IMG/VR virus record: IMGVR_UViG_3300008448_000099
Coordinates: 1 to 56,328 of that record
Strand: one strand, 5' to 3'
DNA length: 56,328 bases
DNA from: a virus
Taxonomy: Duplodnaviria; Caudoviricetes
This document shows positions 1 through 56,328 of this stretch, piece by piece. Both the position numbers and the translations under genes were made by a program. Numbering within the stretch: position 1 is the first letter of the stretch; each line of letters starts with the position of its first letter. The notes under the pieces are model-generated. The model had not been told where the DNA came from. It was given only the letters and a program-made list of their open reading frames with translations, and searched no databases.

Positions 1-114
1 CCTACATCTACATCGCCATTCGCCGTGGCCCGATGAAGACTCCTACGACTGGGACGAGCGTGTTTGAGCCACTTGCAAGAAGCGGTACTGGTGCAGCAGC
101 AACGGTCACAACCA
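1..114. repeat. Terminal direct repeat, copy 1 (circular-assembly overlap)
   Basis: Bases 1-114 (cctacatcta...cacaacca) are identical to 56215-56328, and the reading frame is continuous across the join. Confidence 0.97.
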
Positions 115-986
115 CCGTTCGCCCAGATGGTGTATTGCAAAACTGGCGGTCAGGTGGTCTTGGTAGTGCTAGTCATTTTTTCTATGACCGACTTCGTGGC
201 GTTGCAAAGGCATTGTTTACAGATACAACAGACGCTGAATCCACTCAAACTGCAACAGGTATTAACGCATTTAATAATTTATCGTATGGAATTGCTGGTG
301 CAGGGTCAATGAATAACGGTAGTGCTACGTATGTTGACTATATTTTTACCCGTGCGCCTGGGTTCTTTGATGAAGTCTGCTATACGGGGAATGGAACGGC
401 AGGAACGGCAATTAGTCATAATCTTGGTGTTGTTCCTGAACTTGTAATTGTGAAAAAACGCTCATCAACAGGGCCGTGGAACACTTTGTATCAACCATCA
501 ATGAGAGTTTTGATGCTAAATGCGTCAAACGAATTCAAGTCTGCATCATTGACAAAGTTTTACTTTGGAAACGATAGTGCTGATGTATCTCCAACTTCTT
601 CTACTTTTACAGTTGCGTCCGACGCAGAAATAAACGAAAGCGGCGCAACATTTGTTTCTTATCTGTTCGCCTCCTGTTCCGGAGTCAGCAAGGTAGGTTC
701 ATACACAGGGACTGGCACAACACTACAGATCAACTGTGGGTTTACTGGTGGAGCAAGGTTTGTGCTTATTAAACGCACAGACGCTTCTGCTAGTTGGTAT
801 GTATGGGATTCGGCTCGTGGAATTGTGGCAGGTAACGACCCATACCTGCTCTTGAATAGCACCGACGCAGAAGTCACCAACACCGACTACGTTGACACTT
901 ACAGCGCCGGATTTGAGATTAGTAGTACCGCGCCAGCCGCGATTAACGCAAACGGCGGAACCTACATATTTTTGGCAATAGCCTAG
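1..986 (+). CDS. C-terminal part of the tail fibre/receptor-binding protein that starts at 54939 and crosses the junction
   Basis: ORF 33..986 is in frame with the open frame from ATG 54939 through the overlap. It has repeated 'FFD.V.YTG.G..ISHNLG.VP' units like those in the 54939 part. Confidence 0.85.
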   Translation, partial: YIYIAIRRGPMKTPTTGTSVFEPLARSGTGAAATVTTTVRPDGVLQNWRSGGLGSASHFFYDRLRGVAKALFTDTTDAESTQTATGINAFNNLSYGIAGAGSMNNGSATYVDYIFTRAPGFFDEVCYTGNGTAGTAISHNLGVVPELVIVKKRSSTGPWNTLYQPSMRVLMLNASNEFKSASLTKFYFGNDSADVSPTSSTFTVASDAEINESGATFVSYLFASCSGVSKVGSYTGTGTTLQINCGFTGGARFVLIKRTDASASWYVWDSARGIVAGNDPYLLLNSTDAEVTNTDYVDTYSAGFEISSTAPAAINANGGTYIFLAIA

Positions 987-995
987 GAGTAACAA

Positions 996-1496
996 ATGGA
1001 AATTCGTATTCGTGAAACCGGTCAAGTAATGTTCGATAGCGAATGGCGCCGGTATATGAAAGAGAAGACCGACCTGAACTTTGGCGACCTAGATGCAGCT
1101 ACGCTAGACCGGTTCGGCGCTGATGTGGTCTTTGAAGGCCCACAAGCTACCGGCGGTACGGTCTATCAGTACTCCATGCGCCAGGGCGTTGAGCAGCAGT
1201 CAGACGGCAAGTGGTACACCAAGTATGTGCTTGGCCCGATCTTCGTGAACACCGCAGAGGCTACCGCCGCCGAACAAGAAGCTGCTTATAAGGCTATGAA
1301 GGATGCGGAGCAGGCTAAGTCGGTTCGCCAGACTCGGGATGAGAAGCTGAAAAGCACAGACTGGATCGTGATCAAGCATTTAGAGCGTAATGAGAACATT
1401 CCGGGAGTTTGGGAGGTATACCGTCAGGCGCTGCGGGATGTGCCAGCTCAGGCAGGCTTTCCTTGGAATGTGCAGTGGCCGGTTCAGCCTGAGTAA
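996..1496 (+). CDS. Phage tail (fibre) assembly chaperone
   Basis: C-terminal 'VRQTRDEKLKSTDW...WEVYRQALRDVPAQAGFPWNVQWP' is typical of tail assembly chaperone domains. There is an AGGAG RBS, and the gene follows a fibre gene. Confidence 0.8.
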   Translation: MEIRIRETGQVMFDSEWRRYMKEKTDLNFGDLDAATLDRFGADVVFEGPQATGGTVYQYSMRQGVEQQSDGKWYTKYVLGPIFVNTAEATAAEQEAAYKAMKDAEQAKSVRQTRDEKLKSTDWIVIKHLERNENIPGVWEVYRQALRDVPAQAGFPWNVQWPVQPE

Positions 1497-1507
1497 GGGG
1501 GCAGATC

Positions 1508-2749
1508 ATGCCTAATTATTCTGGGGTTTGGTCGTTACCAGCGCAATATCAAGCCTACGCAACTCAAAACTGGCCGCAGGGTCCAGGCGCACCAACTAGC
1601 GTATCCGCCACCGCCGGGGATACTCAGGCGACGGTTACATTTACGGCTCCAACATTTACCGGAGTTCCTCCTGGGATTACGGGCTATCGAGTTACATCAA
1701 GCCCCGGCAACATTGTAGTAACAGGGGCATCCTCGCCAATTACGGTTACTGGACTTAGCAACGGAACCGCTTATACCTTTGCGGTGGACGCAACCAACGG
1801 GGTTCAGTACGGTCCTGCGGGGGTAAGCGGAAGCGTAACTCCAGACATTACGCCTTATGGATTATTTGCTGGCGGAAGAAATGACGCTGGCGATACATTA
1901 AACGTCATTGATTACATAATTATCTCAACGACTGGAAACGCAACAGACTTTGGCGATCTAACTGTTGGTATGTATGAAGTATCAGGATGTGCATCAACCA
2001 CTAGAGGAGTATTTGGGGGTGGTTATGATGGCGCTGCAAGAACTAATGTAATTCAATATGTCACCATTGCATCCGCAGGCAACTCCACTGATTTTGGCGA
2101 TCTAACAGACAAAAGGGGTGGTGCTGGTTCATGTAATTCAACAACTAGGGGATTGTTTGGAGGCGGGTTTAGCCAAACAAGTAGCGCAGCAGTTAATATT
2201 ATTGATTACATAACCATTGCCTCTGTTGGTGACGCCACAGACTTTGGAGACTTAATAGTCTCTAAATACAATATTGCCGGATGTTCATCTTCGGTTACTG
2301 GCGTGTTTGCTGGCGGAACCTTTCCAGCAGTAAATGTCATTCAATATGTAACAATAGCATCTACTGGAGATGCTACCGATTTTGGGGATTTATTATCATC
2401 TCTAGGTGGTCTAGCAGGATGTTCGTCATCAACTCGAGGCGTTTTTGCTGGAGGTCAAGGACCATCTCCTTCGTTTACCATTACAAACGTCATTCAATAC
2501 ATCACGATTGCATCGACCGGAAATTCAACAGATTTTGGTGATTTGACGATTGCAGGCTATTTAGGAGCAGGTTGCTCTTCAACTGTTCGCGGAGCGTTTG
2601 CTATTGGCGCAGATAGTGGCGGATCAATGTCAAACGTCATTAATTACATCACGATTGCGTCCACAGGAAACGCTACGGATTTTGGTGATTTAACCACTAG
2701 AAGATTCTATCTTGCGGCCTGCTCAAACACTAACGGGGGAGTTCAATAA
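1508..2749 (+). CDS. Virion protein with an FN3-like domain and a kelch-like beta-propeller repeat region
   Basis: 'APTSVSATAG..ATVTFTAP...ITVTGLSNGTAYTFAV' is FN3-like, followed by six ~50-aa repeats 'NVIQYVTIASTGNATDFGDL...CSS.TRG.F.GG'. Confidence 0.75.
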   Translation: MPNYSGVWSLPAQYQAYATQNWPQGPGAPTSVSATAGDTQATVTFTAPTFTGVPPGITGYRVTSSPGNIVVTGASSPITVTGLSNGTAYTFAVDATNGVQYGPAGVSGSVTPDITPYGLFAGGRNDAGDTLNVIDYIIISTTGNATDFGDLTVGMYEVSGCASTTRGVFGGGYDGAARTNVIQYVTIASAGNSTDFGDLTDKRGGAGSCNSTTRGLFGGGFSQTSSAAVNIIDYITIASVGDATDFGDLIVSKYNIAGCSSSVTGVFAGGTFPAVNVIQYVTIASTGDATDFGDLLSSLGGLAGCSSSTRGVFAGGQGPSPSFTITNVIQYITIASTGNSTDFGDLTIAGYLGAGCSSTVRGAFAIGADSGGSMSNVINYITIASTGNATDFGDLTTRRFYLAACSNTNGGVQ

Positions 2750-4653
2750 TGGCTCAAAAAGATTGGCCTGGTGGCTACATACGACCCGTTCCCGTAGACC
2801 CCGCTGGCCCCTATCAAGACGGAGCAGCTCCCGGTGTATGGACACTAGACCAAGTAGCGTATTGGCTGAAGCAGGGGCTGTGGCCGATTGCAGGAAATGC
2901 TACGCCGATTGGGTTGTTTGGTGGCGGATCAACAGGAACAGCAACAAATACAATAGATAAGATAGTTATTACTTCAGTTGGAAACGCCACAGATTATGGA
3001 GATTTGAATGGAGCTAGAGACAGATTAGCAAGTTGCTCCTCGTCCACTCGTGCGGTTTGGGGGGCAGGAATTAGTGGTGCCGGAACTAGACAAAACAATA
3101 TGTCTTATTCTGCATTTGCAACGCTTGGAAACACTTCACTTTTTGGAAATTTAAGTCAATCAAAATACAGTTTAACTGCCGCATCGAATGCAATTAGGGG
3201 GGTGTTTGCTGGTGGTTTTACAACAGTTGTTTTAAACGTTATTGACTATATCACCATCCCATCCACAGGCAATGCAATTGATTTTGGGGATTTATTAGCT
3301 GCTAATTATGTTTTGGCGGGTGCGTCATCATCAACTAGGGCATTGTTTGCCGGCGGATACACCACGGTATTCACTAACGTTATTCAATACATTACGATTG
3401 CCTCGACCGGAAACGCAATTGATTTTGGTGATTTAGCGGTAAGTCCAAATAGTGCTACTGGCCAAGGTGTGGCGTCAGAAACCAGAGCCGTTTTTGCAAG
3501 TAGTGCTGCTGGTGGCGATAACACAATGCAGTATGTCACCATAGCTACCACAGGAAATTCAACTGATTTTGGTGACTTAATTGAGCCTGTAGAGGCTATG
3601 GCTGCCTGTGCGTCATCCACTCGTGGCGTATTCGCAGGGGGATATTCAGCAAACACTTCTGCTGTCACCAATGTAATTCAGTACATCACCATTGCATCTT
3701 TAGGTAACGCTACGGATTTTGGTGATTTGACGGTAGCTCGATCTGGACTTGCTGGATGTTCATCTGGGGCTGACGCAGTTCAATCCACGCCAACGAGTTC
3801 TGGAATGATGTTGCTATTTGGTGGAAACACAAGTGCAGGAGGCGCTCAGGCATCAATCCAATATATTAACATTGCGACAACTGGTAATTCCCCAATGTTT
3901 GGCCAGTGCTTGTTTGCAAGGGATCGGTCTGGAGGATTGGCATCAAGCACTCGCGGAGTGGTTGCAGGAGGAAACTCTCCCAACACCAATGTTATTGAGT
4001 ACATAGAGTTTTCAACCTTTGGTTTGACCACAGACTTTGGCGACCTAACGACCATTACAAGCCAGAATGCAGGTTGTGGCTCATCTACCCGCGGTGTTTT
4101 TGCTGGCGGTCTTGCGGTAAGCAATGTAATCCAATATGTCACAATTGCAAGCGCCGGAAACGCTACGGACTTTGGTGATCTTACGGTTGCACGAACCGAG
4201 CTTGCATCGTGTTCATCACCTACAGTTGGGGTTTGGGGGGGTGGATTTACCACAGTTAGGGTCAACACAATTGACTATGTGACAATTGCTTCGACCGGCA
4301 ATGCAACCGATTTTGGCGATCTTACGGCAAACACAAATGAACTTGCGGCCTGTTCATCTGCAACAAGAGGTCTGTTTGCTGGCGGATCAACAGGAACAGC
4401 ACAAAACGTAATTAGTTACATAACCATTGCTTCTGCTAGCGACTCCACAGATTTTGGAGACTTAACGTTAGCAAGAAGGCAGGTAACCGGTTCCTCCTCA
4501 TCAACAAGGGGGGTCTTTGCCGCAGGTCTTGGTCGCTCTAATGTCATTGACTATGTGACCATCGCATCGACCGGAGACGCTGTTGACTTTGGTGATATGG
4601 CAACGGAAACCACAGGCGTTGCAAGCTGTTCAAACGCTAATGGTGGTCTATAA
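2749..4653 (+). CDS. Virion protein with two tandem kelch-like beta-propeller repeat blocks
   Basis: About 12 copies of the same 'TIASTGNATDFGDL' repeat. Coupled to the previous gene by TAATG. Confidence 0.75.
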   Translation: MAQKDWPGGYIRPVPVDPAGPYQDGAAPGVWTLDQVAYWLKQGLWPIAGNATPIGLFGGGSTGTATNTIDKIVITSVGNATDYGDLNGARDRLASCSSSTRAVWGAGISGAGTRQNNMSYSAFATLGNTSLFGNLSQSKYSLTAASNAIRGVFAGGFTTVVLNVIDYITIPSTGNAIDFGDLLAANYVLAGASSSTRALFAGGYTTVFTNVIQYITIASTGNAIDFGDLAVSPNSATGQGVASETRAVFASSAAGGDNTMQYVTIATTGNSTDFGDLIEPVEAMAACASSTRGVFAGGYSANTSAVTNVIQYITIASLGNATDFGDLTVARSGLAGCSSGADAVQSTPTSSGMMLLFGGNTSAGGAQASIQYINIATTGNSPMFGQCLFARDRSGGLASSTRGVVAGGNSPNTNVIEYIEFSTFGLTTDFGDLTTITSQNAGCGSSTRGVFAGGLAVSNVIQYVTIASAGNATDFGDLTVARTELASCSSPTVGVWGGGFTTVRVNTIDYVTIASTGNATDFGDLTANTNELAACSSATRGLFAGGSTGTAQNVISYITIASASDSTDFGDLTLARRQVTGSSSSTRGVFAAGLGRSNVIDYVTIASTGDAVDFGDMATETTGVASCSNANGGL

Positions 4654-4681
4654 AAATTCAAACTATAAAAGGAGATTTACA

Positions 4682-5536
4682 TTGTCTAACGATCTAATCC
4701 TCAGCAATATGCAGTCTGCTCTAGTCGTCAAAAAACCAGAGTACAACCTGATGCTTAAAAACATTCAGGATCGGTTGCCTGCCGTTCAGCAGGACACTAG
4801 CAACTTCCATAAGTCCCATAGCCAGTTCATGCAGGTGACTTTGGATGTGACCGCTATCACCCCGATCCGTTCGATCAAGCACACCTTGGCTGAGATTGAC
4901 CGTACCCGCTCCGCGCTTCAGGAAGCCTATATCAATATGCGTAAGAAGCAGGTTGAGCTGAAGAAGAAAAAGGACGCCTTGGAGAACCCCAAGGAACCCT
5001 TGGATGCGTTTGACAAAGAACTTCTTGAGATTGAGATTCTTGAGCTTGAGGGCCATCTAGAAGGCACCCAGAACCATGTCAACGGTGCGCTCCGTAAGAT
5101 GAATTTCATGGTCAACCAGCACAAGCAACTGCTTGAAAAGGTCGGCAAGAATGAGATTACGGAAGAGGACTATGAGAAGGAAGAAGCCCGCTACCACATT
5201 ATGACCTGTATGAAGCAGGCTTTAAATGCGGCTCGATCCCGTAACGGCATGATTGATGAGGGCAACCTGATCTATCTGTTCGATCTTGGCATCAATGCGG
5301 CCCAGGCACAGGCAGAGGTATTTGCCTACCTGAACATGGAGAATCAACTGATCTCCCAAGGGCAGGCGCCCACCCATGAGATGACCATGCGCTGGCTTGA
5401 GGCTTGCGCTGACAAGTGGGAAAAAGACCCTGAGCAGTTTGCTAAGCGTCGCGGATTCTCCATCTTTGATCGGTCAAGCCTGACCAACACGCCTCTCTTG
5501 GAGGAAGCTCCTCCGCCTGAGGAAAAGGCTGCCTGA
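4682..5536 (+). CDS. Coiled-coil hypothetical protein (possible fibre chaperone)
   Basis: AGGAG RBS precedes TTG at 4682, in frame with the listed ORF. The sequence is E/K-rich and helical. Confidence 0.6.
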   Translation: MSNDLILSNMQSALVVKKPEYNLMLKNIQDRLPAVQQDTSNFHKSHSQFMQVTLDVTAITPIRSIKHTLAEIDRTRSALQEAYINMRKKQVELKKKKDALENPKEPLDAFDKELLEIEILELEGHLEGTQNHVNGALRKMNFMVNQHKQLLEKVGKNEITEEDYEKEEARYHIMTCMKQALNAARSRNGMIDEGNLIYLFDLGINAAQAQAEVFAYLNMENQLISQGQAPTHEMTMRWLEACADKWEKDPEQFAKRRGFSIFDRSSLTNTPLLEEAPPPEEKAA

Positions 5537-6270
5537 TGCACCTAGTCATCGGAACACCTGCTTATGGGGGTCAAATGTGTACTGAATACGTTCAGTCGCT
5601 ACTAGCTCTCAAGGAGGCTTGCCTGCAATACGGCATCAGGATGACCTGTATTTTCCTTGGTAATGAGTCCCTGATTCAGCGCGGGCGCAACACTATCGCC
5701 CATCACTTCCTACAGATGGAAGACGCTACCCACCTGATGTTTATTGACGCCGATCAGAAGTTTGTGGCTAACGACATAGCCAAAATGATCAAGGCAGACA
5801 AGGGCATTATCGGCGGGGCGGTTCCTATGAAGGGAATCAATTGGAACAAGGTTCGTCAGGGAGCAGTACTGAACCATCCTGACCTAAGCCGCCTGACGGG
5901 GGTTTTTAACATCAACAAACTTGATGGCCATGAGATGACCAATCCCAATGAGCCGTTTCAGGTCAAGCACGTTGGTACCGGGTTTATGCTGATCCGCAGG
6001 GATGTCTTTGAAGACTTAAAGCCTCATGTCGGCTGGTATCAGAACGGCGGGGTCACAATCAATCCTGAAGACAAGGTTTATGACTTCTTCAAAGTTCAGA
6101 ATGTTGACCACCATCTACTGTCTGAAGACTACAATTTTTGTCATATCTACCGTGAGCATGGTGGCACGGTATGGGTTGCTCCGTGGTGTGAGTTAGGTCA
6201 CTTTGGGGCTTATCTATTTAACGGGCAGTACGCCCAGCAAGGAGCTTTAGATGGCACATCATTGCATTAA
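5536..6270 (+). CDS. GT-A fold glycosyltransferase-like protein
   Basis: Motifs 'IGTPAY', 'NESLIQRGRN', 'LMFIDAD' (DxD), 'GTGFMLIRRDVF', 'LSEDYNFC' and 'H.G'. Confidence 0.75.
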   Translation: MHLVIGTPAYGGQMCTEYVQSLLALKEACLQYGIRMTCIFLGNESLIQRGRNTIAHHFLQMEDATHLMFIDADQKFVANDIAKMIKADKGIIGGAVPMKGINWNKVRQGAVLNHPDLSRLTGVFNINKLDGHEMTNPNEPFQVKHVGTGFMLIRRDVFEDLKPHVGWYQNGGVTINPEDKVYDFFKVQNVDHHLLSEDYNFCHIYREHGGTVWVAPWCELGHFGAYLFNGQYAQQGALDGTSLH

Positions 6271-6595
6271 ATATCGTTTAAACGCTGACGGCACAATCCC
6301 GTCATTCCTTTGTCTCCACCCTGAGGGTGTGGGTGGCGTGTTTGTGGTCGGTGACCCTGCTACCCCTACCCCCCGTGACATGGTCATGATTGGCCTGTCT
6401 GAGGACGACAACACGGGTGACGCTGATGTCATTGCAACCCAAGCAGACCTTCAAACATATCTGGCCAATGTTGGCGCTAACTGGACACAGCCTGATCCGG
6501 CCAAGCCTAACGACCTTACGGCAACCATTCCATTTAATCCTGCCGAAGCCGCAGCCTGGGTATGGGCTCGCAAGGACGCATTGAACGGGGTCTAA
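6251..6595 (+). CDS. Hypothetical protein
   Basis: AAGGAG RBS upstream, in the operon. Confidence 0.65.
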   Translation: MAHHCIKYRLNADGTIPSFLCLHPEGVGGVFVVGDPATPTPRDMVMIGLSEDDNTGDADVIATQADLQTYLANVGANWTQPDPAKPNDLTATIPFNPAEAAAWVWARKDALNGV

Positions 6596-6599
6596 GTGA

Positions 6600-6866
6600 A
6601 TGGAATGGCAGACGGTCATCAATATTGGCGGTGGTTCGCTATTGGCTGCCCTTGGGTGGTTTGCTAGAGAGATCTGGGACGCCGTGAAAGAACTTCGTCG
6701 AGATATTCACCGTCTTGAGAGAGACTTGCCTGAGGTTTATGCCCGTAAAGATGAGATGCGCGAGTCTTTCAAGGATGTCAAAACCGATATGAATCATGGG
6801 TTTCACAAGATAGAAACCATGATTGGTCAGTTGTTTGACAGGCTAAACGGGAAAGTAGACAAATAA
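6600..6866 (+). CDS. Small membrane protein with N-terminal TM and coiled coil (lysis cassette, holin/antiholin-like)
   Basis: Hydrophobic 'INIGGGSLLAALGWFA' followed by a charged helix. Lies upstream of the endolysin. Confidence 0.55.
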   Translation: MEWQTVINIGGGSLLAALGWFAREIWDAVKELRRDIHRLERDLPEVYARKDEMRESFKDVKTDMNHGFHKIETMIGQLFDRLNGKVDK

Positions 6867-6943
6867 TGGGCTTTTGGACGTTTGTTTTCTTGGGCGTCCT
6901 GATACTGATGATTGCATTAGCCGCATTCATATGGGGGTTGTGA
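6866..6943 (+). CDS. 25-aa single-TM micropeptide MGFWTFVFLGVLILMIALAAFIWGL (not in ORF track)
   Basis: Translationally coupled on both sides (TAATG at 6864-6868, TGATG at 6941-6945) and exactly fills the gap. Confidence 0.65.
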   Translation: MGFWTFVFLGVLILMIALAAFIWGL

Positions 6944-7281
6944 TGGAAAAAAGCGCAAAAGAACTAGCAAGTAAGGTCATTGGGGTTATTGGTATCCCGG
7001 CAATCGTTCTCATGGTCGGCATGGTGATCTATTCAGCGATGAAGCTCACTTCCGAAGCCCTAACCCCGATCGTTGGTATGGCTTCAGGTGTCATCATGGC
7101 TCTAATTTCGATGATTGCAGGCATTACCGGCACCAAAGACAAGGAAGAGAAGCCTGAATTCCAAGTAATTAAAGACCTCATTCAGCGCCTAGACCAAAAA
7201 GAGGCCCCAATGCGGGTCGATGTTGAGAATGGCCGCGTAACCGTCCATAAGGGCGATGACACCGTAATCACAAGGGGCTGA
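6943..7281 (+). CDS. Two-TM membrane protein (lysis cassette)
   Basis: Two hydrophobic helices. The start is more likely ATG 6943 than TTG 6874. Confidence 0.6.
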   Translation: MEKSAKELASKVIGVIGIPAIVLMVGMVIYSAMKLTSEALTPIVGMASGVIMALISMIAGITGTKDKEEKPEFQVIKDLIQRLDQKEAPMRVDVENGRVTVHKGDDTVITRG

Positions 7282-7282
7282 C

Positions 7283-7768
7283 ATGATCACCTTACTTTCC
7301 ACCCTAGTGTCGTTTTTGGCTGGCGGTCTTCCCAAAATCCTCAATTTCATGCAGGATCGGTCAGATAAGGCGCATGAGATGTCCTTGGCTCAACTCCAAC
7401 TAGAGCGGGAACTAAAGCTCTTGGAGGCCGGATACGCCGCTCAGATGCGGATGGAAGAGATTCGTACCGATCAGATAGCCATGCAGACCGCGGTTCAGGA
7501 GCGGGAAGCCCTGTACGCCCACGATGTGGCCATTGGTCAAGGAGCCTCTCAACTAATCATCAACCTTCGAGCATCGGTGCGTCCGGTCATCACCTACGGA
7601 ATGTTCCTGATGTTGGTGGCGGTCAATGTTTTTGGTGCCTACTATGCCTGGTACATGGGAGTGCCCTTTGATCAGGCTTTGGACATCCTGTGGGATGAGG
7701 ATTCAGCCATAGTCTTTTCATCAATCATTGCTTTCTGGTTTGGGACGCAGGCTTTTGGGAAGCGATGA
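7283..7768 (+). CDS. Putative holin
   Basis: N-terminal hydrophobic segment, a coiled coil, then 'LRASVRPVITY' + TM ... 'IIAFWFG' and a basic C-terminus. Overlaps the endolysin start. Confidence 0.65.
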   Translation: MITLLSTLVSFLAGGLPKILNFMQDRSDKAHEMSLAQLQLERELKLLEAGYAAQMRMEEIRTDQIAMQTAVQEREALYAHDVAIGQGASQLIINLRASVRPVITYGMFLMLVAVNVFGAYYAWYMGVPFDQALDILWDEDSAIVFSSIIAFWFGTQAFGKR

Positions 7769-8253
7769 AAACCTCAGCCAAGGCGATCGAAATGATCAAG
7801 CACCATGAGGGGGTCAGATTTCGCCCCTACAGGTGCCCTGCCTTGCTTTGGACAACGGCTGTCGGCCATGTAATTGACCCCTCGCATATTGGAGTCAAAC
7901 TTGAAGACCGTAAAAACCTACCCATCCCGCCGGGTTGGGATCGAACCCTCACTATGGATGAGGTTGACCAGATTCTTGCTCAGGATTTGGCGAGGTTTGA
8001 GGCAGGGGTACTCCGACTATGTCCTTCTGGGCTTAATCAGTCTAGGTTTGATGCACTCGTTAGCGCGAGTTTCAACTTTGGTCTAGGTAACCTTCAAAGA
8101 AGTTCGATTCGGATGCGTCACAACAGGGGTCAGTTTCAGGATGCCGCAGACGCATTTATGATGTGGACTAAGGCCGGCGGGAAAGAATTGCCGGGTTTGG
8201 TGCGCCGCCGAAAGGATGAGCGGGCACTCTATTTAAGCGGAGGTGCGACATGA
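7765..8253 (+). CDS. Endolysin, GH24 (T4/P1 Lyz-type) muramidase
   Basis: Catalytic E-x8-C-x5-T ('HEGVRFRPYRCPALLWT'), plus 'FDALVS..FN.G' and 'GLVRRR..E'. No SAR or signal sequence. Confidence 0.92.
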   Translation: MKTSAKAIEMIKHHEGVRFRPYRCPALLWTTAVGHVIDPSHIGVKLEDRKNLPIPPGWDRTLTMDEVDQILAQDLARFEAGVLRLCPSGLNQSRFDALVSASFNFGLGNLQRSSIRMRHNRGQFQDAADAFMMWTKAGGKELPGLVRRRKDERALYLSGGAT

Positions 8254-8330
8254 AAAAGATCGTAGCCAAGATTAAAGAGTTTTTTGCCTCTTTGAAGGCC
8301 AAAATTCAATCGTTGTTTAAAAAAAAATAG
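8250..8330 (+). CDS. 26-aa cationic amphipathic peptide MKKIVAKIKEFFASLKAKIQSLFKKK (not in ORF track)
   Basis: GGAGG RBS at 8239-8243, ATGA overlap with the endolysin stop, TAG at 8328-8330. Confidence 0.75.
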   Translation: MKKIVAKIKEFFASLKAKIQSLFKKK

Positions 8331-8339
8331 GAGGCTCAG

Positions 8340-8507
8340 ATGGCAGAAGTATGGGAAAAAGACCGGCCAAAAAGCCTAGGAAAGCCCAAGTCGCTAAGCC
8401 CAAACCAAAAACGGGCAGCAAAAGCGTTTGCAAAAAAGACAGGGACTAAGTACCCATCCTTGGTGGCTAATATGGCTGGAGCCAAGGCTAAGAAAGGGAA
8501 GTGGTAA
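8340..8507 (+). CDS. 55-aa Lys-rich small protein (not in ORF track)
   Basis: GGAGG RBS. Translates as MAEVWEKDRPKSLGKPKSLSPNQKRAAKAFAKKTGTKYPSLVANMAGAKAKKGKW, with TAATG coupling to the next gene. Confidence 0.75.
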   Translation: MAEVWEKDRPKSLGKPKSLSPNQKRAAKAFAKKTGTKYPSLVANMAGAKAKKGKW

Positions 8508-9145
8508 TGCCAACCGCCGCCGTCATGACTTATAACTCTTTGGTGGACGATATTTCGTCTTACCTAGAGCGAACCGACCAAGCCACCCTAGACAAGATCC
8601 CAACCTTCATCATGTTGGCTGAGCAGGTTATTGCCTCAGAAATCAAGTTTTTGGGCAATCTGACGGTTCAGCAGAGCACGATGGTGGCGACCCAACCGGT
8701 CATCGACAAGCCCGCCCGGTGGCATAAGACGGTCTCCATGAATGTGGTCGTGGCCGGTGAGCGTCAGCCTGTCCTGCTTCGCAAGTATGAGTACCTTCGG
8801 GAGTATTGGCCTGATGCTACTCAAACGGATGTCCCCAAATTTTATTGTGACTATGACTATACCCATTGGTTGGTAGCTCCGACCCCGGCGTCTGCCTATA
8901 CCTTTGAGGTGCTCTACTATGAGCGGATTCAGCCCCTAGATTCCTCAAATCAGACCAATTGGTTCACGATTTACGCACCCCAGGCGCTCCTGTACGGGAC
9001 TCTGTTGCAGGCCATGCCTTTCCTTAAAAACGATGACCGCACCCCGATGTGGCAGGCTCAGTACGACAAGATCATCAATACCTTGAAGGCTGAAGACGTT
9101 ACCCGGATCGCAGATCGTCAAGCTACTGTATTGGATTCACAATGA
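8507..9145 (+). CDS. Putative head-tail adaptor / tail tubular protein
   Basis: Helical N- and C-termini flanking a beta region ('WLVAPTP..YTFEVLYY', 'ALLYGTL'). Lies in the tail block. Confidence 0.55.
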   Translation: MPTAAVMTYNSLVDDISSYLERTDQATLDKIPTFIMLAEQVIASEIKFLGNLTVQQSTMVATQPVIDKPARWHKTVSMNVVVAGERQPVLLRKYEYLREYWPDATQTDVPKFYCDYDYTHWLVAPTPASAYTFEVLYYERIQPLDSSNQTNWFTIYAPQALLYGTLLQAMPFLKNDDRTPMWQAQYDKIINTLKAEDVTRIADRQATVLDSQ

Positions 9146-10383
9146 GCTACAACTCACCTTTTACCGGTAATGTAATCCAACCGACCGATGTTTCTTACAG
9201 GGCGATCGCCCTGTCGGCCAATACTCAGCTTGAGTGGCCAATTAACGGAAACGCCACGGACGACTATGCCGCTCGGATCATGGAGGTCGTAGCGCTCGCA
9301 GGAGGTCTTCTCCTTGAGATGCCGCCTGCTAATCAGGCTTCTGTAGGTCAAGATGCTCTGATCCGAAATGTTGGTGCGACTACCTTCACGGTAACCGACT
9401 ATGATGGCAATACAATTGTTTCTGTAGCCGCAGGTGAGGCTAAGTACATTTATATTGAGACCAACCCTGATGAGGCGGGTACTTGGGGTGTCATCGCTTT
9501 TGGTGTAGGAACCTCAAATGTGGACGCCGCAACTCTTGCCGGGTACGGACTCTTGGCGGTTGGCAACACCTTAAATCAATCTCACCCGGTCAATACAATT
9601 TCGGCTAACACAACTGTCGGTGTAGCCAATCGAGCACAGACGGTCGTTTGGACGGGGGGTGCCGGAACCCTAACCCTGACTTCAGGAACCACTCTTGGCG
9701 ACAATTGGTTTGTTTTGGTGCGAAACAACGGCACCGGAACCCTTTCTATTACACCGTCAGGCGGTCAACTAATTGACTCTGCTGCGGCCATAGACCTTCA
9801 GCCAGATGACTCATGCTTCGTAATTTGCTCAGGTTCGGCATTTTTTACCGTTGGTATTGGTCGATCTACTGAATTTAACTTCACTCAGTTAACCAAGGCG
9901 GTGACTTCAGGAACGGTCACTTTGACCCCTGCTGAGGCTTCCAACGTCATCCAAAAGTACACCGGAACCCTGTCAGGCAATGTGACGGTAGAGCTTCCGC
10001 AGACCATTCAGGTTTACTACATTACCAACCAAACGGATGGTACGGGCTCAAACTTTGACATCACCTTTACCACCGGCATCTCAGGGTCTGGGGTTGCTAC
10101 GGTTCCTTCTAATCAACAGGCAATCCTGCTCTGTGACTCTGTAAACCTGTTTAATGCCGCTACTGTTGCGGCTGGTATTGTGAACCCTCAACTATCTGAT
10201 GGTTCGGTTGGCGCACCAAGCCTTTCTTTTGCAAGCGAACAAAACACGGGTGTTTACAGGCCAGGTGCAGGCCAGTTTGCGGTCACCGTATTAGGGGCTC
10301 AACGCCTAAATGTCACGGCAAGCGGAATATCCGTTACAGGCACGGGAACCTTTAGCGGTGGCGTTCTTGGCGGGACGTTCTAA
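9142..10383 (+). CDS. Tail structural protein
   Basis: G/T/S-rich beta-type sequence with 'DGSVGAPSLSF..E.NTG.YR' and a C-terminal GGTF. Confidence 0.6.
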   Translation: MSYNSPFTGNVIQPTDVSYRAIALSANTQLEWPINGNATDDYAARIMEVVALAGGLLLEMPPANQASVGQDALIRNVGATTFTVTDYDGNTIVSVAAGEAKYIYIETNPDEAGTWGVIAFGVGTSNVDAATLAGYGLLAVGNTLNQSHPVNTISANTTVGVANRAQTVVWTGGAGTLTLTSGTTLGDNWFVLVRNNGTGTLSITPSGGQLIDSAAAIDLQPDDSCFVICSGSAFFTVGIGRSTEFNFTQLTKAVTSGTVTLTPAEASNVIQKYTGTLSGNVTVELPQTIQVYYITNQTDGTGSNFDITFTTGISGSGVATVPSNQQAILLCDSVNLFNAATVAAGIVNPQLSDGSVGAPSLSFASEQNTGVYRPGAGQFAVTVLGAQRLNVTASGISVTGTGTFSGGVLGGTF

Positions 10384-12617
10384 TGACGCAAAAGGTCTTT
10401 GCCCTTGATACCCTAGCGGGGATTCAACGCGACGGCACTGTCTTCGATAAGCAGTATTACAACGATGGCCGTTGGGTCAGGTTTCAGCGTGGTCGCCCGC
10501 GTAAGGTAGGTGGGTACCGGGTCATTTCAAACGACCTAAGCGGGCCTTCAAGAGGGATTTGGCTAAATCCTCAAAACGCTTTTAATTACATCTTTTCAGG
10601 CTACTCAGACGGCCTACAAGAGCTCATCATTGATGACAATGGTGTTGGTGCCGGATACACAACTCTCACCCTGTCCAACTTTACTGCCTCCCCATTAAAT
10701 CTTTGGCAGTTTGATGGCTTTTATGATGTTGCGGGTGCGGGGGTAAATTCCTTACTAGCCCATCCCGGCCAAAACCTTGCCGCAATTGATAACACGACCA
10801 ACACCCCGGTTTTGATTGGAGACATTAACGGCACGACCATGTCCCAAATTGGGGTGTTTACGGACTCCGTAACGACTACAAACGGACTTCCGACAGTCAC
10901 TTTAGCGGCAAGCAATATCCTTATCGGAGCGGGTCAGACAATCACCGGAACGGGAATACCTGCAAACACTACCGTAGTCTCTGTCTCAAGCACTACGGTT
11001 ACGATGTCCAATAATGCCACGGCATCAGCAACCGTTACGGCAACCTTTAACAATAATGTTGAGGTGTCCGGAGGCGTGGTTTCCCTGCATCCGTATGTGT
11101 TCGTCTACGGAAACAATGGCCTGATTAGAAACTGTTCAGCAGGAAATGCTCAGGATTGGGTGTCGGCCGATGCCAATGAAACCAATGTGGCCACCGGAAA
11201 GATCGTTCAGGGTCTGCCGGTTCGCGGCGGTTCTAACTCTCCTTCAGGGCTCTTTTGGTCGCTCGACTCCCTCATCCGGGTATCTTATGCTCCTCAGTCC
11301 TTAGGTGTTGCCGGAACAGGAAACTTTGCCCCGCCGACCTTCTGGCGGTACGACATCATTTCCTCCCAGACCTCAATACTTTCATCGCAGTCCGTCATTG
11401 AGTATGATGGCGTCTATTATTGGTGCGGTGTCGATAGATTCCTTCTGTATAACGGGGTGGTGAAAGAAATCCCCAATCAGATGAATCAGAACTACTTTTT
11501 TGACAATCTGAACTACAACCAGCGTCAAAAGGTATGGGCAACCAAGGTTCCTCGATTCGGTGAGATTTGGTGGTTCTACCCCCGCGGAAGCTCAACTGAG
11601 TGTAATGACGCCATCATCTATAACATCCGTGAGAACACCTGGTATGACGCCGGCATCGCTTTAGGAGCTCGCCGATCCGCAGGCTACTTCTCTCAGGTGT
11701 TTGCTTACCCAATTGCTGCCGATTGGGAAACGCTTCCCCAAGAGGTGCTTTTAGAGCAGTCGATGACCTATACAAGCGGGTTCAATAAGATCCTATTGAA
11801 TACCTACTACGGCGAGATTGTCCTTAATTGCGTGGTTACCGGAACCGACATCCCTGCTAACACGACCGTGGACGCCATCCAATCTAGCGGTATAAAGGGG
11901 CTAGATACGATCACAGGCGGCTCTCTGTACGGCGATGGCACTTACCCCGATGTTCCCCTCACCGGAGGCTTAGGAGCGGGTGCTACGGCCGATATAACGG
12001 TCTCAGGTGGTGCGGTTACGGATGTCTTGATCGTTGATCCGGGTGCGGCCTATCAGGTCGGGGATGTTCTATCTGCAAGCAATACCAACCTAGGGGGTAC
12101 CGGGTCAGGCTTTTCGGTGCCGGTAGATGACCTATATGTCATGGTTTTGACCCTGTCTAACGCTCCCACGGCTTCTGATACTGCTGAATTGACCTTTAGC
12201 ACCCCTGCTGACCGGATTGAGATCTATCAGCACGAGGTTGGGGTAGATGCCATCAATGGCCAAAATGTCACGGCAATTGAGTCCTACTTTGAAACCTCAG
12301 ATCTTGGGTGGGTAGCCGGTGGTCCTGCTCAGCCGACGATGGAGGGCGCAAACCGTTGGTTAAGACTTGAGCGGGTGGAGCCTGACTTTATTCAGCACGG
12401 GCAGATGAGCCTGATCGTTACAGGTCGCCCCTATGCTCAGATCGATGACAAGGCATCTGATCCTTACTATTTTGACCCCAACACGGGAAAGATTGATATG
12501 AAGGAACAACGCCGGGAGTTGAGGCTGAAATTCATCTCCAACACGGTCGGTGGCGACTATCAGCTTGGTCGTGTGATCCTTAACGCAGATATTGGTGATG
12601 TCAGAGGATATTCATGA
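10383..12617 (+). CDS. Putative tail nozzle/stabilisation protein (tubular protein B/P22 gp10-like) with inserted domains
   Basis: Size, beta-rich composition, 'EIWWFYP...C..AIIYN..E.TW' motif, and position before the ejection genes. Confidence 0.6.
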   Translation: MTQKVFALDTLAGIQRDGTVFDKQYYNDGRWVRFQRGRPRKVGGYRVISNDLSGPSRGIWLNPQNAFNYIFSGYSDGLQELIIDDNGVGAGYTTLTLSNFTASPLNLWQFDGFYDVAGAGVNSLLAHPGQNLAAIDNTTNTPVLIGDINGTTMSQIGVFTDSVTTTNGLPTVTLAASNILIGAGQTITGTGIPANTTVVSVSSTTVTMSNNATASATVTATFNNNVEVSGGVVSLHPYVFVYGNNGLIRNCSAGNAQDWVSADANETNVATGKIVQGLPVRGGSNSPSGLFWSLDSLIRVSYAPQSLGVAGTGNFAPPTFWRYDIISSQTSILSSQSVIEYDGVYYWCGVDRFLLYNGVVKEIPNQMNQNYFFDNLNYNQRQKVWATKVPRFGEIWWFYPRGSSTECNDAIIYNIRENTWYDAGIALGARRSAGYFSQVFAYPIAADWETLPQEVLLEQSMTYTSGFNKILLNTYYGEIVLNCVVTGTDIPANTTVDAIQSSGIKGLDTITGGSLYGDGTYPDVPLTGGLGAGATADITVSGGAVTDVLIVDPGAAYQVGDVLSASNTNLGGTGSGFSVPVDDLYVMVLTLSNAPTASDTAELTFSTPADRIEIYQHEVGVDAINGQNVTAIESYFETSDLGWVAGGPAQPTMEGANRWLRLERVEPDFIQHGQMSLIVTGRPYAQIDDKASDPYYFDPNTGKIDMKEQRRELRLKFISNTVGGDYQLGRVILNADIGDVRGYS

Positions 12618-12886
12618 CGACTCCACTTACCCCTGCTAGCGGTCAACCGTTTATTTATGACCCAAGATTCCATACTTTTGAGTCTTGGGCAGCGCTTATG
12701 TGCGAGCAGTATGCAGGGCAACAGATTGAAATTCCGGGGCCACTTACGGATTGGAAGTTGTGGGGCAACGGATTGAAAGCTATTGATGTCTTTACGAATG
12801 AGGCTATCCCGGCAACCGATGAATTCAATAATTGGTTTGATTGGGCTCAGGAACTGTTATCAATGATCAACCCGCGGGTAGCGTAA
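12614..12886 (+). CDS. Hypothetical virion-region protein
   Basis: ATGA overlap with the previous gene. Trp-rich. Confidence 0.6.
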   Translation: MTTPLTPASGQPFIYDPRFHTFESWAALMCEQYAGQQIEIPGPLTDWKLWGNGLKAIDVFTNEAIPATDEFNNWFDWAQELLSMINPRVA

Positions 12887-12888
12887 TC

Positions 12889-15800
12889 ATGGCGTTTGAA
12901 GACGATATTTATCAAAACTCTTTCTTAGGCTTCAGACCTAACAGAATGAGAGAGTTTCGTGATTACGAAGATGCCGGTATTGATGTTTTTGCGCCGACTA
13001 GCCAAGACATGAATGCCGCCAATATTGCTAATACGGCAAACACAACGCCTGCTTCTAACATTGATCAGTTTCAAGAAGGTATTGATTCTCAAATATCTGC
13101 ATTAAATCAAGTCTCTGACTCTTCGTTAACAACTGAGCAAACTACCAAGCAAACCACCGGCGCATTACCCGGAGGCAAAACGGATACTGTAACGGTAGCA
13201 GATACCGCAATTACCGGAGCATTGCCGGGAGGTAGCGCAGATACCGTAACGGCAACCGCCCAAGATGTGGTTACAGGGGCTACAACCGGAGCAGAAACCA
13301 AGGCTGCTGATACATCAGGAGCATTAACCACAGCAACGACCGATATGTCACAACAGGGTGCGTTGCCAGGAGGAACCCAAACTGCTACCACAACGACTGC
13401 AAAGACGACCGATCCAAAAGACCTTGTTTATGACTATCAGGGCAAGTCTTACGACAAAAACCAACTTCTAAGCCTAGCAGCTCAAATTGGGCCAAACATT
13501 ACAAGCCTTGCTGGTGGTGTGTTTTCAACATCCGGGCAAAGCGTTGGCTTTGACTTTGATGAAGCTACCAAGATTCTTGGTGCAGAACCTACGGTCGGGC
13601 AGCAGGTCGTTTTGGATATGGCTCGTAACCTGCTCAATATGGGCGTTACTGACCTAAGTCAGCTCAATATCAAAGAGCAAAAAGAAGATCTAGAGGTCTT
13701 TGAGATTCTTGACGATCAAGGAAGGCCAACGGGAACTTACGGGACTTCGGTGCAAGACCCGAATAATCCTGAAGGAACCATGACTCGAATTCTGACGCCA
13801 GAAGAAGCGGCAAGAATTCGCACGGAAAGCACTCAAGGATCGGAAGGCGATAATGTCCGAAAGATTGCAGAAGACATCCTTACAGGTCGAACTCTTTATT
13901 CTGGCGATCAACTGATCAATGCTTCCAATCAGGTAACCGAAGGGCTATCTTTTGATATCGGTGTGACCTATACCGGCCCTGATTCGACTCGGTATCGGTT
14001 GATCATGAACCCGACAACGGGTAAGCCTGAGTTTGCGGCCTATTACTCAAGCACAAGCGATATGGACAAGGTCGGGGCGATTTTGACCATGGCATCGTTT
14101 GTCCCGCAACTTGCTGTTTTTGCTAAAGCAATCCAAGCGGGTATCGCCATTAAGAACGGTGATGTCTTAAATGGGTTGGCTAATCTTGCGGGAGTGGGCG
14201 GGTTTAACAATGTAGCGACGGCTCTTCAGGTAGCAAACGCTGCTAAAAACGGTGACGCCGTTCAATTAGTAAGCGCTCTTGTATCCAACGCAGATGTTGC
14301 CAAAGCAGCCGGCGATATAAAAATTGCCGGAGACATTAGTCTTAAAGATGTTGGAAACGGCATAAAGCTAGCCGATGCCATCAACAACCAAAATTGGAGT
14401 GGTGCGCTAACGATTGCCGGGACGATGTCAAATAGTCCTGACCTAGTTACGGCAGGCGCAGCGACCAAAGTAATTACGGCAATTCAGTCAGGCAACCCTA
14501 TTTTGATTGCTGATGCGGCTATGAACCTTAATAAGGTTACAAATGCGGCAAACAATATTACCGATCAGAATGTTGCAACCAAGATTGCTGATAGCGTCAA
14601 AAACACTCAGGTTGCGTCTCTAAACACTTCTGTCACCGGAACGGCTACGGACGCGGTTGGTGATATGTTGGACACCACCGTAGGCGGTGGTGGCAACGAT
14701 CTGACCGTCAAGGCTGACGATGTAAGCGCAGAAGACACATTTACCGGTCTTGATCAGTTAGCGGTAGATACCTTTGTGGACGCCAAGAACAAGGGCGCAA
14801 CCGACGAAGAGGCGCTGAATGCCGCCAATAGTGTCCTGACAGCCTCAAAGACTACGGTAGATGAGTTTGGTGGCTTTGGCGACGCAACTAAAGCTACAAC
14901 TGAGCGAAATGTCTTAAATATTAGCAATACTGAAGCGAACACACCGGAAGAAGCCGCTAATCTTGCCGCATCTAAAGGTTATTCTAGTTTTACCTTCGGA
15001 GGCACAACCTACGCTTTAAGCGCATCCGCTCAAGATGTAGATCGACAAGTTGCTAATCAAGAGATTGCCTCTCAGTCTAGTTTTAATGATGCTTATAAAG
15101 TTGCCCGTGAAAGGCTTGGCCCAGGGCAGACCTTTGAATGGAATGGTAAGTCATACTCAACAGACACCCGTGAGGAAAATCCTGTTCTTGCTGCGGCTTC
15201 TGATGCGGCAATTGCGGCTAAGACGGCAACCAAGACATATACAAATTACGACACCAAATCAATGGCTGATGCTCAGTCTCAAATTGATTTGTCGGGATTG
15301 GATCAGGCTCAAACTTACGGCACCTTTGATCCATTCTTGAAGTCAGCCGGTCTTGGTGGCGAATATATCATTGTTGATGACAAGATTAGTAAGCAGATTA
15401 TTGACCCCGTGGTCAAGACGGTTGGTTTGGCCACTCGAGGCGTTGGCGGAATTGTTGACTTTACCGCAGGTACGCTCCAGGCGATTAATGTAATCGACAA
15501 AAACTCACCGTTAATTCAAATTGCTTCGGATCTAAAAGAACTTGGAAATCAGCAAGTTGGCGAATACCTTGTAAACCAAGAAAAAGAGTTTGTTAGCAGG
15601 ATTAGTGAGGCTGAAGGATTAACTGGAAAGTTAAAAGCGTTAGCAGACGGAATTATTAAAAACCCATCTGCTTTGTTAACCCTTGGTGCAAGCGAGTTAG
15701 TGGAAGAAGCTCCAAGTGTTGTTGGAGCGGTTGTTTCAATAATTGCAAGAGCCCCAAAAATCATAGCCTACGGCGTTAACGCGGTTACTAACCTTGTTGA

Positions 15801-17991
15801 GGCGGCAGGAGCAAACTACAACGACACCAAGAAACAGGCTCTTGATGCCGGAATGAGCGAGGCAGATGCACACGCTGCCGCTCAAAAGTCAGCGGGAGCC
15901 GCCGGAGCACTTGCGTTTGTTCTTGGGCCTGTAGCAGAGATGCCCTTAATTAAACGAGCCGGAGATCTTGTTGAGGGTGTCGCACAGACAGGCGTTAAAC
16001 AAAGCGCCAAAGAGGTCGGCAAAACAGTAGGCAAAGAAGTTGTAACTGAGAGCGCTGAAGGCGGCGGTGCTGCTGCCGTTGGAAGTTACTTTGCTACCGG
16101 TCAGGTTGACATGAATCAGGTGCTGACTTCAGCGGTGCTTGACCCTGCGGTTGCAGGAAATGTATCCGGAACGGTTGCCACGGTTGTGGAGGTTGCAGGC
16201 AATAAGCCCGCTACAGGCGAAATGATCTCTGCATCGGTTTCCAATCCTGAGCAAGCTCAGACCCTCATTAACACGGTCAACACGGCCATGCAGCCAGGGG
16301 CAGATCTGAAGCAGGCAAGCATAGAAATTGTTTCAACCTTGACGGCTTCTGGAATGAACACTCAGCAGGCTGAGAGCGTAGCAAACACGGCAGTTGCTGA
16401 GCAGATTATTACGAACATCAACAATTACGGTGATCTAAATATTCCGAATGTGAATATTACAGTCGGTGCTGATAAGTTTGGAAACGCGGTTACCTTAGGC
16501 GACTACTTGGGTAGCTCTGTAACCGGCTTAGGAAATATTGAGTATATTGCACCTGATGTCTCTATCGGAACCAATGCGCAGGGTCAGCCAATTACCGTAG
16601 GTGATCTGTCAAGTTTGGGTAAGTTTGGAGCGGCTACTGATACAACTCAAGCTGCTGACACAACGCAGGTTGCTGATACGACTACGGACACAAAGACCGG
16701 AGCCACTACATCGACGGACGCTACTACCGGGGCTACAACTCAGACAACTACTGACGCGGCCACAAACACGACTACTGAAACAACGACAAATAACAATACA
16801 GGTGTCAACACGCAGGTTGTTACAGACACAAAGAATGACACAAAGACAACCACAACGACTGATACCAATACAAATACAACCACTCAGACAACAACAAATG
16901 CTGAGACAAATGTAACTACTGAAACGACGGTCAATACTGACACAAATACCGTCACTCAGACTAATACAGACCCGAATACCAACACCCAGACAACAACTCA
17001 GATTGATAACAGCACAAATGTTGTCACAGAGACCAAGACTGATAACAACTCAAGTACTGAAACAAAGGTAGTTACTGACCCAAATAATAATATTCAGACA
17101 ACCACAGTTATTGACACGAGCACAGGCGAGGTTATTGACACCAAGACGACGGTTGTTCCACCGGATTGGAAAGAGCCGGATATTGATACGCCTGATCCGG
17201 TAGAACCTACAGAACCTGATACCAAGACCAAGACAACGCCGACCAAGAAAACGCCAACAAAAACCCAGCCGTCACCGGCGCTTGGTTTAAGTTTATTGGC
17301 TGCACCTACAATTTTCCCTGACGATGGGCCAAAGTTTAAAGACCCGTTCATTACAAGCGCGGCTGAACAACGCAAGTTTGTCGGCTCTCTTGATCCATTC
17401 TTCCAAGAGGTGGAATCAGGAGATATGCTTCACCCTGACTTTATGGCTCAAGCGCCGTCCATGCAATTACAAGACCAAGAAGATACGAAGGAAGAAACGA
17501 TGCCCAATTACTTTACCTATGGGATGCAGACAGACCTTGATAGTCTGTTTGGCCCATTCGGTGCCACCGGAACCGGCTTGTCTCAGTTTGAAGATGAGAT
17601 GGCTGCTAAGCGCGGCGGTTTAGCCGCTCCTCTAATGGCAGGTGGCGGTCTTACCCGATACGGTCGGTATGCCGGCGGAGGCGTACCCTTGGTAGCGCAT
17701 TCAGGCAAGACAAGGGTAGACTTCCGTCAGGGTGACGCGGTGACGGGGCCGGGAGATGGTCAATCTGACAGCATCCCTGCAATGCTCGCAGACGGGGAGT
17801 TTGTGATCCCTGCCGATGTCGTGGCCGCCCTTGGGAACGGTTCTACAAAGGCTGGATCAGACAAACTATACGACATGATGCACTCCATACGGGCTTATCA
17901 CCGATCGGCTAAACCGAAAGACCTGCCTCCTGAGGCAAAGGCAAACCCGTTGGACTATCTGAAAAAACCCTCCCGAAAGGCTAGGAGATAA
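12889..17991 (+). CDS. Very large putative internal virion/ejection protein
   Basis: About 1700 aa with Ala/Gly-rich helices, a Thr-rich tract and a C-terminal 'GPGDGQSDSIPAMLADGEFV' domain. ATG 12889 follows the previous stop. Confidence 0.65.
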   Translation: MAFEDDIYQNSFLGFRPNRMREFRDYEDAGIDVFAPTSQDMNAANIANTANTTPASNIDQFQEGIDSQISALNQVSDSSLTTEQTTKQTTGALPGGKTDTVTVADTAITGALPGGSADTVTATAQDVVTGATTGAETKAADTSGALTTATTDMSQQGALPGGTQTATTTTAKTTDPKDLVYDYQGKSYDKNQLLSLAAQIGPNITSLAGGVFSTSGQSVGFDFDEATKILGAEPTVGQQVVLDMARNLLNMGVTDLSQLNIKEQKEDLEVFEILDDQGRPTGTYGTSVQDPNNPEGTMTRILTPEEAARIRTESTQGSEGDNVRKIAEDILTGRTLYSGDQLINASNQVTEGLSFDIGVTYTGPDSTRYRLIMNPTTGKPEFAAYYSSTSDMDKVGAILTMASFVPQLAVFAKAIQAGIAIKNGDVLNGLANLAGVGGFNNVATALQVANAAKNGDAVQLVSALVSNADVAKAAGDIKIAGDISLKDVGNGIKLADAINNQNWSGALTIAGTMSNSPDLVTAGAATKVITAIQSGNPILIADAAMNLNKVTNAANNITDQNVATKIADSVKNTQVASLNTSVTGTATDAVGDMLDTTVGGGGNDLTVKADDVSAEDTFTGLDQLAVDTFVDAKNKGATDEEALNAANSVLTASKTTVDEFGGFGDATKATTERNVLNISNTEANTPEEAANLAASKGYSSFTFGGTTYALSASAQDVDRQVANQEIASQSSFNDAYKVARERLGPGQTFEWNGKSYSTDTREENPVLAAASDAAIAAKTATKTYTNYDTKSMADAQSQIDLSGLDQAQTYGTFDPFLKSAGLGGEYIIVDDKISKQIIDPVVKTVGLATRGVGGIVDFTAGTLQAINVIDKNSPLIQIASDLKELGNQQVGEYLVNQEKEFVSRISEAEGLTGKLKALADGIIKNPSALLTLGASELVEEAPSVVGAVVSIIARAPKIIAYGVNAVTNLVEAAGANYNDTKKQALDAGMSEADAHAAAQKSAGAAGALAFVLGPVAEMPLIKRAGDLVEGVAQTGVKQSAKEVGKTVGKEVVTESAEGGGAAAVGSYFATGQVDMNQVLTSAVLDPAVAGNVSGTVATVVEVAGNKPATGEMISASVSNPEQAQTLINTVNTAMQPGADLKQASIEIVSTLTASGMNTQQAESVANTAVAEQIITNINNYGDLNIPNVNITVGADKFGNAVTLGDYLGSSVTGLGNIEYIAPDVSIGTNAQGQPITVGDLSSLGKFGAATDTTQAADTTQVADTTTDTKTGATTSTDATTGATTQTTTDAATNTTTETTTNNNTGVNTQVVTDTKNDTKTTTTTDTNTNTTTQTTTNAETNVTTETTVNTDTNTVTQTNTDPNTNTQTTTQIDNSTNVVTETKTDNNSSTETKVVTDPNNNIQTTTVIDTSTGEVIDTKTTVVPPDWKEPDIDTPDPVEPTEPDTKTKTTPTKKTPTKTQPSPALGLSLLAAPTIFPDDGPKFKDPFITSAAEQRKFVGSLDPFFQEVESGDMLHPDFMAQAPSMQLQDQEDTKEETMPNYFTYGMQTDLDSLFGPFGATGTGLSQFEDEMAAKRGGLAAPLMAGGGLTRYGRYAGGGVPLVAHSGKTRVDFRQGDAVTGPGDGQSDSIPAMLADGEFVIPADVVAALGNGSTKAGSDKLYDMMHSIRAYHRSAKPKDLPPEAKANPLDYLKKPSRKARR

Positions 17992-17993
17992 GC

Positions 17994-19016
17994 ATGGCAA
18001 TTACCCAAGGTGCTCCGTTACCCGATATCACGCAGACGACAACTAGAACCGATACTGCGCCTGATTACTACACTAGTTACCTCCAAAGCCTATCGGACGC
18101 CGCCAAAACAGGCATGGGGCGTACCGCAGAACAAGGAATTGCAGGGTATGACCCACTCCAAACCCTTGGTTATGGCCAAGTAGAAGGTGCTGCCGGGGCA
18201 TATAAACCCGGTCTTTCGGCAGCTACGGCAACAGCAGGAAAGGCTGCGGCCGGCCTTGATCCATCCCGTATTGCCGCTCTCATGGACCCGTATCAAAAGC
18301 AGGTCGTTGATGAGATGGCTCGGCTCCAAGAGCAAAATATCCAACGATCGGTTCTGCCGTCCCTAAAGGGTGCCTTTGTTGGTCGCGGTGACCTAGGAAG
18401 CTCACGGTACGCCGGGGCTACAGGGCAGACCTTAGCCGATATGCAGCGCAACCTGATGGGTCAGCAATACGGTGCCTTATCTCAGGGCTACGGAAACGCT
18501 CTGAAGGCGGCCATGGATGAATTAAACCTTCAGAACCAGGCGGCTCAGGTGCAGGGAAAACTAGCTGAAATGGAGCAGTCTTTAGGGCTGACCGGGGCAG
18601 GAGCCCTATCCAAAGCCGGTGCTGAGAAGCAGGCTTATGAGCAGGCTAAGTTGGACTTTCCAATGAAGACCGCTACCGATGCCGCCGCCTTGATGCGCGG
18701 CTTCCAAGTTCCGACAACCCAAACCGAAAAGTTTGTGGGGCCAAAGGCAGGGATGTATCAGACCTCCCCGCTTTCTAACATCCTTGGCGTTCTTTCTACG
18801 ATTGGCGGAATCAAGGGCGGATCAGCCGGAGACAAGCTAATTGGTAGCGTACTTTCTGGATTTAAAGACCTTTTCTCAGGTGGAGAAGGTGGAGGATTTA
18901 ACTGGGAAGAATGGGCAAAGACTGCATCCGGCACCCCTGGGGAAGGCTACAACTTTGAAGAAGAAGATTATGGCGGTCTTGCTAGAGGTGGTCTCGCTCA
19001 CATTCGCCGCCGTTAG
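17994..19016 (+). CDS. Putative DNA ejection (pilot) protein
   Basis: Q/A/G-rich helical sequence with 'MDPYQKQVVD' and 'GAF...GSSR', as in podovirus ejection proteins. Confidence 0.6.
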   Translation: MAITQGAPLPDITQTTTRTDTAPDYYTSYLQSLSDAAKTGMGRTAEQGIAGYDPLQTLGYGQVEGAAGAYKPGLSAATATAGKAAAGLDPSRIAALMDPYQKQVVDEMARLQEQNIQRSVLPSLKGAFVGRGDLGSSRYAGATGQTLADMQRNLMGQQYGALSQGYGNALKAAMDELNLQNQAAQVQGKLAEMEQSLGLTGAGALSKAGAEKQAYEQAKLDFPMKTATDAAALMRGFQVPTTQTEKFVGPKAGMYQTSPLSNILGVLSTIGGIKGGSAGDKLIGSVLSGFKDLFSGGEGGGFNWEEWAKTASGTPGEGYNFEEEDYGGLARGGLAHIRRR

Positions 19017-19025
19017 GAATTAGAC

Positions 19026-20576
19026 ATGGCAAAAGAAACTTCCTTTGGCTTTCTACCGGGTAGCGACCCGGATGCGATGAAGGCAAATCTTGACTATCAA
19101 GAGGCGCTTGCACGGATGCAGGAAGCCCTTGATGCCCGCAAAAACCGAATGTTCGACCCTGAGATGCTTGCCTTGGCATCAGGCTTTTTGGCTCCTACGC
19201 AGACCGGAGGCTTTGGTGAGTCTCTTGGATATGCCGCTAAAAATATGCGGGAAGCCCAGATGCAGCAAGAAAAGGAAGAGCGTGAGATTGCTCAGGCTCA
19301 ACTAGGACTTGCCGGTAAGGGTCTTGAACTTGAGCGGATGCGTCAGCGTGACCGTCAATTTGAGAGCATGATGGGGCCACAGGGCGCTCCTAAAGGTGCT
19401 CTGCCTACCGGCGCTCCTGAGGCAAAGGGTGCTCTACCGGCTCCTCCAAAGGGATTTGAAGGCACAGAAGGTATTCCGGTCGCTCCTCCCAATCCGTCCT
19501 TTATGACCGGCCGTCAGTACCTTGGCATGGCTCGCATGGACCCATCGATCTCCCCAACCGCGGCAATGAAAGAGGCCCAGAAGATGGAGATGGATCGGTA
19601 TCAGGTGCGTGAGGGCGGCGTTCAGGACTTGGCTTCAGGTATGTACTATCCGTTCCCGAAGGGCGAAACGGTCAAACGTCAGATCTTTGGTTATTCGGGT
19701 GAGTTCAATGTGGACGCCCGGACTGCTGCGCTTCTCGATATGTACGCCGCAAACGGTGACCCGCGCTATTACGACCTGGCTAAGAGGGTTGTGGAAGGTC
19801 CTAAGGCTCCTCCAAAACCGGGTGAAAAGGTTGCAGGAGCTGAGGGCGAGCGGATGAAGTCTGCGACTGAGGTTGAGGCTGAAAGAGCAGCGGCAACAGA
19901 ATCCGCTAAAGAGCGGGCTAAGGCTCAGGAAGATGAGCGTAAGAGAACCATTGAAGCAGGCTCTGATGCCGCCTCCCGTATTGGTACCTATCGTCAGCTT
20001 GAGCGGATCGCTAGCGGCCCGAATGCTAAGGCGATTTTCGGTATCTTTGAGCGCCCAGGCGTGTTTGAGCAGATTGGAAAACTTGTGGAAAGCGGTATCG
20101 GTAACCCTAAGTTTACGGTCGGTGTCCCCGCTATCCGCGAGATTATGACCAACGCAGGGCTACCGCAGAACCTGATCGATCAGTCTCAGTTGGCTCTCTC
20201 CCTGATGGCTAACGTCCAACTACAGATGAGCCGGCTTCAGCAGGGTCAGGGTGCGGTATCTGACTATGAGCGCCAATTGTTTGGTCAGGCCGCAATCACC
20301 AAGACAGACAACCCGCAGACGATTCTTGCCAAACTTGACCTGCTACGGGCTCGCGCTGAGTTCGATCGTGAAGTTTCTAAGGCTGCCCGTGGATATAAGG
20401 GCAATATCGATGACTTCAAGCTCAGCCCTGAGTATGAGCGCATGGTTTCAAGTTATGAAGACAAACTTGGGGCGATTATTGATGCCCGCCTAAGCGGATC
20501 AATCACGCCTCCGGCGCGTAGCCGTCCTTCAGGCGGTCGTGACAATCAAGGCGCAGCCTCCCGTTTACCGGTCTAG
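19026..20576 (+). CDS. Putative DNA ejection protein
   Basis: 'LALASGFLAPTQTGGFGESLG' and 'GQGAVSDYER' with coiled-coil stretches. Lies in the ejection block. Confidence 0.6.
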   Translation: MAKETSFGFLPGSDPDAMKANLDYQEALARMQEALDARKNRMFDPEMLALASGFLAPTQTGGFGESLGYAAKNMREAQMQQEKEEREIAQAQLGLAGKGLELERMRQRDRQFESMMGPQGAPKGALPTGAPEAKGALPAPPKGFEGTEGIPVAPPNPSFMTGRQYLGMARMDPSISPTAAMKEAQKMEMDRYQVREGGVQDLASGMYYPFPKGETVKRQIFGYSGEFNVDARTAALLDMYAANGDPRYYDLAKRVVEGPKAPPKPGEKVAGAEGERMKSATEVEAERAAATESAKERAKAQEDERKRTIEAGSDAASRIGTYRQLERIASGPNAKAIFGIFERPGVFEQIGKLVESGIGNPKFTVGVPAIREIMTNAGLPQNLIDQSQLALSLMANVQLQMSRLQQGQGAVSDYERQLFGQAAITKTDNPQTILAKLDLLRARAEFDREVSKAARGYKGNIDDFKLSPEYERMVSSYEDKLGAIIDARLSGSITPPARSRPSGGRDNQGAASRLPV

Positions 20577-20585
20577 GGGTGAGGA

Positions 20586-21926
20586 ATGGAACTATCTTTC
20601 TATAAAAACCTAAACCCAACGCAAAAGGCTTTTGCTGACCGTATTGCGGCCAAAGCAAAAGAGATGGGGATACCCCCTGAGCTTGCCGTATCGGTTGCCT
20701 TCCAAGAAAGCGGCCTGAATCCTCAGGTCGGTAAGGGTGCCGCCGGTGAGATCGGCATCATGCAGATCAAGCCTGCAACGGCCAAAGAGATGGGCTTTAG
20801 CCTTGATGATCTAGCCGACCCAATGAAGAACATTGAGGCCGGTCTTTCCTACCTAAAGAAGTCCTATGAACTAAGCGAAGGCAACCCGAAGTTAGCCGCC
20901 GCAGGGTACAACGCAGGCGTCAATCACCCGTTCTTCAGCTCTAAAGATCAGACCCTGCCTGACACCACGGTCAACTACCTGAAGAGCCTAAACACCTTCG
21001 GTGCGTTTACTGGAGCCCCCGAGAAGAAGACGGTTGAGTTTCAAGAGCCTCCTCCAAGCCAGGAAGCGATCAACCTTCAACAAGAGATTGATAAGGTTGA
21101 TGAAGGCGTTGCCCGTGGGCGTGGTCAGTTAATCGGGGGCGCTTTGGGTGCCGCTGAGACTGCTCGTCGAGCCGCGGTTCCAGCCGCTAGAGGTGCCGCT
21201 AAGTTCCTTGGAAGCGCTATGGAAGAGGGAAGGCTTGCCGCTGAAGCAAAAGCCGCAGCACAGAAACCCCCTATAGGCGGCACGATGGCTCCCGGATTGG
21301 CTTCTGAGTCAACATCCATGAACCGCATCCTACAAGGCACCACGGACGATGCAGGCACTACAGGACGGGCTCGGATGCAGGGATTCAATGTAGAGACCGC
21401 TCAGCAGGCGGCAAGGGCTAAAGAAGCCGCCCGTAATATCGGGGCTCTTCAGCGTCAAGGATTGGTTGCTCAGGGTGTTCCTGACCCATTTGCAAAGGGT
21501 CCAGGCATGACATCTTCTCCGTCAGGGGTTATCTACCCACGGACACCGCCTGTGACTAAGATGCCTCCTGCGGTTCCTAAAAGCGGTCTAGATGAGGTCA
21601 CAGAACTCTTCCGTAAGATGATTGAGCCGGGATCGAAACTCCGCACGGCGGGCGGTGTAGCGATGCGCTATGGGGCTCCTCCGCTTGCTCTGATGCAGGC
21701 AGGTAGCGAGACAGGGGCGATGATCAGCGAAGGCCGTAAAGAGCAGCCTGACTATCTAAAAGCGGGTCTGTCGGGTCTTGGAGCGATCGGCGCAGGAATG
21801 TCGATGTTCCCGGCTACCGCTCCCGTAGGTATCCCGCTTGCAGTTACGGCACCACTTATTCAGTACCTTAGAGAAACAAAATCGGAGCGGCCTGAGGGTC
21901 AGATCTCAGATATTGCCGCTCCATAA
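20586..21926 (+). CDS. Virion-associated lytic transglycosylase (SLT/GH23) ejection protein
   Basis: SLT motifs 'QESG', 'GIMQI.PATA', 'NI.AG..YL' and 'AAAGYNAG' at the N-terminus, with a hydrophobic C-terminal segment. Confidence 0.88.
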   Translation: MELSFYKNLNPTQKAFADRIAAKAKEMGIPPELAVSVAFQESGLNPQVGKGAAGEIGIMQIKPATAKEMGFSLDDLADPMKNIEAGLSYLKKSYELSEGNPKLAAAGYNAGVNHPFFSSKDQTLPDTTVNYLKSLNTFGAFTGAPEKKTVEFQEPPPSQEAINLQQEIDKVDEGVARGRGQLIGGALGAAETARRAAVPAARGAAKFLGSAMEEGRLAAEAKAAAQKPPIGGTMAPGLASESTSMNRILQGTTDDAGTTGRARMQGFNVETAQQAARAKEAARNIGALQRQGLVAQGVPDPFAKGPGMTSSPSGVIYPRTPPVTKMPPAVPKSGLDEVTELFRKMIEPGSKLRTAGGVAMRYGAPPLALMQAGSETGAMISEGRKEQPDYLKAGLSGLGAIGAGMSMFPATAPVGIPLAVTAPLIQYLRETKSERPEGQISDIAAP

Positions 21927-21967
21927 AGGGATGATCTCCTCTACTTCAGCCATGGAGTAGCTCCCAC

Positions 21968-22004
21968 CCCCTCCCTCTATCTCCTCAGGGGGAGGGGTTT
22001 TTTT
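21968..22004 (+). terminator. Intrinsic terminator ending the structural operon
   Basis: cccctccctct / agggggagggg stem followed by a T7 run, between convergent genes. Confidence 0.8.
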
Positions 22005-22269
22005 ATTTAATACCGTGAAACCGCTCTACCGCTCGGATTAAAGTCTTGACCCGATTGAAGAGCTCATCGCCGTTTTCGGTCAGGCAGGTGTTGATCATAA
22101 AGTCCACCACCTCATTGTCGTCCATCGGCTTTTTTTGAGCCAAGGCAAATGCGGCTATCTTCTGCCCGAACTCAAGGACGTCCACCCCATCAGCGTAAAA
22201 GCCGTCAGGGTCTCGATTGTCGCAATGAAAAAATACTTGTTTGATGTCTTCGGTTTTAAGCATGATCAC
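22003..22269 (-). CDS. Hypothetical protein
   Basis: Last gene of the leftward operon, overlapping the nuclease stop. Confidence 0.65.
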   Translation of the reverse strand: MIMLKTEDIKQVFFHCDNRDPDGFYADGVDVLEFGQKIAAFALAQKKPMDDNEVVDFMINTCLTENGDELFNRVKTLIRAVERFHGIK

Positions 22270-23039
22270 TTGTAGTTGTTTTTAAGTTGCCAAAAGTCCA
22301 AGAGAGCCCTAAACATCTTCCACCCACGGACTAGGTCATCGGGGCTCCACTCCTTGATGACGGTCAATCCGGGAACGGATCGGGATACGAACACATTTGC
22401 ACACCGGGCGGCCGGCATATTGAAGCCCATCCGATAGGCGGCAAGTTGCATCAGGTGCTCGTCGTAGCCCTCAACCTTGGACGGATCGTCAAACTCCTTG
22501 GTCTTGATATCGATGATGATTCCGACCTTAGAGTCTGTCTCGCTTCGGGCGTACATATCGCACTTACCCCCAAAGCCGAGCTCATGGGAAAAGGACGCCT
22601 CACAGACCCAATTCTGATCACCAAAGGTACGAACGATCTCTGTGTCGCACCCGGCAACGTACTCAGCGTATGGCCATCCCTTCTTGTCCTCATAGTGCTG
22701 TTGGATGGCGGCGTGGATCTTGGTGCCCTCATCAGCGGCGGCTCGACCCTGCTCCTTTGAGTCTTCCATGATCCGGTCAAGGTAAGACTCCTCAGACTCG
22801 TTATCACGGCGTGGGAGGGTTAGGGAGGCAAAAAGCACCTGCTGCATCTTCCACTTTTCAAGCCCAGGCTTAGCCGCAACATTCAGGATGGTCGTGACCG
22901 ATGGAACCAAGTCCAATGATCGCGCATCCCGAAGGGTGGTGTTTCGCTCCTTACCGTTCTTGCCGACAATTGTGTACATCGGATTGCCGTTGCGGGTGTA
23001 CCAATGCCCCGCCTCAGAGGTGTAGGTCGATACCTTCAT
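22266..23039 (-). CDS. PD-(D/E)XK exonuclease-like protein (recombination)
   Basis: Motifs 'PSVTTIL', 'GTKIHAAI', 'GGKCD...IIDIKT' and 'QLAAY'. Confidence 0.82.
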   Translation of the reverse strand: MKVSTYTSEAGHWYTRNGNPMYTIVGKNGKERNTTLRDARSLDLVPSVTTILNVAAKPGLEKWKMQQVLFASLTLPRRDNESEESYLDRIMEDSKEQGRAAADEGTKIHAAIQQHYEDKKGWPYAEYVAGCDTEIVRTFGDQNWVCEASFSHELGFGGKCDMYARSETDSKVGIIIDIKTKEFDDPSKVEGYDEHLMQLAAYRMGFNMPAARCANVFVSRSVPGLTVIKEWSPDDLVRGWKMFRALLDFWQLKNNYK

Positions 23040-23197
23040 GCTAACCCCGCAAGGCGAGCCGCTTTCTTAGCCGCCTGATAAGCCCTACGCATACCCTTGG
23101 ACTTCACGGTGCCGCGGGAGTCTTGTTCGTAGGTACGCTCCTCACCGGGGTGAAAGCCTACCGCCTTACGAATTTTCTTGGCTTTCCTGAGGTTCAT
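23036..23197 (-). CDS. Small basic hypothetical protein
   Basis: GGAG RBS before ATG (MNLRKAKK...). Confidence 0.55.
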   Translation of the reverse strand: MNLRKAKKIRKAVGFHPGEERTYEQDSRGTVKSKGMRRAYQAAKKAARLAGLA

Positions 23198-23414
23198 CTT
23201 TGATCTCCGCAAAGTGTTTCTGAAGGTTATTGGCAACGATAAACCCACCAAAGTCTAAAAGGTCGTTGCTTCGGTGCATGATGCCGTTGATAAACATCTG
23301 AAAGATCAGGGCGACTTCTTTTGCCGTGATGTCATCAGTAGGCACAAATGCGATCGAATGGTCTCCGTTTTGGATGCGAATGCCACCTACGGGAATTGTT
23401 TTGTTATCTTCCAT
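23166..23414 (-). CDS. Hypothetical protein
   Basis: GAGGAG RBS before ATG (MEDNKTIPV...). Confidence 0.6.
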   Translation of the reverse strand: MEDNKTIPVGGIRIQNGDHSIAFVPTDDITAKEVALIFQMFINGIMHRSNDLLDFGGFIVANNLQKHFAEIKDEPQESQENS

Positions 23415-23422
23415 AATCTCCT

Positions 23423-23590
23423 CTACCAAATTCCAAACCAGATACCGGTGCCATGAACCCAAGCAATCGGGAAAAACAAAGCTCCAGCAATTAAGAACCC
23501 CCACCGTTCATCGGCAAGGCACGCAATGATATGGGTCAGCCACGACCCAATAACCCAAAACAAAAAGGCAAAGCCCCAAAACTCTCTCAT
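23423..23590 (-). CDS. 55-aa Trp-rich two-TM membrane protein (not in ORF track)
   Basis: MREFWGFAFLFWVIGSWLTHIIACLADERWGFLIAGALFFPIAWVHGTGIWFGIW. ATGA overlap with the upstream gene and an AAGGAG RBS. Confidence 0.7.
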   Translation of the reverse strand: MREFWGFAFLFWVIGSWLTHIIACLADERWGFLIAGALFFPIAWVHGTGIWFGIW

Positions 23591-23787
23591 CTCCGCTCCT
23601 TCACAAGGACATATTTTGCAAACTTCTTGCCATTCCTATGCACAATATGCGTGGTAATTATGTGTCCGTAATCTTTGAGGTCTTTAATCCGGGCGGCTAG
23701 TCGAAAGCACCCAAAAAGGCGAAGAGCATCCATCGCCGTGATTGGGTGTTTCTTCATATAAGCCAAGATGTCGTTTGCTTGACTCAT
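23587..23787 (-). CDS. Small winged-HTH DNA-binding protein
   Basis: 'IL..M....IT..DA...FGCFRLAARI.DLK..G..I.T' pattern. Confidence 0.72.
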   Translation of the reverse strand: MSQANDILAYMKKHPITAMDALRLFGCFRLAARIKDLKDYGHIITTHIVHRNGKKFAKYVLVKERR

Positions 23788-23795
23788 GACGCACC

Positions 23796-24440
23796 TCAGA
23801 ATGGGATATCGTCATCAAGCTCTTCAAAGCCGCCGCCCGACTTCTTGGGCTCAGCCTGAACCGGTTCTCCACCGTGTAATGCTTGCCACTCAGGTGAAGA
23901 CTTAATCTTGTTCTTCAGGTTCTCTGAGAAGGTATCGAACAACTCCATGTCGGGGTTCTCAATGTCGAACAACTTCAGTTCGTTGACGCCCTCAGGTAGA
24001 CCCGCCTTCTTCATGTTTGCGGGAACCGGATTGATCGCCGCAATGTTGGTGTAGGTTTTACCGTTTGACTCTGTGTGGGTCACATTGAGCATCGCCCATG
24101 CACCCAAGACATTCTTCAACTCAAAGCCACGAAGTTCTTGGGGGGTGAACTCACGGCCACGCCACATCTGAAGGTCTTTCCGTAGGGTCGACTTCTCCGC
24201 AAGGGTTACCGTAAAGCTCTTAGCAATCGATAGGGGGCGTCCGTCTTGGGTCACCAAAGGGTTGCCTTGGTCATCCTCTCCGTGAATCTCAAACTGAATC
24301 ATGACCTTGGGAAGATGCTTCTCCTTGCCCATGTACTCTGACCGTTGAGTACCTTGGTCGATGATTCGGTAGCACCGCGCAAGGTGCATCCCCGTTGGTA
24401 CCGCTACAAAATCTCCTGAATCTTTAGCCACTAATGCCAT
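23796..24440 (-). CDS. SSB-like / replication-recombination protein
   Basis: OB-fold-like N-terminal region and an acidic SSB-type tail 'EELDDDIPF'. Lies in the same operon as the exonuclease. Confidence 0.7.
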   Translation of the reverse strand: MALVAKDSGDFVAVPTGMHLARCYRIIDQGTQRSEYMGKEKHLPKVMIQFEIHGEDDQGNPLVTQDGRPLSIAKSFTVTLAEKSTLRKDLQMWRGREFTPQELRGFELKNVLGAWAMLNVTHTESNGKTYTNIAAINPVPANMKKAGLPEGVNELKLFDIENPDMELFDTFSENLKNKIKSSPEWQALHGGEPVQAEPKKSGGGFEELDDDIPF

Positions 24441-24588
24441 GTTTCCGCTCCTTTTTTCCTAATCCACATTCATACCTGATGAGTTCCCAATCTTGAGGCG
24501 AGGCTTTCCCTGCCTGGGCTCGCGCTAACGCCTCCTCTAATTCCTGCATTCGTTCCAACATGAGTTGGTGCATTTCTGACTGATCCAT
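24424..24588 (-). CDS. 54-aa helical protein, first gene of the leftward operon (not in ORF track)
   Basis: MDQSEMHQLMLERMQELEEALARAQAGKASPQDWELIRYECGL..., with a purine-rich RBS downstream of the leftward promoter. Confidence 0.6.
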   Translation of the reverse strand: MDQSEMHQLMLERMQELEEALARAQAGKASPQDWELIRYECGLGKKERKHGISG

Positions 24589-24622
24589 ATAAACCTACCT
24601 TTCCTAGTTGTACTACACCCTC

Positions 24623-24651
24623 ACCATATCAAATTTAACTTCAACATACAA
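24623..24651 (-). promoter_or_regulatory. Leftward sigma70-type promoter
   Basis: Minus strand TTGTAT-17 nt-TATGGT with a TG extended -10. Confidence 0.6.
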
Positions 24652-24656
24652 TACCC

Positions 24657-24685
24657 TTTACAACTCTTTTTTCTTAATGTAGGAT
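24657..24685 (+). promoter_or_regulatory. Rightward sigma70-type promoter
   Basis: TTTACA-17 nt-TAGGAT, upstream of the AGGAGG RBS of the Cro-like gene. Confidence 0.65.
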
Positions 24686-24712
24686 CGCATTAAATTATCT
24701 TAGGAGGTGATC

Positions 24713-24922
24713 ATGACCCTGCAAGAGTACTTTGCAGACAAGAAGAGGGGAGCCAAGGACGCTTTGGCTAAGGATTTGGGGATCTCAAGGACATGGATGA
24801 GCTTGATCATCAGCGGCCGGGAAGTCTGTTCGCCTGAACTAGCCGTGGAGATTGAGCGGCTTACCGAAGGAGCCGTCACCCGCAAGGATTTGCGCCCTGA
24901 TCTGTTCGGGGAGGTCGCATGA
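24713..24922 (+). CDS. Cro/YdaS-like HTH regulator
   Basis: 'LAKDLGISRTWMSLIISG...AVEIERLTEGAVTRKDLRPDLF' is the typical Cro/YdaS-like pattern. Confidence 0.85.
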   Translation: MTLQEYFADKKRGAKDALAKDLGISRTWMSLIISGREVCSPELAVEIERLTEGAVTRKDLRPDLFGEVA

Positions 24923-25569
24923 TTTGGTACAAGTTTTACCTTGCGGATTACATCATGCACACGCATCATTTGAGCGATGCAGAGGATCTTGCCTACCGAA
25001 GACTCATCGATATGTACTACCACGAAGAGAAGCCCATCCCCTTGGAAACCGATTCGGTTTCTCGCAAGATCAGGCTTGACCTCGATATAGTCGAATCAGT
25101 ACTCAATGAGTTCTTTGAAAAGACTCCTGAGGGGTATCGACATAGTCGTTGCGATAAGGAAATAGGTAAGTATCAGCACCAAGTCAGTATCAATCGTCAG
25201 TTAGCGAGCCGTGGTGGGAGGCCGAAGAAAACCGAATCGGATACCGAATCGGAACCCAACCATATCCCTAATCAGATATCAGATATCAGAAGTAAGAATA
25301 AAACCACTATGTCGGCAAAGCCGACCCGGTTCGCTGATTTTTGGTCGGTATGGCCATCAAGCAAGCGCAAGGTAGGGAAGGCGGCTTGTGAAGCGAAGTG
25401 GGTACGGCATGGGTTGGATACCGTTGCTGACCAAATCATCGCCCATGTCCAAGTCTTAAAAGGGTCAGATCAATGGCGTGAGGGCTTTGAACCTGCACCC
25501 CTGACCTACATCAACCAACGCCGTTGGGAGGATGAGACCCCCCAAACCTTCATCCGGAGGGCAAAGTGA
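24919..25569 (+). CDS. Replication initiator, YdaU/DUF1376-like
   Basis: 'WYKFY..DY...T.HLS..E..AYRRL.D.YY..E.P', 'GGRP' and a C-terminal 'F..FW..WP..RKVGK...P.TYINQ.RWED'. Contains internal iteron-like repeats. Confidence 0.8.
   Translation: MIWYKFYLADYIMHTHHLSDAEDLAYRRLIDMYYHEEKPIPLETDSVSRKIRLDLDIVESVLNEFFEKTPEGYRHSRCDKEIGKYQHQVSINRQLASRGGRPKKTESDTESEPNHIPNQISDIRSKNKTTMSAKPTRFADFWSVWPSSKRKVGKAACEAKWVRHGLDTVADQIIAHVQVLKGSDQWREGFEPAPLTYINQRRWEDETPQTFIRRAK
25045..25252. repeat. Iteron-like ACCGAWTCGG palindromes inside the initiator gene (putative origin)
   Basis: gaaaccgattcggtttc at 25045-25061, and accgaatcgg at 25231 and 25243. Confidence 0.55.
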
Positions 25570-25907
25570 TCGGGCATACCGCTCTAATCCGCATGAGATT
25601 GGCGCACAAGCGTCCCAAAGCGGTATGGGTATGGGTAGGTATTACCGACCTCCCGTGGGCGGCTTCTTGGCACCGCTATACCGATCTATGGGCGCATCCT
25701 GAAATCGTGATTGAGCCGAAAGATAACCTTAAATCGCTTGATTTGAGGTTCTTGACAGGGCTCCAAGTCCATGTTGACGGAAATGACACGACTGAGCGGA
25801 TGTATGCCGCCCATGTTGCCTGCATGAAGGCGGGGGCAAAGCAGGTTTTCACCCTTCATCAGGGTGAGTTGATCTATGACGAAGGAGAAGAAGTTGGAGT
25901 TTCTTGA
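25566..25907 (+). CDS. Hypothetical replication-region protein
   Basis: GGAGG RBS and GTGA overlap, between initiator and helicase. Confidence 0.65.
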   Translation: MIGHTALIRMRLAHKRPKAVWVWVGITDLPWAASWHRYTDLWAHPEIVIEPKDNLKSLDLRFLTGLQVHVDGNDTTERMYAAHVACMKAGAKQVFTLHQGELIYDEGEEVGVS

Positions 25908-26844
25908 GCCAGACGACATCGACTTTGCCGCCTACTTACAGGCGACAGACAACCATCAAAAGGTCAAGCCGGCATCGGACTACCTTGATGAGCTTGTGGA
26001 AGATGTCGCCCACCCGAAGGAGGAGAACAACCTTCAAATGCCTTGGACGAAGACCCATGGAGAGGTCGCCTTCCGTCCGGGTGAGGTGACCCTGTACGCA
26101 GGATCGAACGGCGGCGGTAAGTCATTGGTCACGGGTCAGATCGCTCTTCACCTGATCAAACAGGGTCAGAAAGTGTGCATTGCATCATTTGAGATGAAGC
26201 CCAAGAGAAGCCTTGAGCGAATGCTTCGTCAGTTTTCAGGGGAGAACATCCATAAGCCGCGGTACATGGATAAGGAAAAGTATGTCCGTGACCTGGCTAA
26301 TCGCCTTGAGAACTTCTCCCGCGGGAAGTTGTGGTTCTACGATCAACAGGGAACTACTTCAGCGCAGCAGGTTGTTGCCGTTGCTCGTTACTCAGCTGTG
26401 AAGTTGGGCGTGACCCACATCTTTATTGACTCCCTAATGAAGTGCGTTCAGGGAGAGGACGATTACAACGGTCAGAAGTGGTTCATCGACGAGCTCTGCT
26501 CTTTAGCGCGAGACCACAATGTCCATGTCCACTTGGTTCACCACATCCGGAAGTTAGCGAATGAAGAGTCAACCCCGAATAAGCACGACATCAAGGGCTC
26601 AGGTGCTATCGCTGACCAAGTCGACAATGTCTTCATGGTGTGGAGAAACAAGAAGAAAGAGCATCAGGCATCGATGGGGGTGGCGACCGATCCGCTTATG
26701 AATGACGCCATGCTGATGTGTGAGAAGCAAAGGAATGGTGAGGTTGAGGATTGGTATTCGCTTTGGTTTCACCGTGAGTCTCAGCAATTCGTTGACCGTC
26801 ATGACGGGTTGCCCATGACATTCGATGAGCATGGAAAGTTTTAA
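25876..26844 (+). CDS. DnaB/T7 gp4-like replicative helicase (helicase domain only)
   Basis: Walker A 'GSNGGGKS', 'SFEM', 'IFIDSL', 'HLVHH.RK', 'DIKGSGAI.D..DNV' and 'KQRNG'. Confidence 0.88.
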   Translation: MTKEKKLEFLEPDDIDFAAYLQATDNHQKVKPASDYLDELVEDVAHPKEENNLQMPWTKTHGEVAFRPGEVTLYAGSNGGGKSLVTGQIALHLIKQGQKVCIASFEMKPKRSLERMLRQFSGENIHKPRYMDKEKYVRDLANRLENFSRGKLWFYDQQGTTSAQQVVAVARYSAVKLGVTHIFIDSLMKCVQGEDDYNGQKWFIDELCSLARDHNVHVHLVHHIRKLANEESTPNKHDIKGSGAIADQVDNVFMVWRNKKKEHQASMGVATDPLMNDAMLMCEKQRNGEVEDWYSLWFHRESQQFVDRHDGLPMTFDEHGKF

Positions 26845-27065
26845 TGAATGTCTACGAAAAGCTCAAAAATTGGAAAGAAGGACAAGGCGATGATCAAGAC
26901 CGGCACCGCGGCCTTGTCAGGTGGGTCATCCGTATGCGGGTTGCAGACAGAGACAAAGCCCATGTCTGGCTTCAAGGTTGGAACCAAAAGCATCCCGGCT
27001 CTATTTTGGAGTCCGATGTCGTCGATCAATGGAAAAAAGGTAACCGCGGGGAAGGATGGAAATGA
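26844..27065 (+). CDS. Hypothetical protein
   Basis: TAATG coupling to the helicase. C-terminal 'QW..GNRG' motif. Confidence 0.6.
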   Translation: MNVYEKLKNWKEGQGDDQDRHRGLVRWVIRMRVADRDKAHVWLQGWNQKHPGSILESDVVDQWKKGNRGEGWK

Positions 27066-27409
27066 TTGAAATAACTTTACCTTGGCCACCATCGGTTAAT
27101 CATTATTGGCGTATGTGGCAAGGACGCATGGTGATTGGGACAAAAGGCCGTGAGTATCGAAAGGCCGTATCCGATCTAGTCATGATCCATAAAGGAACCC
27201 GGTCAATAGAGGGCAAGGTCAAGATGACGATTGAGGCATTCAGGCCGGACAACCGCAGGCGTGACCTTGACAACCTCTTGAAGGCGGTCTTGGATGCTTT
27301 AGGTAGTGCCGGCGTGTATCACGATGACTCATTGGTAGTGGATCTAAGGATTTATTGGGCACCGGAAATCGGTGGGATGTTGAAGGTGAAGATAGAGGAG
27401 AACAAGTGA
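27056..27409 (+). CDS. rusA: RusA-family Holliday junction resolvase
   Basis: 'LPWPPSVNHYWR' and 'PDNRRRDLDNLLKAVLDAL..AGV..DDS'. Confidence 0.9.
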   Translation: MEMIEITLPWPPSVNHYWRMWQGRMVIGTKGREYRKAVSDLVMIHKGTRSIEGKVKMTIEAFRPDNRRRDLDNLLKAVLDALGSAGVYHDDSLVVDLRIYWAPEIGGMLKVKIEENK

Positions 27410-27609
27410 AGCGAACGCATTGTTGGGCAATCAAGATTAACCGTGGCGGCTTTGTGAATTTTCAGCCGACCCATTATTGGGAAGCCGATCGAACCATGCT
27501 CTTCCGCACTCAGAAGCAGGCAAAGGCGTGGTTGGCAAGCAATCGGTTCTGGGCGTTAAAGGGAACCGTGGTCAAGGTAACCGTTATGGTCAAGGAGTAC
27601 GCCGAATGA
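27406..27609 (+). CDS. Hypothetical protein
   Basis: GTGA overlap with rusA and a GAGGAG RBS. Confidence 0.55.
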   Translation: MKRTHCWAIKINRGGFVNFQPTHYWEADRTMLFRTQKQAKAWLASNRFWALKGTVVKVTVMVKEYAE

Positions 27610-27944
27610 GCGACAGAAAAGAGCGCGACCCACATAAGGCGGTTGACTACATCATTGCTAACGCTAAGAAGTTTGCTAAGGCTAAAGCTGAGCGTGTTTA
27701 CCTTGAGGAGTTTCGTAAGTCATTAAAGGCGATTCTGATGAAGCGAAGCCTTGAGGAGACGATCGGGGCTCAGGAGCGTGAAGCATATGCGAACGAGGAA
27801 TACAAAAGCCTGCTAGAGGGTCTAAGAGATGCAATTGAGATAGAAGAAAGTTTGCGGTGGGATCTGATTGCAGCTCAGGCTCGAGTGGAGATCTGGCGTA
27901 GCGAACAGGCAAACCTGAGGGTGGAGGGCAAAGTCACGCTATGA
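27606..27944 (+). CDS. Helical hypothetical protein (possibly recombination-mediator-like)
   Basis: AAGGAG RBS and ATGA overlap. All-helical coiled coil. Confidence 0.6.
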   Translation: MSDRKERDPHKAVDYIIANAKKFAKAKAERVYLEEFRKSLKAILMKRSLEETIGAQEREAYANEEYKSLLEGLRDAIEIEESLRWDLIAAQARVEIWRSEQANLRVEGKVTL

Positions 27945-28165
27945 CGCAGCCGGTCATCAAGGAGGGGGATTGGGTCTTGGTATGCGAGACCGGAGAGAAG
28001 GGGCAAGTCATCGAAGTATTTGATGAAGGAGAACGCTTCCTCTTAAACATCCCCCAGACCAAAGGATGGCCGTACCCCAAAAGGGTTCATGTGATGATTG
28101 AAAAGCTCAGAAAAATAAAAGCACCAAAGTTAGAGCCGTTATGGAAACAGGAAAGTTTATTTTGA
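27941..28165 (+). CDS. Small SH3/KOW-like hypothetical protein
   Basis: 'IKEGDWVLV..TGEKGQVIEV' pattern. Confidence 0.55.
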   Translation: MTQPVIKEGDWVLVCETGEKGQVIEVFDEGERFLLNIPQTKGWPYPKRVHVMIEKLRKIKAPKLEPLWKQESLF

Positions 28166-28175
28166 GGAGGCCAAT

Positions 28176-28379
28176 ATGAAAGACTTAATTGATTTCAAGA
28201 AGATTTGGGAGCGGATAGTAAACCAATGGAAGGAATCGTTTGGATGGTTTTTGGTAGTGGGGCTTGCGTTTGTTTTTGGGATGGCATGGCAGACAAAACA
28301 GATCACGGATGATTGCAAGATTATTGGATCGTTTAGGGATGCAACGCAGGCGTATTCATGTCAAGTACGAGTTCGATAG
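28176..28379 (+). CDS. Small single-TM protein
   Basis: GAGGAGG RBS and a hydrophobic segment. Confidence 0.6.
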   Translation: MKDLIDFKKIWERIVNQWKESFGWFLVVGLAFVFGMAWQTKQITDDCKIIGSFRDATQAYSCQVRVR

Positions 28380-28387
28380 GAGAAGCC

Positions 28388-28579
28388 ATGAGCTCAATTG
28401 TTCAAGATGTGCCTGATTTAAGCAGTCATGTTGTGTCGCTAAACAGACTAATTATGGAGTTAAACAGGGAAACCCGGCAGACCTATATGCCGAACTACGC
28501 CCGAATCATCGATATAGCCTCGCAGATGAAGATGCACGCATCGCTTGTTGAAAACATGATGAAGAGGGAACAGAAATGA
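28388..28579 (+). CDS. Hypothetical protein
   Basis: AGGAG RBS before ATG 28388. Confidence 0.55.
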   Translation: MSSIVQDVPDLSSHVVSLNRLIMELNRETRQTYMPNYARIIDIASQMKMHASLVENMMKREQK

Positions 28580-28905
28580 AAAAGATTCTAGTTGCGTTAC
28601 TGATGGTTCCCGCTATGGCTCATGCGGAGTTCGTAAGCGGAAACGACCTTCTCTCACGGCTAAAGAGCAATGAGTACATGGACAAGATGTACGGGCTTGG
28701 CTATGTCTTGGGCGTATTCGATGCCGGTCAGCACATTAGACATTGCGCTCCAAATGGCAGCGGTATCAATGCCGGTCAAATTCAAGACATGGTTCAACAG
28801 TACCTTGAGCAAAACCCATCGCTACGGAACATGGCCGCCGATCTTTTGGTGACTGACGCAATCCGTCGAGTGTGGCCATGTAAGAGCAAAGGCAAGGGAG
28901 CGTAA
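28576..28905 (+). CDS. Exported Rap1a/Tai-like immunity-family protein
   Basis: Signal peptide (MKKILVALLMVPAMAHA), then 'SGNDLL', 'GYVLGVFD', 'C.P', 'V.QYL..NP..R...A..LV..A....WPC'. Confidence 0.72.
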   Translation: MKKILVALLMVPAMAHAEFVSGNDLLSRLKSNEYMDKMYGLGYVLGVFDAGQHIRHCAPNGSGINAGQIQDMVQQYLEQNPSLRNMAADLLVTDAIRRVWPCKSKGKGA

Positions 28906-29117
28906 TGGCAAGAGGTAAGAGTCAAGTCTATGACATGGTTAAAGAAGCAGGGCTCAAGGTTCTTGGCACCAAGTTCTGCTTTAGTTGTCAGCGCCATCGA
29001 CCTGTGGAGACCGGCAAGCAGATGCAACGCAAGGGCAGTAGTGTATGGAGATGCGGTGAGTGTGCGAAGCGGATGAATGCTATGGGGTTCAAAAAGAATA
29101 AGGAGATCGCAGAATGA
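28905..29117 (+). CDS. Small zinc-ribbon protein
   Basis: CFSC...CGEC. Confidence 0.6.
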   Translation: MARGKSQVYDMVKEAGLKVLGTKFCFSCQRHRPVETGKQMQRKGSSVWRCGECAKRMNAMGFKKNKEIAE

Positions 29118-29326
29118 AATATGTATTAGCGTTTTGCACGATCGCAACAATTATTTTGCTAGTTATGCACCGCATGGATCAGCGGTATGCGGAGGGGTTT
29201 GCTGCCGGTCAGAAAGTGGTTCTGAGCACTCAGCCGCCATCAGAAGCTCTTGAGGTTGCCTGCGTGTCATTGTGGGCAGGCAGTCAGAATAAGAAGTATG
29301 TGGACAAGGAATTCAACGCTAAATGA
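29114..29326 (+). CDS. Small N-terminal TM protein
   Basis: AAGGAG RBS and a hydrophobic N-terminus. Confidence 0.55.
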   Translation: MKYVLAFCTIATIILLVMHRMDQRYAEGFAAGQKVVLSTQPPSEALEVACVSLWAGSQNKKYVDKEFNAK

Positions 29327-30606
29327 AATATCTCTCTGTCTGCAGCGGGATTGAGGCGGCCACATCTGCTTGGCACCACATGGGTTGGGAGCCTGTGGCC
29401 TTCTCAGAGATTGAGCCCTTCCCATCCGCGGTGCTGAAGCACCACTACCCCAATGTCCCGAATGTCGGGGATATGACCAAATTTAAGGAGTGGAATCTTG
29501 GAACAATTGACCTTCTTGTCGGAGGAACCCCCTGTCAATCCTTCTCTGTCGCCGGACTCAGAAAAGGATTGGACGACCCGCGTGGTAACCTCATGCTTAC
29601 CTTTGGTGCCATTGCTCGCCACTTCTCTCCCCGTTGGTTGGTTTGGGAAAATGTCCCTGGGGTCTTGTCGTCTAACGGAGGACGGGACTTTGGTACCTTC
29701 CTCGGAATGTTGGGAGAACTCGGGTATGGGTTCGCCTACAGAGTTCTTGACGCTCAGTACTTCGGAGTGGCACAAAGACGCCGCCGTGTGTTCGTTGTCG
29801 GATGTCTTGGAAACTGGCGAGATGCCGCAGCGGTTCTTTTTGAGCTCGCAAGCCTGTCAGGGAATCCTCCGCCGAGCCGAGAAGCGCGGAAAGTCACTCC
29901 CACCCTCTCTGCATCAGGCACTGGCGTCAGTCGTGTCGGGTTCAACTGCGAAGACGAATGGTTCATCCCCCAACGACCCCAATGGTGGGACGGAGGAGAT
30001 AGCGCAGCAAGCCTGACCACTCGATGCCACGATCAGTCCATGCCGGATAAGGGCAACTTTGCGGCGGTAGTTCAGCCGATCCCGTTCAGGAAGTCCAAGC
30101 GGGCTCAGAGCGTGGATGACGACGAGTCTTGGGTAGATGGGGAGGTGGCCAACACCATCAACCTATTCGACCAGGGAGATACCCGCACGACCCATGCCGT
30201 GGTCCAGCCGGTAGCCTTCTCATCAAACATGAGCGTACCGGACTGCTCTGAAGACCTATCCCCGACCCTGAAGCTAGGCGGCCATGGCGGGGCAAACCCG
30301 CCGGCAATCGCCGCTCCAACATTGACTGCAAGTAATGATCCAAGCCGGAGCCCACAATCATCTGAAGTAACTCAACAAGTTGGCGCGGTTTACCAAGCAT
30401 CAATGGCCGTCCGAAGACTTACCCCCGTGGAGTGCGAGCGTCTACAGGGCTTTCCTGACAACCATACCTTGATCCCCTGGCGGGGCAAGGACGCCTCCGA
30501 ATGCCCGGATGGGCCACGGTACAAGGCTTTAGGTAACTCAATGGCTGTCCCGGTCATGCGTTGGATCGGGGAGCGGATAAGGATGATTGATGAACTACCG
30601 AAATAA
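29323..30606 (+). CDS. C5 cytosine DNA methyltransferase
   Basis: Motif I 'SVCSGI', IV 'GGTPCQSFS', VI 'ENV', VIII 'QRRRRVF', IX 'RRLTPVECERLQGFPD' and X 'GNSMAV'. Confidence 0.93.
   Translation: MKYLSVCSGIEAATSAWHHMGWEPVAFSEIEPFPSAVLKHHYPNVPNVGDMTKFKEWNLGTIDLLVGGTPCQSFSVAGLRKGLDDPRGNLMLTFGAIARHFSPRWLVWENVPGVLSSNGGRDFGTFLGMLGELGYGFAYRVLDAQYFGVAQRRRRVFVVGCLGNWRDAAAVLFELASLSGNPPPSREARKVTPTLSASGTGVSRVGFNCEDEWFIPQRPQWWDGGDSAASLTTRCHDQSMPDKGNFAAVVQPIPFRKSKRAQSVDDDESWVDGEVANTINLFDQGDTRTTHAVVQPVAFSSNMSVPDCSEDLSPTLKLGGHGGANPPAIAAPTLTASNDPSRSPQSSEVTQQVGAVYQASMAVRRLTPVECERLQGFPDNHTLIPWRGKDASECPDGPRYKALGNSMAVPVMRWIGERIRMIDELPK
29498..30016 (+). CDS. Nested alternative-frame gene in the MTase (M.EcoHK31I beta-subunit-like)
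   Basis: AAGGAG lies 7 nt before TTG 29498. The 172-aa open frame contains 'SLSDVLE...PQRFFLS..ACQGILRRAEKRGK.LP..L..AL'. Confidence 0.65.
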   Translation: MEQLTFLSEEPPVNPSLSPDSEKDWTTRVVTSCLPLVPLLATSLPVGWFGKMSLGSCRLTEDGTLVPSSECWENSGMGSPTEFLTLSTSEWHKDAAVCSLSDVLETGEMPQRFFLSSQACQGILRRAEKRGKSLPPSLHQALASVVSGSTAKTNGSSPNDPNGGTEEIAQQA

Positions 30607-30886
30607 AGCCCTCCTTGAGGTTGTCCGGGAGGCTCCCTGTCAGCTATGCGGGGCTGAGGATGGGACGGTTGTGGCCGCCCATAGCAACCAGCAGAGGGAC
30701 GGGAAGGGCACGGGGATCAAGGCGCACGACTACCGGATAGCCGCCCTCTGTTATTCCTGCCATATGCAGTTGGATCAGGGGTCGAAGATGTCCAAGGAGG
30801 ATCGGGTCGACATATGGGAGATAGCGCACCGCAAGACGGTGGGGTGGCTCTTTGAGACGGGACGGCTAAAAGTAATACCTGAGTAA
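30587..30886 (+). CDS. Zn-binding HNH-like putative nuclease (YbcO/DUF1364-like)
   Basis: 'CQLC...TVVAAH...GKG.G.KA.D...AALC..CH...D'. Confidence 0.7.
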   Translation: MMNYRNKALLEVVREAPCQLCGAEDGTVVAAHSNQQRDGKGTGIKAHDYRIAALCYSCHMQLDQGSKMSKEDRVDIWEIAHRKTVGWLFETGRLKVIPE

Positions 30887-30923
30887 AACTTAGGGGGTAT
30901 TGTGAAAAAGATGAAAAAACCCC

Positions 30924-30952
30924 TTGCGAGAGATTTAAGTAGGACTTACATT
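30924..30952 (+). promoter_or_regulatory. Sigma70-type promoter for the small-gene cluster
   Basis: TTGCGA-17 nt-TACATT with an A-rich UP-like tract upstream and a short hairpin (ggtca/tgacc) downstream. Confidence 0.65.
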
Positions 30953-30997
30953 ATCACTACGGTCAGCGTGACCGGTTAGGAAAGAAAAGGAAAGCAA

Positions 30998-31291
30998 ATG
31001 AAAAACGACATCATCACTACCGACATCGATCGCTTAGGCATTCTGCTTGCTGAGATCGATCGCCTGACCAAAGAGGCAGACACCATCAAGGATGCTCTCA
31101 AGGATTCCGCAACCCTTCCCAACGCATCCAAAGAGTTTGTTGGCAATCTGTTCAAAGCCACGGTCATCGAAACAAATCGCAAGACTACCGACTACAAGGC
31201 ATTGATTGACGATCTCAAGATCGCATCTGATGTGGTTGCCAAGTACACCAAAACAAGTGCCGTGTTTTCTGTTAAGACTACTTCACGCTAA
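30998..31291 (+). CDS. Hypothetical early-type protein
   Basis: First gene after the promoter, with a purine-rich leader. Confidence 0.7.
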   Translation: MKNDIITTDIDRLGILLAEIDRLTKEADTIKDALKDSATLPNASKEFVGNLFKATVIETNRKTTDYKALIDDLKIASDVVAKYTKTSAVFSVKTTSR

Positions 31292-31298
31292 GGAGATG

Positions 31299-31715
31299 AT
31301 GATGAACCTCACGATTAAATCACTCAAGACTTGGTACACCCCCGATGGCGGCGGTTATCACTTCAACCTTTACAAGGACGGCAAGAAGATTGCCTTTGTC
31401 TTCAATGAGGGCAACGGCGGTATGGTGAGCATCACTTGGGACTCATGCAAGGAAGAGGTTATGGAGTATGTGAAGAGTCTTCCTGAGATTACCTTGGGTG
31501 AGTACAAGATTGGTATGACGGTAGATATTCTGATGGATGAACTTGTGTCTAATTATGAGTTGGAAAAGAAGATGGCAAGGTATCGCAAGAAAGGGATTCT
31601 CTTCCGTTTGTTGTCAGATCCGGAGAATTCTTTCCGTACCATCAAGACATTGGATCTGAATGTAGCAAAGGATTTCTTGGATAAGAAGCACCCCAACTCT
31701 TACATTTTAATTTGA
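31299..31715 (+). CDS. Hypothetical protein
   Basis: AAGGAG RBS before the ATG cluster at 31296-31302. Confidence 0.65.
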   Translation: MMNLTIKSLKTWYTPDGGGYHFNLYKDGKKIAFVFNEGNGGMVSITWDSCKEEVMEYVKSLPEITLGEYKIGMTVDILMDELVSNYELEKKMARYRKKGILFRLLSDPENSFRTIKTLDLNVAKDFLDKKHPNSYILI

Positions 31716-31722
31716 GGTCAAT

Positions 31723-31878
31723 ATGAGCAAAGGATGGATTGTTGTGAAGTTCGATGGGTCAACTAAGGCAACGGTTGTGGAAACCTTTGAGGAGAAGTGT
31801 GAGGCGCAGGACAAGGCGGTAGAACTGAACCTGACCGCTCCTGAGGGAGTTACCTACGGATGGGAGATGAACAAATGA
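31723..31878 (+). CDS. 51-aa hypothetical protein (not in ORF track)
   Basis: GAGG RBS. MSKGWIVVKFDG..., with an ATGA overlap to the next gene. Confidence 0.6.
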   Translation: MSKGWIVVKFDGSTKATVVETFEEKCEAQDKAVELNLTAPEGVTYGWEMNK

Positions 31879-32090
31879 GCAATATCATCAAGATGCGTAC
31901 ATCGATGCGCCGCCCCGCTGACTTCCATCAGGCGGCAAATGTCATGGCTAACGGTCACCTTGGCGGGTTTGCGGAGTCCTTGGCATTGACTTGGTTTCGG
32001 GCAGACTCAGAGAATAAGGACAAGATCCAAGCCAATTGGCCTGACCTCTTCATTCGGGCTTTTGAGATATTTGAAGGACAAAAGAAATGA
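31875..32090 (+). CDS. Hypothetical protein
   Basis: 'GGFAESLA..WFRADSENK.KI...WPDLF' motif, coupled to its neighbours. Confidence 0.65.
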   Translation: MSNIIKMRTSMRRPADFHQAANVMANGHLGGFAESLALTWFRADSENKDKIQANWPDLFIRAFEIFEGQKK

Positions 32091-32305
32091 TCCTTGCGTA
32101 CTGTGATTACATCGCCCACATCATCCAAAAGAACCTCAAGCGTAACGATCTTGAGGGGATGATCGATAGCGTGGGAAAGGTTAACTTCGACTTAAACGAT
32201 GACGGCTCATACCGTTCGACCAAAAAGGTTATTAGCGTGGTTGATAAGCACGGTACGGGGTACACAATTACAATTGAGGAGAACAGAAATGAGCATCCAA
32301 TTTAG
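32087..32305 (+). CDS. Hypothetical protein
   Basis: ATGA overlap with an AAGGA RBS. Confidence 0.6.
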   Translation: MILAYCDYIAHIIQKNLKRNDLEGMIDSVGKVNFDLNDDGSYRSTKKVISVVDKHGTGYTITIEENRNEHPI

Positions 32306-32510
32306 TCCGGGCAAGCCTTCGGAGCAGGAGCTTTTAGATCAGGCGGCGGGCGTAGGCTTAGACTTTGAGAAGGACTCAATGGAGGCGTTTTGGTTCGTTA
32401 CCTTCTGCAATCAGTTGTGGGTTCACGGGTATGTGGATGGCATGGACGGAATGCGTAAGGCAACCGCAGAGACATTAGAAAGATACAGAACCGAATCATT
32501 ACCGAACTGA
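32289..32510 (+). CDS. Hypothetical protein
   Basis: GAGGAG RBS before ATG 32289. Confidence 0.55.
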   Translation: MSIQFSPGKPSEQELLDQAAGVGLDFEKDSMEAFWFVTFCNQLWVHGYVDGMDGMRKATAETLERYRTESLPN

Positions 32511-32526
32511 AACCGATTCGGTTTTA

Positions 32527-32785
32527 AGGGTGAACCGGAGCACCCCAAGACTCCGGTACCAATACGCATAGGGGCAAGGTCTCTAACCGTATGGGGCGGT
32601 AACAGGATGAAGCACGGCAACGTGGGGTTCGCTTGTTGTACACACCCGCCCCACCAAGTCACCCTAATTCACCAAAATTAGGGAGAAAGTTAAGGGAGGC
32701 GTTAAGCAGGCAGCAGAGGATACGGGACGCCGGGGTTTTTCCTGCTTTCCACCCGGCCACGCTGAACCGTCAAATCTGGTCTCCC
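32527..32785 (+). ncRNA. Candidate structured non-coding RNA cluster
   Basis: Intergenic region of about 290 nt packed with complementary stems, including two 7-bp helices each followed by ACCA, a GCAA tetraloop and a 7-bp pseudoknot. Confidence 0.55.
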
Positions 32786-32801
32786 GCCTGAGAGAGGATG
32801 A

Positions 32802-33002
32802 ATGCAATACTTGCTAAACCCAAGAAAGAGGATCTCAGCCGCCCACCTATGGTTAGGGGAAGACACCGCCTGTAGGATGTACTCGACGGGAGGGCTCAGA
32901 CCTGAAAGGCAGAAGATCTTCGATAGTCCGATGGGAAAGAAGATATGCCTGATGTGCTCTAACAGTATTGGGAGAGTGGCACAAAAGCCTGATAGCGATT
33001 AG
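32802..33002 (+). CDS. Small Cys/His (Zn-binding) protein
   Basis: GAGGA RBS. H...C...CLMC. Confidence 0.55.
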   Translation: MQYLLNPRKRISAAHLWLGEDTACRMYSTGGLRPERQKIFDSPMGKKICLMCSNSIGRVAQKPDSD

Positions 33003-33038
33003 ACTTGACCTATCATCCATTCGACTGGACTAAGGGTC

Positions 33039-33602
33039 ATGCCTGAAACTCGAACCAAACGAAAGCCAACCGAAACCGAATCGGTTCTTCCCCAAGAAGA
33101 GCAAGCCGCCCAAAAGCCAAAACACCCCGGCGGCCGCCCATCAGACTTCACAGAAGACCTAGCCGCAGAGATATGTGCAAGGATCTCCACAGGAGAGCCA
33201 TTAGTACGGATATGCCGTGACGACCATATGCCTCATGTAGTGACAGTCTATCGTTGGCTGTCCCGAATTACAGAGTTTCGCAATATGTACACACAAGCCA
33301 AGGAAGAGCAGGCAGATACCTTGGCGGAAGAGATACAGGACATTGCTGATCAGATGCCCATGGAGGTGACTGATAAGGATGGGAATACCAAGTTCGATCC
33401 CGCCTACATCAATTGGATGCGCTTGAGGGTGGATGCCCGGAAGTGGACGGCGTCGAAGTTAAAGCCGCGCAAGTACGGCGATCGAGTTGAGTTGGCCGGA
33501 GACAAGGACAACCCCCTGAAGATTGAGGCGGCCATTGAAGCGAAGGGGCTCTTTGACTCCCTCTTGCAGAACATGGAACTGAAGAAGCAGGTAGCCAAGT
33601 AA
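33039..33602 (+). CDS. terS: Terminase small subunit
   Basis: 'GGRPSDFT..LA..IC.RI..GE.L..IC....MP...TVYRWL' HTH and 'RKW.ASKL.PRKYGD'. Immediately upstream of terL. Confidence 0.88.
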   Translation: MPETRTKRKPTETESVLPQEEQAAQKPKHPGGRPSDFTEDLAAEICARISTGEPLVRICRDDHMPHVVTVYRWLSRITEFRNMYTQAKEEQADTLAEEIQDIADQMPMEVTDKDGNTKFDPAYINWMRLRVDARKWTASKLKPRKYGDRVELAGDKDNPLKIEAAIEAKGLFDSLLQNMELKKQVAK

Positions 33603-35024
33603 TTGGATGACCTAGTTGAGATCCTTAAAGATCCGGAAACTCAGGCCAAGTTTGCAACCCTCAAGCCTGAGGATCAGGTCGCCTGGGCTTGGAGGGCTAA
33701 CTGGATCACTAAGGCGCATCGCCACCAGGTTGTCCCGGCTGGGGATTGGTGGACGATATGGCTCATGCTCGCCGGTCGCGGTGCCGGCAAAACCCGGACT
33801 GCTGCGGAGCAGGTGGGGTGGTGGGCGTGGCAGGAACCGGGCACTCGCTGGCTGGTGGGAGCACCAACAAGCTCAGATGTCCGTGCCACTTGTTTTGAGG
33901 GAGACTCAGGGCTCCTATCAGTTATACCCGGTTCACTTGTGGCAGATTACAACCGAGCCTTCCACGAGCTTAAATTGACCAACGGCTCCCTGATCAAGGG
34001 CATCCCAGCCTCAGAACCGGAGCGCTTCCGGGGGCCACAGTTCCACGGGGCATGGCTTGATGAGTTGGCGGCATGGGACTACCTCGACGAGGCGTGGGAT
34101 CAGATCATGTTCGGTGTCCGTCTTGGCCAGAAGACCCGGATCATCTGCACGACTACGCCTAAGCCGCGAGACCTAATCATCGACTTGGTTGGCCGGGAGG
34201 GTGACGATGTCGTCCTGACCACGGCCTCAACCTATGACAACCTCGCCAACCTAGCGCCGTCCTTTCAGAAGCAGATCTTGCAGTATGAGGGCACCAAGCT
34301 TGGCCGGCAGGAGATCTACGCTGAGATCATCGACCCTGAGGAGTCAGGGATCGTCAAGCGGGATATGTTCAGGCTTTGGCCGCACGACAAGGCTTTCCCG
34401 AAGTTTGAGTACATCATTCAGTCCTATGACTGCGCCTACACAGAGAAGACCATCAACGACCCCACGGCCTGTATCACCTGGGGCGTCTTTAAGCCGGTAG
34501 ACGGTCCAATGTCGGTCATGGTCATCGACTGCTGGCAAGACCGCCTTCAGTACCCTGACCTGCGGCCTAAGGTCATTGAGGAGTACGACACCGTCTTCGG
34601 TGAGGGCAAGGAAAGAAAGCGCGTTGACCTGATCCTCGTTGAAGATAAGTCAGCCGGCATCAGCCTGATCCAAGACCTACAGAGGGCGCACCTGCCTGTC
34701 CGGGCTTACAACCCCGGCAATGCCGATAAGGTCCAGCGCCTGAACATCGTCTCTAACATCATCGCCCGTGGCCGGGTGTGGATTCCTGAGAGCTCAGTTC
34801 GGAAGGGTTATGTCCGGGATTGGGCTGAACCCTTTGTCTCGCAGATCTGCTCCTTCCCTGAGTCGACCCATGACGACTTCGTCGATGCTTGTACCCAAGC
34901 GCTGCGGTTCCTGAGAGACGCCGGATGGTTAGAGATCGATCCCCCACCGCGGGATGATTACGACGAGGAAGATGTGATTGATTCAGGGCTTCGGTCTCGC
35001 CGGGAGAATCCTTATGCGGTCTGA
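33603..35024 (+). CDS. terL: Terminase large subunit
   Basis: Walker A 'AGRGAGKT', Walker B 'WLDE', 'TTTP', and RNase H-like nuclease acidic motifs ('SYD', 'VEDK', 'HDDFVDA'). Confidence 0.95.
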   Translation: MDDLVEILKDPETQAKFATLKPEDQVAWAWRANWITKAHRHQVVPAGDWWTIWLMLAGRGAGKTRTAAEQVGWWAWQEPGTRWLVGAPTSSDVRATCFEGDSGLLSVIPGSLVADYNRAFHELKLTNGSLIKGIPASEPERFRGPQFHGAWLDELAAWDYLDEAWDQIMFGVRLGQKTRIICTTTPKPRDLIIDLVGREGDDVVLTTASTYDNLANLAPSFQKQILQYEGTKLGRQEIYAEIIDPEESGIVKRDMFRLWPHDKAFPKFEYIIQSYDCAYTEKTINDPTACITWGVFKPVDGPMSVMVIDCWQDRLQYPDLRPKVIEEYDTVFGEGKERKRVDLILVEDKSAGISLIQDLQRAHLPVRAYNPGNADKVQRLNIVSNIIARGRVWIPESSVRKGYVRDWAEPFVSQICSFPESTHDDFVDACTQALRFLRDAGWLEIDPPPRDDYDEEDVIDSGLRSRRENPYAV

Positions 35025-35083
35025 GTGGCAAGGCTTATTCATAGCAACGACAATGACGAAACCACGGTCAAAGGGCTATTGAT

Positions 35084-38000
35084 ATGGGCAAGATCAACAA
35101 ATTAGTCAAAGCCGCCGAAAAGGCTTCCGAAAAAGCCAATGATGCGGCAGTTAAAGTTGCCCGTCAGATGGCCAAAGAAAGTCAGTATCGGCGCATCCTT
35201 CCGCAGATTAAAGAGCGGGGCGGTGAGTTTGGCGTCCAGCGTCTTGAAAAAGCGTTTGATGAGATCCCAAACATTGACCGGCAATTCAAGGACGAAGCCC
35301 TGATCTATAGTTTGACCCCAGGCGATAACGCCACCTCCCTAATGATCATGCGACCGGGAGACTTTGAGAAGTATGCAGAGCCGCTGGACTTCTTGGGCGA
35401 CCTGAACATCACAGAGCTGGATAAATACCTGAATGAACTGGGCACGATTGCGCGTTCTGGCGGTTTTAGTGATGTGCCATTTCTTGAGATTAACGAAATG
35501 AAAGGTTCTCCGCGGTTGCAGATCAGCGGCCATGAAGGCCGGCACCGGATGCGAGCTCTTGACCGGTTGGGCGATGAGGCATCTTTAGTCCGTGTCTTGC
35601 CAAGAGGGTCAGTCCGTGAGCCACTCCCGCGTCGATCCGCTGATCAATACCTGAAGGCGTTAGCAGAAAAGTATGGCGATCCCCTTGATGTTGAACCTGA
35701 GGTAGCAACCGGTGAGCGCCTATTATTGCCAAAACAATTTGCCGCTGGCGGTGCCATTGATGGAAGTCTGAAGAAGTGGTTTGCGGCTGGAGGCGCAGTT
35801 AAGAAAATGGCAAAGGCTGCAAGCAAAGCCGCAGAGAAGGCTAGCCGTGCAGAGCTTCAAGCCCAAGCCAAGGCGCTAGGCTTGCCTGCCGCACGACCGA
35901 ACTCTGAGCTTCAACGGATGCTGGACTTGGTCAACACCGATCCCAAGACTTGGACGCGGGAAGACTATGAGTTCATGCGGCCACAGTTGGCCATCCATCA
36001 AGACCTGCGCCCCAGAAGCGAGGAGCGGGTTGAATCGATAATGTCCAAGGGTCTCAGCCGTGGAATGGTTGACTACCCGCAGACCATGGAAGGACAGGGA
36101 TACAGTTTCCTGAAGGAGTTGGAGAGTCCAAACAGTTATGTCTTCCTAAGGGGTGGCCTAAAGTTCAAGCCTGATAGCCCGTCATTAGAGGAAGGCAATA
36201 TGCCTCTATTCAAGATCAGCCCGGAGAAGGGTCAGAGCCTTTATGAGGCCATCGTAAACACGGCAGTCAAGGCCGAACCCAAAAAGGCAAACGGAGGCAA
36301 AGTGAGCTCCCCGAACAATAGAGCAATCATGAACTCGCTAGTGAATATGGTGAACCAAGCCTTAGCCGGCAAGCCGATGAAGGCGGGTGGCGTGGTCAAG
36401 ATGCAGAGTGGCGGTAGCCCAACCCAAGCCATCCAAGAGCAGCTGGCCGCTGGCGTCCCCGTGTTTATGTCCCAAGGTCCTGAAGGTGCGGTTGCCCGTC
36501 AGATCATAGCCGATGAGGAAGCAGAGCGACGCCGCAAGGAAGAGGAGCGCAAGGCTCGAGTAGCCGCTCTCCCCCTGAAAGAGAAAGCCCGTGGCGTCAT
36601 GGAGACCGGGCAGACCTTGCAGAACATCGTCGGCCAGGAGCTGCTCAAGCCCTTCCGGATGTTGGCCGGTGGGGAAGAGTCGATCAAGGCTGCGGAAGAG
36701 CGCACACCTCTGCCGACCTCAGAAGCCGGAGTCCATTACCTTGGCGAAACCGGCGAGGCTCTTGGTAAGGTAGGCAAGTTCCTTGAGCCACTCAAGATCC
36801 CTGACACGCCCCTGACAGAGCTGACCCCAACGACCTATCTGCCAGGTCTTAGCCAACAGATCGGGTCGATCGCAAGCAAGGCCGCCAAGACAATAGGGAC
36901 GGCAGTTCCTGAGCACTTTGCTACCGCTCCCGTTGGTGCCGTTGGCGGAGAGAAGATCAAGGTTCCGGCTGATCGGTCAGGCTTTTACTCCCCCACGGAG
37001 AAGGCGGCGGTCAACCTTCAGCGCAAGCAGGGAACCGGCCAAGTATTCCTGAATGACCTGATGAAGCAACCCGATGTCAAAAAGAATGAGCTAGAAGCGA
37101 CCGGGCTGGCTGAGTGGTTGAAGGGCAAGGAAAGCGTCACCAAAGACGAAATCGTTGACTACATCGACAACAACCGGATCGTTATTGAAGAGCGGATGCG
37201 TGGCGAGCCCCTGAGCAAGGATGAGCTGGTCAAACTTCAACAGATTGAACGGGCGGTGTCGAAGGGCTGGTACGATGTCCCGCAAGAGGATCTTGATTGG
37301 TTTGAGCAGACCAAGATGAAGCGTCTCTATTCTGAGATGCAGCCCCCCAACTTTGACCGGGATGACCTGAAGATTGAAGGCGGGAGCAACTACCGTGAGC
37401 TCCTTCTGAAGTTCCCCGTTGAGGAAGGCAAGCCGACTTACACCTCCTCCCATTGGGAATCCGATCCCAATACCTTTGCCCATATCCGGATGCAGGACAC
37501 GACCCTCAATGGCAAAAAGACCTTGGTCATTGAAGAGATCCAATCCGATTGGCACCAAGAGGGCCGGGACAAGGGGTATAGATCCGATGAGGAAAAGATC
37601 AAATGGGAAGACCCGCGCTACGTTGAGGCAAGAAAAAGAAGCATGGAGCTGGGGAATGAATACAACAGAAACAATGACAATCCAGCTCGGCAAGACGAAA
37701 TTCGCCCGTTGCTAGATGAGGTGCGTAACGAAGTTTTCAAAATTGAGCAGTTCAATAACGCAATAGACAAAAGGGTTCCTGAAGCCCCCTTCAAGGACGA
37801 TTGGTATCAGATCGCCTTGAAGCGAGCCATGAAGTACGCCGCAGACAATGACTACGATGCCGTGGCTATTGTTGGCGGGGCGGAGCAAGCTGATCGCTAT
37901 GCCTTGAGCCGCAAGATCGATTCGATCGATGTCAGCAAGGTTGAGGGTGGCCGAACCGTATCGGTTGAGACTAAGGGCAACAAGTTCGTCCAGTTCTTGG

Positions 38001-39610
38001 TTGACGAGAACGGCATCGTTAAAGACTCCTCCTCCCGTGAGTTTGACCGGGCTGAGGGCAAGTCTATCGCCGATGTGGTTGGCAAAGCCGTTGGCCGCGA
38101 GATCATGAAGATGGACGATGGCCGTATTGCCGGCATTGATTTGGATATCGGCGGCGAGGGCATGAAGAAGTATTACGATGAGATCTATCCCCGATTCCTT
38201 GAGAAGCAGTACAGGAAGTACGGGGTCAAGCCTGAACCGACTCAGCGCCCAAAACGTCAATACACAGAGCGGGACATTGAAATTGAGGAGACTGGAGAGG
38301 TGGATCGCTTTGGTCGCCCAACCTATGGGTACTCTGTGATTGACCCTGAAACCGGGGATACGGTTGCCTACGAATCAAACATTGAAAAGGCTATCGCACA
38401 AGCAAACAAGAAGGCTCCCAATGTTCCTCTATGGGTCATGGATGTGCCGGTAAAGATGAAGGCTGATGTGAAGAAGGGTCAGCCGTTCAAAGCCGGTGGC
38501 GCAGTCAAGATGGCCAAGGGCGGTATTGCTAAGATCGCCAAAGCGGCTGAAAAGGCGGCAGGCGCGGCCACCAAGCGTATGAGCCGTGAAGAGGCTGAGA
38601 AGGCTGGCTTATGGCATGGGATCTCTGAGACAAAACTGCCTAAACCCATCGGTGAATACAAGTTCAAGGTAGCTGAGGAAAAGGGAGTGCAAATGCTACC
38701 CCGCAGAGTTATTAGCCCGGAAGAAATGCAGGGCGGAGTTGCCATACCTCTTGCCGGTGATCGAGCCGCTGCAGGCAAAATCATTGAAGAGATCGAAGGC
38801 ATTCCAATGAACGTCCTTCTTGAGGGCGGTGGAGACTTCATGCGCCGCAATCCGGGTAAAGGCTGGGCATCAGAAAAAAACGCTTTAGGCACCATCGGGA
38901 AACAAATCAGAAGAGCCGCTGAGTCTGGAGACCCGGTTTATGGCATTCATACATCGATGAGCCCGGTATCTGTTGACTTCAACACGATGGTTACGGAGTC
39001 TATCCTTAATCGCTTAGATGTTGGCAATTTGCGTAAAAAAGACATTGAAGAATTTGATCGTGCGGTTCGGTCAGTTAAGGGGCAGCAGGGCAAGTTCAAG
39101 GCTCCTAACTTCCCTGGCCTTGCAGATCCTGAATTGCGTGAGAAGCTTATGACGGGGCCAGGCGGCCAGCGAGACGCCTTCGTGAAGACAATGTCAAAAG
39201 CTGGCTTTGCCAAGCGAGGATTTCCTGATGTTGTGCCATCCCGATTGGCGGTAACAGAGGCTGAATTGCTTGATGTCCCCCGTGGCGCTTCAGGCTATGC
39301 AATCGCACAGATGGACCCTGAGGCGAGGATTGTTCAAGAGGTTGGGCATAAGAGCTATCCGTACGAACTGTTGGGCGACTATGTCGGAGGCTTTGAGACA
39401 TTATTGCCTGTAGAGGTCATGTACCCGTCTCACTTTGAAGCCAAGAGGTTGCTTGGTAGCACTCCGGCAGGGGCTCATAAATCATTGGAACTAACCGCCC
39501 CTATTCAATACCTTGACCAACAGTGGCTAGATAACGCAATGAAGTACCTTGAGATGCAGAAAAAGTTAACAGGGCGTAAAAAGGGCGGTCTCGCCCATGT
39601 CCGAAAGTAA
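35084..39610 (+). CDS. Large modular (polyvalent/polyprotein-like) protein between terL and portal
   Basis: 1508 aa with a ParB/Srx-like 'GHEGRHRMRAL' and an 'IEEIQSDWHQ' motif. Modules are separated by xxxGG motifs and 'KAAEKA' helices. Confidence 0.7.
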   Translation: MGKINKLVKAAEKASEKANDAAVKVARQMAKESQYRRILPQIKERGGEFGVQRLEKAFDEIPNIDRQFKDEALIYSLTPGDNATSLMIMRPGDFEKYAEPLDFLGDLNITELDKYLNELGTIARSGGFSDVPFLEINEMKGSPRLQISGHEGRHRMRALDRLGDEASLVRVLPRGSVREPLPRRSADQYLKALAEKYGDPLDVEPEVATGERLLLPKQFAAGGAIDGSLKKWFAAGGAVKKMAKAASKAAEKASRAELQAQAKALGLPAARPNSELQRMLDLVNTDPKTWTREDYEFMRPQLAIHQDLRPRSEERVESIMSKGLSRGMVDYPQTMEGQGYSFLKELESPNSYVFLRGGLKFKPDSPSLEEGNMPLFKISPEKGQSLYEAIVNTAVKAEPKKANGGKVSSPNNRAIMNSLVNMVNQALAGKPMKAGGVVKMQSGGSPTQAIQEQLAAGVPVFMSQGPEGAVARQIIADEEAERRRKEEERKARVAALPLKEKARGVMETGQTLQNIVGQELLKPFRMLAGGEESIKAAEERTPLPTSEAGVHYLGETGEALGKVGKFLEPLKIPDTPLTELTPTTYLPGLSQQIGSIASKAAKTIGTAVPEHFATAPVGAVGGEKIKVPADRSGFYSPTEKAAVNLQRKQGTGQVFLNDLMKQPDVKKNELEATGLAEWLKGKESVTKDEIVDYIDNNRIVIEERMRGEPLSKDELVKLQQIERAVSKGWYDVPQEDLDWFEQTKMKRLYSEMQPPNFDRDDLKIEGGSNYRELLLKFPVEEGKPTYTSSHWESDPNTFAHIRMQDTTLNGKKTLVIEEIQSDWHQEGRDKGYRSDEEKIKWEDPRYVEARKRSMELGNEYNRNNDNPARQDEIRPLLDEVRNEVFKIEQFNNAIDKRVPEAPFKDDWYQIALKRAMKYAADNDYDAVAIVGGAEQADRYALSRKIDSIDVSKVEGGRTVSVETKGNKFVQFLVDENGIVKDSSSREFDRAEGKSIADVVGKAVGREIMKMDDGRIAGIDLDIGGEGMKKYYDEIYPRFLEKQYRKYGVKPEPTQRPKRQYTERDIEIEETGEVDRFGRPTYGYSVIDPETGDTVAYESNIEKAIAQANKKAPNVPLWVMDVPVKMKADVKKGQPFKAGGAVKMAKGGIAKIAKAAEKAAGAATKRMSREEAEKAGLWHGISETKLPKPIGEYKFKVAEEKGVQMLPRRVISPEEMQGGVAIPLAGDRAAAGKIIEEIEGIPMNVLLEGGGDFMRRNPGKGWASEKNALGTIGKQIRRAAESGDPVYGIHTSMSPVSVDFNTMVTESILNRLDVGNLRKKDIEEFDRAVRSVKGQQGKFKAPNFPGLADPELREKLMTGPGGQRDAFVKTMSKAGFAKRGFPDVVPSRLAVTEAELLDVPRGASGYAIAQMDPEARIVQEVGHKSYPYELLGDYVGGFETLLPVEVMYPSHFEAKRLLGSTPAGAHKSLELTAPIQYLDQQWLDNAMKYLEMQKKLTGRKKGGLAHVRK

Positions 39611-39622
39611 GGAAAAGAGAAA

Positions 39623-42166
39623 ATGGCTGAAGAATTCCCCATCGATCCTGAGTTCAACCGATTTATTGAGGGCATTCCTGACCCTACCGCAGAGGCTGAA
39701 GACGGCTCTGTAGAGGTCGAACTGCCTGAGTTGACTGAGGCAGACATTGAAGAACTCCCTGACGGCTCAGCAATCGTCAAAATGCCCACGCAAGGGCCTA
39801 TGGAGAACGAAGACTTCTATCAAAACCTAGCCGATGACGACAGTTTTGACAGTTTTGAACTCCAAAAGATGGCTCTGAAGTACCAAGACCTGATCAAAAA
39901 GGACAAGGAAAGCCGCAAAAAGCGTGATGAGCAGTACGAAGAGGGCATTCGCCGCACCGGTTTAGGCAATGATGCCCCCGGTGGAGCGTCCTTCACGGGC
40001 GCTTCCAAGGTCGTTCACCCAGTTATGGCTGAGGCTTGCGTGGATTTTGCCGCCCGCGCCATTAAAGAACTGTTCCCGCCCGATGGTCCGACCAAGACCA
40101 AGATCGTTGGTGATGTGGATGAAGAGAAAGTCAACATCGCTGAGCGCAAGCGCGACTGGATGAATTGGCAGCTGACGGAGCAGATCGAAGAATTCCGGGA
40201 TGAAGAGGAGCAGATGCTTACCCAACTGCCGTTGGGAGGCTCTCAGTACCTCAAACTCTGGTACGACGAGCGTAAAAAACGCCCCTGTGCAGAGTTTCTG
40301 CCCATTGATAATGTACTTTTACCATTCGCTGCGGGAAATTTCTACACCGCTCAGCGGGTGACTGAGATTCAGGACATCACCTCCTACGAATTCAAACGCC
40401 GTATCGCTGCCGGCCTATACCGAGACATCAGCCTGATCCGTGCGACTGCCTATCCTGAGGAAACCGCCCCTGAGAAGGCCAACTACAAGGTCGAAGGCAA
40501 GACTCCGGATGAGAACGAAGACGGGGTTCGCCGCGTTTATCACATCTATACCTTTCTTGAACTTGAGGAAGACAAGTATTCCAAGGGTGAGATCGCCCCA
40601 TACATCCTGATGATCGACGAGTTGGAGAACGAAGTGGTCGGTCTCTACCGAAATTGGGAAGAAGGCGATGAATCCATGACCAAACTCGATTGGATCGTGG
40701 AGTTCAAGTTCATCCCCTGGCGCGGTGCCTACGCCGTTGGCCTGCCACACCTCATTGGAGGCTTAGCCGCCGCCCTGACAGGCGCATTGCGAGCCCTACT
40801 AGACTCTGCCCACATCAACAACGCCGCCACACTCTTGAAGTTGAAGGGCGCAAAGGTGTCCGGGCAGAGCCAACAAGTGGAAATCACGCAGGTTTCTGAG
40901 ATTGAGGCCGCTCCCGGTGTGGATGACGTCCGGAAATTAGCCATGCCCATGCCGTTTAACCCGCCAAGCCCGGTTCTCTTTGAGCTCATGGGCTGGCTGA
41001 CCAATGCCGCCAAGGGCGTTGTCACCACGGCAGAGGAAAAAATTGCCGATGTGGGTCAAAACACCCCGGTTGGCACGACTCAAGCGCTAATTGAGCAGGG
41101 AGCGTCCGTATTTTCGTCAATCCATGCCCGTTTGCATGAGTCTCAGGCGCGAGTCCTGAAGATTCTTGGCCGGATTAACCGCTGGTACTTGGAAGACATG
41201 AAAAAAGGCGATGTCGTCGCTGATTTAGAGATCAGCCGGGACGACTTTGCCAAGAATACGGACATCATGCCGGTCTCTGACCCGCATATCTTCTCCGAAA
41301 CTCAGCGGATGGCGCAGACCCAGGCGGTTATGGCCATCATGCAACAGAATCCTGACCTCTTTAACCGTAAGGCGGTCATCTCCCGGTTCCTAAAGCAGAT
41401 CAAGGTGCCGCAGGTCAATGAGTTGATGATCGATATGCCGTCCCCTGAGAAGTTAGACCCGGCCAATGAGAATGTGGCCATGTCGATCGGGCAGATGGCG
41501 TTTGCCTACCCTGAGCAGGATCACCTGGCTCATATTCAGAGCCACCTAGACTTCGCTAAAGACCCCGTCTTTGGTAGCAACCCTCTGATCGCCCCCGCCT
41601 TTATTCCTAAGGCGATGGAGCATATCAAACAGCACATCGTGCTTTGGTACCTTGGTCGGGCTAAGGGCTATGTCACTAAGTCCTTGGATGGTCAGCCGCA
41701 TGAGAACTACGCCATGGTTCAAGATCCCAAGGATATTGACCGCCTGTACTCCATGGCCTCTCAGCACATCAGCCTCGATACAGAGCAGACCCTACAGGGC
41801 ATCCTGCCTGTCCTTCAGCAGATGATGCAGACGGCTCAGCAGTTCAAGCCGCAACCGCCTATGACCGCGGATGCCAAGGTTCTCTTGGATACCTCCATGG
41901 CTGAGACTCAGCGCCGTGCTCAGCGCGATCAGGCTGAGATGGCTCTAAAAGACAAGGAGATGGCCGCCGACATTGAGCGGGATATGGCCAAGATGGAGGC
42001 CGACTATCAGTTGGCTATGGAAGAACAGAAGTACAAGCTCGCCATTGCTTTGGGCGACCTAGAGATGAAGGAACGCATCGAAACGGCACGGTTAACCCGT
42101 GATGCGGCTCGGTTGAAGTTCGACCAAGACAAGACCGCTTTTGAAACCATCCGTAAAGGAGAATGA
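39623..42166 (+). CDS. Portal protein
   Basis: 847 aa. 'VVHPVMAEACVDF.ARA..ELFP..GP' and a C-terminal Q/M-rich coiled coil (P22-like barrel). Position after terL. Confidence 0.85.
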   Translation: MAEEFPIDPEFNRFIEGIPDPTAEAEDGSVEVELPELTEADIEELPDGSAIVKMPTQGPMENEDFYQNLADDDSFDSFELQKMALKYQDLIKKDKESRKKRDEQYEEGIRRTGLGNDAPGGASFTGASKVVHPVMAEACVDFAARAIKELFPPDGPTKTKIVGDVDEEKVNIAERKRDWMNWQLTEQIEEFRDEEEQMLTQLPLGGSQYLKLWYDERKKRPCAEFLPIDNVLLPFAAGNFYTAQRVTEIQDITSYEFKRRIAAGLYRDISLIRATAYPEETAPEKANYKVEGKTPDENEDGVRRVYHIYTFLELEEDKYSKGEIAPYILMIDELENEVVGLYRNWEEGDESMTKLDWIVEFKFIPWRGAYAVGLPHLIGGLAAALTGALRALLDSAHINNAATLLKLKGAKVSGQSQQVEITQVSEIEAAPGVDDVRKLAMPMPFNPPSPVLFELMGWLTNAAKGVVTTAEEKIADVGQNTPVGTTQALIEQGASVFSSIHARLHESQARVLKILGRINRWYLEDMKKGDVVADLEISRDDFAKNTDIMPVSDPHIFSETQRMAQTQAVMAIMQQNPDLFNRKAVISRFLKQIKVPQVNELMIDMPSPEKLDPANENVAMSIGQMAFAYPEQDHLAHIQSHLDFAKDPVFGSNPLIAPAFIPKAMEHIKQHIVLWYLGRAKGYVTKSLDGQPHENYAMVQDPKDIDRLYSMASQHISLDTEQTLQGILPVLQQMMQTAQQFKPQPPMTADAKVLLDTSMAETQRRAQRDQAEMALKDKEMAADIERDMAKMEADYQLAMEEQKYKLAIALGDLEMKERIETARLTRDAARLKFDQDKTAFETIRKGE

Positions 42167-42167
42167 A

Positions 42168-42338
42168 ATGTCGGATTACGACAAAGAGCAGAAAACTGAG
42201 TTCGTACCTCAGCACAAACGGATCGCCATGGGCGTTCCTCTTGACGGACAAGATATGCGTCCTTCAAGCAACAAAACCGAATCGGATAGCGATTCGCAAC
42301 CGAAAGGGGGGCTATCACAAGCGACTAAAACCAAATGA
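42168..42338 (+). CDS. Small hypothetical protein
   Basis: AAGGAG RBS before ATG 42168. 'VPQHKRIAMG' motif. Confidence 0.6.
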   Translation: MSDYDKEQKTEFVPQHKRIAMGVPLDGQDMRPSSNKTESDSDSQPKGGLSQATKTK

Positions 42339-42520
42339 GCACAGCAGCAGATCTGATCGGCGCAATTAAGACTAGGCAGGCTGAAATAGCCGCGTCCCTT
42401 GCCGGCGGTACGGCAACGAGTTGGGAGTCTTATCAGCGTTTGGTCGGGCAACACCAGGGCTTACAGGAAGCCTTGGACATACTCAACAACCTATTAAAGG
42501 ATGATGATGCAGATGAATGA
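42335..42520 (+). CDS. Small helical hypothetical protein
   Basis: ATGA overlap. 'Y..LVG...GL..AL' motif preceding the GroES-like gene. Confidence 0.65.
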   Translation: MSTAADLIGAIKTRQAEIAASLAGGTATSWESYQRLVGQHQGLQEALDILNNLLKDDDADE

Positions 42521-42941
42521 ACCGGTAGCGTGTAATGACGCTGAGTTGGCTTGGGCTTTTCCGAGCGTAGACCCCGGTGCGAAACCCCTTGGTGCCCGTG
42601 TATTAGTTCAGTTGCGGCGCACAAAAAAGAAGGCGACTAGCGCAGGGATTATTTTGGTTGAAGAGACCAAAGAAACCGAGAAGTGGAACAACATGGTGGC
42701 TAGAGTCATTGAGATCGGCCCCTTGGCGTTCAAAAAGCGCGACACGATGGAGCCATGGCCTGAGGGCTCATGGTGTGAGGTTGGCGACTATATCCGCGTC
42801 CCGAAGTGGGGCGGCGATCGTTGGGAAGTAGAAGTCCCCGGCGAGAAGGATGAGGACCCTGCCCTCTTTATGGTGTTAAACGACCATGAAGTCATTGCCA
42901 AATTGACCGGCGATCCGCTAGCAGTCAAAGCCTTTATCTAA
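42513..42941 (+). CDS. groES: GroES-like co-chaperonin
   Basis: 'KPLGARVLV', mobile-loop 'TSAGIIL', 'VIEIGP', 'VGD.I...KWGG' and 'LNDHEVIA'. Confidence 0.8.
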   Translation: MNEPVACNDAELAWAFPSVDPGAKPLGARVLVQLRRTKKKATSAGIILVEETKETEKWNNMVARVIEIGPLAFKKRDTMEPWPEGSWCEVGDYIRVPKWGGDRWEVEVPGEKDEDPALFMVLNDHEVIAKLTGDPLAVKAFI

Positions 42942-42950
42942 GGGGAAACC

Positions 42951-43898
42951 ATGAGCGAAGAAATCAAAGACGAAGATATCAAGGTATCTGAAGAGAAGGA
43001 CGGCTCTGCCACCGTTGAGGTGCCGGAGAGCCTGATGCCCTCGGAGAAAGAACAAGACGATCAGCCTGAGGAACAAAAGGCTGAGGCTTCTGCTGACGAC
43101 TCTGATGAGGATCACCCCGATGACACGGATGCCGTCCGGGAAGCCCGCAGAGCCCGCCGCAAGGCAAAAAAGGAGTACATCAAGCGCACCAACCAAGAGA
43201 AGGATCAGCGTCTTGCCATGCTAGACCGGCAGAACAAGGAGTTGATGGCTCGGTTGGCCGCAGTAGAAAAGCGTACCCATATGCAAGACCTAGCCTCAAT
43301 CGACAAGGCGATCTCCGACGAGAATGCCCGGTTGAGTTACGCCAAGATGAAGATGAAGGAGGCGGCTGACAACTCTGACGGCCAAGCCCTGATTAAGGCA
43401 AAGGAGCTTTGGGACGAAGTAAAAGACCGGATTGAGAAGCTACAGGTCTATAAAAAGCAAAGCGAAGTAGTGCCTGAGCCTCCTGCCGACCCGATTGTTA
43501 AGGAATTGGCTGAAGAGTGGATGGATCGCAACCCTTGGTACGACCCCGATCTGTCCGACCGTGATAGCAAGATCGCCAAGCGGATCGATAACCAACTTGT
43601 AAAAGAAGGTTGGGACCCCGGTACCGAAGATTATTGGGAAGAACTCGACGCACGGTTGCAGAAACAAAGATCTCGCCAATATACTGAAACTAATGACGAG
43701 GTTCCACGAAAGAGAGGTCCTAAAAGCGTCGTAACCGGAAGCGAAAGAGAGACGGGTGGTGGCGGAAGCCGGAACACCTTGACCCTGTCGCCTGAGCAAG
43801 TACGAGCCATTAAGGAAGCGGGAATGTGGGATGACCCCAAGAAACGCAACCGAATGATTCAAAAATACGCCGAATACGCACGCACAAATAGGAGCTAA
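42951..43898 (+). CDS. Putative scaffolding protein
   Basis: Acidic N-terminus, long coiled coil and a C-terminal helix hairpin. Lies between portal and capsid. Confidence 0.65.
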   Translation: MSEEIKDEDIKVSEEKDGSATVEVPESLMPSEKEQDDQPEEQKAEASADDSDEDHPDDTDAVREARRARRKAKKEYIKRTNQEKDQRLAMLDRQNKELMARLAAVEKRTHMQDLASIDKAISDENARLSYAKMKMKEAADNSDGQALIKAKELWDEVKDRIEKLQVYKKQSEVVPEPPADPIVKELAEEWMDRNPWYDPDLSDRDSKIAKRIDNQLVKEGWDPGTEDYWEELDARLQKQRSRQYTETNDEVPRKRGPKSVVTGSERETGGGGSRNTLTLSPEQVRAIKEAGMWDDPKKRNRMIQKYAEYARTNRS

Positions 43899-43901
43899 AC
43901 C

Positions 43902-44438
43902 ATGGATTCCCGTCTAAAAAAATCTTTATCTTCAGGTTCACGCGAAACTCGCTCACGCGAGGACGATAGCCGTAAGGCACCTGAGGATTCGTTCGTTTCA
44001 TCCGAAGAGCGTCGAAAGATGTGGAAAGATGAGTGGACACAAAGTGCGCTGCCTAATGCGCCTCAAATACCCGGCTGGCACGTTTGCTGGCTATCAACCA
44101 CTAACTCATACGACAGCATTGATAAGCGAATCCGCTTAGGCTACATACCGGTGAAAATCGAAGAAGTGCCTGGGTTTGAGAACTATCGCGTAAAGGCTGG
44201 CGAGCACGTTGGTTATATTGCGTGTAACGAAATGCTGCTCTTCAAGATCCCTGAGGAAGCCTATCAGGAGATCATGACCCACTTCCACCATGAACAACCG
44301 CTTGAGGAAGCAAACAAGATCAGGGTGCAAGCAGAGCAACAGGTTGGACGCGATAGCACAGGCCGTAGGCTTGGGCAGGTTGAGGGCGAGGGCTTAGACG
44401 ACATTGACAAACCCCTACCCGCACCGGTTTTCCAGTGA
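43902..44438 (+). CDS. Head-region hypothetical protein
   Basis: AGGAG RBS. 'LP.AP..PGW...W' motif. Confidence 0.65.
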   Translation: MDSRLKKSLSSGSRETRSREDDSRKAPEDSFVSSEERRKMWKDEWTQSALPNAPQIPGWHVCWLSTTNSYDSIDKRIRLGYIPVKIEEVPGFENYRVKAGEHVGYIACNEMLLFKIPEEAYQEIMTHFHHEQPLEEANKIRVQAEQQVGRDSTGRRLGQVEGEGLDDIDKPLPAPVFQ

Positions 44439-44471
44439 CGGGAGGCTTTATCAACCATTAAGGAGTAAGAA

Positions 44472-45071
44472 ATGAGTGCAACCTCTGCTCCGTTTGGACT
44501 GCGCCCCGCGTTCCATCCTTCTGGTCTGGATCGCGCCGCAGCTCTTGCAAACGGAATTCAAGCTGTATCGACCTCCGGGAATGTATCCGCTGGCTACGCT
44601 AGCAACATCCTCAAAGGTCAACCCGTAAAAATGAACACCGCTGGTTACATTGAAGTCGCCGCTACTGGCGAGGCTTTCCTTGGCGCTTTTGCAGGCGTTG
44701 AGTGGACTGATGCAACCGGTCGGCGCCGTGTAAGCAACTACTGGCCCGCCAATGAGTCTTTCCAAGTTGGCTCCGTGATTGCTTATTTCTACCAAGACGC
44801 CAATATCGTCTATGAGATTCAGGCAGCAGGTTCCCTGACTCAGGCCGCTATCGGCGACGAGTTCGACATCACTAACGAAACTGCTGGCTCTACCACTACC
44901 GGTCTGTCGCAAGCTACCCTTGGTACTTCGGCTGCTGGTTCGGGTAACGCTAAGCAGATGCGTGTGATTGATATTGCTCCGTACCCCGACAATGCTTGGG
45001 GAGATGCGTACACGATTGTACGAGCCGTTATTAGCGAATCGCAGTACGCAGGTACTGTTAACGCAATCTAA
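44472..45071 (+). CDS. Putative capsid-associated (decoration/cement) protein
   Basis: Strong AAGGAG RBS. Ala/Gly-rich beta protein directly upstream of the MCP. Confidence 0.6.
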   Translation: MSATSAPFGLRPAFHPSGLDRAAALANGIQAVSTSGNVSAGYASNILKGQPVKMNTAGYIEVAATGEAFLGAFAGVEWTDATGRRRVSNYWPANESFQVGSVIAYFYQDANIVYEIQAAGSLTQAAIGDEFDITNETAGSTTTGLSQATLGTSAAGSGNAKQMRVIDIAPYPDNAWGDAYTIVRAVISESQYAGTVNAI

Positions 45072-45085
45072 GGAGGGCATAGAAC

Positions 45086-46000
45086 ATGGCAGCCCCGATG
45101 CGTAGTACCGACTTTAGAAGTATTGTTGAGCCAATCCTTAACGAATGCTTCGATGGAGTCTATGATCAGCGTACCGATGAGTGGTCGCGTGTTTTCCGCG
45201 AGCAACAAGGTATTCCCCGCAACTATCACGAAGAGCCCGTCCTTTATGGATTTGGCGCTGCGCCCCAACTGCCTGACGGTACTCCGGTAACGTATCAGCA
45301 GGGTGGCGTACTCTTCCTGAAGCGCTATGTGTACTCGGTGTATGGCCTTGCCTTCGCCCTGACCAAAGTGCTCGTGGAAGACGGCGACCATATCCGTATT
45401 GGTCAGGTATATGCTCGTCACCTAGCTCAGTCCTTGATTGAAACCAAGGAAACGCTGGCTGCGAACATTCTTAACCGTGCGTTTAACTCCGCTTACCCTG
45501 GTGGCGATGGCGTTCAACTGAACTCCGCTTCGCATCCGATTGTAAACGGTACATTCAGCAACCTGCTGACAACCCCTGCAAACCTGTCGCAGACCTCGCT
45601 TGAGCAGATGCTCATTCAGATCCGTCAGGCAGTAGACAACAACGGCAAGAAGATCCGTTTGGTGCCCCGTCAGTTGGTCGTGGCTCCTGGCAATGTCTTC
45701 CAAGCTGAAGTTCTGCTGAAGTCCGTGCTCCGTGCAGGCAACGCAAACAACGACATCAACCCGATCAAGTCCATTGGACTGCTCGACGAGGGTGCTGCTG
45801 TTCTGTCGCGTCTGACCTCTGCAACGGCTTGGTGGGTTCAGACGGATGCTCCGGAAGGCATGAAGCTCATGATGCGTCGTGGTCTTGAGAAGACCATGGA
45901 AGGTGACTTTGAGACCGACACAATGCGGTACAAGGCAACTGAGCGTTATGACCTCGGCTTCACCGATCCCCGTGCTATGTACGGTACACCTGGCGTCTAA
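45086..46000 (+). CDS. Major capsid protein
   Basis: 304 aa with an AAGGAGG RBS and strongly biased codons. HK97/Mu gpT-like features: 'YGLAF..T....ED', 'LVVAP', 'GDFET...RYKA.ERY..G..DPR..YG'. Confidence 0.85.
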   Translation: MAAPMRSTDFRSIVEPILNECFDGVYDQRTDEWSRVFREQQGIPRNYHEEPVLYGFGAAPQLPDGTPVTYQQGGVLFLKRYVYSVYGLAFALTKVLVEDGDHIRIGQVYARHLAQSLIETKETLAANILNRAFNSAYPGGDGVQLNSASHPIVNGTFSNLLTTPANLSQTSLEQMLIQIRQAVDNNGKKIRLVPRQLVVAPGNVFQAEVLLKSVLRAGNANNDINPIKSIGLLDEGAAVLSRLTSATAWWVQTDAPEGMKLMMRRGLEKTMEGDFETDTMRYKATERYDLGFTDPRAMYGTPGV

Positions 46001-46041
46001 TGGATGGGGGCCTTGTGCCCCCCTCTCTCTAGGAGAATGCA

Positions 46042-46731
46042 ATGGCAAATCTAGTAACTCGTTTCCCCAATGGCGTGACCAACGTGGGAGAGGATTCGCT
46101 ATTTGCTGATCTGGGAATGCCAGCCCCGACTCTGTTTCACAGTTACATGGAAGACTTCGACTATTACACGGCCGGAGATTGGACAGTAACTGAGACTGAT
46201 GCGGGTGCTACACAGGCACTTACAGACGGTGATGGCGGTCTGCTTTTAATCACCAATACCGCGGCAGACAATGATCTTGTTGCTATCCAGAAAAAAGGCG
46301 AGTCATTCCGCTTTGCTTCTGGCAAAAAGTTGTTCTTTGAAGCTCGCTTCAAGGTCAATGATGCAACTCAGTCTGACTTGGTAATGGGTCTTCAAATTAC
46401 TGACACAACCCCGCTTGATGTGTCGGATGGCGTGTTCTTTATCAAGGCTGACGGTGCCGCTACGGTTAACCTGTTGGTTGAGAAGAACAACACGGCAACC
46501 ACCGCATCTTCTGTAGCAACAATGGTTGATGACACGTTTATCCGTCTTGGTTTCTTCTATGACGGCGATTCGCAGGTTCAGTACTTCGTAAACGGCGTTC
46601 TTGGCGGTGCTTCGGTTACCACCAACCTGCCTGATGACGAAGACATGACCATTTCGTTTGCGCTTCAGAACGGCGAAGCCGTAGCGAAAACCATGACGGT
46701 TGACTACATCTTCGTTGCGAAGGAGCGTTAA
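46042..46731 (+). CDS. Putative capsid decoration/minor head protein (beta-sandwich)
   Basis: AGGAG RBS. 'TRFPNGV' N-terminus and a lectin-like beta-rich body. Follows the MCP. Confidence 0.55.
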   Translation: MANLVTRFPNGVTNVGEDSLFADLGMPAPTLFHSYMEDFDYYTAGDWTVTETDAGATQALTDGDGGLLLITNTAADNDLVAIQKKGESFRFASGKKLFFEARFKVNDATQSDLVMGLQITDTTPLDVSDGVFFIKADGAATVNLLVEKNNTATTASSVATMVDDTFIRLGFFYDGDSQVQYFVNGVLGGASVTTNLPDDEDMTISFALQNGEAVAKTMTVDYIFVAKER

Positions 46732-46733
46732 TC

Positions 46734-47621
46734 ATGGGTCAGTTCAAGCCAATGGTCAAAATGATGACCACGGAGCCCACCGTTGAGTTAAAACTCAAAA
46801 AGGGCGGGAAGGTTGAGAAGAAGATGCAGTCGGGCGGGGCTTTGGCTTCCACGGCTTCTCCTGCCCCGGCAGCAATGTCGATGGCAGGGGATACCATGGG
46901 TGGTGCCGCTCCTATGCGTCCTTCTTTGGCCGCTCGTCGCCGCATGATGCGTAATCGTCCTTCAGGTGCGGCTCCCGCTGCTCCCGTTGGTTCGGCAGCA
47001 CAAGTCATGAAAAAAGGCGGTGAGACCAAGGCTGAACACGCAGCCGAGATGAAGAAAATGGCTAAGACCGCTGAGAAGCTGAAAGAGCACGCCGACAAGC
47101 CTGCTTCCAAGGCTCACAAGGGTCTGAAGACAGGCGGCGTTGTGAAGGGTCAAGGCGGTTACAAGACCGGTGGCGTAGTGATGGGTCAGGGCGGCTATAA
47201 GGCCGGCGGGATCATCACGGAGAAGGAAGGGTCGAAAGACGCTGGTGAATACAAAAACACCAAGATGGTCACGACCAAGCCCGATCATTCGCCTGCAAAA
47301 ACCGGTGGCGTGAAGCTCGGCAACGGCGGTGGCTACAAGAAAGGCGGTGCCGCAAAAAAGTATGCTGAGGGCGGGTCGGTGAACGATTCTGGTAAGGCTG
47401 AAAAGATGCCTCAGGGTCGTAAGAAGCCGTCTGCGTCCGTAAGCATTACTGAACTCTCCGGAACCTTCAAAAAGGGTGGGTCAGTAATGACCCCGGCAGA
47501 GAAGCGTTTGACTAAGGTATTTGATAAGGAAAACGCCCCTGCAATGAAGGCTGCTAAGACCAAGGATGTTGAGGTCTATAGCAAGTACGGAAAGAAAATG
47601 CGGTACGGTGGTTCGTGCTAA
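46734..47621 (+). CDS. Lys-rich low-complexity protein with 11 xxxGG motifs (putative internal head protein)
   Basis: LKKGG, MQSGG, MKKGG, LKTGG, YKTGG, YKAGG, AKTGG, YKKGG, YAEGG, FKKGG and MRYGG. Confidence 0.7.
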   Translation: MGQFKPMVKMMTTEPTVELKLKKGGKVEKKMQSGGALASTASPAPAAMSMAGDTMGGAAPMRPSLAARRRMMRNRPSGAAPAAPVGSAAQVMKKGGETKAEHAAEMKKMAKTAEKLKEHADKPASKAHKGLKTGGVVKGQGGYKTGGVVMGQGGYKAGGIITEKEGSKDAGEYKNTKMVTTKPDHSPAKTGGVKLGNGGGYKKGGAAKKYAEGGSVNDSGKAEKMPQGRKKPSASVSITELSGTFKKGGSVMTPAEKRLTKVFDKENAPAMKAAKTKDVEVYSKYGKKMRYGGSC

Positions 47622-47623
47622 AC

Positions 47624-47651
47624 AAGGTAGGGGCTTCGGCCCCTGCTTTTT
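47624..47651 (+). terminator. Intrinsic terminator with cUUCGg loop
   Basis: gtaggggc-ttcg-gcccctgc followed by ttttt. Confidence 0.85.
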
Positions 47652-47666
47652 AGTGAGGAATAAAAG

Positions 47667-47972
47667 ATGAAATTGCAGACTGTAAGCCAAACCGGAGTGG
47701 GCTCAAGCGATCCGATCGTGATGAACCTGAACGCCACCCCTTTCAATGTTGGCTTTGGCGTGGTGAAAAGCGGAACTGTCGATTACACCGTTCAGCATAC
47801 TTTTGACGATCCAGCGGTTGGGTTTACCACTTGGTTTCCGCATCCAACAGTAGCCGCTCAGATTGCAAACGCTGACGGAAACTATGCTTTCCCAGTAACG
47901 GCTATCCGGGTGACCATGAATTCGGGAACCGGCACCGCTACCTTGAAACTGATTCAAGCAGGCATTGCGTAA
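47667..47972 (+). CDS. Small beta-sandwich virion protein
   Basis: GAGG RBS. All-beta pattern. Confidence 0.6.
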   Translation: MKLQTVSQTGVGSSDPIVMNLNATPFNVGFGVVKSGTVDYTVQHTFDDPAVGFTTWFPHPTVAAQIANADGNYAFPVTAIRVTMNSGTGTATLKLIQAGIA

Positions 47973-48193
47973 TGGCCGGCGGCGTTGGCTTTGAAGAAGT
48001 AGCGAATTTCGCTAATACCTTCCCTGGGCAAGCCTCAGGTACGGTTGCTGACGCTCATAACGGATACGGCAATGATGTTGGAGGCCAATCGGTGATTGTT
48101 CGAGGGCCGGTAGCCGCAGGACCCTATTACATCCTGATGGAAAGCACAGGCTATGTCCTTCAGGAAAACAGCGACAAGATTGAGTTGGAGTAA
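47972..48193 (+). CDS. Small virion protein
   Basis: TAATG coupling. C-terminal 'ILMESTGYVLQENSDKIELE'. Confidence 0.6.
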   Translation: MAGGVGFEEVANFANTFPGQASGTVADAHNGYGNDVGGQSVIVRGPVAAGPYYILMESTGYVLQENSDKIELE

Positions 48194-48196
48194 AAA

Positions 48197-48778
48197 ATGG
48201 CAGATACCAAGATCTCAGCAATGACCGCGGCTTCGCTACCATTAGATGGCACGGAGTTAGTGCCTATTGTTCAGAGCGGCAATAACAAAAAGACCACAGT
48301 AGCTGATATTGACGCTTACAACAGGTCTTACGGCCAATGGAGCGATTCAACTAGTCAGACCGGCAATATTTCTGCCGGAACGGTCATGACGTTTAATACG
48401 CAGGATGTTGTCGACACCATTACATTGGTTGGCGGCACCCAATTTACCGTTCCAAATACCGGTATTTATGACCTGCAATTTAGCGCTCAACTTAAAAATA
48501 CTGACAATACCCAACATGAGACGGTCATTTGGTTCAAGGTAAATGGTACGGATGTGCCTAGTTCAGCTACTGCTATTACTGTTCCTGCTCGAAAAACAGC
48601 AAACATTTATGGTTATGCCGTAGCCGCATGGAACATTTTCTTTGACTTAAATTCAAACGATTACGTTGAAATTTATTGGTTGCCATCATCAACTTTGGTA
48701 ACCCTTTCTGCACAGTCTTCGACGGCTACGCATCCTGCGATTCCATCGGTCATCGCAACCTTACAGCAGGTGGCATGA
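48197..48778 (+). CDS. Head/neck fibre protein with a C1q/TNF-like beta C-terminal domain
   Basis: 'MADTKISAM...GTELVPIVQSG...KTT' N-terminus and 'FTVPNTGIY.LQFSAQL...L..NDYVEIYW'. Confidence 0.6.
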   Translation: MADTKISAMTAASLPLDGTELVPIVQSGNNKKTTVADIDAYNRSYGQWSDSTSQTGNISAGTVMTFNTQDVVDTITLVGGTQFTVPNTGIYDLQFSAQLKNTDNTQHETVIWFKVNGTDVPSSATAITVPARKTANIYGYAVAAWNIFFDLNSNDYVEIYWLPSSTLVTLSAQSSTATHPAIPSVIATLQQVA

Positions 48779-48978
48779 TGCCAGCCAAGTCAAAATCTCA
48801 GTTTCGGCTAATGAAAGCGGCTGAATACAACCCTAAGTTTGCTAAGAAGGTTGGTATTAAGCCTTCTGTGGCGGCTGAGTTTACTGAAATGAATGTCGGC
48901 AAGAAGTCTTATGCAAAATTGCCTGACTCAAAGCCTGCAAAAAAATCAGGCGGAAAAATTAAGAAAGGGGTGTTTTAA
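48775..48978 (+). CDS. Small Lys-rich protein
   Basis: MPAKSKSQFRLM.AA..NP.FAKKVGI..SVAAEF, with an ATGA overlap. Confidence 0.7.
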   Translation: MMPAKSKSQFRLMKAAEYNPKFAKKVGIKPSVAAEFTEMNVGKKSYAKLPDSKPAKKSGGKIKKGVF

Positions 48979-49446
48979 ATGGCTATGAATCCTATGGGTG
49001 ACGACTTTAAATTGATGACCCCAATTGCTCCAGATGTAAAAAGCCCGTTACGCGCTGGGCCAGACTTGACTCCTCGTCAAATTTTTAATCAACAACGAGA
49101 AGCCGCACAAGTTGCTAGACGAACTGCTATGCAGCCAGTTCGTCAAATGCAAGATATTGCTCAACGGCGTGCAGCAAAAGAGTCTGTTATGTCAAATTAT
49201 AAAAACGCAGTTGAAAAAGCAAGGGATGCTTTTAACCTTGCTAAAGCAGGTCCGCGCACTGGTGGGGATATGTTGCCACCCGGAAAGGCTCCAATTACCG
49301 ACATGGGTCCGGGTAGTGGTCTAGCGCCAAAAGCAGGGCAACCAATGGCATCCGCCCCAGTACCAAGTACTCCACCCGGAATGAAAAAGGGCGGCAAGAC
49401 TACCGTGGTAAAGACGGCCTCCAAAGGCAGAAAGTGCGATTGGTAA
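48979..49446 (+). CDS. Low-complexity protein with MKKGG motif
   Basis: Contiguous in the operon. Ends in CDW. Confidence 0.6.
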   Translation: MAMNPMGDDFKLMTPIAPDVKSPLRAGPDLTPRQIFNQQREAAQVARRTAMQPVRQMQDIAQRRAAKESVMSNYKNAVEKARDAFNLAKAGPRTGGDMLPPGKAPITDMGPGSGLAPKAGQPMASAPVPSTPPGMKKGGKTTVVKTASKGRKCDW

Positions 49447-49447
49447 A

Positions 49448-49705
49448 ATGGCTACCTCCAAGAAGGATGTGAACTTAGCCGTTGGCCGCGGAGAAAAGCT
49501 CCCCGTATCGAAAGGTGCTGGGCTAACTGCTAAAGGTCGGGCTAAGTACAACCGGGAGACCGGTAGCGATCTAAAAGCGCCTCAGCCACAGGGCGGTAAA
49601 CGCCGGGATTCATTCTGTGCTCGTATGGGTGCGATTGCTACCAAAAGCGAGCGGGGAAGTCGTGCCCGCGCATCTATGAAGCGTTGGAACTGTCCGGGGT
49701 GGTAA
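49448..49705 (+). CDS. Small basic protein (DUF6321-like)
   Basis: 'GLTAKGRAKYNR.TGS.LKAP...RR.SFCARM...RW.C'. Confidence 0.65.
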   Translation: MATSKKDVNLAVGRGEKLPVSKGAGLTAKGRAKYNRETGSDLKAPQPQGGKRRDSFCARMGAIATKSERGSRARASMKRWNCPGW

Positions 49706-50779
49706 ATGGCCTATTCAGGAACCGTAGGAACCACGGTCATCAATGTTCAAACGATGATCGATCATGCGGCAAGACGGAGCGGGAAACTTGCTGAAGAACT
49801 GACCTCTGAGCAGATCATCTCTGCTCGAGAGTCGTTATTTTTTGCTTTATCTGCCCTTGCCAACAAAGGCATCAATTATTGGGCGATCAATAAGAAGGTC
49901 ATTGGTCTAAAGGCTAATCAATACATTTATAAGCTACCGATTGGTGCTATAGATGCCCTGAATGTGCTCTATCGGACGATGAATCGACCGGTTGGGGACT
50001 ATGCTACTAGCGCAGGAGGTACAGTTGGCTTCGTCGCAGACTCCGACATTGACACTTATTGTCAGCAATCCTCAGCGAACGGAAACATCTCCGTTTATTA
50101 CGGTACCGATAACCCAATTTATGCTGGCTCCATTGGTTTTCTGCCTTACATTTCAGGCGGCGGTAGTGCTACTTGGTCTATCATTCTTGAGTATTCGACT
50201 GACGGCAGCACCTGGAACACGCTTGAGGACTTGGGGACGATAGCCGTCACCGACAATGAGTGGGTTTGGACTGATGTTGACCCCGGTCAGAATGTTGAGT
50301 ACTACCGAATCCGGGCTTATAACGGCACAACGCTAGCTTTGCGGGAGTTTTATGTCGGAAATAACGCCCGTCTGATCCAAATGTCCCGCTTAAACCGGGA
50401 TGACTACACAAATCTGCCCAATCAGAACTTCACGGCTAACCAGCCATATCAGTTTTGGTTCGATAGAACGATCCCTCAGCCGACTATGTACCTTTGGCCG
50501 GTGCCTTCTGACCCGTTTATTCAGATGACGGTGTGGTATTCCCGTCAGATCATGGATGTCGGGGCTTTGACCAATGAGCTAGAGGTGCCTCAAAGATGGT
50601 ATGAGGCCACAATCTTCATGCTTGCCCACCGGATGGCGCTTGAGATGCCTAATGTGGCTCCTGATCGCATTGCTTACCTAGAAAAGATGGCCGATCGGTA
50701 CATCTATGAGGCTGAGCAGGAAGAGCGCGACAAGTCGCCTATCTACTATGCGCCTAACATTGCGGTCTACACCCGATAA
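49706..50779 (+). CDS. Putative tail adaptor (tubular protein A-like) with an inserted discoidin-like domain
   Basis: Helical ends and 'YLWPVP'. Central 'LEYSTDGSTW...YYRIR'. Confidence 0.55.
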   Translation: MAYSGTVGTTVINVQTMIDHAARRSGKLAEELTSEQIISARESLFFALSALANKGINYWAINKKVIGLKANQYIYKLPIGAIDALNVLYRTMNRPVGDYATSAGGTVGFVADSDIDTYCQQSSANGNISVYYGTDNPIYAGSIGFLPYISGGGSATWSIILEYSTDGSTWNTLEDLGTIAVTDNEWVWTDVDPGQNVEYYRIRAYNGTTLALREFYVGNNARLIQMSRLNRDDYTNLPNQNFTANQPYQFWFDRTIPQPTMYLWPVPSDPFIQMTVWYSRQIMDVGALTNELEVPQRWYEATIFMLAHRMALEMPNVAPDRIAYLEKMADRYIYEAEQEERDKSPIYYAPNIAVYTR

Positions 50780-51120
50780 TGCCGCGTTTTCTTGACACCA
50801 CAGGCTTAACTTCAGTAGCGATTGCGGTATGCGATCGATGCAAGATGAAGCGAGCCTATGTAAACCTTGGCCCTGATCCTAACTTTCCCGGTTTGCGGGT
50901 TTGCGATCAGGGTTGCAAGGATGAGTTCGACCCTTATAGATTACCCGCAAGGAAGACGGAGAGGATCAATCTTCGCTTTCCGAGGCCGGATGTGAGTGTT
51001 GCTAATGTGCAACCTGCACTCCAAACAGGGGGTTATGGTCAGTTCTTGATCTCCACACAAGGAAATCAGGACGATCCGGAAACCAATGGAAACCTTGACG
51101 TAATTAGTCCGAGCGAATAA
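50779..51120 (+). CDS. Small Cys-containing virion protein
   Basis: CDRC...VC..GC.D..DP motif, with TAATG coupling on both sides. Confidence 0.6.
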   Translation: MPRFLDTTGLTSVAIAVCDRCKMKRAYVNLGPDPNFPGLRVCDQGCKDEFDPYRLPARKTERINLRFPRPDVSVANVQPALQTGGYGQFLISTQGNQDDPETNGNLDVISPSE

Positions 51121-54071
51121 TGCCATCAGCCCAAGTCACCATTACCCAATTACCGCAAGCCGGCGCTATTACAGGCACCGAAGCGGTTCCTATCGTCCAA
51201 AACGGTCAGACGGTACAGACAACGACTGCGGCTATTGCGGCATCTCCTAGTCAGACTCAGACCTTTTTAACTCTAAATCAGGAGCCAACGCTCTCAAATA
51301 GCCGTTCTCTGTCCGTTAGTTCAGGGCTGACCCTGACCGATGGCGGTGCTCAAGGAGCTCTTCAGATCAGTTTTACGGGGTCGGTAGCAAGCCTTGTGAA
51401 CTCAACTCAGGGTCTACAGGCCAAAAACGGCTCAGGAGACCTTGTTGGACGCACTATTGTGGGCGGCACGGGCGTTTCTGTAACGAACGGCAACGGTGAC
51501 TCAGGAAACCCGACAATCGGCTTAGACGGCACCGTAGGGGCTTTGGCGGGGCTTGCCGGAACCGGCATTTTGGGCATCGTTGGTGGCAGTTCAGTCACCT
51601 CAGTAGAGATCCAAGGCACGGTTAATGAGATTGATGTAACCGATGGCACAGGTCCGGGCAACCCAACGATCAGTATTGCTACTGACCCTGTGATTCCGGG
51701 CACCGGGGCGATGAAATTGCCTTTAGGAACGACAGGAGAGCGTCCAGGCGGCTCTAATGGTCAGATCCGTTATAACACCACAACCAATCGTTACGAGGGC
51801 TATCAGAACGGCACTTGGTCAACTCTTGGCAATGGTGACGGCACGGTTACCTCTGTCTCAGGCACCGCCAATCAGATTAGTGTAGTAAACGGAACGACCA
51901 CTCCGGTTGTGTCGATTGCTAACAACCCGGTTTTTCCTGGAAATAGTTCGGTCACGGTGCCGATTGGAACTACGGGTGATCGGTCAGGAAGTCCGGTTAA
52001 CGGAATGTTCCGTTACAACAGTCAGACCGGAACCTTTGAGGGATACGCAAACAACGCTTGGGGTGCAATCACCACAGGTACCGGAGTAACATCGGTAGGC
52101 GTCTCAGGCGGTACTACGGGTTTAACGACAAGTGGTGGCCCGATTACTAGCTCTGGGACGATCACCTTTGCAGGCACCCTTATCACGGCTAACGGCGGTA
52201 CAGGGCTGTCGTCTTACACCGCGGGCGACATGGTGTATTACGCCGCAGGCGATGCCTTCACAAAGCTCGCTATCGGCACAAATGCCTACATCCTGACCTC
52301 TAACGGTACGGCGCCTGTTTGGACAGACCCGGCATCAGTTTCTGTGAGCACGGCCACAAACTTAGCCGGCGGCGCAGCAGGATCGATCCCCTATCAGACA
52401 TCTTCCGGGGTTACATCGTTCTTAGCCTCAGGAACGGGGGTGTTGGTTAATAGCGGCGGCAACCCGTCTTATAGTCTGACCCCGTCAGGGCTGACATCGG
52501 TCACGGTCACGCAGAATCCGACCGCGGCTCTGCAACTAGCCACGAAGCAGTATGTGGACGATGCGGTGTCCTCAGGGATTACGATTCACACCCCGGTTCG
52601 GGTTGAAACCCCAACAGCTCTAAACGCAACCTACACTCCGGGCGGGACTTCGGTCACCGTCACAGACATTACCGGCAACAAGACGCTGACCTTCTCGTCT
52701 TCTCCGGGGCTTTCAATTAACGATCAGATCGTCTTTTCGTCCACGGCTAACGGGATCACGGCAGGCACGGCCTACTATGTTTACTCAGCGCCGGCGGCCA
52801 ATCAGGTCACCCTTTCTCTGTCATATAGTGGGCCAGAACTCACGACCCTGACAAACGGTACTGGACTGACGATCGGCGGGTTAGTAAATGCCGGTGTAGG
52901 GGCAACCCTAACAAATGCCGGGGCAAACGCAGCCATCCAAATCGATGGTGTGAATCTGTCTTCTACGAACCGCGTGTTGGTCTATAACCAGGCTAATGCG
53001 GCGCACAACGGCGTCTATACGGTCACAACCGTGGGTGATGGGTCTACGCCGTGGGTACTGACTCGAGCAACCAATGAGAACACTTATAAGCCTGATAGCA
53101 CATCAGGGCTTGGAGCGGGCGACTACTTCTTCGTTCAAGAGGGTCTAACCGGTGCGGGCGAATCTTATGTTCTTACCACTAATAACCCGCTGATCATCGG
53201 CACCACAAACCTGACCTTTACTCAGTTCTCTGCCTCTCAGGTTTACTCAGCAGGCACCGGACTGACGCTGACCGGAACGACATTTAGCCTTACAAGCCCG
53301 GTAGTCACAAGCCTTGGCGGAACAGGGTTGACCTCATATACCGCCGGTGACTTGGTCTATTACGCCGCAGGAACGGCTTTATCGAAGCTAGGCATTGGCA
53401 CATCAACCTTCCTGCTCAGTTCAAACGGCACGGCGCCTCAATGGTCAGACCCATCAGGAGTTACGGTCGGATCGGCCACAACCGCAACCAATATCGCAGG
53501 CGGCACGGCTAATCAGATCCCATATCAGACGGGTGCGGGGGCGACATCGTTTGTCGCTGCGCCTTCGGTATCGAACACCTACCTTGAGTGGACAGGAAGC
53601 GCCTTCCAATGGTCTACGGTCACGGCAGGGGTCTCAAGCGTTACGGCATCGGCTCCTTTAGCCTCCTCAGGCGGCTCTACCCCTGACATTAGCCTGACCG
53701 GTACGGTGGCCACAGGAAACGGCGGAACGGGACTATCGACCTATACGGCAGGCGACCTTGTCTACTATTCGACCGGAACCGCTCTAAGTAAGTTAGGCAT
53801 CGGATCAAGCACATACCTGCTGACATCGAGCGGAACGGCTCCACAATGGTCTGATCCAACAAATGTGACAGTAGGGACGGCAACGAATGCCGCAAATGTC
53901 GCAGTTACGGCTACATCCGTAAACGCAACTTTCTATCCTGCTTTCGTAGATGCAACGACAGGAAACCAGGCGGTGGAAGTAGATACAGACCTTACCTACA
54001 ATCCATCAAGTAACACGCTCACCACCGGAACCTTGGTGGCAACTACAGGAATTTCAGGAGGTACCTTCTAA
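51120..54071 (+). CDS. Long tail fibre protein
   Basis: 983 aa, G/T/S-rich. Three 'GGTGL.SYTAGD.VYY..G....KL.IG' repeats, two 'P.GTT..R.....G..RYN.....EGY' repeats, and 'ATKQYVD'. Confidence 0.8.
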   Translation: MPSAQVTITQLPQAGAITGTEAVPIVQNGQTVQTTTAAIAASPSQTQTFLTLNQEPTLSNSRSLSVSSGLTLTDGGAQGALQISFTGSVASLVNSTQGLQAKNGSGDLVGRTIVGGTGVSVTNGNGDSGNPTIGLDGTVGALAGLAGTGILGIVGGSSVTSVEIQGTVNEIDVTDGTGPGNPTISIATDPVIPGTGAMKLPLGTTGERPGGSNGQIRYNTTTNRYEGYQNGTWSTLGNGDGTVTSVSGTANQISVVNGTTTPVVSIANNPVFPGNSSVTVPIGTTGDRSGSPVNGMFRYNSQTGTFEGYANNAWGAITTGTGVTSVGVSGGTTGLTTSGGPITSSGTITFAGTLITANGGTGLSSYTAGDMVYYAAGDAFTKLAIGTNAYILTSNGTAPVWTDPASVSVSTATNLAGGAAGSIPYQTSSGVTSFLASGTGVLVNSGGNPSYSLTPSGLTSVTVTQNPTAALQLATKQYVDDAVSSGITIHTPVRVETPTALNATYTPGGTSVTVTDITGNKTLTFSSSPGLSINDQIVFSSTANGITAGTAYYVYSAPAANQVTLSLSYSGPELTTLTNGTGLTIGGLVNAGVGATLTNAGANAAIQIDGVNLSSTNRVLVYNQANAAHNGVYTVTTVGDGSTPWVLTRATNENTYKPDSTSGLGAGDYFFVQEGLTGAGESYVLTTNNPLIIGTTNLTFTQFSASQVYSAGTGLTLTGTTFSLTSPVVTSLGGTGLTSYTAGDLVYYAAGTALSKLGIGTSTFLLSSNGTAPQWSDPSGVTVGSATTATNIAGGTANQIPYQTGAGATSFVAAPSVSNTYLEWTGSAFQWSTVTAGVSSVTASAPLASSGGSTPDISLTGTVATGNGGTGLSTYTAGDLVYYSTGTALSKLGIGSSTYLLTSSGTAPQWSDPTNVTVGTATNAANVAVTATSVNATFYPAFVDATTGNQAVEVDTDLTYNPSSNTLTTGTLVATTGISGGTF

Positions 54072-54541
54072 TGGCACAGGCCGGCTATACCCCAATTTCG
54101 CTATACCACAGCACTACTGCGACCACGGTACCTAGTGCATCGAACCTGACCGCAGGTGAGTTGGCATTGAATATCGCTGATAACGATATGTCGATGTACA
54201 CGGAAAACGCATCAGGAACGGTGAAGTTGTTCTTTAACAACCCCGCAGCTTTAAAGTATCCAACGGCTGATGGAACAAGCGGTCAGACGATCGTAACAAA
54301 CGGATCGGCAACCTTGAGTTTTGGAACATTAGGTGTCGGTGGCGGCGGAACGGGTCAGACATCCCTGACGCTAAACAATGTAATTCTTGGAAACGGAACC
54401 TCTGCGGTGCAGTTTGTGGCTCCGGGAGCAAGTGGAAATGTCTTAACTAGCGATGGAACAACTTGGACGTCTTCAACCCCCGCGGCAACCGGAGCGTCTA
54501 AAGGTCAGGCTATCGCATTCGCGCTAATTTTCGGGCTATAA
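54071..54541 (+). CDS. Tail fibre-associated protein
   Basis: 'P....L..GELALN..D' and 'GGTGQTSL..N.V.LGNG' fibre motifs. Confidence 0.65.
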   Translation: MAQAGYTPISLYHSTTATTVPSASNLTAGELALNIADNDMSMYTENASGTVKLFFNNPAALKYPTADGTSGQTIVTNGSATLSFGTLGVGGGGTGQTSLTLNNVILGNGTSAVQFVAPGASGNVLTSDGTTWTSSTPAATGASKGQAIAFALIFGL

Positions 54542-54551
54542 GGAGTAAACC

Positions 54552-54929
54552 GTGGCAAACCCAAATATTGTTAACGTCGCCGGTATTTACGGCAACAATT
54601 CAAGTACTTCATTAACGACTACTAACGCTACATCAATCGTTAGTAACGCGGCAGCGAGCGGCAAGGTATTCAAGATCAACATGATTACCGTGGCTAACGT
54701 CGATGGAACAAACGCCGCTGATATCACAATCAGCAAATATAGCGCCGCAGCTCTTGGCGGTACGGCATTTCCGATTGTGTCAACGGTATCGGTTCCTGCC
54801 GATGCTACGCTGATCGTTATGGACAAGACCACGGCTCTGTACCTAAAAGAGGACGAGTCGATTGGTGCGACCGCTGGTACGGCAAGCGACCTTGTGGTGA
54901 CAGCAAGCTGGGAAGAAATCAACGCCTAA
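54552..54929 (+). CDS. Small beta-rich tail-tip/fibre adaptor protein
   Basis: AAGGAG RBS and GTG start. 'MANPNIVNV...SWEEI'. Confidence 0.6.
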   Translation: MANPNIVNVAGIYGNNSSTSLTTTNATSIVSNAAASGKVFKINMITVANVDGTNAADITISKYSAAALGGTAFPIVSTVSVPADATLIVMDKTTALYLKEDESIGATAGTASDLVVTASWEEINA

Positions 54930-54938
54930 GGATTTCCC

Positions 54939-56328
54939 ATGAGTTTCCGTAACGCAAAGGGCGGGTACATCCGTCTAGGATATGACCCGTTAGAGGTAGC
55001 AAATCCTCCGACAGGAGCTGGCGCATCCGCTGGCAATCAGTCTGCATCGGTATCGTTTACTGCTCCTAGCAACACTGGTGGATCAGCAATCACTAATTAC
55101 TATGCAGTGTCTAATCCTGGCCAGATTACAGCATCAAGCGTTACATCGCCTATTTCGGTCTCAGGGCTGACTAACGGTACGGAATACACATTTAAGGTCT
55201 GGGGAGAGAACTCCTACGGGCCTAGCGCTTATAGTGCGCCGACAGGAGCGGTTACTCCAACACCACCTTATATTGAAGATGTGTTTAGCACCTACCTTTA
55301 TACGGGTAACAACTCTACACAGACCATAACTAACGGAATAGACCTTGCTGGTGAAGGTGGGCTGGTTTGGACAAAAGTTAGAAGTACAACAGACGATCAT
55401 GAATTAATAGACACGGTTAGGGGGAGAGCATTTTCGGTTGAATCTAATACAACAGACGCGCAATCCACTTCTTCTGTTGGAACATCTCTAACTCAATTTA
55501 ATTCCAACGGATATTCTCTTGGAACAAATGGAAGTGCAAACGTAAACGAAAATGCACAAACTTTTGTCTCTTGGACATTTCGCCAAGCAGAGAAGTTCTT
55601 TGATGTAGTTACTTGGACAGGAAACAATGCGTCAGAAAGAGCAATTTCACACAATCTTGGCAGTGTTCCCGGATGCATTATTGTAAAAGCCTATACAGGA
55701 TCTTTTGCTAATCTTACAAATTGGATTGTTTATCATAGAAGCGCAGGAACATCTAGTGGCTATCCACAATATTTAAAACTAAATTCAACAGACGCTGCAA
55801 CACCTAGCACTACTGTTTGGGGTTCTACTGCGTTTACATCTACCAATTTTTACATTGGCGCAGACGATGAAATAAACAATTCAAATAAAACCTACGTCGC
55901 CTACCTATTCGCTCACGACGCTGGTGGGTTTGGGAATTCTGGTAGCGACAATGTAATTTCTTGTGGGTCGTTTACGACTGACGGGTCTGGAAACGCAACA
56001 GTAAGCCTTGGATACGAGCCTCAGTGGGTGATGTACAAAAAAACAACTGCCGCTGGTAGTTGGACAATGATTGATGTAATGAGGGGTATGTCATTTACTA
56101 CATCAGAATATCTTTTTGCTAACCTGTCTGACGCCGCTTTTTCTGGAACAACACGAATCACCCCAGTGCCTAATGGATTTAACATAGTTAACGGGATAGA
56201 GGCGTCATCATCCACCTACATCTACATCGCCATTCGCCGTGGCCCGATGAAGACTCCTACGACTGGGACGAGCGTGTTTGAGCCACTTGCAAGAAGCGGT
56301 ACTGGTGCAGCAGCAACGGTCACAACCA
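54939..56328 (+). CDS. N-terminal part of an FN3-containing tail fibre/receptor-binding protein (~753 aa on the circle; missing from ORF track)
   Basis: AAGGA RBS and ATG 54939. The frame is open to the window end (MSFRNAKGGYIRLGYDP...FN3...YIEDVFSTYLYTGN...) and continues into 1..986. Confidence 0.85.
   Translation, partial: MSFRNAKGGYIRLGYDPLEVANPPTGAGASAGNQSASVSFTAPSNTGGSAITNYYAVSNPGQITASSVTSPISVSGLTNGTEYTFKVWGENSYGPSAYSAPTGAVTPTPPYIEDVFSTYLYTGNNSTQTITNGIDLAGEGGLVWTKVRSTTDDHELIDTVRGRAFSVESNTTDAQSTSSVGTSLTQFNSNGYSLGTNGSANVNENAQTFVSWTFRQAEKFFDVVTWTGNNASERAISHNLGSVPGCIIVKAYTGSFANLTNWIVYHRSAGTSSGYPQYLKLNSTDAATPSTTVWGSTAFTSTNFYIGADDEINNSNKTYVAYLFAHDAGGFGNSGSDNVISCGSFTTDGSGNATVSLGYEPQWVMYKKTTAAGSWTMIDVMRGMSFTTSEYLFANLSDAAFSGTTRITPVPNGFNIVNGIEASSSTYIYIAIRRGPMKTPTTGTSVFEPLARSGTGAAATVTT
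56215..56328. repeat. Terminal direct repeat, copy 2
   Basis: Identical to 1-114. Confidence 0.97.

Follow-up and report, generated by a model that had tools for sequence, protein, structure and literature searches.

About 13 to 15% of the phages with Gram-negative hosts lack a recognizable spanin, as stated in bioRxiv 10.1101/515445 and in a 2026 paper, and gp28 of phiKT is the only disruptin experimentally established in these two sources. As characterized in the preprint (Holt et al., bioRxiv 10.1101/515445), gp28 is a membrane-associated protein of 56 aa with a net charge of +7 and a predicted helical structure; it complements lambda Rz/Rz1 amber mutants and displays an MIC comparable to that of LL-37. 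Its authors report no homologs beyond one sister phage and expect unrelated disruptins in other spaninless phages (bioRxiv 10.1101/515445). The 2026 paper still treats disruptins in spaninless phages as an open question and states that disruptin diversity defeats systematic prediction. Genes gp27 (annotated as an endolysin) and gp28 share 8 nt at the end of gp27. An antimicrobial-peptide-like helix is also described at the C terminus of a Gram-negative-phage endolysin, Pae87 of phage JG004 (PMC8972805).

The DNA analyzed here (the window) is a phage genome of 56,328 bp that carries direct terminal repeats and has a completeness rating of 100%. Downstream of its endolysin gene lies a 26-codon open reading frame (ORF) (Table 1) that an earlier note had proposed to encode a candidate disruptin. 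Like phiKT gp28, the product is a small, cationic, predicted amphipathic helix with neither a signal sequence nor a transmembrane (TM) segment, and its gene stands in the lysis cassette of a spaninless podophage and overlaps the end of the endolysin gene (here by ATGA). The two differ in length (26 versus 56 aa) and charge (net +8 versus +7), and no BLASTP alignment between them was obtained at E ≤ 100, in line with the earlier description of the peptide as much shorter than, and probably unrelated to, gp28. Moreover, gp28 is backed by complementation and MIC data, whereas the window peptide is a candidate, and the family of the latter also occurs overprinted inside an endolysin gene. Among the features of a disruptin, the small cationic amphipathic helix, the lysis-cassette location, and the spaninless genome were all found, while homology to gp28 was not; the peptide would thus be a functional analog of gp28 at most, not a homolog. 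With Pae87-type endolysin helices it shares a cationic amphipathic character, a genetic tie to a peptidoglycan hydrolase, and a presumed action on the bacterial surface, but rather than forming an enzyme domain, it is a distinct polypeptide whose gene has a start codon and ribosome-binding site of its own.

The peptide gene and its lysis cassette

Table 1. Lysis cassette and adjoining genes of the window
Feature	Position	Strand	Details
88-aa protein, role unassigned	6600-6866	+	phrog_7885, E 2.3e-7; phrog_462, E 3.1e-7
Fully hydrophobic micro-ORF, 25 codons	6866-6943	+	between the 88-aa and 112-aa genes
112-aa protein, inferred holin- or antiholin-like	6943-7281	+	TM-like segments 12-30 and 43-61
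161-aa membrane protein, probable holin	7283-7768	+	phrog_6637, E 5.6e-19; TM-like segments 2-20 and 99-117
GH24 (Phage_lysozyme) endolysin	7765-8253	+	PF00959, E 1.9e-33; phrog_7, E 1.2e-44
Shine-Dalgarno GGAGG	8239-8243	+	6 nt 5' of the peptide-gene ATG
Candidate disruptin-like peptide gene	8250-8330	+	26 codons; product MKKIVAKIKEFFASLKAKIQSLFKKK
55-aa very basic protein, net +12	8340-8507	+	phrog_34011, E 3.4e-10
SU10-type head-to-tail adaptor gene	8507-9145	+	PF24175, E 1.3e-26

The ATGA overlap and the GGAGG ribosome-binding site described in the earlier note are both present, and the upstream gene encodes a GH24 endolysin by Pfam and PHROGs profiles. The ORF fills the 86-nt spacer end to end: its start overlaps the endolysin stop (ATGA at 8250-8253), and its TAG stop (8328-8330) runs into the GGAGG that serves as the ribosome-binding site of the next gene. 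At 81 nt, the gene is shorter than the usual minimum length accepted by gene callers. The composition given earlier also agrees with the translation, whose 26 residues include nine Lys and a single Glu (net +8) and are hydrophobic at nine positions (4, 5, 8, 11, 12, 15, 19, 22, and 23). At 100 degrees, the full-length peptide has an Eisenberg hydrophobic moment of 0.41 and residues 1-25 have one of 0.49, values reached by 4.1% and 1.3%, respectively, of 5,000 composition-preserving shuffles. The helix is therefore amphipathic, although it exceeds the expectation from its composition only moderately.

No TM segment was found in the peptide, as no 19-residue window reaches a Kyte-Doolittle value of 1.6 and its Lys residues are spaced at most 6 residues apart. 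The absence of a TM segment also follows from the longest stretch free of D, E, K, and R, which is only 5 residues; there is no signal peptide. Holins and antiholins carry at least one TM domain, and the peptide thus falls outside both; with neither a Cys nor an N-terminal TM anchor, it likewise does not classify as an o-, u-, or i-spanin. Searches with PHROGs profiles returned no match for any form of the peptide, including the homologs described below, Pfam returned none for the L096-type and overprinted homologs and only one below threshold for the window peptide, phmmer against PDB chains returned no match at E ≤ 10, and tblastn against 50,697 phage records (low-complexity filter on) returned none at E ≤ 10. 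This sub-threshold match, to Pfam CAP18_C (PF12153; 16.7 bits against a cutoff of 20.5, E = 0.0071) spans the 11 residues from 2 to 12. Cathelicidins such as LL-37 and CAP18 resemble the peptide in size class, charge, and amphipathic helix, and CAP18_C is the lipopolysaccharide-binding part to which this weak match points. However, there is no sign of common ancestry, and the likeness is one of composition and design only.

The lysis genes 5' of the peptide gene are tightly packed and all on the + strand, and neither promoter-like nor + strand terminator-like sites were found in 6304-9600. The 161-aa phrog_6637 protein is hydrophobic near each end and coiled in the middle, and by its position only it is taken as the cassette's probable holin. 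The endolysin has no N-terminal hydrophobic or TM-like segment and is soluble. Tail genes lie 3' of the adaptor gene, which served as the conserved anchor for finding sister phages (80 loci, 79 to 92% identity). The nearest cultured phages by portal and adaptor infect Caulobacter (45 to 49% identity), Roseobacter, and Pelagibacter. Judging from the hosts of these relatives and the spanins of sister phages, the host is likely Gram negative.

Spanins in the genome and in sister phages

Two lipobox scans covered every ATG, GTG, and TTG start on both strands of the complete genome. They yielded no credible lipoprotein, only out-of-frame ORFs inside large genes, and thus no o- or u-spanin; the o-spanin of a sister genome (G003), used as a positive control, was recovered. 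The earlier note had seen no o- or u-spanin in the cassette and had named a bona fide spanin elsewhere in the genome as grounds for refutation. The first observation therefore extends to the whole genome, in which no such spanin was found. The 88-aa protein at the 5' end of the cassette, which consists of a 20-residue uncharged N-terminal stretch followed by a charged helical part, has no lipobox in either scan and is not a lipoprotein. A second genome with the free-standing peptide (G001, 95% complete) likewise gave no credible lipoprotein, and a genome of the overprinted type described below (G002, 99% complete) encodes one true lipoprotein, which lacks a C-terminal membrane anchor and lies on the opposite strand.

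In sister phages, the slot occupied by the peptide gene holds spanins. The sister locus L106 is 83% identical to the window in the adaptor, 53% in the endolysin, and 30% in the phrog_6637 protein. There, an ATGA overlap joins the endolysin stop to an ORF for a 159-aa Rz-like i-spanin (phrog_1327, E = 6.8e-12), in which a Pro-rich lipoprotein of 77 aa is embedded that has the lipobox LTAC. Five further sisters (L113, L115, L118, L147, and L161) carry the same lipoprotein in the same place. In Caulobacter phage KcrB, the ORF directly 5' of the adaptor gene is Rz-like (phrog_1152, E = 3.7e-7) and is overlapped by a Cys- and Pro-rich ORF. Because Rz-like spanins are found there in L106, the five sisters, and KcrB, the peptide slot is the spanin slot of this phage group, and the earlier proposal of a peptide in place of spanins is borne out as far as position is concerned. 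As with Rz/Rz1 of L106 and KcrB, the gene lies 3' of the endolysin gene and 5' of the basic-protein and adaptor genes, and the product would presumably act at the same lysis step. Unlike Rz/Rz1, the peptide lacks a lipobox Cys, a TM anchor, and a coiled coil to span the periplasm; membrane fusion of the kind carried out by the spanin complex is beyond it, so its mechanism must differ.

A census was made of the 56 adaptor loci with at least 1,500 nt upstream. The peptide was found in 8 (2 free-standing and 6 overprinted), the spanin pair in 6, both in none, and neither in 42. Lipobox flags at five loci (L090, L098, L129, L151, and L156) corresponded to TM segments or were unclear and were left out of the spanin count. 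Similarly, no credible lipoprotein was found near any of the 72 loci with the closest endolysin homologs (0/72). Phages of this habitat thus often lack a recognizable disruptor of the outer membrane, and the peptide may be unnecessary at this step. Because 42 of 56 loci have neither device, spanin absence alone is weak evidence for a substitute. Loci with neither may possess other, unrecognized devices, or the outer-membrane step may be dispensable in these phages.

The neighboring 55-aa basic protein is 91% identical to its counterpart in the peptide-bearing locus L088, and forms of 54 to 55 aa or 130 to 135 aa occur in L088, L096, and L106. Since it is common to spanin-bearing and peptide-bearing relatives, it is not the spanin substitute.

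Free-standing and overprinted relatives

Evidence that the ORF is a gene comes from a metagenome contig (L300) that is collinear with the window over 1,342 nt with 136 differences (∼10% divergent). Within the peptide ORF, all differences (7/7) fall at third codon positions; six are synonymous, and one gives L22F. The flanking genes show synonymous to nonsynonymous ratios of 26:4 (endolysin), 16:5 (55-aa basic protein), and 32:4 (adaptor), and the ratio in the peptide ORF matches these. In the 9-nt noncoding gap 3' of the ORF, 4 of 9 nt have changed. This pattern indicates a gene under purifying selection, and with the signals described above, we consider the ORF very probably a real gene. DNA contigs from four runs include one that is identical to the window over 8019-8498, and among the differences listed from these contigs is a synonymous A>G at 8276 within the peptide ORF (two runs).

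A free-standing ortholog (MKKLIEKIKALFQKLKQKIKSITIKAKK, 50% identical to the window peptide) was found at L096 (identical to L017), L097 (identical to L018), and L092. It starts 16 nt 3' of an endolysin gene whose product is 75% identical to that of the window. At L096, a GGAGGGG precedes its start by the same number of nucleotides as the GGAGG does in the window. Other cassette proteins of L096 are also close to those of the window (91% identity for the 112-aa protein and 75% for the phrog_6637 protein 5' of the endolysin). Differences between the two peptide genes are distributed 9/8/18 over the first, second, and third codon positions. Most other close homologs of the endolysin belong to different phages with no such peptide ORF, and the free-standing form is represented by only three distinct sequences (the window, L300, and the L096 type). 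The synteny in relatives that the earlier note had put forward as a check is therefore present, with the ortholog following the endolysin gene at L096, L097, and L092 and an overprinted homolog in the closest relatives.

In these closest relatives by adaptor (85 to 92% identity), the GH24 endolysin is replaced by a Peptidase_M15_3 enzyme (PF08291, E = 1.4e-19). An ORF of 36 to 40 codons (MKNLLARIRQF..ALKTRLM.LKSKI...) begins at nt 38 of the M15 endolysin gene in the +1 frame, and its product aligns with the window peptide from Met1 without gaps at 31 to 38% identity. The ORF is intact in 10/10 distinct M15 genes of a clade with at least 86% identity. It was found in none of 57 other distinct M15 5' sequences (endolysins at most 77% identical), in which the +1 frame is mostly broken by stops. 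As a negative control, 17 distinct M15b endolysin genes of other relatives were inspected; both alternative frames are full of stops, and no overprinted ORF was found. Open alternative frames are thus not a general property of these endolysin genes.

The overprinted region carries a dual-coding signature. Synonymous divergence of the M15 endolysin (Nei-Gojobori pS) is 0.126 over codons 13-37, compared with 0.44 over codons 1-12, 0.49 over codons 38-53, and 0.46 over codons 54-149, a 3.6-fold drop that coincides exactly with the 25-residue helix. Of all stretches 25 codons long, the one with the lowest pS begins precisely at codon 13. Among 20,000 random codon sets, no pS as low as that of codons 13-37 was seen, and pN is not reduced. 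Each third position in the endolysin frame is a second position in the peptide frame, and this dip therefore points to purifying selection on peptide residues 1-25; the tail after these residues is free to vary. A tcGGAGaac motif 10 nt 5' of the internal ATG is invariant in 9 distinct sequences, while adjoining codons vary. AlphaFold2 (13-sequence alignment, 40-aa homolog) predicts a single helix over residues 2-28 followed by a disordered tail, with pLDDT values of 87 and 93 for residues 1-10 and 11-20, respectively. When compared with shuffles, the overprinted forms do not have a significantly high hydrophobic moment (P = 0.07 to 0.37), but the hydrophobic positions are conserved. In its endolysin, the overprinted clade also shows a clade-specific NGW-to-LGV change in a motif conserved among relatives; that this change accommodates the second frame is speculation.

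A homologous helix has thus been kept in relatives even after the endolysin was swapped and is then overprinted in the new endolysin gene. The arrangement recalls Rz1 within Rz, as the peptide of these relatives is embedded in the +1 frame of another lysis gene. A lysis gene embedded out of frame in an endolysin gene was reportedly described in 1999 for Staphylococcus phage 187; its product is said to be a holin-like membrane protein of a Gram-positive phage, whereas the window-type peptide is a cationic, soluble helix from phages that have relatives with Gram-negative hosts. The overprinted form appears to be new: a literature search, not designed to exclude one, found no published cationic peptide overprinted in an endolysin gene.

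In an ungapped BLOSUM62 scan that covered 1.75 million residues of six-frame translation, the ortholog scored 60 and the overprinted forms scored 39 to 53, against 33 for the best background stretch. A strict degenerate pattern retrieved 9 stretches in IMG/VR and a looser pattern retrieved 26, all of which (26/26) belong to lysis cassettes from this phage group; 23 are overprinted and 3 stand free. In the metagenome collection, the loose pattern matched 25 stretches, comprising L300, 8 overprinted forms, 12 copies of an unrelated 31-aa ORF, and 4 other unrelated stretches. Residues I/L4, V/I/L5, F/L11, L15, and I/L19 are kept in all three peptide forms, while polar positions vary. Position 8 is I apart from two overprinted variants with M, and position 22 is L apart from the L096 form, which has I, and L300, which has F.

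Several candidates were considered and set aside. The 31-aa ORF (MKKLLEQIK..., 12 soil-contig matches) has bacterial neighbors and no endolysin in each of the 6 loci whose neighbors were inspected. The M15 gene of L084, a close relative by adaptor identity, harbors a cationic ORF of 28 aa close to its 3' end; this ORF recurs at the same offset in none of 67 distinct M15 genes and is attributed to chance. Nor does the window peptide ORF represent a remnant of the 5' end of an endolysin gene, as its identity to the overprinted ORF is only 44% at the nucleotide level; by eye, the corresponding M15 frame contains a stop. It is also not an i-spanin remnant, showing no likeness to the N terminus of the L106 i-spanin.

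Candidate role of the peptide

The peptide probably has a lysis function tied to the endolysin. With gp28 as a precedent, we lean toward the reading that it is an outer-membrane disruptor replacing spanins, to which we give somewhat better than even confidence. The peptide would be synthesized late in infection in the cytoplasm, with its translation coupled to that of the endolysin, as a single amphipathic alpha-helix of net charge +8 with no signal peptide and no TM segment. Once the holin opens the inner membrane, it would reach the periplasm together with the endolysin and bind the anionic lipopolysaccharide/phospholipid surface of the outer membrane, as cationic antimicrobial peptides do. 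It may weaken the outer membrane once the cell wall has been cut, and it would take over the step performed by the Rz/Rz1 spanin pair in sister phages. The location, target membrane, and effect given here are only what we infer.

A lysis peptide could instead act at the cytoplasmic membrane or on the endolysin rather than on the outer membrane, as a membrane-active accessory that depolarizes the membrane, triggers the holin, tunes lysis timing, or escorts or activates the endolysin. Such a role would suit the tight linkage to the endolysin in every form (ATGA in the window, a 16-nt spacer at L096, and inside the M15 gene), and a peptide synthesized in the cytoplasm with no signal peptide meets the inner membrane first. 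Gp28 itself is reported in both membranes (bioRxiv 10.1101/515445), many relatives lack any recognizable outer-membrane disruptor, and small extra holin-level lysis factors are described, such as Lcc6 of LambdaSo. However, the holin-like partner is of the phrog_6637 type in the window and L096 and of 133- to 167-aa GTA-holin-like types in L082, L083, and L088; with three holin-like genes and two unrelated endolysin folds accompanying the peptide, a specific partner is unlikely. In addition, the peptide lacks a TM segment, and where the holin and endolysin families stay the same, it swaps only with the spanin pair. We regard action at the inner membrane or on the endolysin as unlikely.

More improbable is a genuine gene whose job lies outside lysis, for example, a nucleic-acid-binding, virion-internal basic, anti-defense, or host-takeover microprotein. 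The gene does stand at the border of lysis and structural genes, directly 5' of the net +12 basic protein and the adaptor, and Lys-rich peptides can bind DNA or RNA. Still, conserved bulky hydrophobic residues at i and i+3/4 fit membrane binding better than nucleic-acid binding, the basic protein is present with or without the peptide (and the two are thus not a unit), and in relatives the peptide has moved with the endolysin, not with structural genes. We assign a very small probability to the last alternative, a chance open frame in the 86-nt spacer whose resemblance to the homologs stems from shared Lys-rich composition. The ORF is indeed very short and has no protein family match beyond the sub-threshold CAP18_C. 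Against chance stand the third-position confinement of all seven changes relative to L300, next to a gap with 4/9 nt changed; a strong and optimally spaced Shine-Dalgarno sequence that is also conserved in the ortholog; a spacer filled end to end, with the stop overlapping the next ribosome-binding site; a homolog 20 raw units above background in the ungapped scan; and the dual-coding signature of the overprinted homolog.

For outer-membrane disruption by the peptide, the broader implication is stated more tentatively, at less than even confidence: cationic helices of ∼25 residues may constitute the smallest outer-membrane-disrupting lysis protein of tailed phages, replacing Rz/Rz1 in widespread freshwater podophages and persisting in overprinted form after endolysin exchange. 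The peptide would provide a second, unrelated, and much smaller disruptin candidate and a clean natural swap of a spanin pair for a peptide on one conserved genomic backbone. Lysis genes of fewer than 30 codons, or overprinted ones, are invisible to standard annotation, and third-position bias in micro-ORFs and synonymous-rate dips inside endolysin genes offer a computational route to their recognition. As a natural peptide of 26 residues, it is a candidate for breaching Gram-negative envelopes that is cheap to synthesize and test. If the proposed role is true, a single endolysin gene in the overprinted relatives would encode both wall-cutting and outer-membrane-breaking functions.

Mosaic cassettes upstream of the adaptor gene

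Among the loci found via the SU10-type adaptor gene (L082 to L161), the lysis cassettes upstream of that gene are highly mosaic, despite adaptor proteins that are 79 to 92% identical. At least four endolysin types occur at these loci: the GH24 type of the window, a second GH24 type, M15_3 (149 aa), and an M15-like form (113 aa). Several different holin-like genes are also present. The very basic protein encoded before the adaptor gene has two size forms among relatives (54 to 55 aa and 130 to 135 aa); the copies compared were those of the window, the free-peptide locus L096, and the spanin-bearing locus L106.

Features of the window and of related genomes
Feature	Location	Strand	Description
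Hydrophobic micro-ORF	Window, 6866-6943	+	25 codons, MGFWTFVFLGVLILMIALAAFIWGL; hydrophobic throughout
Run of nine A	Window, 8319-8327		Codes for terminal KKK of the peptide
Very basic protein	Window, 8340-8507
Very basic protein	L096, 2600-3007
Very basic protein	L106, 2615-3007
Lipoprotein	G002 (record of L082), 6618-6887	+	89 aa; canonical LLAGC lipobox
Unannotated ORF	L313 (Caulobacter phage KcrB), 3180-3485	+	Overlaps Rz-like gp071c

Small reading frames within and outside the cassette

The hydrophobic micro-ORF of the window is placed between the lysis-cassette genes for 88-aa and 112-aa proteins and overlaps both: TAATG combines its start with the stop codon of the gene before it, and TGATG combines its stop with the start codon of the gene after it. 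Relatives, including L082, L085, L083, and L096, keep it at 48 to 56% identity. The ORF probably represents a second micro-gene that annotation has missed, encoding a predicted single-pass membrane peptide.

On visual inspection, slippage by +1 or -1 at the A-run near the end of the cationic peptide gene would lengthen the product into other Lys/Arg-rich frames. Such slippage is not required by the disruptin-like reading of the peptide.

A 31-codon ORF (MKKLLEQIKTLTALFNWRINRAKIARLQSYR and variants) that matched the loose peptide-family pattern is conserved across 12 soil-metagenome contigs (L293 to L297, L301, L303, L305, L308, L309, L311, and L312). At the 6 of 12 loci with neighbors listed, the surrounding genes are bacterial and differ from locus to locus, no endolysin lies nearby, and the ORF has no obvious Shine-Dalgarno sequence. 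This ORF is unconnected with the window peptide; it could be either a small element present in repeated copies or a gene for a small toxin-like product.

Lipoproteins and spanin candidates in relatives

In G002, a genome of the overprinted-peptide type, the lipoprotein gene and the lysis cassette are on opposite strands. The lipoprotein lacks a C-terminal membrane anchor and was therefore ruled out as a u-spanin; possible identities are an exclusion lipoprotein and a moron lipoprotein. In the cultured phage KcrB, whose record annotates every lysis gene as "hypothetical protein," the unannotated ORF encodes a hydrophobic N-region with a Cys followed by a Pro-rich body and matches phrog_2425 (E value of 7.9e-10). 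By these sequence features, it looks like the missing o-spanin of KcrB. A side feature at L156 (2566-2721, + strand), observed at this one locus only, may be either real or due to chance.

The M15 endolysin hosting the overprinted peptide

Within the clade carrying the overprinted peptide (L163 to L176 and L088), the M15 endolysin has LGV within codons 24 to 27. In more distant homologues, the same motif is mostly NGW, and a small number carry a variant (HGF or GGW, for example). LGV in place of NGW is possibly a cost to the M15 enzyme of hosting a second reading frame.

What the first reader, a model, noticed from the sequence alone, without database searches (positions are those of the whole stretch)
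17599..17991. Tape-measure-type 'GG...GPG..SDSIPA.L..GEFV' domain in a phage without a tape measure: candidate reader or protease of the xxxGG signal
Seen: three motifs (AKRGG, MAGGG, YAGGG) directly precede 'GPGDGQSDSIPAMLADGEFVIPADVVAALGNGS'. Recalled, needs verification: many tape-measure proteins, including lambda gpH which is C-terminally processed, carry '[FY]AxGG...GEFV' near the C-terminus. No prohead protease is recognisable in this genome. Inference: this single domain may bind or cleave xxxGG sites in cis and in trans on the other GG-bearing proteins.
Basis: partly seen in the sequence, partly recalled or inferred. Interest (0 to 1): 0.7.

Follow-up and report, generated by a model that had tools for sequence, protein, structure and literature searches.

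The report
Tape-measure-type end module in a podophage
The region is the conserved tail end of a giant, length-variable virion protein of a short-tailed phage; it shares a short motif with the tape measure proteins of long-tailed phages and looks like a docking piece rather than a protease.

Summary
Observation confirmed. Window 17599-17991 encodes the last 130 residues of a 1716-aa ORF (12841-17991, +) and holds AKRGG, MAGGG, YAGGG and GPGDGQSDSIPAMLADGEFVIPADVVAALGNGS. The phage has a short-tailed layout (adaptor, nozzle, no tail tube or tape measure).

The ~45-residue core is homologous to a motif in real tape measure proteins (TMPs): 9 TMP PHROG families, and the Douge (4.7e-17) and JBD30 (2.4e-8) TMPs. 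Lambda gpH carries the second half. No Pfam or NCBIfam model covers it. It is very common: 12,468 cluster representatives at E<=1e-3.

In this lineage it is always C-terminal, on bodies of 964 to about 3000 aa.

The protease/reader interpretation is not supported:
- No peptidase match.
- Two AlphaFold2 runs leave the core unfolded (pLDDT ~54-55).
- The serine is not family-wide.
- Caulobacter phage GB2A keeps the module but has no GG-rich proteins.

Best reading: a non-enzymatic docking module of a tape-measure-like ejection protein, possibly next to a maturation cleavage site as in lambda gpH. The GG-word enrichment in two other window proteins is real but unexplained.

The parts
12841..17991 (+). 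1716-aa hypervariable virion protein (public gene call 1700 aa) that carries the module at its C-terminus. It is Ala/Thr-rich, with a Thr/Asn low-complexity block at about residues 1300-1470.
   Evidence: ORF. No Pfam, PHROG, NCBIfam or PDB sequence hit for the whole protein. Relatives whose C-terminal 157 aa are 63-100% identical range from 964 to 2985 aa. Composition and a single marginal hydrophobic segment (413-431).
17599..17685 (+). Glycine-rich hinge with three GG-words (AKRGG, MAGGG, YAGGG).
   Evidence: The hinge is conserved in relatives as [KA]GGLA.PL[MF]A.GG.TR[YH]G.YAGGG. A GG-word lies just upstream of the GxGDG loop in diverse relatives.
17707..17838 (+). Core motif VDFRQGDAVTGPGDGQSDSIPAMLADGEFVIPADVVAALGNGS, the part shared with tape measure proteins.
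   Evidence: 9 TMP PHROG families among 14 hits, best E 8e-7. Douge TMP 4.7e-17 and JBD30 TMP 2.4e-8 with profile A2. Invariant in 74 sequences: G50 G52 G54 S56 D57 L63 G66 E67 V69 V75 G79 G81 G86, numbered within the 130-aa stretch.
17839..17907 (+). Predicted alpha-helix TKAGSDKLYDMMHSIRAYHRS, the only confidently modelled element.
   Evidence: AF2 helix 83-103 of the 130 aa, pLDDT about 74-80, and helix 104-123 of the 150 aa. It aligns with lambda gpH VGNLYRLMR.
17908..17991 (+). Pro-rich, basic C-terminal tail (AKPKDLPPEAKANPLDYLKKPSRKARR) and stop codon.
   Evidence: Conserved as KDLPPPAKKSPLDYLKK..R in the close clade.
8501..9145 (+). Tail adaptor (context).
   Evidence: Pfam SU10_adaptor 1.3e-26.
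10383..12617 (+). Nozzle-like protein directly upstream of the 1716-aa gene (context, candidate docking partner).
   Evidence: phmmer vs PDB: nozzle gp16 of 8zkk, E 1.8e-8. phrog_3287 6.4e-23.
17994..21926 (+). Three downstream genes (340, 516 and 446 aa) forming an ejection-protein-type cassette. The last has an N-terminal SLT lytic transglycosylase domain.
   Evidence: SLT 1.2e-20 and 'internal virion protein with endolysin domain' phrog_342 3.2e-17. The 340-aa protein hits phrog_4287 'DNA ejection protein' weakly, E 0.0048. The same order is seen in GB2A and MW202545.

Best explanation
The region is the conserved C-terminal module (about 105-130 residues) of a tape-measure-like ejection or plug protein of a short-tailed phage. 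The module consists of a glycine-rich hinge with [FY]AxGG-type words, a GxGDGxSDxIPA loop, a LADGEFVIPA strand, one helix and a basic tail. The module is not an enzyme. It is a docking element that takes up structure only when bound. It holds the C-terminal end of the long, length-variable protein at a conserved site in the tail channel (nozzle, adaptor or portal lumen), in the way the C-terminal part of a tape measure protein is held in the tail tip of long-tailed phages. The variable body is free to change in length because no tail tube has to be measured. Shown: homology of the core to TMP motifs, strict C-terminal position, strong conservation on a hypervariable body, gene position after the nozzle and before an SLT-bearing cassette, and no predicted autonomous fold. 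Inferred: presence in the virion, the docking function and partner, and any cleavage at the glycine-rich hinge by analogy with lambda gpH.
For: Homology to TMP motifs:
- 9 of the 14 PHROG families hit by the 130 aa are annotated TMP, best E 8e-7.
- Profile A2 hits the Douge TMP at 4.7e-17 (two internal copies) and the JBD30 TMP at 2.4e-8. Profile A3 gives 4.5e-12 and 1.1e-4.
- Lambda gpH is linked through the Nitrincola TMP (BLASTP E 5e-7 over 38 aa).
- It is also linked through phrog_24, hit at the same profile positions by lambda 8e-56, Nitrincola 1.4e-11 and the HTVC103P tail 3.6e-5, and by hhalign at probability 47%, E 1.9e-4.

Position:
- The motif lies 68-104 aa from the end in 227 of 232 relatives.
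- The stop codon lies 33-62 aa after GEFV in all 73 loci where the core was found, out of 80 fetched.

Conserved end on a variable body:
- The 120 listed relatives have 63-100% identity over the last 157 aa, while total length runs 964-2985 aa.

Context:
- SU10-type adaptor, nozzle (8zkk, 1.8e-8), then this gene, then 340-aa, 516-aa and SLT proteins.
- The same cassette is present in GB2A and MW202545.

Not a folded enzyme:
- AF2 mean pLDDT 55.4 and 54.0, with the core below 50.
- No peptidase family match.

Precedents read in papers (passages only):
- The JBD30 authors predict a 'hook' at TMP residues 1022-1066, which contains this motif, and speculate that it retains the TMP in the baseplate (PMC11445458).
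- Lambda gpHC stays in the tail tip (PMC12617516).
Against: - No structure, proteomics or genetics exists for any member of this podophage lineage, so virion location and partner are inferred.
- In solved tails the motif region itself is not resolved. For Douge only 1658-1699 was built, for JBD30 only the last 33 residues, and lambda gpH ~690-817 is unresolved (PMC13033339, PMC11445458, PMC12617516, passages). A stable, symmetric docked state before ejection has therefore never been seen.
- In true TMPs the motif can be internal and duplicated: Douge 964-1007 and 1413-1451 of 1699, and Gordonia Hollow about 2236-2330 of 3027. That fits a terminal anchor less well.
- Ser56, Asp57 and Glu67 are invariant in the 74 podophage-type sequences. 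This could also mean metal binding or chemistry rather than docking.
- Some relatives carry precomputed Pfam domains in their bodies. Their accession meanings, as I recall them, are carbohydrate-binding or enzymatic, which would also fit an external fibre whose C-terminus plugs into the nozzle.
Confidence: 0.5

Rival explanations
1. Processing-site module. The glycine-rich hinge plus motif marks, or itself catalyses in cis, a maturation cleavage. This would release a ~105-125-residue C-terminal fragment that stays in the tail as a plug, like lambda gpH going to gpH* plus gpHC. This is compatible with the docking reading and could be an added property.
For: [quoted passage not shown]
- The lambda motif starts at residue 733, just downstream of that estimate.
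- T5 pb2 is cut after R1127 (PMC10038345, passages), and in the T5 sequence R1127 is followed by AEGG...GEHGTEVVTP, a look-alike word.
- The window's fragment from YAGGG to the end (~105 aa) is similar in size to pb2C (92 aa) and gpHC (~14 kDa).
Against: - The T5 segment is not demonstrably homologous: BLASTP E 78, no shared PHROG, hhalign probability 0.2%.
- The lambda site is unmapped, so coincidence with the motif is approximate.
- No residue set typical of known self-cleaving modules is conserved family-wide.
- No evidence of cleavage exists for any podophage member.
Confidence: 0.2
2. One reading: the domain is a trans-acting reader or protease that recognises xxxGG words on other virion proteins (the 295-aa, 1508-aa, 340-aa and 155-aa proteins).
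For: - GG-words are really enriched in the window: 20 observed vs 5.0 expected. The 295-aa protein has 9 vs 0.32 and the 1508-aa protein 5 vs 0.53, each with 0 of 2000 shuffles reaching the observed count.
- The enrichment recurs in MW202545: 17 vs 4.7, with 9 in the protein at the equivalent position.
- GG positions are kept in 64 orthologues of the 295-aa protein, with 12-20 GG each.
- The words have the same form as the word inside the module.
Against: - No peptidase signature.
- No predicted fold.
- Ser is not conserved across the family.
- GB2A (capsid 78% identical) keeps the module. Over its whole genome it shows 4 words vs 4.7 expected in the first 50 kb, 0 vs 0.9 in 12 head-module CDSs, and no counterpart of the 1508-aa protein.
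- HTVC103P has 3 vs 3.3 in 50 of its 54 kb.
- Siphophage TMPs carry the module without any such partner set being known.
Confidence: 0.06
3. Post-ejection envelope element. The module acts after ejection in the periplasm, for example by binding peptidoglycan, a membrane or Ca2+, or with muralytic activity as claimed for the T5 pb2 C-terminal region.
For: - The acidic, Gly-rich loop GDGQSDD...DGE...GNGS resembles metal-binding turns (my reading of the sequence, not tested).
- One relative is annotated 'calcium-binding protein' by its depositors.
- phrog_971, annotated endolysin, is hit weakly at E 0.0037.
- T5 pb2C is proposed to digest peptidoglycan (PMC10038345, passages).
Against: - T5 pb2C is not homologous by any test used.
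- The Ur-lambda authors state that lambda virions contain no peptidoglycan hydrolase and that no enzymatic activity is known for gpH (PMC12617516).
- There is no lysin or binding-domain family match.
- The phrog_971 hit probably reflects a TMP-lysin fusion profile.
Confidence: 0.1

Closest known systems
Conserved C-proximal motif of siphophage tape measure proteins (Douge gp16, JBD30 gp46, Nitrincola 1M3-16 TMP, Gordonia Hollow gp26; PHROGs 6090, 3547, 25241, 17300, 5448)
   Same: The ~45-residue core [FY]AxGG..GxGxGxSDSIPA..S.GEFV..A.AV is shared at significant E-values.
   Different: In TMPs the motif is internal or about 100-750 residues from the end, is sometimes duplicated, and is followed by a separate hub-binding C-terminal helix. 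Here it lies ~73 residues from the end of a protein in a phage with no tail tube, and protein length is unconstrained.
Lambda gpH C-terminal region (gpHC fragment; phrog_24)
   Same: It shares GEFV..G.GN.LY.LM and flanking [FY]A[TS]GG words. It is a C-terminal piece of a long ejected protein, next to a glycine-rich hinge.
   Different: Lambda lacks the SD.IPA loop. Support is moderate (hhalign 47%). Lambda gpH is cleaved and binds gpI through residues 818-849 (PMC12617516). Neither cleavage nor a gpI-like partner is known here.
Podophage ejection (internal virion) proteins: T7 gp14/15/16, P22 gp7/20/16
   Same: Gene position after adaptor and nozzle, next to an SLT-bearing protein. The neighbouring 340-aa protein weakly hits a 'DNA ejection protein' PHROG.
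   Different: The 1716-aa protein has no detectable sequence similarity to any of them. As far as I recall, none of those proteins carries a TMP-type motif; this was not tested here.
T5 pb2 C-terminal fragment pb2C
   Same: A GG-word (R|AEGG) sits at the mapped cleavage site, followed by a GE..E.V.P stretch. The fragment size is similar (PMC10038345).
   Different: Homology was tested and not found. This is a resemblance of pattern only.

Membership tests
Tape measure protein (TMP) of long-tailed phages | Carries the conserved TMP C-proximal motif | tested here: met
   PHROG TMP families at E 8e-7 to 2e-5. Douge and JBD30 TMPs at 4.7e-17 and 2.4e-8.
Tape measure protein (TMP) of long-tailed phages | Encoded in a long-tail module (tail tube, chaperone pair, distal tail and hub genes) | tested here: not met
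   The 40 ORFs scanned gave adaptor, nozzle and SLT hits but no tube, sheath, chaperone or hub family.
Tape measure protein (TMP) of long-tailed phages | Protein length tied to tail length, hence stable among close relatives | tested here: not met
   Relatives with 63-100% identical C-termini range from 964 to 2985 aa.
Tape measure protein (TMP) of long-tailed phages | Match to a curated TMP family over the body of the protein | tested here: not met
   No Pfam, NCBIfam or PHROG hit for the whole 1716 aa. Only the ~45-aa core matches.
Podophage ejection / internal virion proteins | Gene lies after adaptor and nozzle and next to a lysin-bearing internal protein | tested here: met
   Synteny in GB2A and MW202545.
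Podophage ejection / internal virion proteins | Sequence or profile similarity to a characterised ejection protein | tested here: not met
   No hit for the 1716-aa protein. Only the neighbouring 340-aa protein hits phrog_4287, at E 0.0048.
Podophage ejection / internal virion proteins | Packaged in the virion and ejected on infection | not testable with these tools
   Needs virion proteomics or cryo-EM of an isolate such as GB2A.
   Pfam and NCBIfam returned 0 families at E<=10. PHROG hits are TMP, unknown, or one 'endolysin'.
   Ser56 and Asp57 are invariant in 74 podophage-type sequences. But Ser is Ala in 023Pt_psg01 and absent in lambda gpH and in MW202545 copy 2. No conserved His or Lys in the core.
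   AF2 mean pLDDT 55.4 and 54.0 with the core below 50. Foldseek vs PDB gave 0 matches at E<=0.001. This is a prediction, not a structure.
Cleaved C-terminal TMP fragment (lambda gpHC type) | Homologous to the gpH 750-785 segment | tested here: met
   Indirect and moderate: Nitrincola bridge E 5e-7, shared phrog_24 positions, hhalign 47%. The narrow profile alone gave E 0.15.
Cleaved C-terminal TMP fragment (lambda gpHC type) | Proteolytic release from the body during assembly | not testable with these tools
   Needs mass spectrometry of virions.

The most novel reading that the evidence does not exclude
The 1716-aa protein and its thousands of relatives are true evolutionary kin of tape measure proteins that have lost the measuring role. 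On this view they are a 'free-length tape measure' whose body is stored in the capsid or portal channel of a short-tailed phage, with its C-terminal module still docked at the tail exit. The shared hinge-plus-motif module would be the element that specifies the maturation cut of TMPs, whose site and catalyst in lambda gpH have been unknown since 1974. This would link podophage ejection proteins and siphophage TMPs by descent and make the gpH cleavage question directly testable by mutating FATGG/GEFV.
Probability: 0.2. Interest if true: 0.7.

Novelty: new variant of a known kind. Interest (0 to 1): 0.42.

Why it matters
- The module is very common (12,468 cluster representatives) yet has no Pfam or NCBIfam model and no assigned function.
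- It probably explains part of the puzzling 'tape measure' annotations in short-tailed phages. A 2026 survey counted 1,459 of 22,880 podovirus-type IMG/VR phages with a TMP annotation and said nothing is known about TMPs in podoviruses (PMC13585406, passages). GB2A gp065 and the DSL-LC04 protein are annotated that way.
- It gives a concrete sequence link between the genome-delivery proteins of short- and long-tailed phages.
- It places a conserved element next to the unmapped lambda gpH cleavage site, which suggests simple experiments.
- For annotation: a hit to this motif alone should not be read as 'tape measure protein'.

Tried and rejected
- **Trimer prediction.** Three copies of the 150-aa tail with alignment A1 gave no verdict (score 0.01). 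This is not evidence either way.
- **Structure.** Two AF2 jobs gave low-confidence models. Foldseek vs PDB on the second gave nothing (best E 4.5). I did not run VIA-align because only one helix is confidently modelled.
- **ESM Atlas.** Only uncharacterised viral clusters at 0.95. The nearest named cluster was the crAss cargo protein domain at 0.82, below the level to be trusted.
- **T5 pb2 as a homologue.** Rejected after BLASTP (E 78), PHROG (no shared family) and hhalign (probability 0.2%). A search for pb2 relatives returned only proteins at least 95% identical among the 120 listed, which was useless for a profile.
- **Narrow clade profile vs lambda gpH.** E 0.15, not significant on its own.
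- **Genome-contig scan.** It returned only 3 loci because the patterns were clade-specific.
- **Literature.** The string search for SDSIPA, GTSDSIP, FATGG, FANGG, FASGG and GEFVI returned place and personal names; none of the 20 listed papers held the first two strings. The search for other mapped TMP cleavage sites was swamped by unrelated papers. So 'not described in print' rests only, and is weak.
- **'GGLAH[IV]R' C-terminal tag.** Present on the 340-aa and 1508-aa proteins but not conserved in MW202545, GB2A or the two MAG loci (0 hits).
- **Earlier findings of the scan.** None for this genome.
Full report
**1. What is at the coordinates**

Window 17599-17991 is the last 130 codons plus the stop codon of a 1716-aa ORF (12841-17991, + strand; the public gene call is 1700 aa). 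The strings AKRGG, MAGGG, YAGGG and GPGDGQSDSIPAMLADGEFVIPADVVAALGNGS are all present. Twenty residues separate YAGGG from GPGDG, so 'directly precede' is slightly loose.

**2. What kind of phage this is**

I scanned 40 of the 49 ORFs in my gene set (ORFs of at least 100 aa picked from the 75 listed) against PHROGs and Pfam.

- Structural and replication genes found: small and large terminase, portal, a Phage_capsid_4 capsid protein, an SU10-type adaptor (8501-9145), tail fibres, lysozyme, and replication genes.
- Not found: any tail tube, sheath, tail chaperone or tape measure family.
- The 744-aa protein just upstream of the 1716-aa gene matches a solved podophage nozzle (8zkk, E 1.8e-8).
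- Downstream lie 340-aa, 516-aa and 446-aa proteins. The last has an N-terminal SLT domain and hits 'internal virion protein with endolysin domain'. The 340-aa protein weakly hits a 'DNA ejection protein' PHROG (E 0.0048).

The gene therefore sits where short-tailed phages encode their needle or plug and their ejection proteins. No peptidase family was found, and the 'protease' PHROG hits of the capsid protein are to the capsid half of fused profiles. From established knowledge, P22- and T7-type phages lack a prohead protease, so its absence needs no special explanation.

**3. The motif really is of tape-measure type**

- Pfam and NCBIfam give nothing for the 130 or 200 C-terminal residues, even at E<=10.
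- PHROGs give 14 families, 9 of them annotated tape measure protein (best E 8e-7), all through a ~40-residue stretch.
- Among PDB chain sequences, the mycobacteriophage Douge TMP (two internal copies) and the Pseudomonas phage JBD30 TMP are hit.
- A broader profile (A2: 11 sequences, including TMPs and podophage proteins) gives 4.7e-17 and 2.4e-8 for these two.
- A 74-sequence podophage-only profile (A3) gives 4.5e-12 and 1.1e-4.

Lambda gpH contains HFATGGFTGTGGKYEPAGIVHRGEFVFTKEATSRIGVGNLYRLMRGYATGGYV at residues 733-785 of 853. The clade-specific profile alone does not reach significance for it (E 0.15). Three other results support the link:

- The Nitrincola phage TMP bridges the two forms (BLASTP against gpH, E 5e-7, 42% identity over 38 residues).
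- Lambda's own family phrog_24 is hit at the same profile positions by Nitrincola (1.4e-11) and by the pelagiphage HTVC103P tail (3.6e-5).
- hhalign of A3 against the gpH C-terminus gives probability 47%, E 1.9e-4.

**4. Distribution and architecture**

- phmmer against 1.84 billion cluster representatives gives 12,468 hits at E<=1e-3.
- Among proteins of 943-3003 aa, 868 match. The 120 listed are 63-100% identical over the last 157 residues, yet range from 964 to 2985 aa.
- In 227 of 232 fetched relatives the motif is 68-104 residues from the end.
- In a second, more diverse set of 80 IMG/VR loci the core was found in 73. In all 73 the stop codon follows GEFV by 33-62 residues.
- A large subfamily has an insertion between SDSIPA and LADGEFV. 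In every sequence read, a GG-word lies just upstream of the GxGDG loop, so that word is part of the module.
- In annotated phages the module ends proteins of 294 to 759 aa that precede two or three further unknown proteins and often a lytic protein: GB2A, MW202545, DSL-LC04, Pag-Yong1 and 023Pt_psg01. In HTVC103P it ends a protein between portal and capsid.
- Most of these phages share the window's capsid lineage: MW202545 90%, GB2A 78%, the others about 40%. They are therefore not independent samples.
- In real TMPs the motif is internal or subterminal.

**5. Is it a protease or a reader of GG signals?**

- Fold. Two AlphaFold2 runs (22 and 74 sequences) give mean pLDDT 55.4 and 54.0. The invariant core stays below 50, and only one helix (TKAGSDKLYDMMHSIRAYHRS) is confident. 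Foldseek finds nothing. A conserved ~45-residue stretch that does not fold alone looks like a motif that orders on binding, not an enzyme.
- Residues. Ser56, Asp57 and Glu67 are invariant in the 74 podophage sequences. But Ser is Ala in 023Pt_psg01, and it is missing in lambda gpH and in the second tandem copy in MW202545.
- The GG-words are real. For [FYWMLH][AKR]xGG, the window has 20 against 5.0 expected. They are concentrated in the 295-aa protein (9 vs 0.32) and the 1508-aa protein (5 vs 0.53), each with 0 of 2000 shuffles reaching the observed count. The 1716-aa protein itself is borderline (2 vs 0.34; 97 of 2000). Orthologues of the 295-aa protein keep 12-20 GG each (64 unique sequences).
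- The co-occurrence test is split. MW202545 (50 of 57 kb scanned) is enriched (17 vs 4.7). GB2A is not: 4 vs 4.7 in the first 50 kb, and 0 vs 0.9 in 12 head-module CDSs of the remainder. GB2A also has no large gene between terminase and portal. HTVC103P (50 of 54 kb) is not enriched (3 vs 3.3).

The module therefore persists in a close relative with no GG-rich partners. I did not test the reverse case, GG-rich proteins in phages that lack the module.

**6. Link to tape measure processing**

- Lambda. [quoted passage not shown] The precise site and the catalyst are stated to be unknown. gpHC stays in the tip through residues 818-849 bound to gpI, and residues ~690-817 are unresolved. The lambda motif (starting at 733) would lie near the N-terminus of gpHC.
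- T5. From passages of PMC10038345: pb2 is cut after R1127. In the T5 sequence, R1127 is followed by AEGGMMYPGVSYQMGEHGTEVVTP, a look-alike of the GG-word plus GE..V element. However, BLASTP, PHROG and hhalign all fail to support homology. I treat T5 as a resemblance only.
- JBD30. From passages of PMC11445458: the authors predict a 'hook' at residues 1022-1066, which contains this motif, and speculate that it holds the TMP in the baseplate after the C-terminal domain is expelled.

**7. Reading**

The best-supported explanation is a non-enzymatic docking module. It fixes the C-terminal end of a tape-measure-like ejection or plug protein at a conserved site in the tail channel. The body varies freely in length because nothing is measured. 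A maturation cut in the glycine-rich hinge, as in lambda, is possible but untested. The trans-acting reader/protease idea is unlikely. The GG-word-rich 295-aa and 1508-aa proteins remain unexplained and are recorded separately.

**8. Novelty**

The motif is implicit in TMP profile families but has no curated family or known function. A 2026 survey states that nothing is known about TMPs in podovirus-type phages, although 6.4% of them carry such an annotation (PMC13585406, passages). My searches for a description of the motif found none, but they were weak. I rate it a new variant of a known kind, of moderate interest.

Noticed in passing
window 46734-47621 (+): A 295-aa Lys-rich protein downstream of the capsid gene with 9 [FYWMLH][AKR]xGG words (0.32 expected; 0 of 2000 shuffles). 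It has no Pfam or PHROG hit and at least 589 relatives in IMG/VR, with 12-20 GG kept in 64 orthologues. A 449-aa positional equivalent in MW202545 also has 9 words. GB2A has no such GG-rich protein at the equivalent position. Function unknown.
   Followed up: partly
window 35084-39610 (+): A 1508-aa protein between large terminase and portal with 5 GG-words (0.53 expected). It has a hit to phrog_7348 over residues 767-962 and an N-terminal GHEGRHRMRAL stretch that I recall as ParB-like (not tested). MW202545 has an 890-aa protein at this position; GB2A has none.
   Followed up: partly
window 42501-42941 (+): A Cpn10/GroES-like gene inside the head module (Pfam Cpn10 6.8e-7; phrog_3188), also annotated in MW202545 at the same position.
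   Followed up: no
window 1508-2749 and 2749-4653 (+): Two adjacent proteins with periodic hFAGG/hFGGG repeats. These are one residue shorter than the GG-word above and look like repeated blades of a beta-propeller. The first has an fn3 domain at its N-terminus. They are probably ordinary tail-fibre-associated repeats, unrelated to the module.
   Followed up: no
window 33-986 and 54939-56327 (+): DUF7483 tail-fibre genes at both ends of the window, each running to the window edge. The window may be a circularly permuted whole genome (the public contig is also 56,328 bases), or the two may be paralogues.
   Followed up: no
window 18960-19016 and 39560-39610; L095, L094, L004, L005: The 340-aa and 1508-aa proteins both end in GGLAH[IV]R plus basic residues. 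The tag is not found at ORF ends in MW202545, GB2A or the two closest MAG loci.
   Followed up: yes
L003 11803-12201 (MW202545 640-aa protein): This relative carries two tandem copies of the core (residues 510-566 and 573-638). The second lacks the SD.IP loop.
   Followed up: partly
L002 8513-10255 (GB2A gp065), L090 (DSL-LC04): Proteins of short-tailed-type phages are deposited as 'tail length tape measure protein', apparently because of this motif alone.
   Followed up: partly
L004, L005, L006: The only hits in bacterial genome collections are contigs binned into freshwater Burkholderiaceae, Limnohabitans and Hyphomicrobiales MAGs. This hints at the host range of the lineage.
   Followed up: no

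Follow-up and report, generated by a model that had tools for sequence, protein, structure and literature searches.

The window analysed in this study, the complete 56-kb genome (56,328 nucleotides) of a virus of the Caudoviricetes, contains the open reading frame P0001 between the genes for the large terminase (terL) and the portal, as the first-pass annotation had placed it (Table 1). The stop codon of P0001 lies 12 nt ahead of the portal start, and the full-length chain amounts to 165 kDa. A scan for terminator-like sites on the plus strand found none at the terL-cargo or cargo-portal junction; the single site returned (37852-37865) fell within the cargo ORF, with the total at chance level. 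P0001 contains no cysteine, compared with 7.9 residues expected. Cysteine is likewise missing from the four ejection-type ORFs at 12841-21926, whereas TerL and a methyltransferase have 7 and 8, respectively. Lack of cysteine may be common among the structural proteins of this phage, which may in part explain its absence from P0001.

Table 1. Features of the cargo slot and of the 295-aa protein (positions in the window).
Feature	Position	Strand	Description
Large terminase, terL	33603..35024	+	Left border of cargo slot; Pfam Terminase_6N and Terminase_6C
Cargo ORF P0001	35084..39610	+	1,508 aa, Cys-free, four-module polyvalent-type cargo protein
Module 1, residues 1-218	35084..35737	+	Lys/Ala leader helix 2-60, then alpha/beta core 64-204 with invariant SGHEGRHRxRA
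Seam J1, residues 219-239	35738..35800	+	FAAGGAIDGSLKKWFAAGGAV; HSP ends cluster at 220-240
Module 2, residues 240-399	35801..36280	+	Leader helix KMAKAASKAAEKA, then rare domain without assigned fold
Seam J2, residues 400-444	36281..36415	+	KANGG ... MKAGGVVKMQSGG; HSP starts cluster at 392-435
Module 3 N-terminal extension, residues 445-622	36416..36949	+	Kept with module 3 in close relatives; holds MLAGG at 529
Module 3 core, residues 623-1132	36950..38479	+	GNAT-like fold (modest match) with helical-hairpin insert
Seam J3, residues 1133-1147	38480..38524	+	QPFKAGGAVKMAKGG; 26 HSP ends in residues 1140-1149
Module 4, residues 1148-1497	38525..39574	+	Leader helix IAKIAKAAEKAAGAA, then conserved domain without assigned fold, rich in invariant polar residues
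C-terminal tag	39575..39607	+	RKKGGLAHVRK; same tag class ends most module-4-terminal homologues
Portal	39623..42166	+	Right border of cargo slot; phrog_1216
295-aa basic protein	46734..47621	+	Largely GG motif; downstream of capsid gene, conserved in relatives with GG cargo

P0001 is modular: in most of its cassettes a Lys/Ala-rich leader helix leads into a domain, which is followed by a tail bearing a GG peptide. The leader helices are KLVKAAEKASEKA at residues 6-18, KMAKAASKAAEKA at 240-252, and KIAKAAEKAAGAA at 1150-1162. All eight xxxGG sites of the first-pass annotation were found in the translation at the places given for them: FAAGG (nt 35738 and nt 35780), KANGG (residues 400-404), MKAGG (nt 36377), MQSGG (nt 36401), FKAGG (nt 38486), MAKGG (nt 38510), and RKKGG (residues 1498-1502), the last of these six residues ahead of the stop. 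The C-terminal tag resembles the end of ORF 17994-19016, LARGGLAHIRRR. In module 1, GHEGRHR occupies residues 149-155; in module 3, HIRMQD (800-805) and IEEIQSDWHQ (816-825) supply the invariant residues H800, R802, Q804, D805, E818, Q820, S821, D822, W823, H824, and Q825.

The claim that such motifs occur only at module boundaries held in part. The bare GG dipeptide is found at 22 positions in P0001, and two further [FM]xxGG sites, FLRGG at 357 and MLAGG at 529, had not been listed. However, when the consensus [FMYL][AKQR]xGG[AVILKSGE], derived from 121 family members, was applied to P0001, all 6 matches fell within the three junctions; composition-preserving shuffles gave a mean of 0.33 matches, and none of 500 reached 6. 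Among the 90 closest proteins, 334 matches were counted versus 27 expected. Copies of the motif are written in unlike codons (TTT GCC GCT GGC GGT GCC versus TTT GCG GCT GGA GGC GCA), and conservation therefore acts at the peptide level. Both flanks of the GG carry information, at -3 and +3, the most strongly conserved position being a Val two residues past the GG, and at cassette tails the peptide takes the form [M/Y/F]-[A/K]-x-G-G-x-V. In 42 of 114 proteins bearing the motif, the last GG lies no more than 35 aa from the C-terminus. Several features are exactly those to be expected of a processing site, namely the doublets at seams (GGAVKMAKGG), the placing of GG tags 6-25 residues ahead of C-termini, and the likeness of sequences after an internal GG to true N-termini.

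Homologues of P0001 numbered 156 at E<=0.001, and among those listed many carry ART-PolyVal, LPD23, PcfJ, ParB / ParB_N or RadC; ORFs in the relatives' slots also matched ART-PolyVal, LPD23, and PcfJ (3 of 6 scanned). P0001 itself, searched against Pfam as five separate segments at E<=5, yielded zero family matches and no LPD model. Across 120 homologues and 25 related phage loci, modules changed order, were missing, occurred more than once or were divided among separate genes, and in many proteins and loci module 4 stood ahead of module 3, or module 1 after module 3. These arrangements bear out the earlier proposal of independent modules strung together in a variable terL-portal slot. Moreover, comparison of related loci, suggested at the same time, revealed that gain, loss, and shuffling of modules coincide with the GG boundaries. 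In P0001, 135 of 426 HSP ends fell within 12 aa of the motifs of the first-pass annotation (42 expected); family-wide, 4,910 of 29,652 ends lay near motifs (1,410 expected), counts that are not independent of one another. In the nearest relative, L005 (TerL 90% identical), module 2 is missing and the gap runs precisely from seam to seam, with J1 as its left edge and J2 as its right, and homologue P0021 begins exactly at J3, its Met-Gly aligning on the J3 GG. In 11 of 20 loci the cargo was split into two genes, of which the upstream one ended with a GG tag in 11 of 11; a Lys/Ala-rich leader opened the downstream one in 8 of 11 (exceptions L056, L060, and L081). Module 4 alone constitutes gp72 of Roseobacter phage CRP-902. 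Internal pre-GG sequence matches the true C-termini of homologues, and post-GG sequence their true N-termini.

The modules differ in how widely they occur. Module 1 has at least 232 relatives in viral contigs. For module 3, 600 candidate viral stretches were checked and 538 proved to be related; its N-terminal extension gave tblastn matches in L005, L054, L056, and L060. Module 2 was seen in few homologues (P0006, P0008, P0010, P0019, P0020, and P0023) and was absent from 80 module-3 (M3) loci searched at E 1e-5. Identity among relatives was 23-69% for the modules, compared with 86-98% for the major capsid protein (MCP), 66-93% for TerL, and 59-88% for the portal. The terL-portal slot is thus hypervariable beside a near-constant capsid protein.

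Structure prediction with AF2 gave a pLDDT of about 80-98 across residues 1-220 of module 1 and mostly 65-90 for the module 3 core; module 2 was predicted poorly (residues 305-377 under 50), and module 4 was mostly under 50. At the seams, pLDDT fell to 53-61 at J1, fell also at J2, and was 25-38 at J3. The seam is a selected short linear motif within a stretch predicted to be flexible and exposed. The ParB/Srx-like character previously assigned to module 1 was recovered as a weak fold match: the Foldseek rows were mainly ParB/Srx-type chains (best E 0.067), and VIA gave Z up to 5.0, to sulfiredoxin. The predicted module 3 fold showed a modest likeness to GNAT, with NatD as the best Foldseek match (E 8.2e-3) and Z of 8.0-10.1 to GNAT-type chains in VIA-wide. 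By the VIA tool's own guide Z of 7-8 is common, against which module 3 scores 8-10 and module 1 no more than 5.

The GG motif recurs in other virion-region proteins of this phage. The 295-aa protein contains 10 matches, compared with 0.23 expected, and none of 500 shuffles reached 10; it is 41-78% identical in 10 loci and has a homologue in MW202545.1. The motif is also present near the C-termini of ORFs 12841-17991, 17994-19016, and 48979-49446. The motif was absent from a 17-kb stretch surrounding the portal in Caulobacter phage RW, a phage without a cargo gene.

Given its late-operon position, its lack of cysteine as in ejection-type proteins, and its homologues with ART-PolyVal, LPD23, and PcfJ, P0001 probably resides in the phage head and is delivered from it to the host. 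Its homologues and architecture place it among the phage "polyvalent" proteins. The explanation we tentatively prefer, at a little under even confidence, is that P0001 is such a cargo protein, loaded into the head and released into the host, with the GG seam serving as a handle or joint that need not be cut. For the seam itself, an exposed loading handle or hinge, which we put just short of an even chance, is favoured over a cleavage site, which we regard as rather unlikely; a docking handle or hinge explains the data no less well than cleavage does. Cleavage was the model of the first-pass annotation, in which P0001 is a true polyprotein cut after the GG at each seam, either by an unrecognised phage enzyme in the head or by a host enzyme after ejection. 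Four effectors, each starting at its leader helix, would be freed, GG tags would be trimmed off other internal proteins, and the 295-aa protein would be chopped into small basic peptides. Searches for RadC, Prok-JAB, MPTase-PolyVal, S78, S77, S49, C39, C48, and ClpP run on the complete genome in six frames returned nothing at E<=1, and there was no protease among the Pfam or PHROG matches of 37 ORFs, all of which weighs against this model. A head with a scaffold gene and a capsid protein without a delta domain usually matures without a protease, and here the capsid protein begins without a delta domain and a separate scaffold-like gene is present. No single module is common to all GG-bearing cargo, and self-processing by a shared module is therefore unlikely. 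Nor would cleavage account readily for a strongest conserved position two residues past the GG, or for a cut six residues from the C-terminus, which has no obvious use. Nevertheless, the polyprotein model, unlikely as we judge it overall, draws support from the agreement of seam flanks with true termini in homologues, the predicted flexibility of the seams, a motif common to several virion-region proteins like the substrates of one maturation protease, and the RadC/JAB-type domain in some relatives. Moreover, polyvalent proteins are predicted in the main text of PMC5512222 to be processed into units, and Gly-Gly-X cleavage of core polyproteins has precedents in eukaryotic viruses, with adenovirus AVP and ASFV pS273R (PMC4246237, PMC10308890).

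It is quite unlikely that the seams are merely flexible, recombination-tolerant joints having neither binding partner nor protease, in which a Gly-Gly hinge and its short flanks let any pair of cassettes be joined and still fold, and the motif elsewhere meets the same need. The low-pLDDT stretches between domains, the exchange of modules at seams, and the failure to find either partner or protease (nine peptidase families, six frames) would all agree with this. However, a plain hinge needs neither a conserved hydrophobic residue at -3 nor a Val at +3, has no reason to persist at genuine N- and C-termini, which join nothing, and would not be expected ten times in a domain-free 295-aa protein. 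Least probable, in our estimate, is a non-virion protein, that is, a late cytoplasmic multi-enzyme modifying, for example, DNA or host proteins during packaging, whose gene sits between terL and portal by chance. Packaging of P0001 is deduced rather than observed directly, and in the producing cell ParB/Srx-like and GNAT-like folds could work on proteins or on DNA that is being replicated or packaged. Against this stand the relatives' domains, defined from polyvalent proteins proposed in PMC5512222 (main text) to be delivered with DNA, the motif common to internal-protein candidates, and the cysteine counts, which align P0001 with the ejection-type ORFs and not with TerL or the methyltransferase. 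The very fast change of the cargo beside near-identical head genes also fits an arms-race effector.

Several known systems offer partial parallels. Encapsulin cargo-loading peptides, which dock cargo inside an HK97-fold shell, are short and Gly-rich, have hydrophobic residues at alternating positions and a basic end, and are often C-terminal. In appearance, the tags KKGGLAHVRK and ARGGLAHIRRR resemble them; unlike them, the motif here also occurs inside the chain and at N-termini, and DNA fills the phage shell. Short shared peptides also mark the T4 internal proteins that have a capsid-targeting sequence, and the P1 Dar/DdrB head proteins, for the interior of the head, and once ejected these proteins act as anti-defence effectors. 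In common with these, a short conserved peptide sits on otherwise unrelated proteins and may mark the head interior, packaging being predicted in our case. The T4 tag is N-terminal only and is removed by the prohead protease gp21, whereas in the present case the motif is found between modules as well as at either end, no protease was recognised, and the cargo is fused in one chain. MuF/SPP1-gp7-type minor head proteins are fused to toxin domains and likewise combine variable effector domains, carriage in the head, and a gene beside the portal; P0001 differs in that no MuF domain was found, its gene comes before the portal instead of after it, and it has several cassettes versus one C-terminal toxin. 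The cleavage-site consensus of adenovirus and ASFV is of the hydrophobic-x-G-G type. Here the hydrophobic residue is one position further from the GG, these eukaryotic viruses have no kinship with this phage, and they encode a clan-CE cysteine protease, for which the C48 (Ulp1-type) search of this genome was empty. What is alike is a site of this type common to several core proteins (pp220 and pp62 in the case of pS273R) and polyproteins built into the particle interior. The main text of PMC5512222 quotes phage P1 head-protein processing and mentions MuF/SPP1-gp7-type proteins.

The closest relationship is to the polyvalent proteins of phages and conjugative elements (Iyer, Burroughs, Anand, de Souza, and Aravind 2017, PMC5512222). 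As described in the main text of that work, these proteins, like P0001, are large and multidomain, have their genes among the portal-terminase late genes, and are predicted to enter the particle and to be delivered along with DNA; their repertoire includes ParB/Srx-type, GNAT, and ART domains, and P0001 homologues carry ART-PolyVal, LPD23, and PcfJ. Release of units was proposed there to depend on an embedded zincin-like MPTase, of which none was found in this genome. P0001 belongs to a known class; its junction code, a cassette grammar of GG seam and leader helix, was not found described in the main text of PMC5512222. Under the cargo reading that we prefer, four self-contained cassettes would be made late, alongside the head genes, as one chain, which would be taken into the capsid and would then pass with the DNA into the host, where the cassettes may act as effectors. 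The seam handle would tie each cassette to the head interior during assembly, would let the chain pass out unfolded, and would not have to be cut. As a neutral joint it would also keep any cassette order functional in the terL-portal slot, where related phages permute, duplicate, delete or split cassettes at the GG seams.

The record is complete at 56,328 bp and bears direct terminal repeats, and the plus strand carries almost all of its genes. As proposed in the first-pass annotation, the cargo gene (P0001) was found between terL and the portal gene, on the same strand as both and separated from them by gaps of 59 nt (terL side) and 12 nt (portal side). A terminator scan detected none at the terL-cargo or the cargo-portal junction; one plus-strand terminator-like site was located at 37852-37865, within the cargo ORF, and such sites totalled 11 on both strands (shuffle mean, 11.5). 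Elsewhere in the window are tail-fibre genes and genes encoding proteins of 1,716, 340, 516, and 446 aa. Because the 446-aa protein carries an SLT transglycosylase domain, these four proteins suggest an ejection-type set. Two ORFs, 54939-56327 (3' open) and 3-986 (5' open), matched the same tail-fibre PHROGs (19943 and 24898) and may be either paralogues of each other or parts of a single gene that spans the record ends. When nucleotides 33000-43000 were compared with named phages by megablast, no match was obtained.

Positions of the terminase, cargo, and head genes in the window
Feature	Position (nt)	Strand	Remarks
Small terminase	33039-33602		Sf6-type
Large terminase (terL)	33603-35024	+	
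Cargo ORF (P0001)	35084-39610	+	1,508 aa
Portal	39623-42166	+	
GroES-like protein	42501-42941		
Scaffold-like protein	42951-43898		Acidic and helical
Two small conserved proteins			Between scaffold-like and capsid genes
HK97-type capsid protein	45086-46000		Phage_capsid_4 / Mu gpT-like
229-aa protein			Between capsid gene and 295-aa protein gene
295-aa protein	46734-47621		Gly/Lys-rich, basic

The eight xxxGG motifs, the three 'KAAEKA' leader helices, and the sequences GHEGRHR and HIRMQD...IEEIQSDWHQ, all described for P0001 in the first-pass annotation, were recovered in full and at the coordinates given there. The further claim that the motifs occur only at boundaries had to be narrowed. It failed for the bare GG dipeptide (22 positions) and for the unlisted FLRGG (residue 357) and MLAGG (residue 529), and it held for the pattern [FMYL][AKQR]xGG[AVILKSGE], all six P0001 matches of which fell at the three junctions between modules (seams J1, J2, and J3). 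Shuffled sequences contained 0.33 matches, and six were reached by none of 500 shuffles; accordingly scored, the 295-aa protein contained 10 matches versus 0.23 in shuffles, a number likewise reached by 0 of 500. Among the other 35 ORFs tested, five had one or two matches. Motif copies in P0001 were encoded by differing codons; the peptide is therefore the conserved level, and DNA-level repeats were ruled out as the driver of the motif.

The consensus of 253 distinct motif windows from 121 family proteins read [M/Y/F]-[A/K]-[K/A/R]-G-G-[A/K/L]-V-K, and the motif was frequently doubled as GGAVKM-x-x-GG ahead of an Ala/Lys-rich stretch. An unbiased set of 1,119 distinct GG windows carried information on each side of the GG, at positions -3, -2, -1, and +3 counted from the first Gly. 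In 42 of 114 motif-bearing proteins, the last GG was situated within 35 residues of the C-terminus. The true C-termini of family members fell into a few classes, each composed of GG and a short tail (...GRKKGGLAxxxx, ...GGKVxFxxxxDAMRxELxKxK, or ...GGxIxxDDLIxEERPL), and most of their true N-termini were Lys/Ala-rich leaders that resembled the internal helices in kind. Within the window, near-identical end tags were observed on unrelated proteins, namely LARGGLAHIRRR (18975-19016) on the 340-aa ORF and RKKGGLAHVRK (39575-39607) on P0001. The 1,716-aa protein (12841-17991), which is Cys-free and has no family match, contains three GG motifs just upstream of its last ~90 residues; these residues (...GDGQSDSIPAMLADGEFVIPADVV...) matched, at E 6e-11 to 6e-4, the C-terminal parts of annotated tape measure proteins from Gordonia, Nitrincola, and other phages. 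The 295-aa protein consists largely of the GG motif and ends ...MRYGGSC. It had no family match, and tblastn against named phages matched nothing; in relatives that carry GG cargo, it is retained downstream of the capsid gene with 41-78% identity.

Of the 8,000 candidates scored from a database of 5.8 billion proteins, 156 were relatives of P0001 at E<=0.001. When P0001 was compared by BLASTP with 120 listed relatives (213 HSPs, 426 ends), HSP ends clustered at residues 220-240, 390-435, 620-635, 1040-1055, 1130-1150, and 1500-1508, and 135 of the 426 ends were within 12 residues of a motif from the first-pass annotation (42 expected); the remaining clusters are sub-domain limits within module 3. 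An all-against-all comparison placed 4,910 of 29,652 internal HSP ends near a motif when 1,410 were expected, these ends not being independent of one another. The four modules were found independently, and in varied orders, across homologues and loci. Module 4 preceded module 3 in the homologues P0021, P0023, P0026, and P0027, and module 1 followed module 3 in P0051, P0053, and P0055. Moreover, P0021 starts with Met-Gly and is then colinear with the P0001 sequence after the GG of seam J3. Another homologue, P0042 (1,347 aa, 33% identical to P0001), was considered as a second copy and is not encoded in the window.

The named relatives identified by portal were MW202545.1 (63% identical), four Caulobacter phages (45%), the Roseobacter phages CRP-901 and CRP-902 (34%), and the pelagiphages HTVC023P and HTVC027P. 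In MW202545.1, the terL-portal slot is occupied by a different, 890-aa protein with GG motifs and a GP88-type domain, and the phage also encodes a homologue of the GG-rich 295-aa protein. In Caulobacter phage RW, the slot holds a tRNA only (tRNA-Val, at the place of the cargo gene), and the 17 kb examined gave only two motif matches, one each in the capsid fold and in a 116-aa ORF; at 2445-5247 of that locus, two annotated CDS make up the large terminase, and a gene for a SAM-dependent methyltransferase lies between the two. In CRP-902, cargo is found after the portal as separate genes (cargo region, 5182-13686), with module 4 as the free-standing gp72. Four of these cargo proteins (gp65, gp66, gp68, and gp72) share the leader MANP(V/I)KGA..., which resembles an N-terminal tag of another kind.

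A locus scan with a single protein as query returned 11 candidates, none of which was confirmed; alignment queries succeeded. In the alignment-driven scan of viral contigs, module 3 was confirmed in at least 538 stretches (538 of the first 600 candidates), and therefore in at least several hundred contigs, and module 1 in 232 of 370 candidates. Eighty module-3 loci were kept, 25 with a window-like portal and 20 that span from the end of terL to the start of the portal gene. In these 20 loci the slot measured 3,469-7,508 nt and contained one large Cys-poor ORF (9 loci) or two (11 loci), with the module orders M1-M3-M4, M4-M3, M3-M4, M1-M4-M3, M3-M1, and M4-M3-M1, as well as duplicated M3. Where the cargo was split, the upstream gene ended in a GG tag in 11 of 11 loci, and a Lys/Ala-rich leader opened the downstream gene in 8 of 11 (absent in L056, L060, and L081). 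Module gain or loss exactly at GG boundaries, as anticipated by the first-pass annotation, was seen in the nearest relative, L005 (TerL 90% and portal 88% identical), which is without module 2; its alignment with P0001 is interrupted immediately after FA(A/E)GG(A/Y)ID and picks up again at M(K/A)AGG(V/E)V(K/H)M. Identity to the window was 86-98% for the capsid protein, 66-93% for TerL, 59-88% for the portal, and 23-69% for the cargo modules. In the ten relatives with that level of capsid identity, the scaffold-like protein was only 38-72% identical and the cargo was reshuffled, a contrast that is unusually sharp for one head module.

Pfam searches of P0001 and five segments of it gave no family match at E<=5; one PHROG of giant proteins, labelled 'endolysin', matched residues 767-962. 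Searches against PDB sequences, by phmmer with P0001 (E 0.72) or with a profile of A1 (E 0.035), returned chance-level rows only. For module 1, a confident AlphaFold2 model (70-sequence alignment) comprised a long helix (2-60) and an alpha/beta core (64-204). Foldseek matched this model mainly, and weakly, to ParB/Srx-superfamily chains (PadC, Noc, KorB, ParB, sulfiredoxin, SerK, and SbnI; best E 0.067), and VIA gave Z<=5.0, with Srx 6ky4 at rmsd 4.5 over 82 of 89 aligned. With a model of modules 1 and 2 together, VIA-wide returned mostly single long helices, and sulfiredoxin appeared at rank 11 (Z 4.9). ParB has a conserved Arg-containing active-site motif of the GxxRxxA type, to which SGHEGRHRxRA in module 1, invariant or nearly so in the 70 sequences, was likened by eye only. 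ParB_N matches in the homologues P0032, P0044, and P0059 were discarded as support for module 1, given that they lie in a different module (residues 92-157). The ParB/Srx-like character proposed for module 1 is thus weakly supported by its predicted fold, and no curated ParB/Pfam model matched residues 1-232 at E<=5.

The AlphaFold model of module 3, built from 15 sequences (pLDDT mostly 65-90), resembled a GNAT acyltransferase into which a helical hairpin is inserted (model residues 211-276). NatD (prob 0.99) was the best Foldseek match, at E 8.2e-3; no match reached E<=0.001. VIA-wide gave Z 8.0-10.1 over 105-152 aligned residues, Z 7-8 being common for this tool, and at least 24 of 50 rows were acetyl- or acyl-transferases by name, among them AtaT and TacT, toxins that acetylate tRNA. 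In GNAT proteins, acetyl-CoA pyrophosphate is bound by a Q/R-x-x-G-x-G/A loop; judged by eye, the segment ahead of helix WYQIALKRAMKYA in module 3 reads PFKDDW, with no Gly. The usual acetyl-CoA loop thus appears not to be kept, and GNAT-like catalysis is only putative. Module 3 had no Pfam GNAT match at E<=5, and in the ESM Atlas it matched unnamed clusters only (0.84-0.86); module 4, which has many invariant polar residues, found no usable match there. Because the models of modules 2 and 4 were below pLDDT 50, which says nothing on fold novelty, no fold was assigned to either. All seams fall in low-confidence stretches of the models (pLDDT 25-38 for J3, 53-61 for J1, and partly <50 for J2).

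The homologues of P0001 and the slot ORFs of its relatives carry ART-PolyVal, LPD23, PcfJ, ParB_N, RadC, InPase, LPD3, and LPD22 domains. From these domains Iyer et al. (2017) defined 'polyvalent proteins' (PMC5512222), whose signature set includes ART-PolyVal, LPDs, MPTase, and DdrB-ParB. According to the main text of that paper, ~35% of these proteins occur in phages with portal-terminase systems and are predicted to be packaged, and an embedded MPTase was proposed to release their units; linkers, glycine motifs, boundaries, and shuffling are absent from the main text. P0001 comprises at least two unrelated, separately mobile domains, two of its modules modelling as distinct folds, and it is encoded among the late/virion genes of a portal-terminase phage, at the same position in 20 related loci. 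The signature domains of the class are on its homologues and relatives, while P0001 itself is without a Pfam match. By its architecture, P0001 is a genuine, clearly bounded modular protein that probably belongs, as cargo, to an established class. No description of the GG seam was found in the literature searched, which covered the main text of PMC5512222, and the junction grammar used for cassette exchange is apparently undescribed.

The first-pass annotation regarded the cargo as a cassette that is packaged, cut at the GG sites, and injected. When all six frames of the window were searched with nine peptidase families (RadC/JAB, Prok-JAB, MPTase-PolyVal, S78, S77, S49, C39, C48, and ClpP), no match was obtained at E<=1, for MPTase-PolyVal as for the others; controls matched in reference genomes. 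Pfam or PHROG scans of the 37 window ORFs also detected no protease. The capsid protein begins straight with its N-arm, a scaffold-like gene is present, and no single module is common to all GG-bearing cargo. Moreover, the occurrence of GG at true termini, together with its filling of the domain-less 295-aa protein, suits a multivalent docking peptide. On these grounds, we rank first, tentatively, the reading in which the GG seam would serve as a loading handle or hinge. In a complex prediction, the capsid protein, the scaffold-like protein, and a 56-residue J3 peptide gave a score of 0.00 (mark 0.32), which is not evidence either way. Cleavage at the seam is ranked second and appears doubtful; the enzyme could be an unrecognised phage or host protease, but a recognisable one was not found in the window genome. 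The 178-aa protein encoded between the scaffold and capsid genes, which had no family match, was rejected as the GG protease, as it also occurs in Caulobacter phage RW, in which no GG cargo was seen.

A seam acting as a plain hinge is ranked third and is improbable. Ranked last, and the least probable of the four, is the reading that the cargo is a non-virion protein. P0001 contains 0 Cys versus 7.9 expected (71 Cys in the 13,572 aa of the other 36 ORFs), and the four ejection-type ORFs (12841-21926; 3,018 aa in total) likewise have 0 Cys; for comparison, TerL has 7 and the methyltransferase 8. We infer that Cys absence may mark proteins that exit the head in an unfolded state. This absence and the motif that P0001 shares with the ejection-type ORFs are indirect signs, at the level of sequence, that P0001 may be packaged and delivered.

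A broader reading, which we consider somewhat unlikely, is that a GG code would mark every head-interior protein in a widespread aquatic phage group and would be read by an unrecognised pocket of the shell or scaffold or by a new GG-specific maturation protease. The marked proteins would then include the cargo cassettes, the tape-measure-like and ejection proteins, and the motif-only basic protein. A capsid-side reader would be a pocket on the HK97-fold shell or on the scaffold, like that for encapsulin cargo-loading peptides, and any domain placed between a leader helix and a GG tail would become plug-and-play cargo. If true, such a code would account for the fast turnover of the terL-portal slot and would offer a portable tag with which foreign proteins could be loaded into phage heads.

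Polyvalent proteins are considered the opening weapons that a phage delivers, and, to our knowledge, the only mechanism put forward for the loading, separation, or exchange of their units is the predicted embedded metallopeptidase. Here, a phage lineage without a recognised protease displays a simple conserved grammar in which a leader helix precedes a domain and a GG tail follows it; at the junctions, units are demonstrably swapped, deleted, duplicated, and split. In addition, modules 2, 3, and 4 are singled out as three sizeable domains without a curated family. Should the seam prove to signal loading or processing, cargo proteins would be readable directly from phage metagenomes, and the seam would provide a small tag with which to package chosen proteins into capsids.

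What the first reader, a model, noticed from the sequence alone, without database searches (positions are those of the whole stretch)
46734..49446. Genome-wide xxxGG peptide code in virion-region proteins (candidate undescribed cargo targeting/processing system)
Seen: the 295-aa protein is essentially a string of 11 [LMYFA]-[KQAR]-x-G-G motifs. The same motif occurs 8 times in the 1508-aa protein, 3 times in the 1700-aa ejection protein, and once each in the 340-aa protein (LARGG), the 48775 protein (KKSGG) and the 48979 protein (MKKGG). That is about 25 copies in six otherwise unrelated proteins, always in linkers or near termini. Caveat: the SSB-like tail has a chance-like KKSGG. Inference: a shared short linear signal for loading proteins into the prohead and/or a maturation cleavage site (by analogy with double-glycine leaders and the T4 capsid-targeting sequence), with the 295-aa protein as a multivalent core organiser.
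Basis: partly seen in the sequence, partly recalled or inferred. Interest (0 to 1): 0.85.

Follow-up and report, generated by a model that had tools for sequence, protein, structure and literature searches.

The report
Shared Gly-Gly tag in phage cargo proteins
A short peptide (hydrophobic, Lys/Ala, any residue, Gly, Gly) really does recur at the ends and joints of the proteins this freshwater phage probably carries inside its head, and one disordered basic protein is built almost entirely of it; what reads the tag is still unknown.

Summary
The 295-aa protein (46734-47621) has 11 [LMYFA][KQAR]xGG motifs, against 0.6 expected from shuffles. The 1508-aa pre-portal protein has 7, against 0.8 expected. 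The whole proteome has 28, against 9.4±3.1. Single hits in the 340-aa, 155-aa and 67-aa proteins are at chance level in this window alone.

Relatives show the motif is under selection:
- 64 distinct orthologues of the 295-aa protein keep 8-14 copies while their length varies from 196 to 469 aa.
- 85 homologues of the pre-portal protein carry 287 copies, against 41 expected. None of 19 copies lies inside a Pfam domain hit.
- In 39 of 41 fused forms of the 67-aa/85-aa pair the motif sits at the joint. Seven stand-alone genes start at that same point.

The 295-aa protein is predicted to be disordered (pLDDT 47) and has net charge +34. The same motif flanks the GEFV element of tape measure proteins, including lambda gpH, and lies next to the mapped T5 pb2 cut (R1127|AEGG).

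I read it as a portable junction and tag peptide of virion cargo proteins. Loading or docking is somewhat more likely than cleavage. No protease was found, and no binding partner is shown.

This scan had already noted the same motif on at least eight related genomes and in giant tape measures. My searches found nothing in print.

The parts
46734..47621 (+). Gene of the 295-aa multi-tag protein (p295). It has pI 10.1, net charge +34, a single Cys as the last residue, and 11 motifs.
   Evidence: AlphaFold2 gives mean pLDDT 46.8 with only three short helices. No Pfam, PHROG or NCBIfam hit. At least 4929 database clusters match at E<=1e-3, nearly all unnamed or 'hypothetical'.
46794..46838 (+). 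Motif doublet LKKGG / MQSGG (residues 21-35) after the invariant N-terminus.
   Evidence: L21, K22, K23, G24, G25, G34 and G35 are invariant in 41 aligned orthologues.
47124..47210 (+). Tandem cluster LKTGGVVKGQGGYKTGGVVMGQGGYKAGG (residues 131-159).
47295..47375 (+). Cluster AKTGG / YKKGG / YAEGG (residues 188-214).
47466..47480 (+). FKKGG245, with F, G and G invariant in orthologues.
47598..47618 (+). C-terminal tag MRYGGSC. Nearly all listed orthologues end in basic-GG, then 1-5 residues, then Cys.
35084..39610 (+). Gene of the 1508-aa pre-portal protein (p1508), a polyvalent-type cargo protein.
   Evidence: Homologues of residues 620-1508 carry ART-PolyVal, LPD23, LPD38 and related domains. 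The protein itself has no Pfam hit.
35738..35794 (+). Junction FAAGG...FAAGG (residues 219-237).
36377..36415 (+). Junction MKAGGVVKMQSGG (residues 432-444).
38486..38524 (+). Junction FKAGGAVKMAKGG (residues 1135-1147), between the two conserved blocks.
   Evidence: Coverage dip. The same doublet occurs in homologue P0392.
39575..39607 (+). C-terminal tag RKKGGLAHVRK.
   Evidence: 15 of 39 distinct pre-portal C-termini and 44 of 85 homologues end in a basic-GG tag.
17605..17988 (+). C-terminal GG-GEFV module of the 1716-aa ejection protein (p1716). Three GG motifs at 17605-17682 are followed by GDGQSDSIPAMLADGEFV.
   Evidence: tblastn matches tape measure proteins.
18978..19013 (+). C-terminal tag LARGGLAHIRRR of the 340-aa ejection-module protein (p340).
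   Evidence: Kept in only about 9 of 69 orthologues.
42168..42338 (+). 56-aa ORF after the portal gene (p56), ending KGGLSQATKTK.
   Evidence: Most of the 45 hits end in GGL[SAQ]QA.KK.
48775..48978 (+). 67-aa protein (p67) ending KKSGGKIKKGVF. It is the upstream half of a protein that is fused in most relatives.
48979..49446 (+). 155-aa protein (p155) with MKKGG at 49381-49395, near the C-terminus. It is inserted between the two halves.
   Evidence: No homologue in the 80 capsid-anchored loci.
49448..49705 (+). 85-aa protein (p85), the downstream half. It starts at the point where fused relatives carry the motif.

Best explanation
The motif is hydrophobic-[K/A]-x-G-G, usually followed by V/A-V/A-K or a short basic amphipathic stretch. 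I read it as a portable junction and tag peptide of the proteins that this podophage packs in its head and sends through its tail.

It marks module ends. Cassettes are fused, split, inserted and swapped at this point. Stand-alone modules keep the tag at their C-terminus.

The 295-aa protein is an intrinsically disordered internal protein with charge +34 that consists of about 11 such tags joined by variable spacers.

Shown:
- The motif is enriched.
- Its defined positions are conserved.
- It lies between domains and at termini.
- Gene fusion and fission happen at it.

Inferred:
- The tags are read by a common virion component, which loads or holds the cargo and orders its exit.
- The Gly-Gly also gives a hinge between modules that must thread a narrow channel.
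- Some copies may in addition be cut.
For: Enrichment.

Orthologues of the 295-aa protein next to a capsid protein that is 92-99% identical. 67 of 80 loci have such an ORF, 64 of them distinct:
- Motif count is 8-14 while length runs from 196 to 469 aa.
- The logo around 987 GG sites has 1.5 bits at -3 (Y/M/L/F) and 0.9 bits at -2 (K/A).
- In 41 aligned orthologues of 277-431 aa the count is 9-13. The -3 and GG columns are mostly at least 0.9 conserved, while -1 is free.

Share of GG sites that fit [LMFY][KAR]xGG:
- 0.60 of 807 sites in the 295-aa family.
- 0.21 of 480 sites in pre-portal proteins.
- 0.06 of 1756 sites in other ORFs.

The 85 homologues of the pre-portal protein have 287 motifs against 40.7±5.6 in shuffles. 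44 of 85 carry a basic-GG tag in the last 22 residues. 0 of 19 motifs lie inside Pfam domain hits. Motifs follow ParB_N and ART-PolyVal directly.

Fusion and fission:
- 39 of 41 fused 67-aa/85-aa-type ORFs have the motif 5-6 residues before GRGEKL.
- 7 stand-alone ORFs start at that point.
- Inserts are flanked by two copies.

Stand-alone upstream halves and the 295-aa orthologues keep a constrained tail after GG, with a terminal Cys or CW. This argues for a working tag rather than a discarded stub.

Also:
- [KR]xGGL is 4.4-fold enriched in the last 20 residues, 14 of 38.
- The 295-aa protein is predicted disordered.
- Lambda gpH residues 818-849, which hold MRDGGLFS, are resolved bound to gpI in the virion (passages of PMC12617516; sequence).
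Against: - No receptor is identified.
- The carriers are not shown to be in virions. My class 'internal/ejected' was partly chosen after seeing the motifs.
- Tags are not universal. 15 of 39 pre-portal C-termini have one and about 9 of 69 orthologues of the 340-aa protein.
- Caulobacter phage RW and pelagiphage HTVC023P have no 295-aa-like protein in the stretches read.
- A distant polyvalent protein with seven Pfam domains has only two weak copies.
- The GG-GEFV module does not fold confidently as a monomer (pLDDT 49), so it is not an evident reader domain.
- The one mapped cut in a related context (T5 pb2) fits the cleavage rival.
Confidence: 0.42

Rival explanations
1. Processing sites. The carriers are polyproteins cut at or next to the motif by a host or unrecognised phage protease. 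This would release separate modules, and from the 295-aa protein a set of short basic peptides.
For: - T5 tape measure pb2 is cut after R1127 (passage of PMC10038345). In the sequence this reads FVPR|AEGGMMYP, upstream of a GEH...VV element.
- Lambda gpH loses about 14 kDa from its glycine-rich C-terminal region, where FATGG733 lies. The site and the catalyst are stated to be unknown (sequence).
- Fused and split gene forms are interchangeable at the motif.
- After each doublet in the 1508-aa protein comes a stretch like that protein's own N-terminus.
- Polyvalent proteins are predicted to be processed (PMC5512222).
- One relative carries a RadC-like JAB domain and a putative metallopeptidase domain.
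Against: - No protease domain in the 39 window proteins scanned against Pfam, nor in the PDB sequence searches of the three unassigned head genes.
- Stand-alone proteins keep the motif at their C-terminus with a constrained tail. A pure scissile site would not need that.
- A motif copy in lambda gpH (residues 842-849) is intact in the virion.
- The T5 cut lies before A-E-G-G, not after GG, so the register is unclear.
Confidence: 0.22
2. A passive joint. The motif is only a well-tolerated flexible hinge or beta-turn linker that recombination reuses when it shuffles cassettes. Nothing reads it.
For: - It lies at mosaic breakpoints.
- It is predicted disordered.
- Its use is clade-specific.
- No partner was found.
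Against: - The -3 aromatic/Met/Leu and -2 Lys/Ala positions are conserved far beyond what a hinge needs.
- There are 11 copies in one protein that has no domains to join.
- The C-terminal copies join nothing.
- Codons differ between copies, so DNA homology for recombination is weak.
Confidence: 0.2
3. A DNA-condensing core protein. The 295-aa protein neutralises packaged DNA, the motif is its DNA-contact unit, and copies elsewhere are incidental.
For: - Net charge +34 and pI 10.1.
- Predicted disorder.
- The gene lies in the head module.
Against: - The same motif occurs in the acidic 1716-aa protein (net -90) and at domain borders of enzymes.
- Charge alone does not need a conserved aromatic residue and Gly-Gly.
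Confidence: 0.1

Closest known systems
C-terminal GG-GEFV region of tape measure proteins (lambda gpH, which matures to gpH* plus gpHC; T5 pb2, which matures to pb2* plus pb2C)
   Same: - Hydrophobic-A-x-G-G motifs flank a GEFV-type element. Lambda has FATGG733, GEFV and YATGG778. Nitrincola, Mycobacterium and Arthrobacter phage tape measures show the same pattern.
- The C-terminus of the 1716-aa protein matches these by tblastn.
- The proteins leave through the tail.
- Cleavage occurs in this region in lambda and T5.
   Different: - This is a podophage with no tape measure.
- The motif is multiplied to 11 copies in a separate protein that has no GEFV element.
- It is also used at the joints of a polyvalent protein.
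Polyvalent proteins of phages and conjugative elements (Iyer et al. 2017, PMC5512222)
   Same: - Large mosaic multidomain protein next to the portal gene.
- Homologues carry ART-PolyVal, Kinase-PolyVal, LPD23, LPD3, LPD38, PBECR3, ParB_N and RadC-JAB.
- These proteins are predicted to be packaged and delivered.
   Different: - The 1508-aa protein itself hits no PolyVal or LPD model.
- The words 'linker' and 'glycine' occur 0 times in that paper's main text, so the joint motif is not described there.
Encapsulin C-terminal targeting peptides
   Same: - Short C-terminal peptide after a flexible linker.
- Gly, then hydrophobic anchors, then a basic end. The native peptides are NTGGDLGIRK and PLTVGSLRRGG, as printed in PMC7925596. 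The tags here are KKGGLAHVRK and ARGGLAHIRRR.
- The shell has the HK97 fold, like this capsid protein.
   Different: - The spacing of the hydrophobic residues differs.
- Binding to the capsid protein is not shown.
- Most copies here are internal and repeated.
T4 capsid targeting sequence and double-glycine bacteriocin leaders
   Same: A short peptide directs or marks cargo. Double-glycine leaders also end in GG.
   Different: - Both are single N-terminal leaders removed by a dedicated protease (gp21, or a C39 peptidase; recalled).
- No such protease was found here.
- The motif here is internal or C-terminal and repeated.

Membership tests
Tape-measure-type GG-GEFV module | GEFV-type element (SD[SD]IPA.L..GE[FHY]V) flanked by hydrophobic-A-x-G-G. 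| tested here: met
   Holds for the C-terminus of the 1716-aa protein only. tblastn hits lie under annotated tape measure genes, and the same layout is read in lambda, Nitrincola and actinophage tape measures. The 295-aa protein has no GEFV element.
Tape-measure-type GG-GEFV module | Proteolytic maturation in this region. | not testable with these tools
   Known for lambda and T5 from papers. There are no protein data for this phage.
Polyvalent proteins (Iyer 2017) | Contains PolyVal or LPD hallmark domains. | tested here: inconclusive
   The 1508-aa protein has 0 Pfam families. 31 of 85 homologues of its residues 620-1508 are listed with PF18760, which names as ART-PolyVal. A relative's pre-portal protein hits LPD23.
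Polyvalent proteins (Iyer 2017) | Large mosaic multidomain protein in a phage morphogenesis context. | tested here: met
   1508 aa, directly upstream of the portal gene. Relatives have 357-1538 aa, split or fused, with swapped N-terminal parts.
T4-type capsid targeting sequence | N-terminal leader removed by a prohead protease. | tested here: not met
   The motifs are internal or C-terminal. No prohead protease by Pfam, PHROG or NCBIfam in the head module.
Double-glycine leader with C39 peptidase | Single N-terminal leader ending in GG, plus a C39 peptidase or ABC transporter. | tested here: not met
   The copies are repeated and internal. No peptidase family in the 39 window proteins scanned against Pfam.
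Encapsulin targeting peptide | C-terminal peptide that binds the inner face of an HK97-fold shell. | tested here: inconclusive
   C-terminal position and a loose sequence likeness only. Binding is not established.
KGG stress repeat (Pfam; name recalled) | Match to the repeat model. | tested here: not met
   The 295-aa protein has 0 Pfam families at E<=0.01.

The most novel reading that the evidence does not exclude
A general cargo-tag system of tailed phages. The hydrophobic-K/A-x-G-G element would be the address label that a common site in the procapsid or exit channel reads. Or it would be the 'sticker' by which a condensate of the multi-tag 295-aa protein with DNA or the acidic scaffold recruits client proteins. 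The same element would define the unmapped maturation cut of lambda gpH, in the register seen in T5 (cut just before A-x-G-G). Any domain cassette that ends in the tag could then be loaded and delivered into the host.
Probability: 0.15. Interest if true: 0.85.

Novelty: new variant of a known kind. Interest (0 to 1): 0.6.

Why it matters
How phages choose which proteins to pack inside the head and eject is known for very few systems. A simple portable tag would explain several things:
- how mosaic polyvalent and ejection proteins swap enzyme cassettes;
- what a very abundant family of unnamed proteins in freshwater viromes does (at least 4929 clusters);
- possibly where and how lambda gpH is cut, which a 2025 paper still calls unknown.

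It would also give a handle for loading foreign proteins into phage particles.

Tried and rejected
Complex prediction. I ran the capsid protein (alignment of 74 rows) with residues 236-295 of the 295-aa protein. The verdict was 'no answer', score 0.00 against a mark of 0.32, and the controls were not run. This says nothing either way.

The GG-GEFV module as an autonomous reader or protease domain. The AlphaFold2 monomer has mean pLDDT 49.4, so there was no fold to search with. I ran no fold searches because both models were of low confidence.

Internal Shine-Dalgarno sites. I considered that K-x-G-G codons might act as ribosome binding sites ahead of the Met of the next motif. GGA is only 4 of 52 motif Gly codons, against 79 of 406 Gly codons in the same genes. 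GGAGG is therefore avoided, and I rejected the idea.

DNA repeat. Rejected because the codons differ between copies.

Disulfide from the C-terminal Cys of the 295-aa protein to capsid protein Cys21. That Cys is Ala in a 92%-identical capsid protein, and only 2 of 74 aligned sequences have Cys there. Dropped.

GroES mobile-loop mimicry. The phage's own Cpn10-like protein has TSAGIILV. The likeness to KAGGII or KTGGVV is loose, and the strongest motif positions (-3 and -2) do not match. Kept only as a remote idea.

Searches that gave nothing:
- Protein atlas: no named neighbour at or above 0.9 for the 295-aa protein, and no usable hit for residues 620-1135 of the 1508-aa protein.
- tblastn of the 295-aa protein against the phage records: no match.
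- NCBIfam: nothing relevant.

Literature. I found no description of the motif:
- Motif strings: 353 papers, and all 20 listed were on unrelated subjects.
- 'Tape measure protein' + 'glycine-rich' + 'conserved motif' + 'C-terminal': 1 unrelated paper.
- Capsid-targeting and ejection terms: listing only.
- The ejection-protein review PMC8954989 has 0 occurrences of 'glycine' or 'Gly-Gly'.
- PMC5512222 has 0 occurrences of 'linker' or 'glycine'.

The figure that maps the T5 cut (fig. S5G) and any virion proteomes may bear on this.

Caveats on my counts:
- The ORF sets from loci are mechanical calls.
- includes a few mis-assigned tails (for example adaptor-like tails in L079 and L020).
- classes the 295-aa family by motif count, so its 0.60 is partly circular. 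The pre-portal against other comparison is not.
Full report
WHAT THE WINDOW IS

The window is a podophage-like genome of about 56 kb with nearly all genes on the + strand. The assigned genes are:
- Tail fibres and lysozyme at 33-8253.
- A SU10-adaptor-like protein and tail proteins at 8501-12617.
- An ejection module: the 1716-aa protein (p1716), a 340-aa protein (p340, with a weak 'DNA ejection protein' PHROG hit), a 516-aa protein, and a 446-aa protein with an SLT transglycosylase domain.
- Replication genes at 24.9-30.6 kb.
- Terminase subunits.
- A 1508-aa protein directly upstream of the portal gene (p1508).
- A Cpn10-like gene.
- A coiled-coil, acidic 315-aa scaffold candidate.
- The major capsid protein at 45086-46000 (PF25209).
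- A decoration-like 229-aa protein.
- The flagged 295-aa protein (p295), small basic proteins, and an adaptor.

The nearest records are an uncultured Manatee Spring phage (portal 63% identical), Caulobacter phage RW (45%), roseophages CRP-901/902 and pelagiphages HTVC023P/027P.

THE OBSERVATION

The total is 28 in 49 ORFs.

Shuffles within each protein give these results:
- p295: mean 0.61, none of 2000 reach 11.
- p1508: mean 0.84, none of 2000 reach 7.
- Whole set: 9.4±3.1, maximum 20.
- Local 30-residue shuffles give the same answer.
- The singles in p340 (P 0.5) and p155 (P 0.1) are not significant on their own.
- p1716 is borderline (P 0.05-0.1).

Motif copies use different codons, so the repeat is in the peptide and not in the DNA.

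Density by class:
- 4.4 per 1000 residues in my ten 'internal/ejected candidates'.
- 0.45 per 1000 in 27 other virion and assembly proteins, including Gly-rich fibres.
- 0.43 per 1000 in 13 other proteins.

That classing was partly made after seeing the motifs.

CONSERVATION IN RELATIVES

A capsid-protein scan returned 80 loci with the capsid protein 92-99% identical.

In 67 of them (64 distinct sequences) an ORF of 196-469 aa downstream of the capsid gene has 7 or more motifs.

The logo around 987 GG sites is strongest at -3 (Y 0.25, M 0.22, L 0.14, F 0.11; 1.5 bits) and at -2 (K 0.45, A 0.25). V/A is favoured at +1 and +2, and K at +3.

In an alignment of 41 database orthologues of 67-98% identity:
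- The -3 and Gly columns are mostly at least 0.9 conserved.
- The -1 column is free.
- Motif columns average 0.83 identity against 0.73 for the rest (P 0.004).
- The number of motifs stays at 9-13 while length runs from 277 to 431 aa.

Nearly all orthologues listed end in basic-GG, then 1-5 residues, then Cys. The family has at least 4929 clusters at E<=1e-3. Nearly all of the 120 listed are unnamed or 'hypothetical', and none has a Pfam domain.

AlphaFold2 with this alignment gives mean pLDDT 46.8. It shows only three short helices, and all motif regions are under 50. The protein has pI 10.1 and net charge +34.

p295 is therefore a disordered, basic string of short linear motifs.

THE PRE-PORTAL PROTEIN

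In relatives the pre-portal gene is 357-1538 aa, sometimes split into two ORFs, with swapped N-terminal parts.

Homologue coverage of p1508 shows two conserved blocks, about 620-1130 and 1200-1500. They are separated by a dip at the FKAGGAVKMAKGG doublet.

Homologues of residues 620-1508 carry these domains: ART-PolyVal (PF18760, listed for 31 of 85), Kinase-PolyVal, LPD23, LPD3, LPD38, PBECR3, ParB_N, RadC-like JAB, a putative metallopeptidase and SLT. A relative's pre-portal protein hits LPD23.

This is the polyvalent-protein class of Iyer et al. 2017. p1508 itself hits no Pfam model.

Across the 85 homologues:
- [LMYF][KAR]xGG occurs 287 times against 40.7±5.6 in shuffles.
- 44 of 85 have a basic-GG tag in the last 22 residues.
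- In four proteins with Pfam hits, 0 of 19 motifs fall inside a domain.
- Motifs follow ParB_N (MARGG162, MAGGG170) and ART-PolyVal (FASGG239, LKKGG258) directly.

In the capsid-anchored loci, 15 of 39 distinct pre-portal C-termini end in a basic-GG tag such as KKRRGGLAAMSR or RKRGGLTQLKAR. Other endings exist. One is an extended form, GG...NPDAMRL.

The share of GG sites that fit the motif is 0.21 in pre-portal proteins against 0.06 in all other ORFs.

A NATURAL EXPERIMENT IN THE FLAGGED REGION

The window has the 67-aa protein (p67, ending KKSGGKIKKGVF), then p155 (ending MKKGG...KCDW), then the 85-aa protein (p85).

In relatives the p67-like and p85-like parts are usually one ORF of about 134 aa.
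- In 39 of 41 distinct fused forms a motif ([MLFK]K.GG) lies 5-6 residues before the conserved GRGEKL.
- The 7 stand-alone p85-like ORFs start at exactly that point (MAKNVSLAV; in one case MAKGGVSLAI).
- Longer forms carry an insert flanked by two motif copies.
- When the gene is split, the upstream ORF keeps the motif as its C-terminus (…KMRGGGSCW).

Fusion, fission and insertion all happen at the motif, and the upstream module keeps it.

The 56-aa ORF after the portal gene (p56) ends KGGLSQATKTK, and most of its 45 hits end GGL[SAQ]QA.KK. The GGLAHIRRR tag of p340 is present in only about 9 of 69 orthologues. [KR]xGGL is 4.4-fold enriched in the last 20 residues, 14 of 38. The general motif is not enriched there, because internal copies in p295 dominate the count.

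LINK TO TAPE MEASURE PROTEINS

The three motifs of p1716 belong to a strongly conserved C-terminal module: K.GGLATPLMA.GG.TRYG.YAGGGL…GDGQSDDIPAMLADGEFV.

tblastn of this module hits annotated tape measure genes of Arthrobacter, Mycobacterium, Gordonia, Rhodococcus, Nitrincola and Pseudanabaena phages. It also hits proteins of pelagiphages and Caulobacter phages.

In those tape measures the GEFV-type element is flanked by FATGG, FASGG or FSTGG. Lambda gpH reads FATGG733 … GEFV … YATGG778 … MRDGG842-LFSGGGR.

Passages of PMC12617516 state the following:
- The site and the catalyst are unknown.
- Residues 818-849 are resolved bound to gpI.

PMC10038345 places the T5 pb2 cut after R1127. In the sequence this reads …FVPR|AEGGMMYPGVSYQMGEHGTEVV. 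The only GG nearby thus starts two residues after the cut.

The motif is therefore old and widespread in proteins that leave through the tail. It lies next to the only mapped cut. It also occurs intact in a docking contact.

WHAT READS IT?

No protease domain was found:
- None in the 39 window proteins scanned against Pfam. Sub-pieces of p1508 and p1716 gave nothing either.
- None in the PHROG or NCBIfam scans.
- None in the PDB sequence searches of the three unassigned head genes.

The GG-GEFV module does not fold as a monomer.

The C-terminal tags loosely resemble encapsulin targeting peptides as printed in PMC7925596, and the capsid protein has the HK97 fold. That is a lead only.

WEIGHING THE READINGS

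Points that favour a working tag over a mere scissile site or an inert hinge:
- Stand-alone modules keep the motif at their C-terminus.
- The tail after GG is constrained.
- One protein with no domains to join carries 11 copies.
- A copy is intact in lambda virions.

Points that keep cleavage alive:
- The T5 cut.
- The unmapped lambda cut.
- The equivalence of fused and split gene forms.
- The polyvalent context.

I put docking or loading tag at about 0.42, cleavage at 0.22, passive joint at 0.20 and DNA condensation at 0.10. These readings are not exclusive.

EARLIER NOTES OF THIS SCAN

First readers noted the same multi-tag protein and shared motif on at least eight related genomes. Follow-up agents described GG-GEFV junction modules in giant tape measures and in a podophage ejection protein. 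Notes on this window gave the tape measure lead and the shared C-terminal tag, and I tested both. These notes are not independent evidence.

NOVELTY

My literature searches found no description of the motif. I class it as a new variant of a known kind, namely peptide tags and junctions of virion cargo.

Noticed in passing
48775-49705: The 67-aa and 155-aa ORFs are in the same frame, separated by a single stop codon. The 67-aa and 85-aa proteins are the two halves of one roughly 134-aa protein in most relatives. The 155-aa ORF between them has no homologue in the 80 related loci, so it looks like a gene inserted at the joint.
   Followed up: partly
47616-47618; 49435-49437; 49691-49693: The 295-aa protein, the 155-aa protein and the 85-aa protein each have a Cys within the last four residues. 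In the 295-aa family the terminal Cys is almost universal. Small relatives end in SCW, ACW or CPGW. The role is unknown. A disulfide to capsid Cys21 is unlikely, because that Cys is not conserved.
   Followed up: partly
L053, L078, L051 (pre-portal ORFs); P0446 C-terminus: An extended form of the tag recurs: hydrophobic-K-K-G-G-x-V, then 2-7 residues, then [NT]PD[AT]M[RL]L. A second type is hydrophobic-A-x-G-G, then a short gap, then PD[VM][ST]D.G.
   Followed up: no
L168 (pelagiphage HTVC023P) 21655-22392 and 32480-32863: Two otherwise different proteins end in a similar tag (YNSGG…AAIRGHKFIGVK and YSRGGAAVRGMGFKGVF). Shared C-terminal tags therefore also occur in this more distant relative, with a different sequence.
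   Followed up: no
42501-42941: A Cpn10/GroES-like gene sits inside the head module between the portal and scaffold-like genes. The same is annotated in the Manatee Spring phage, in Caulobacter phage RW and in HTVC023P.
   Followed up: no
35084-35140; 35795-35850; 38525-38570: The N-terminus of the 1508-aa protein (…KLVKAAEKASEKA) resembles the stretches that follow its internal motif doublets (…KMAKAASKAAEKA and …KIAKAAEKAA). N-termini of split relatives have similar basic amphipathic stretches. Each module thus seems to start with such a helix.
   Followed up: partly
8501-9145 and 49706-50779: Two separate proteins match the SU10 adaptor family: one strongly (214 aa) and one weakly (357 aa).
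   Followed up: no
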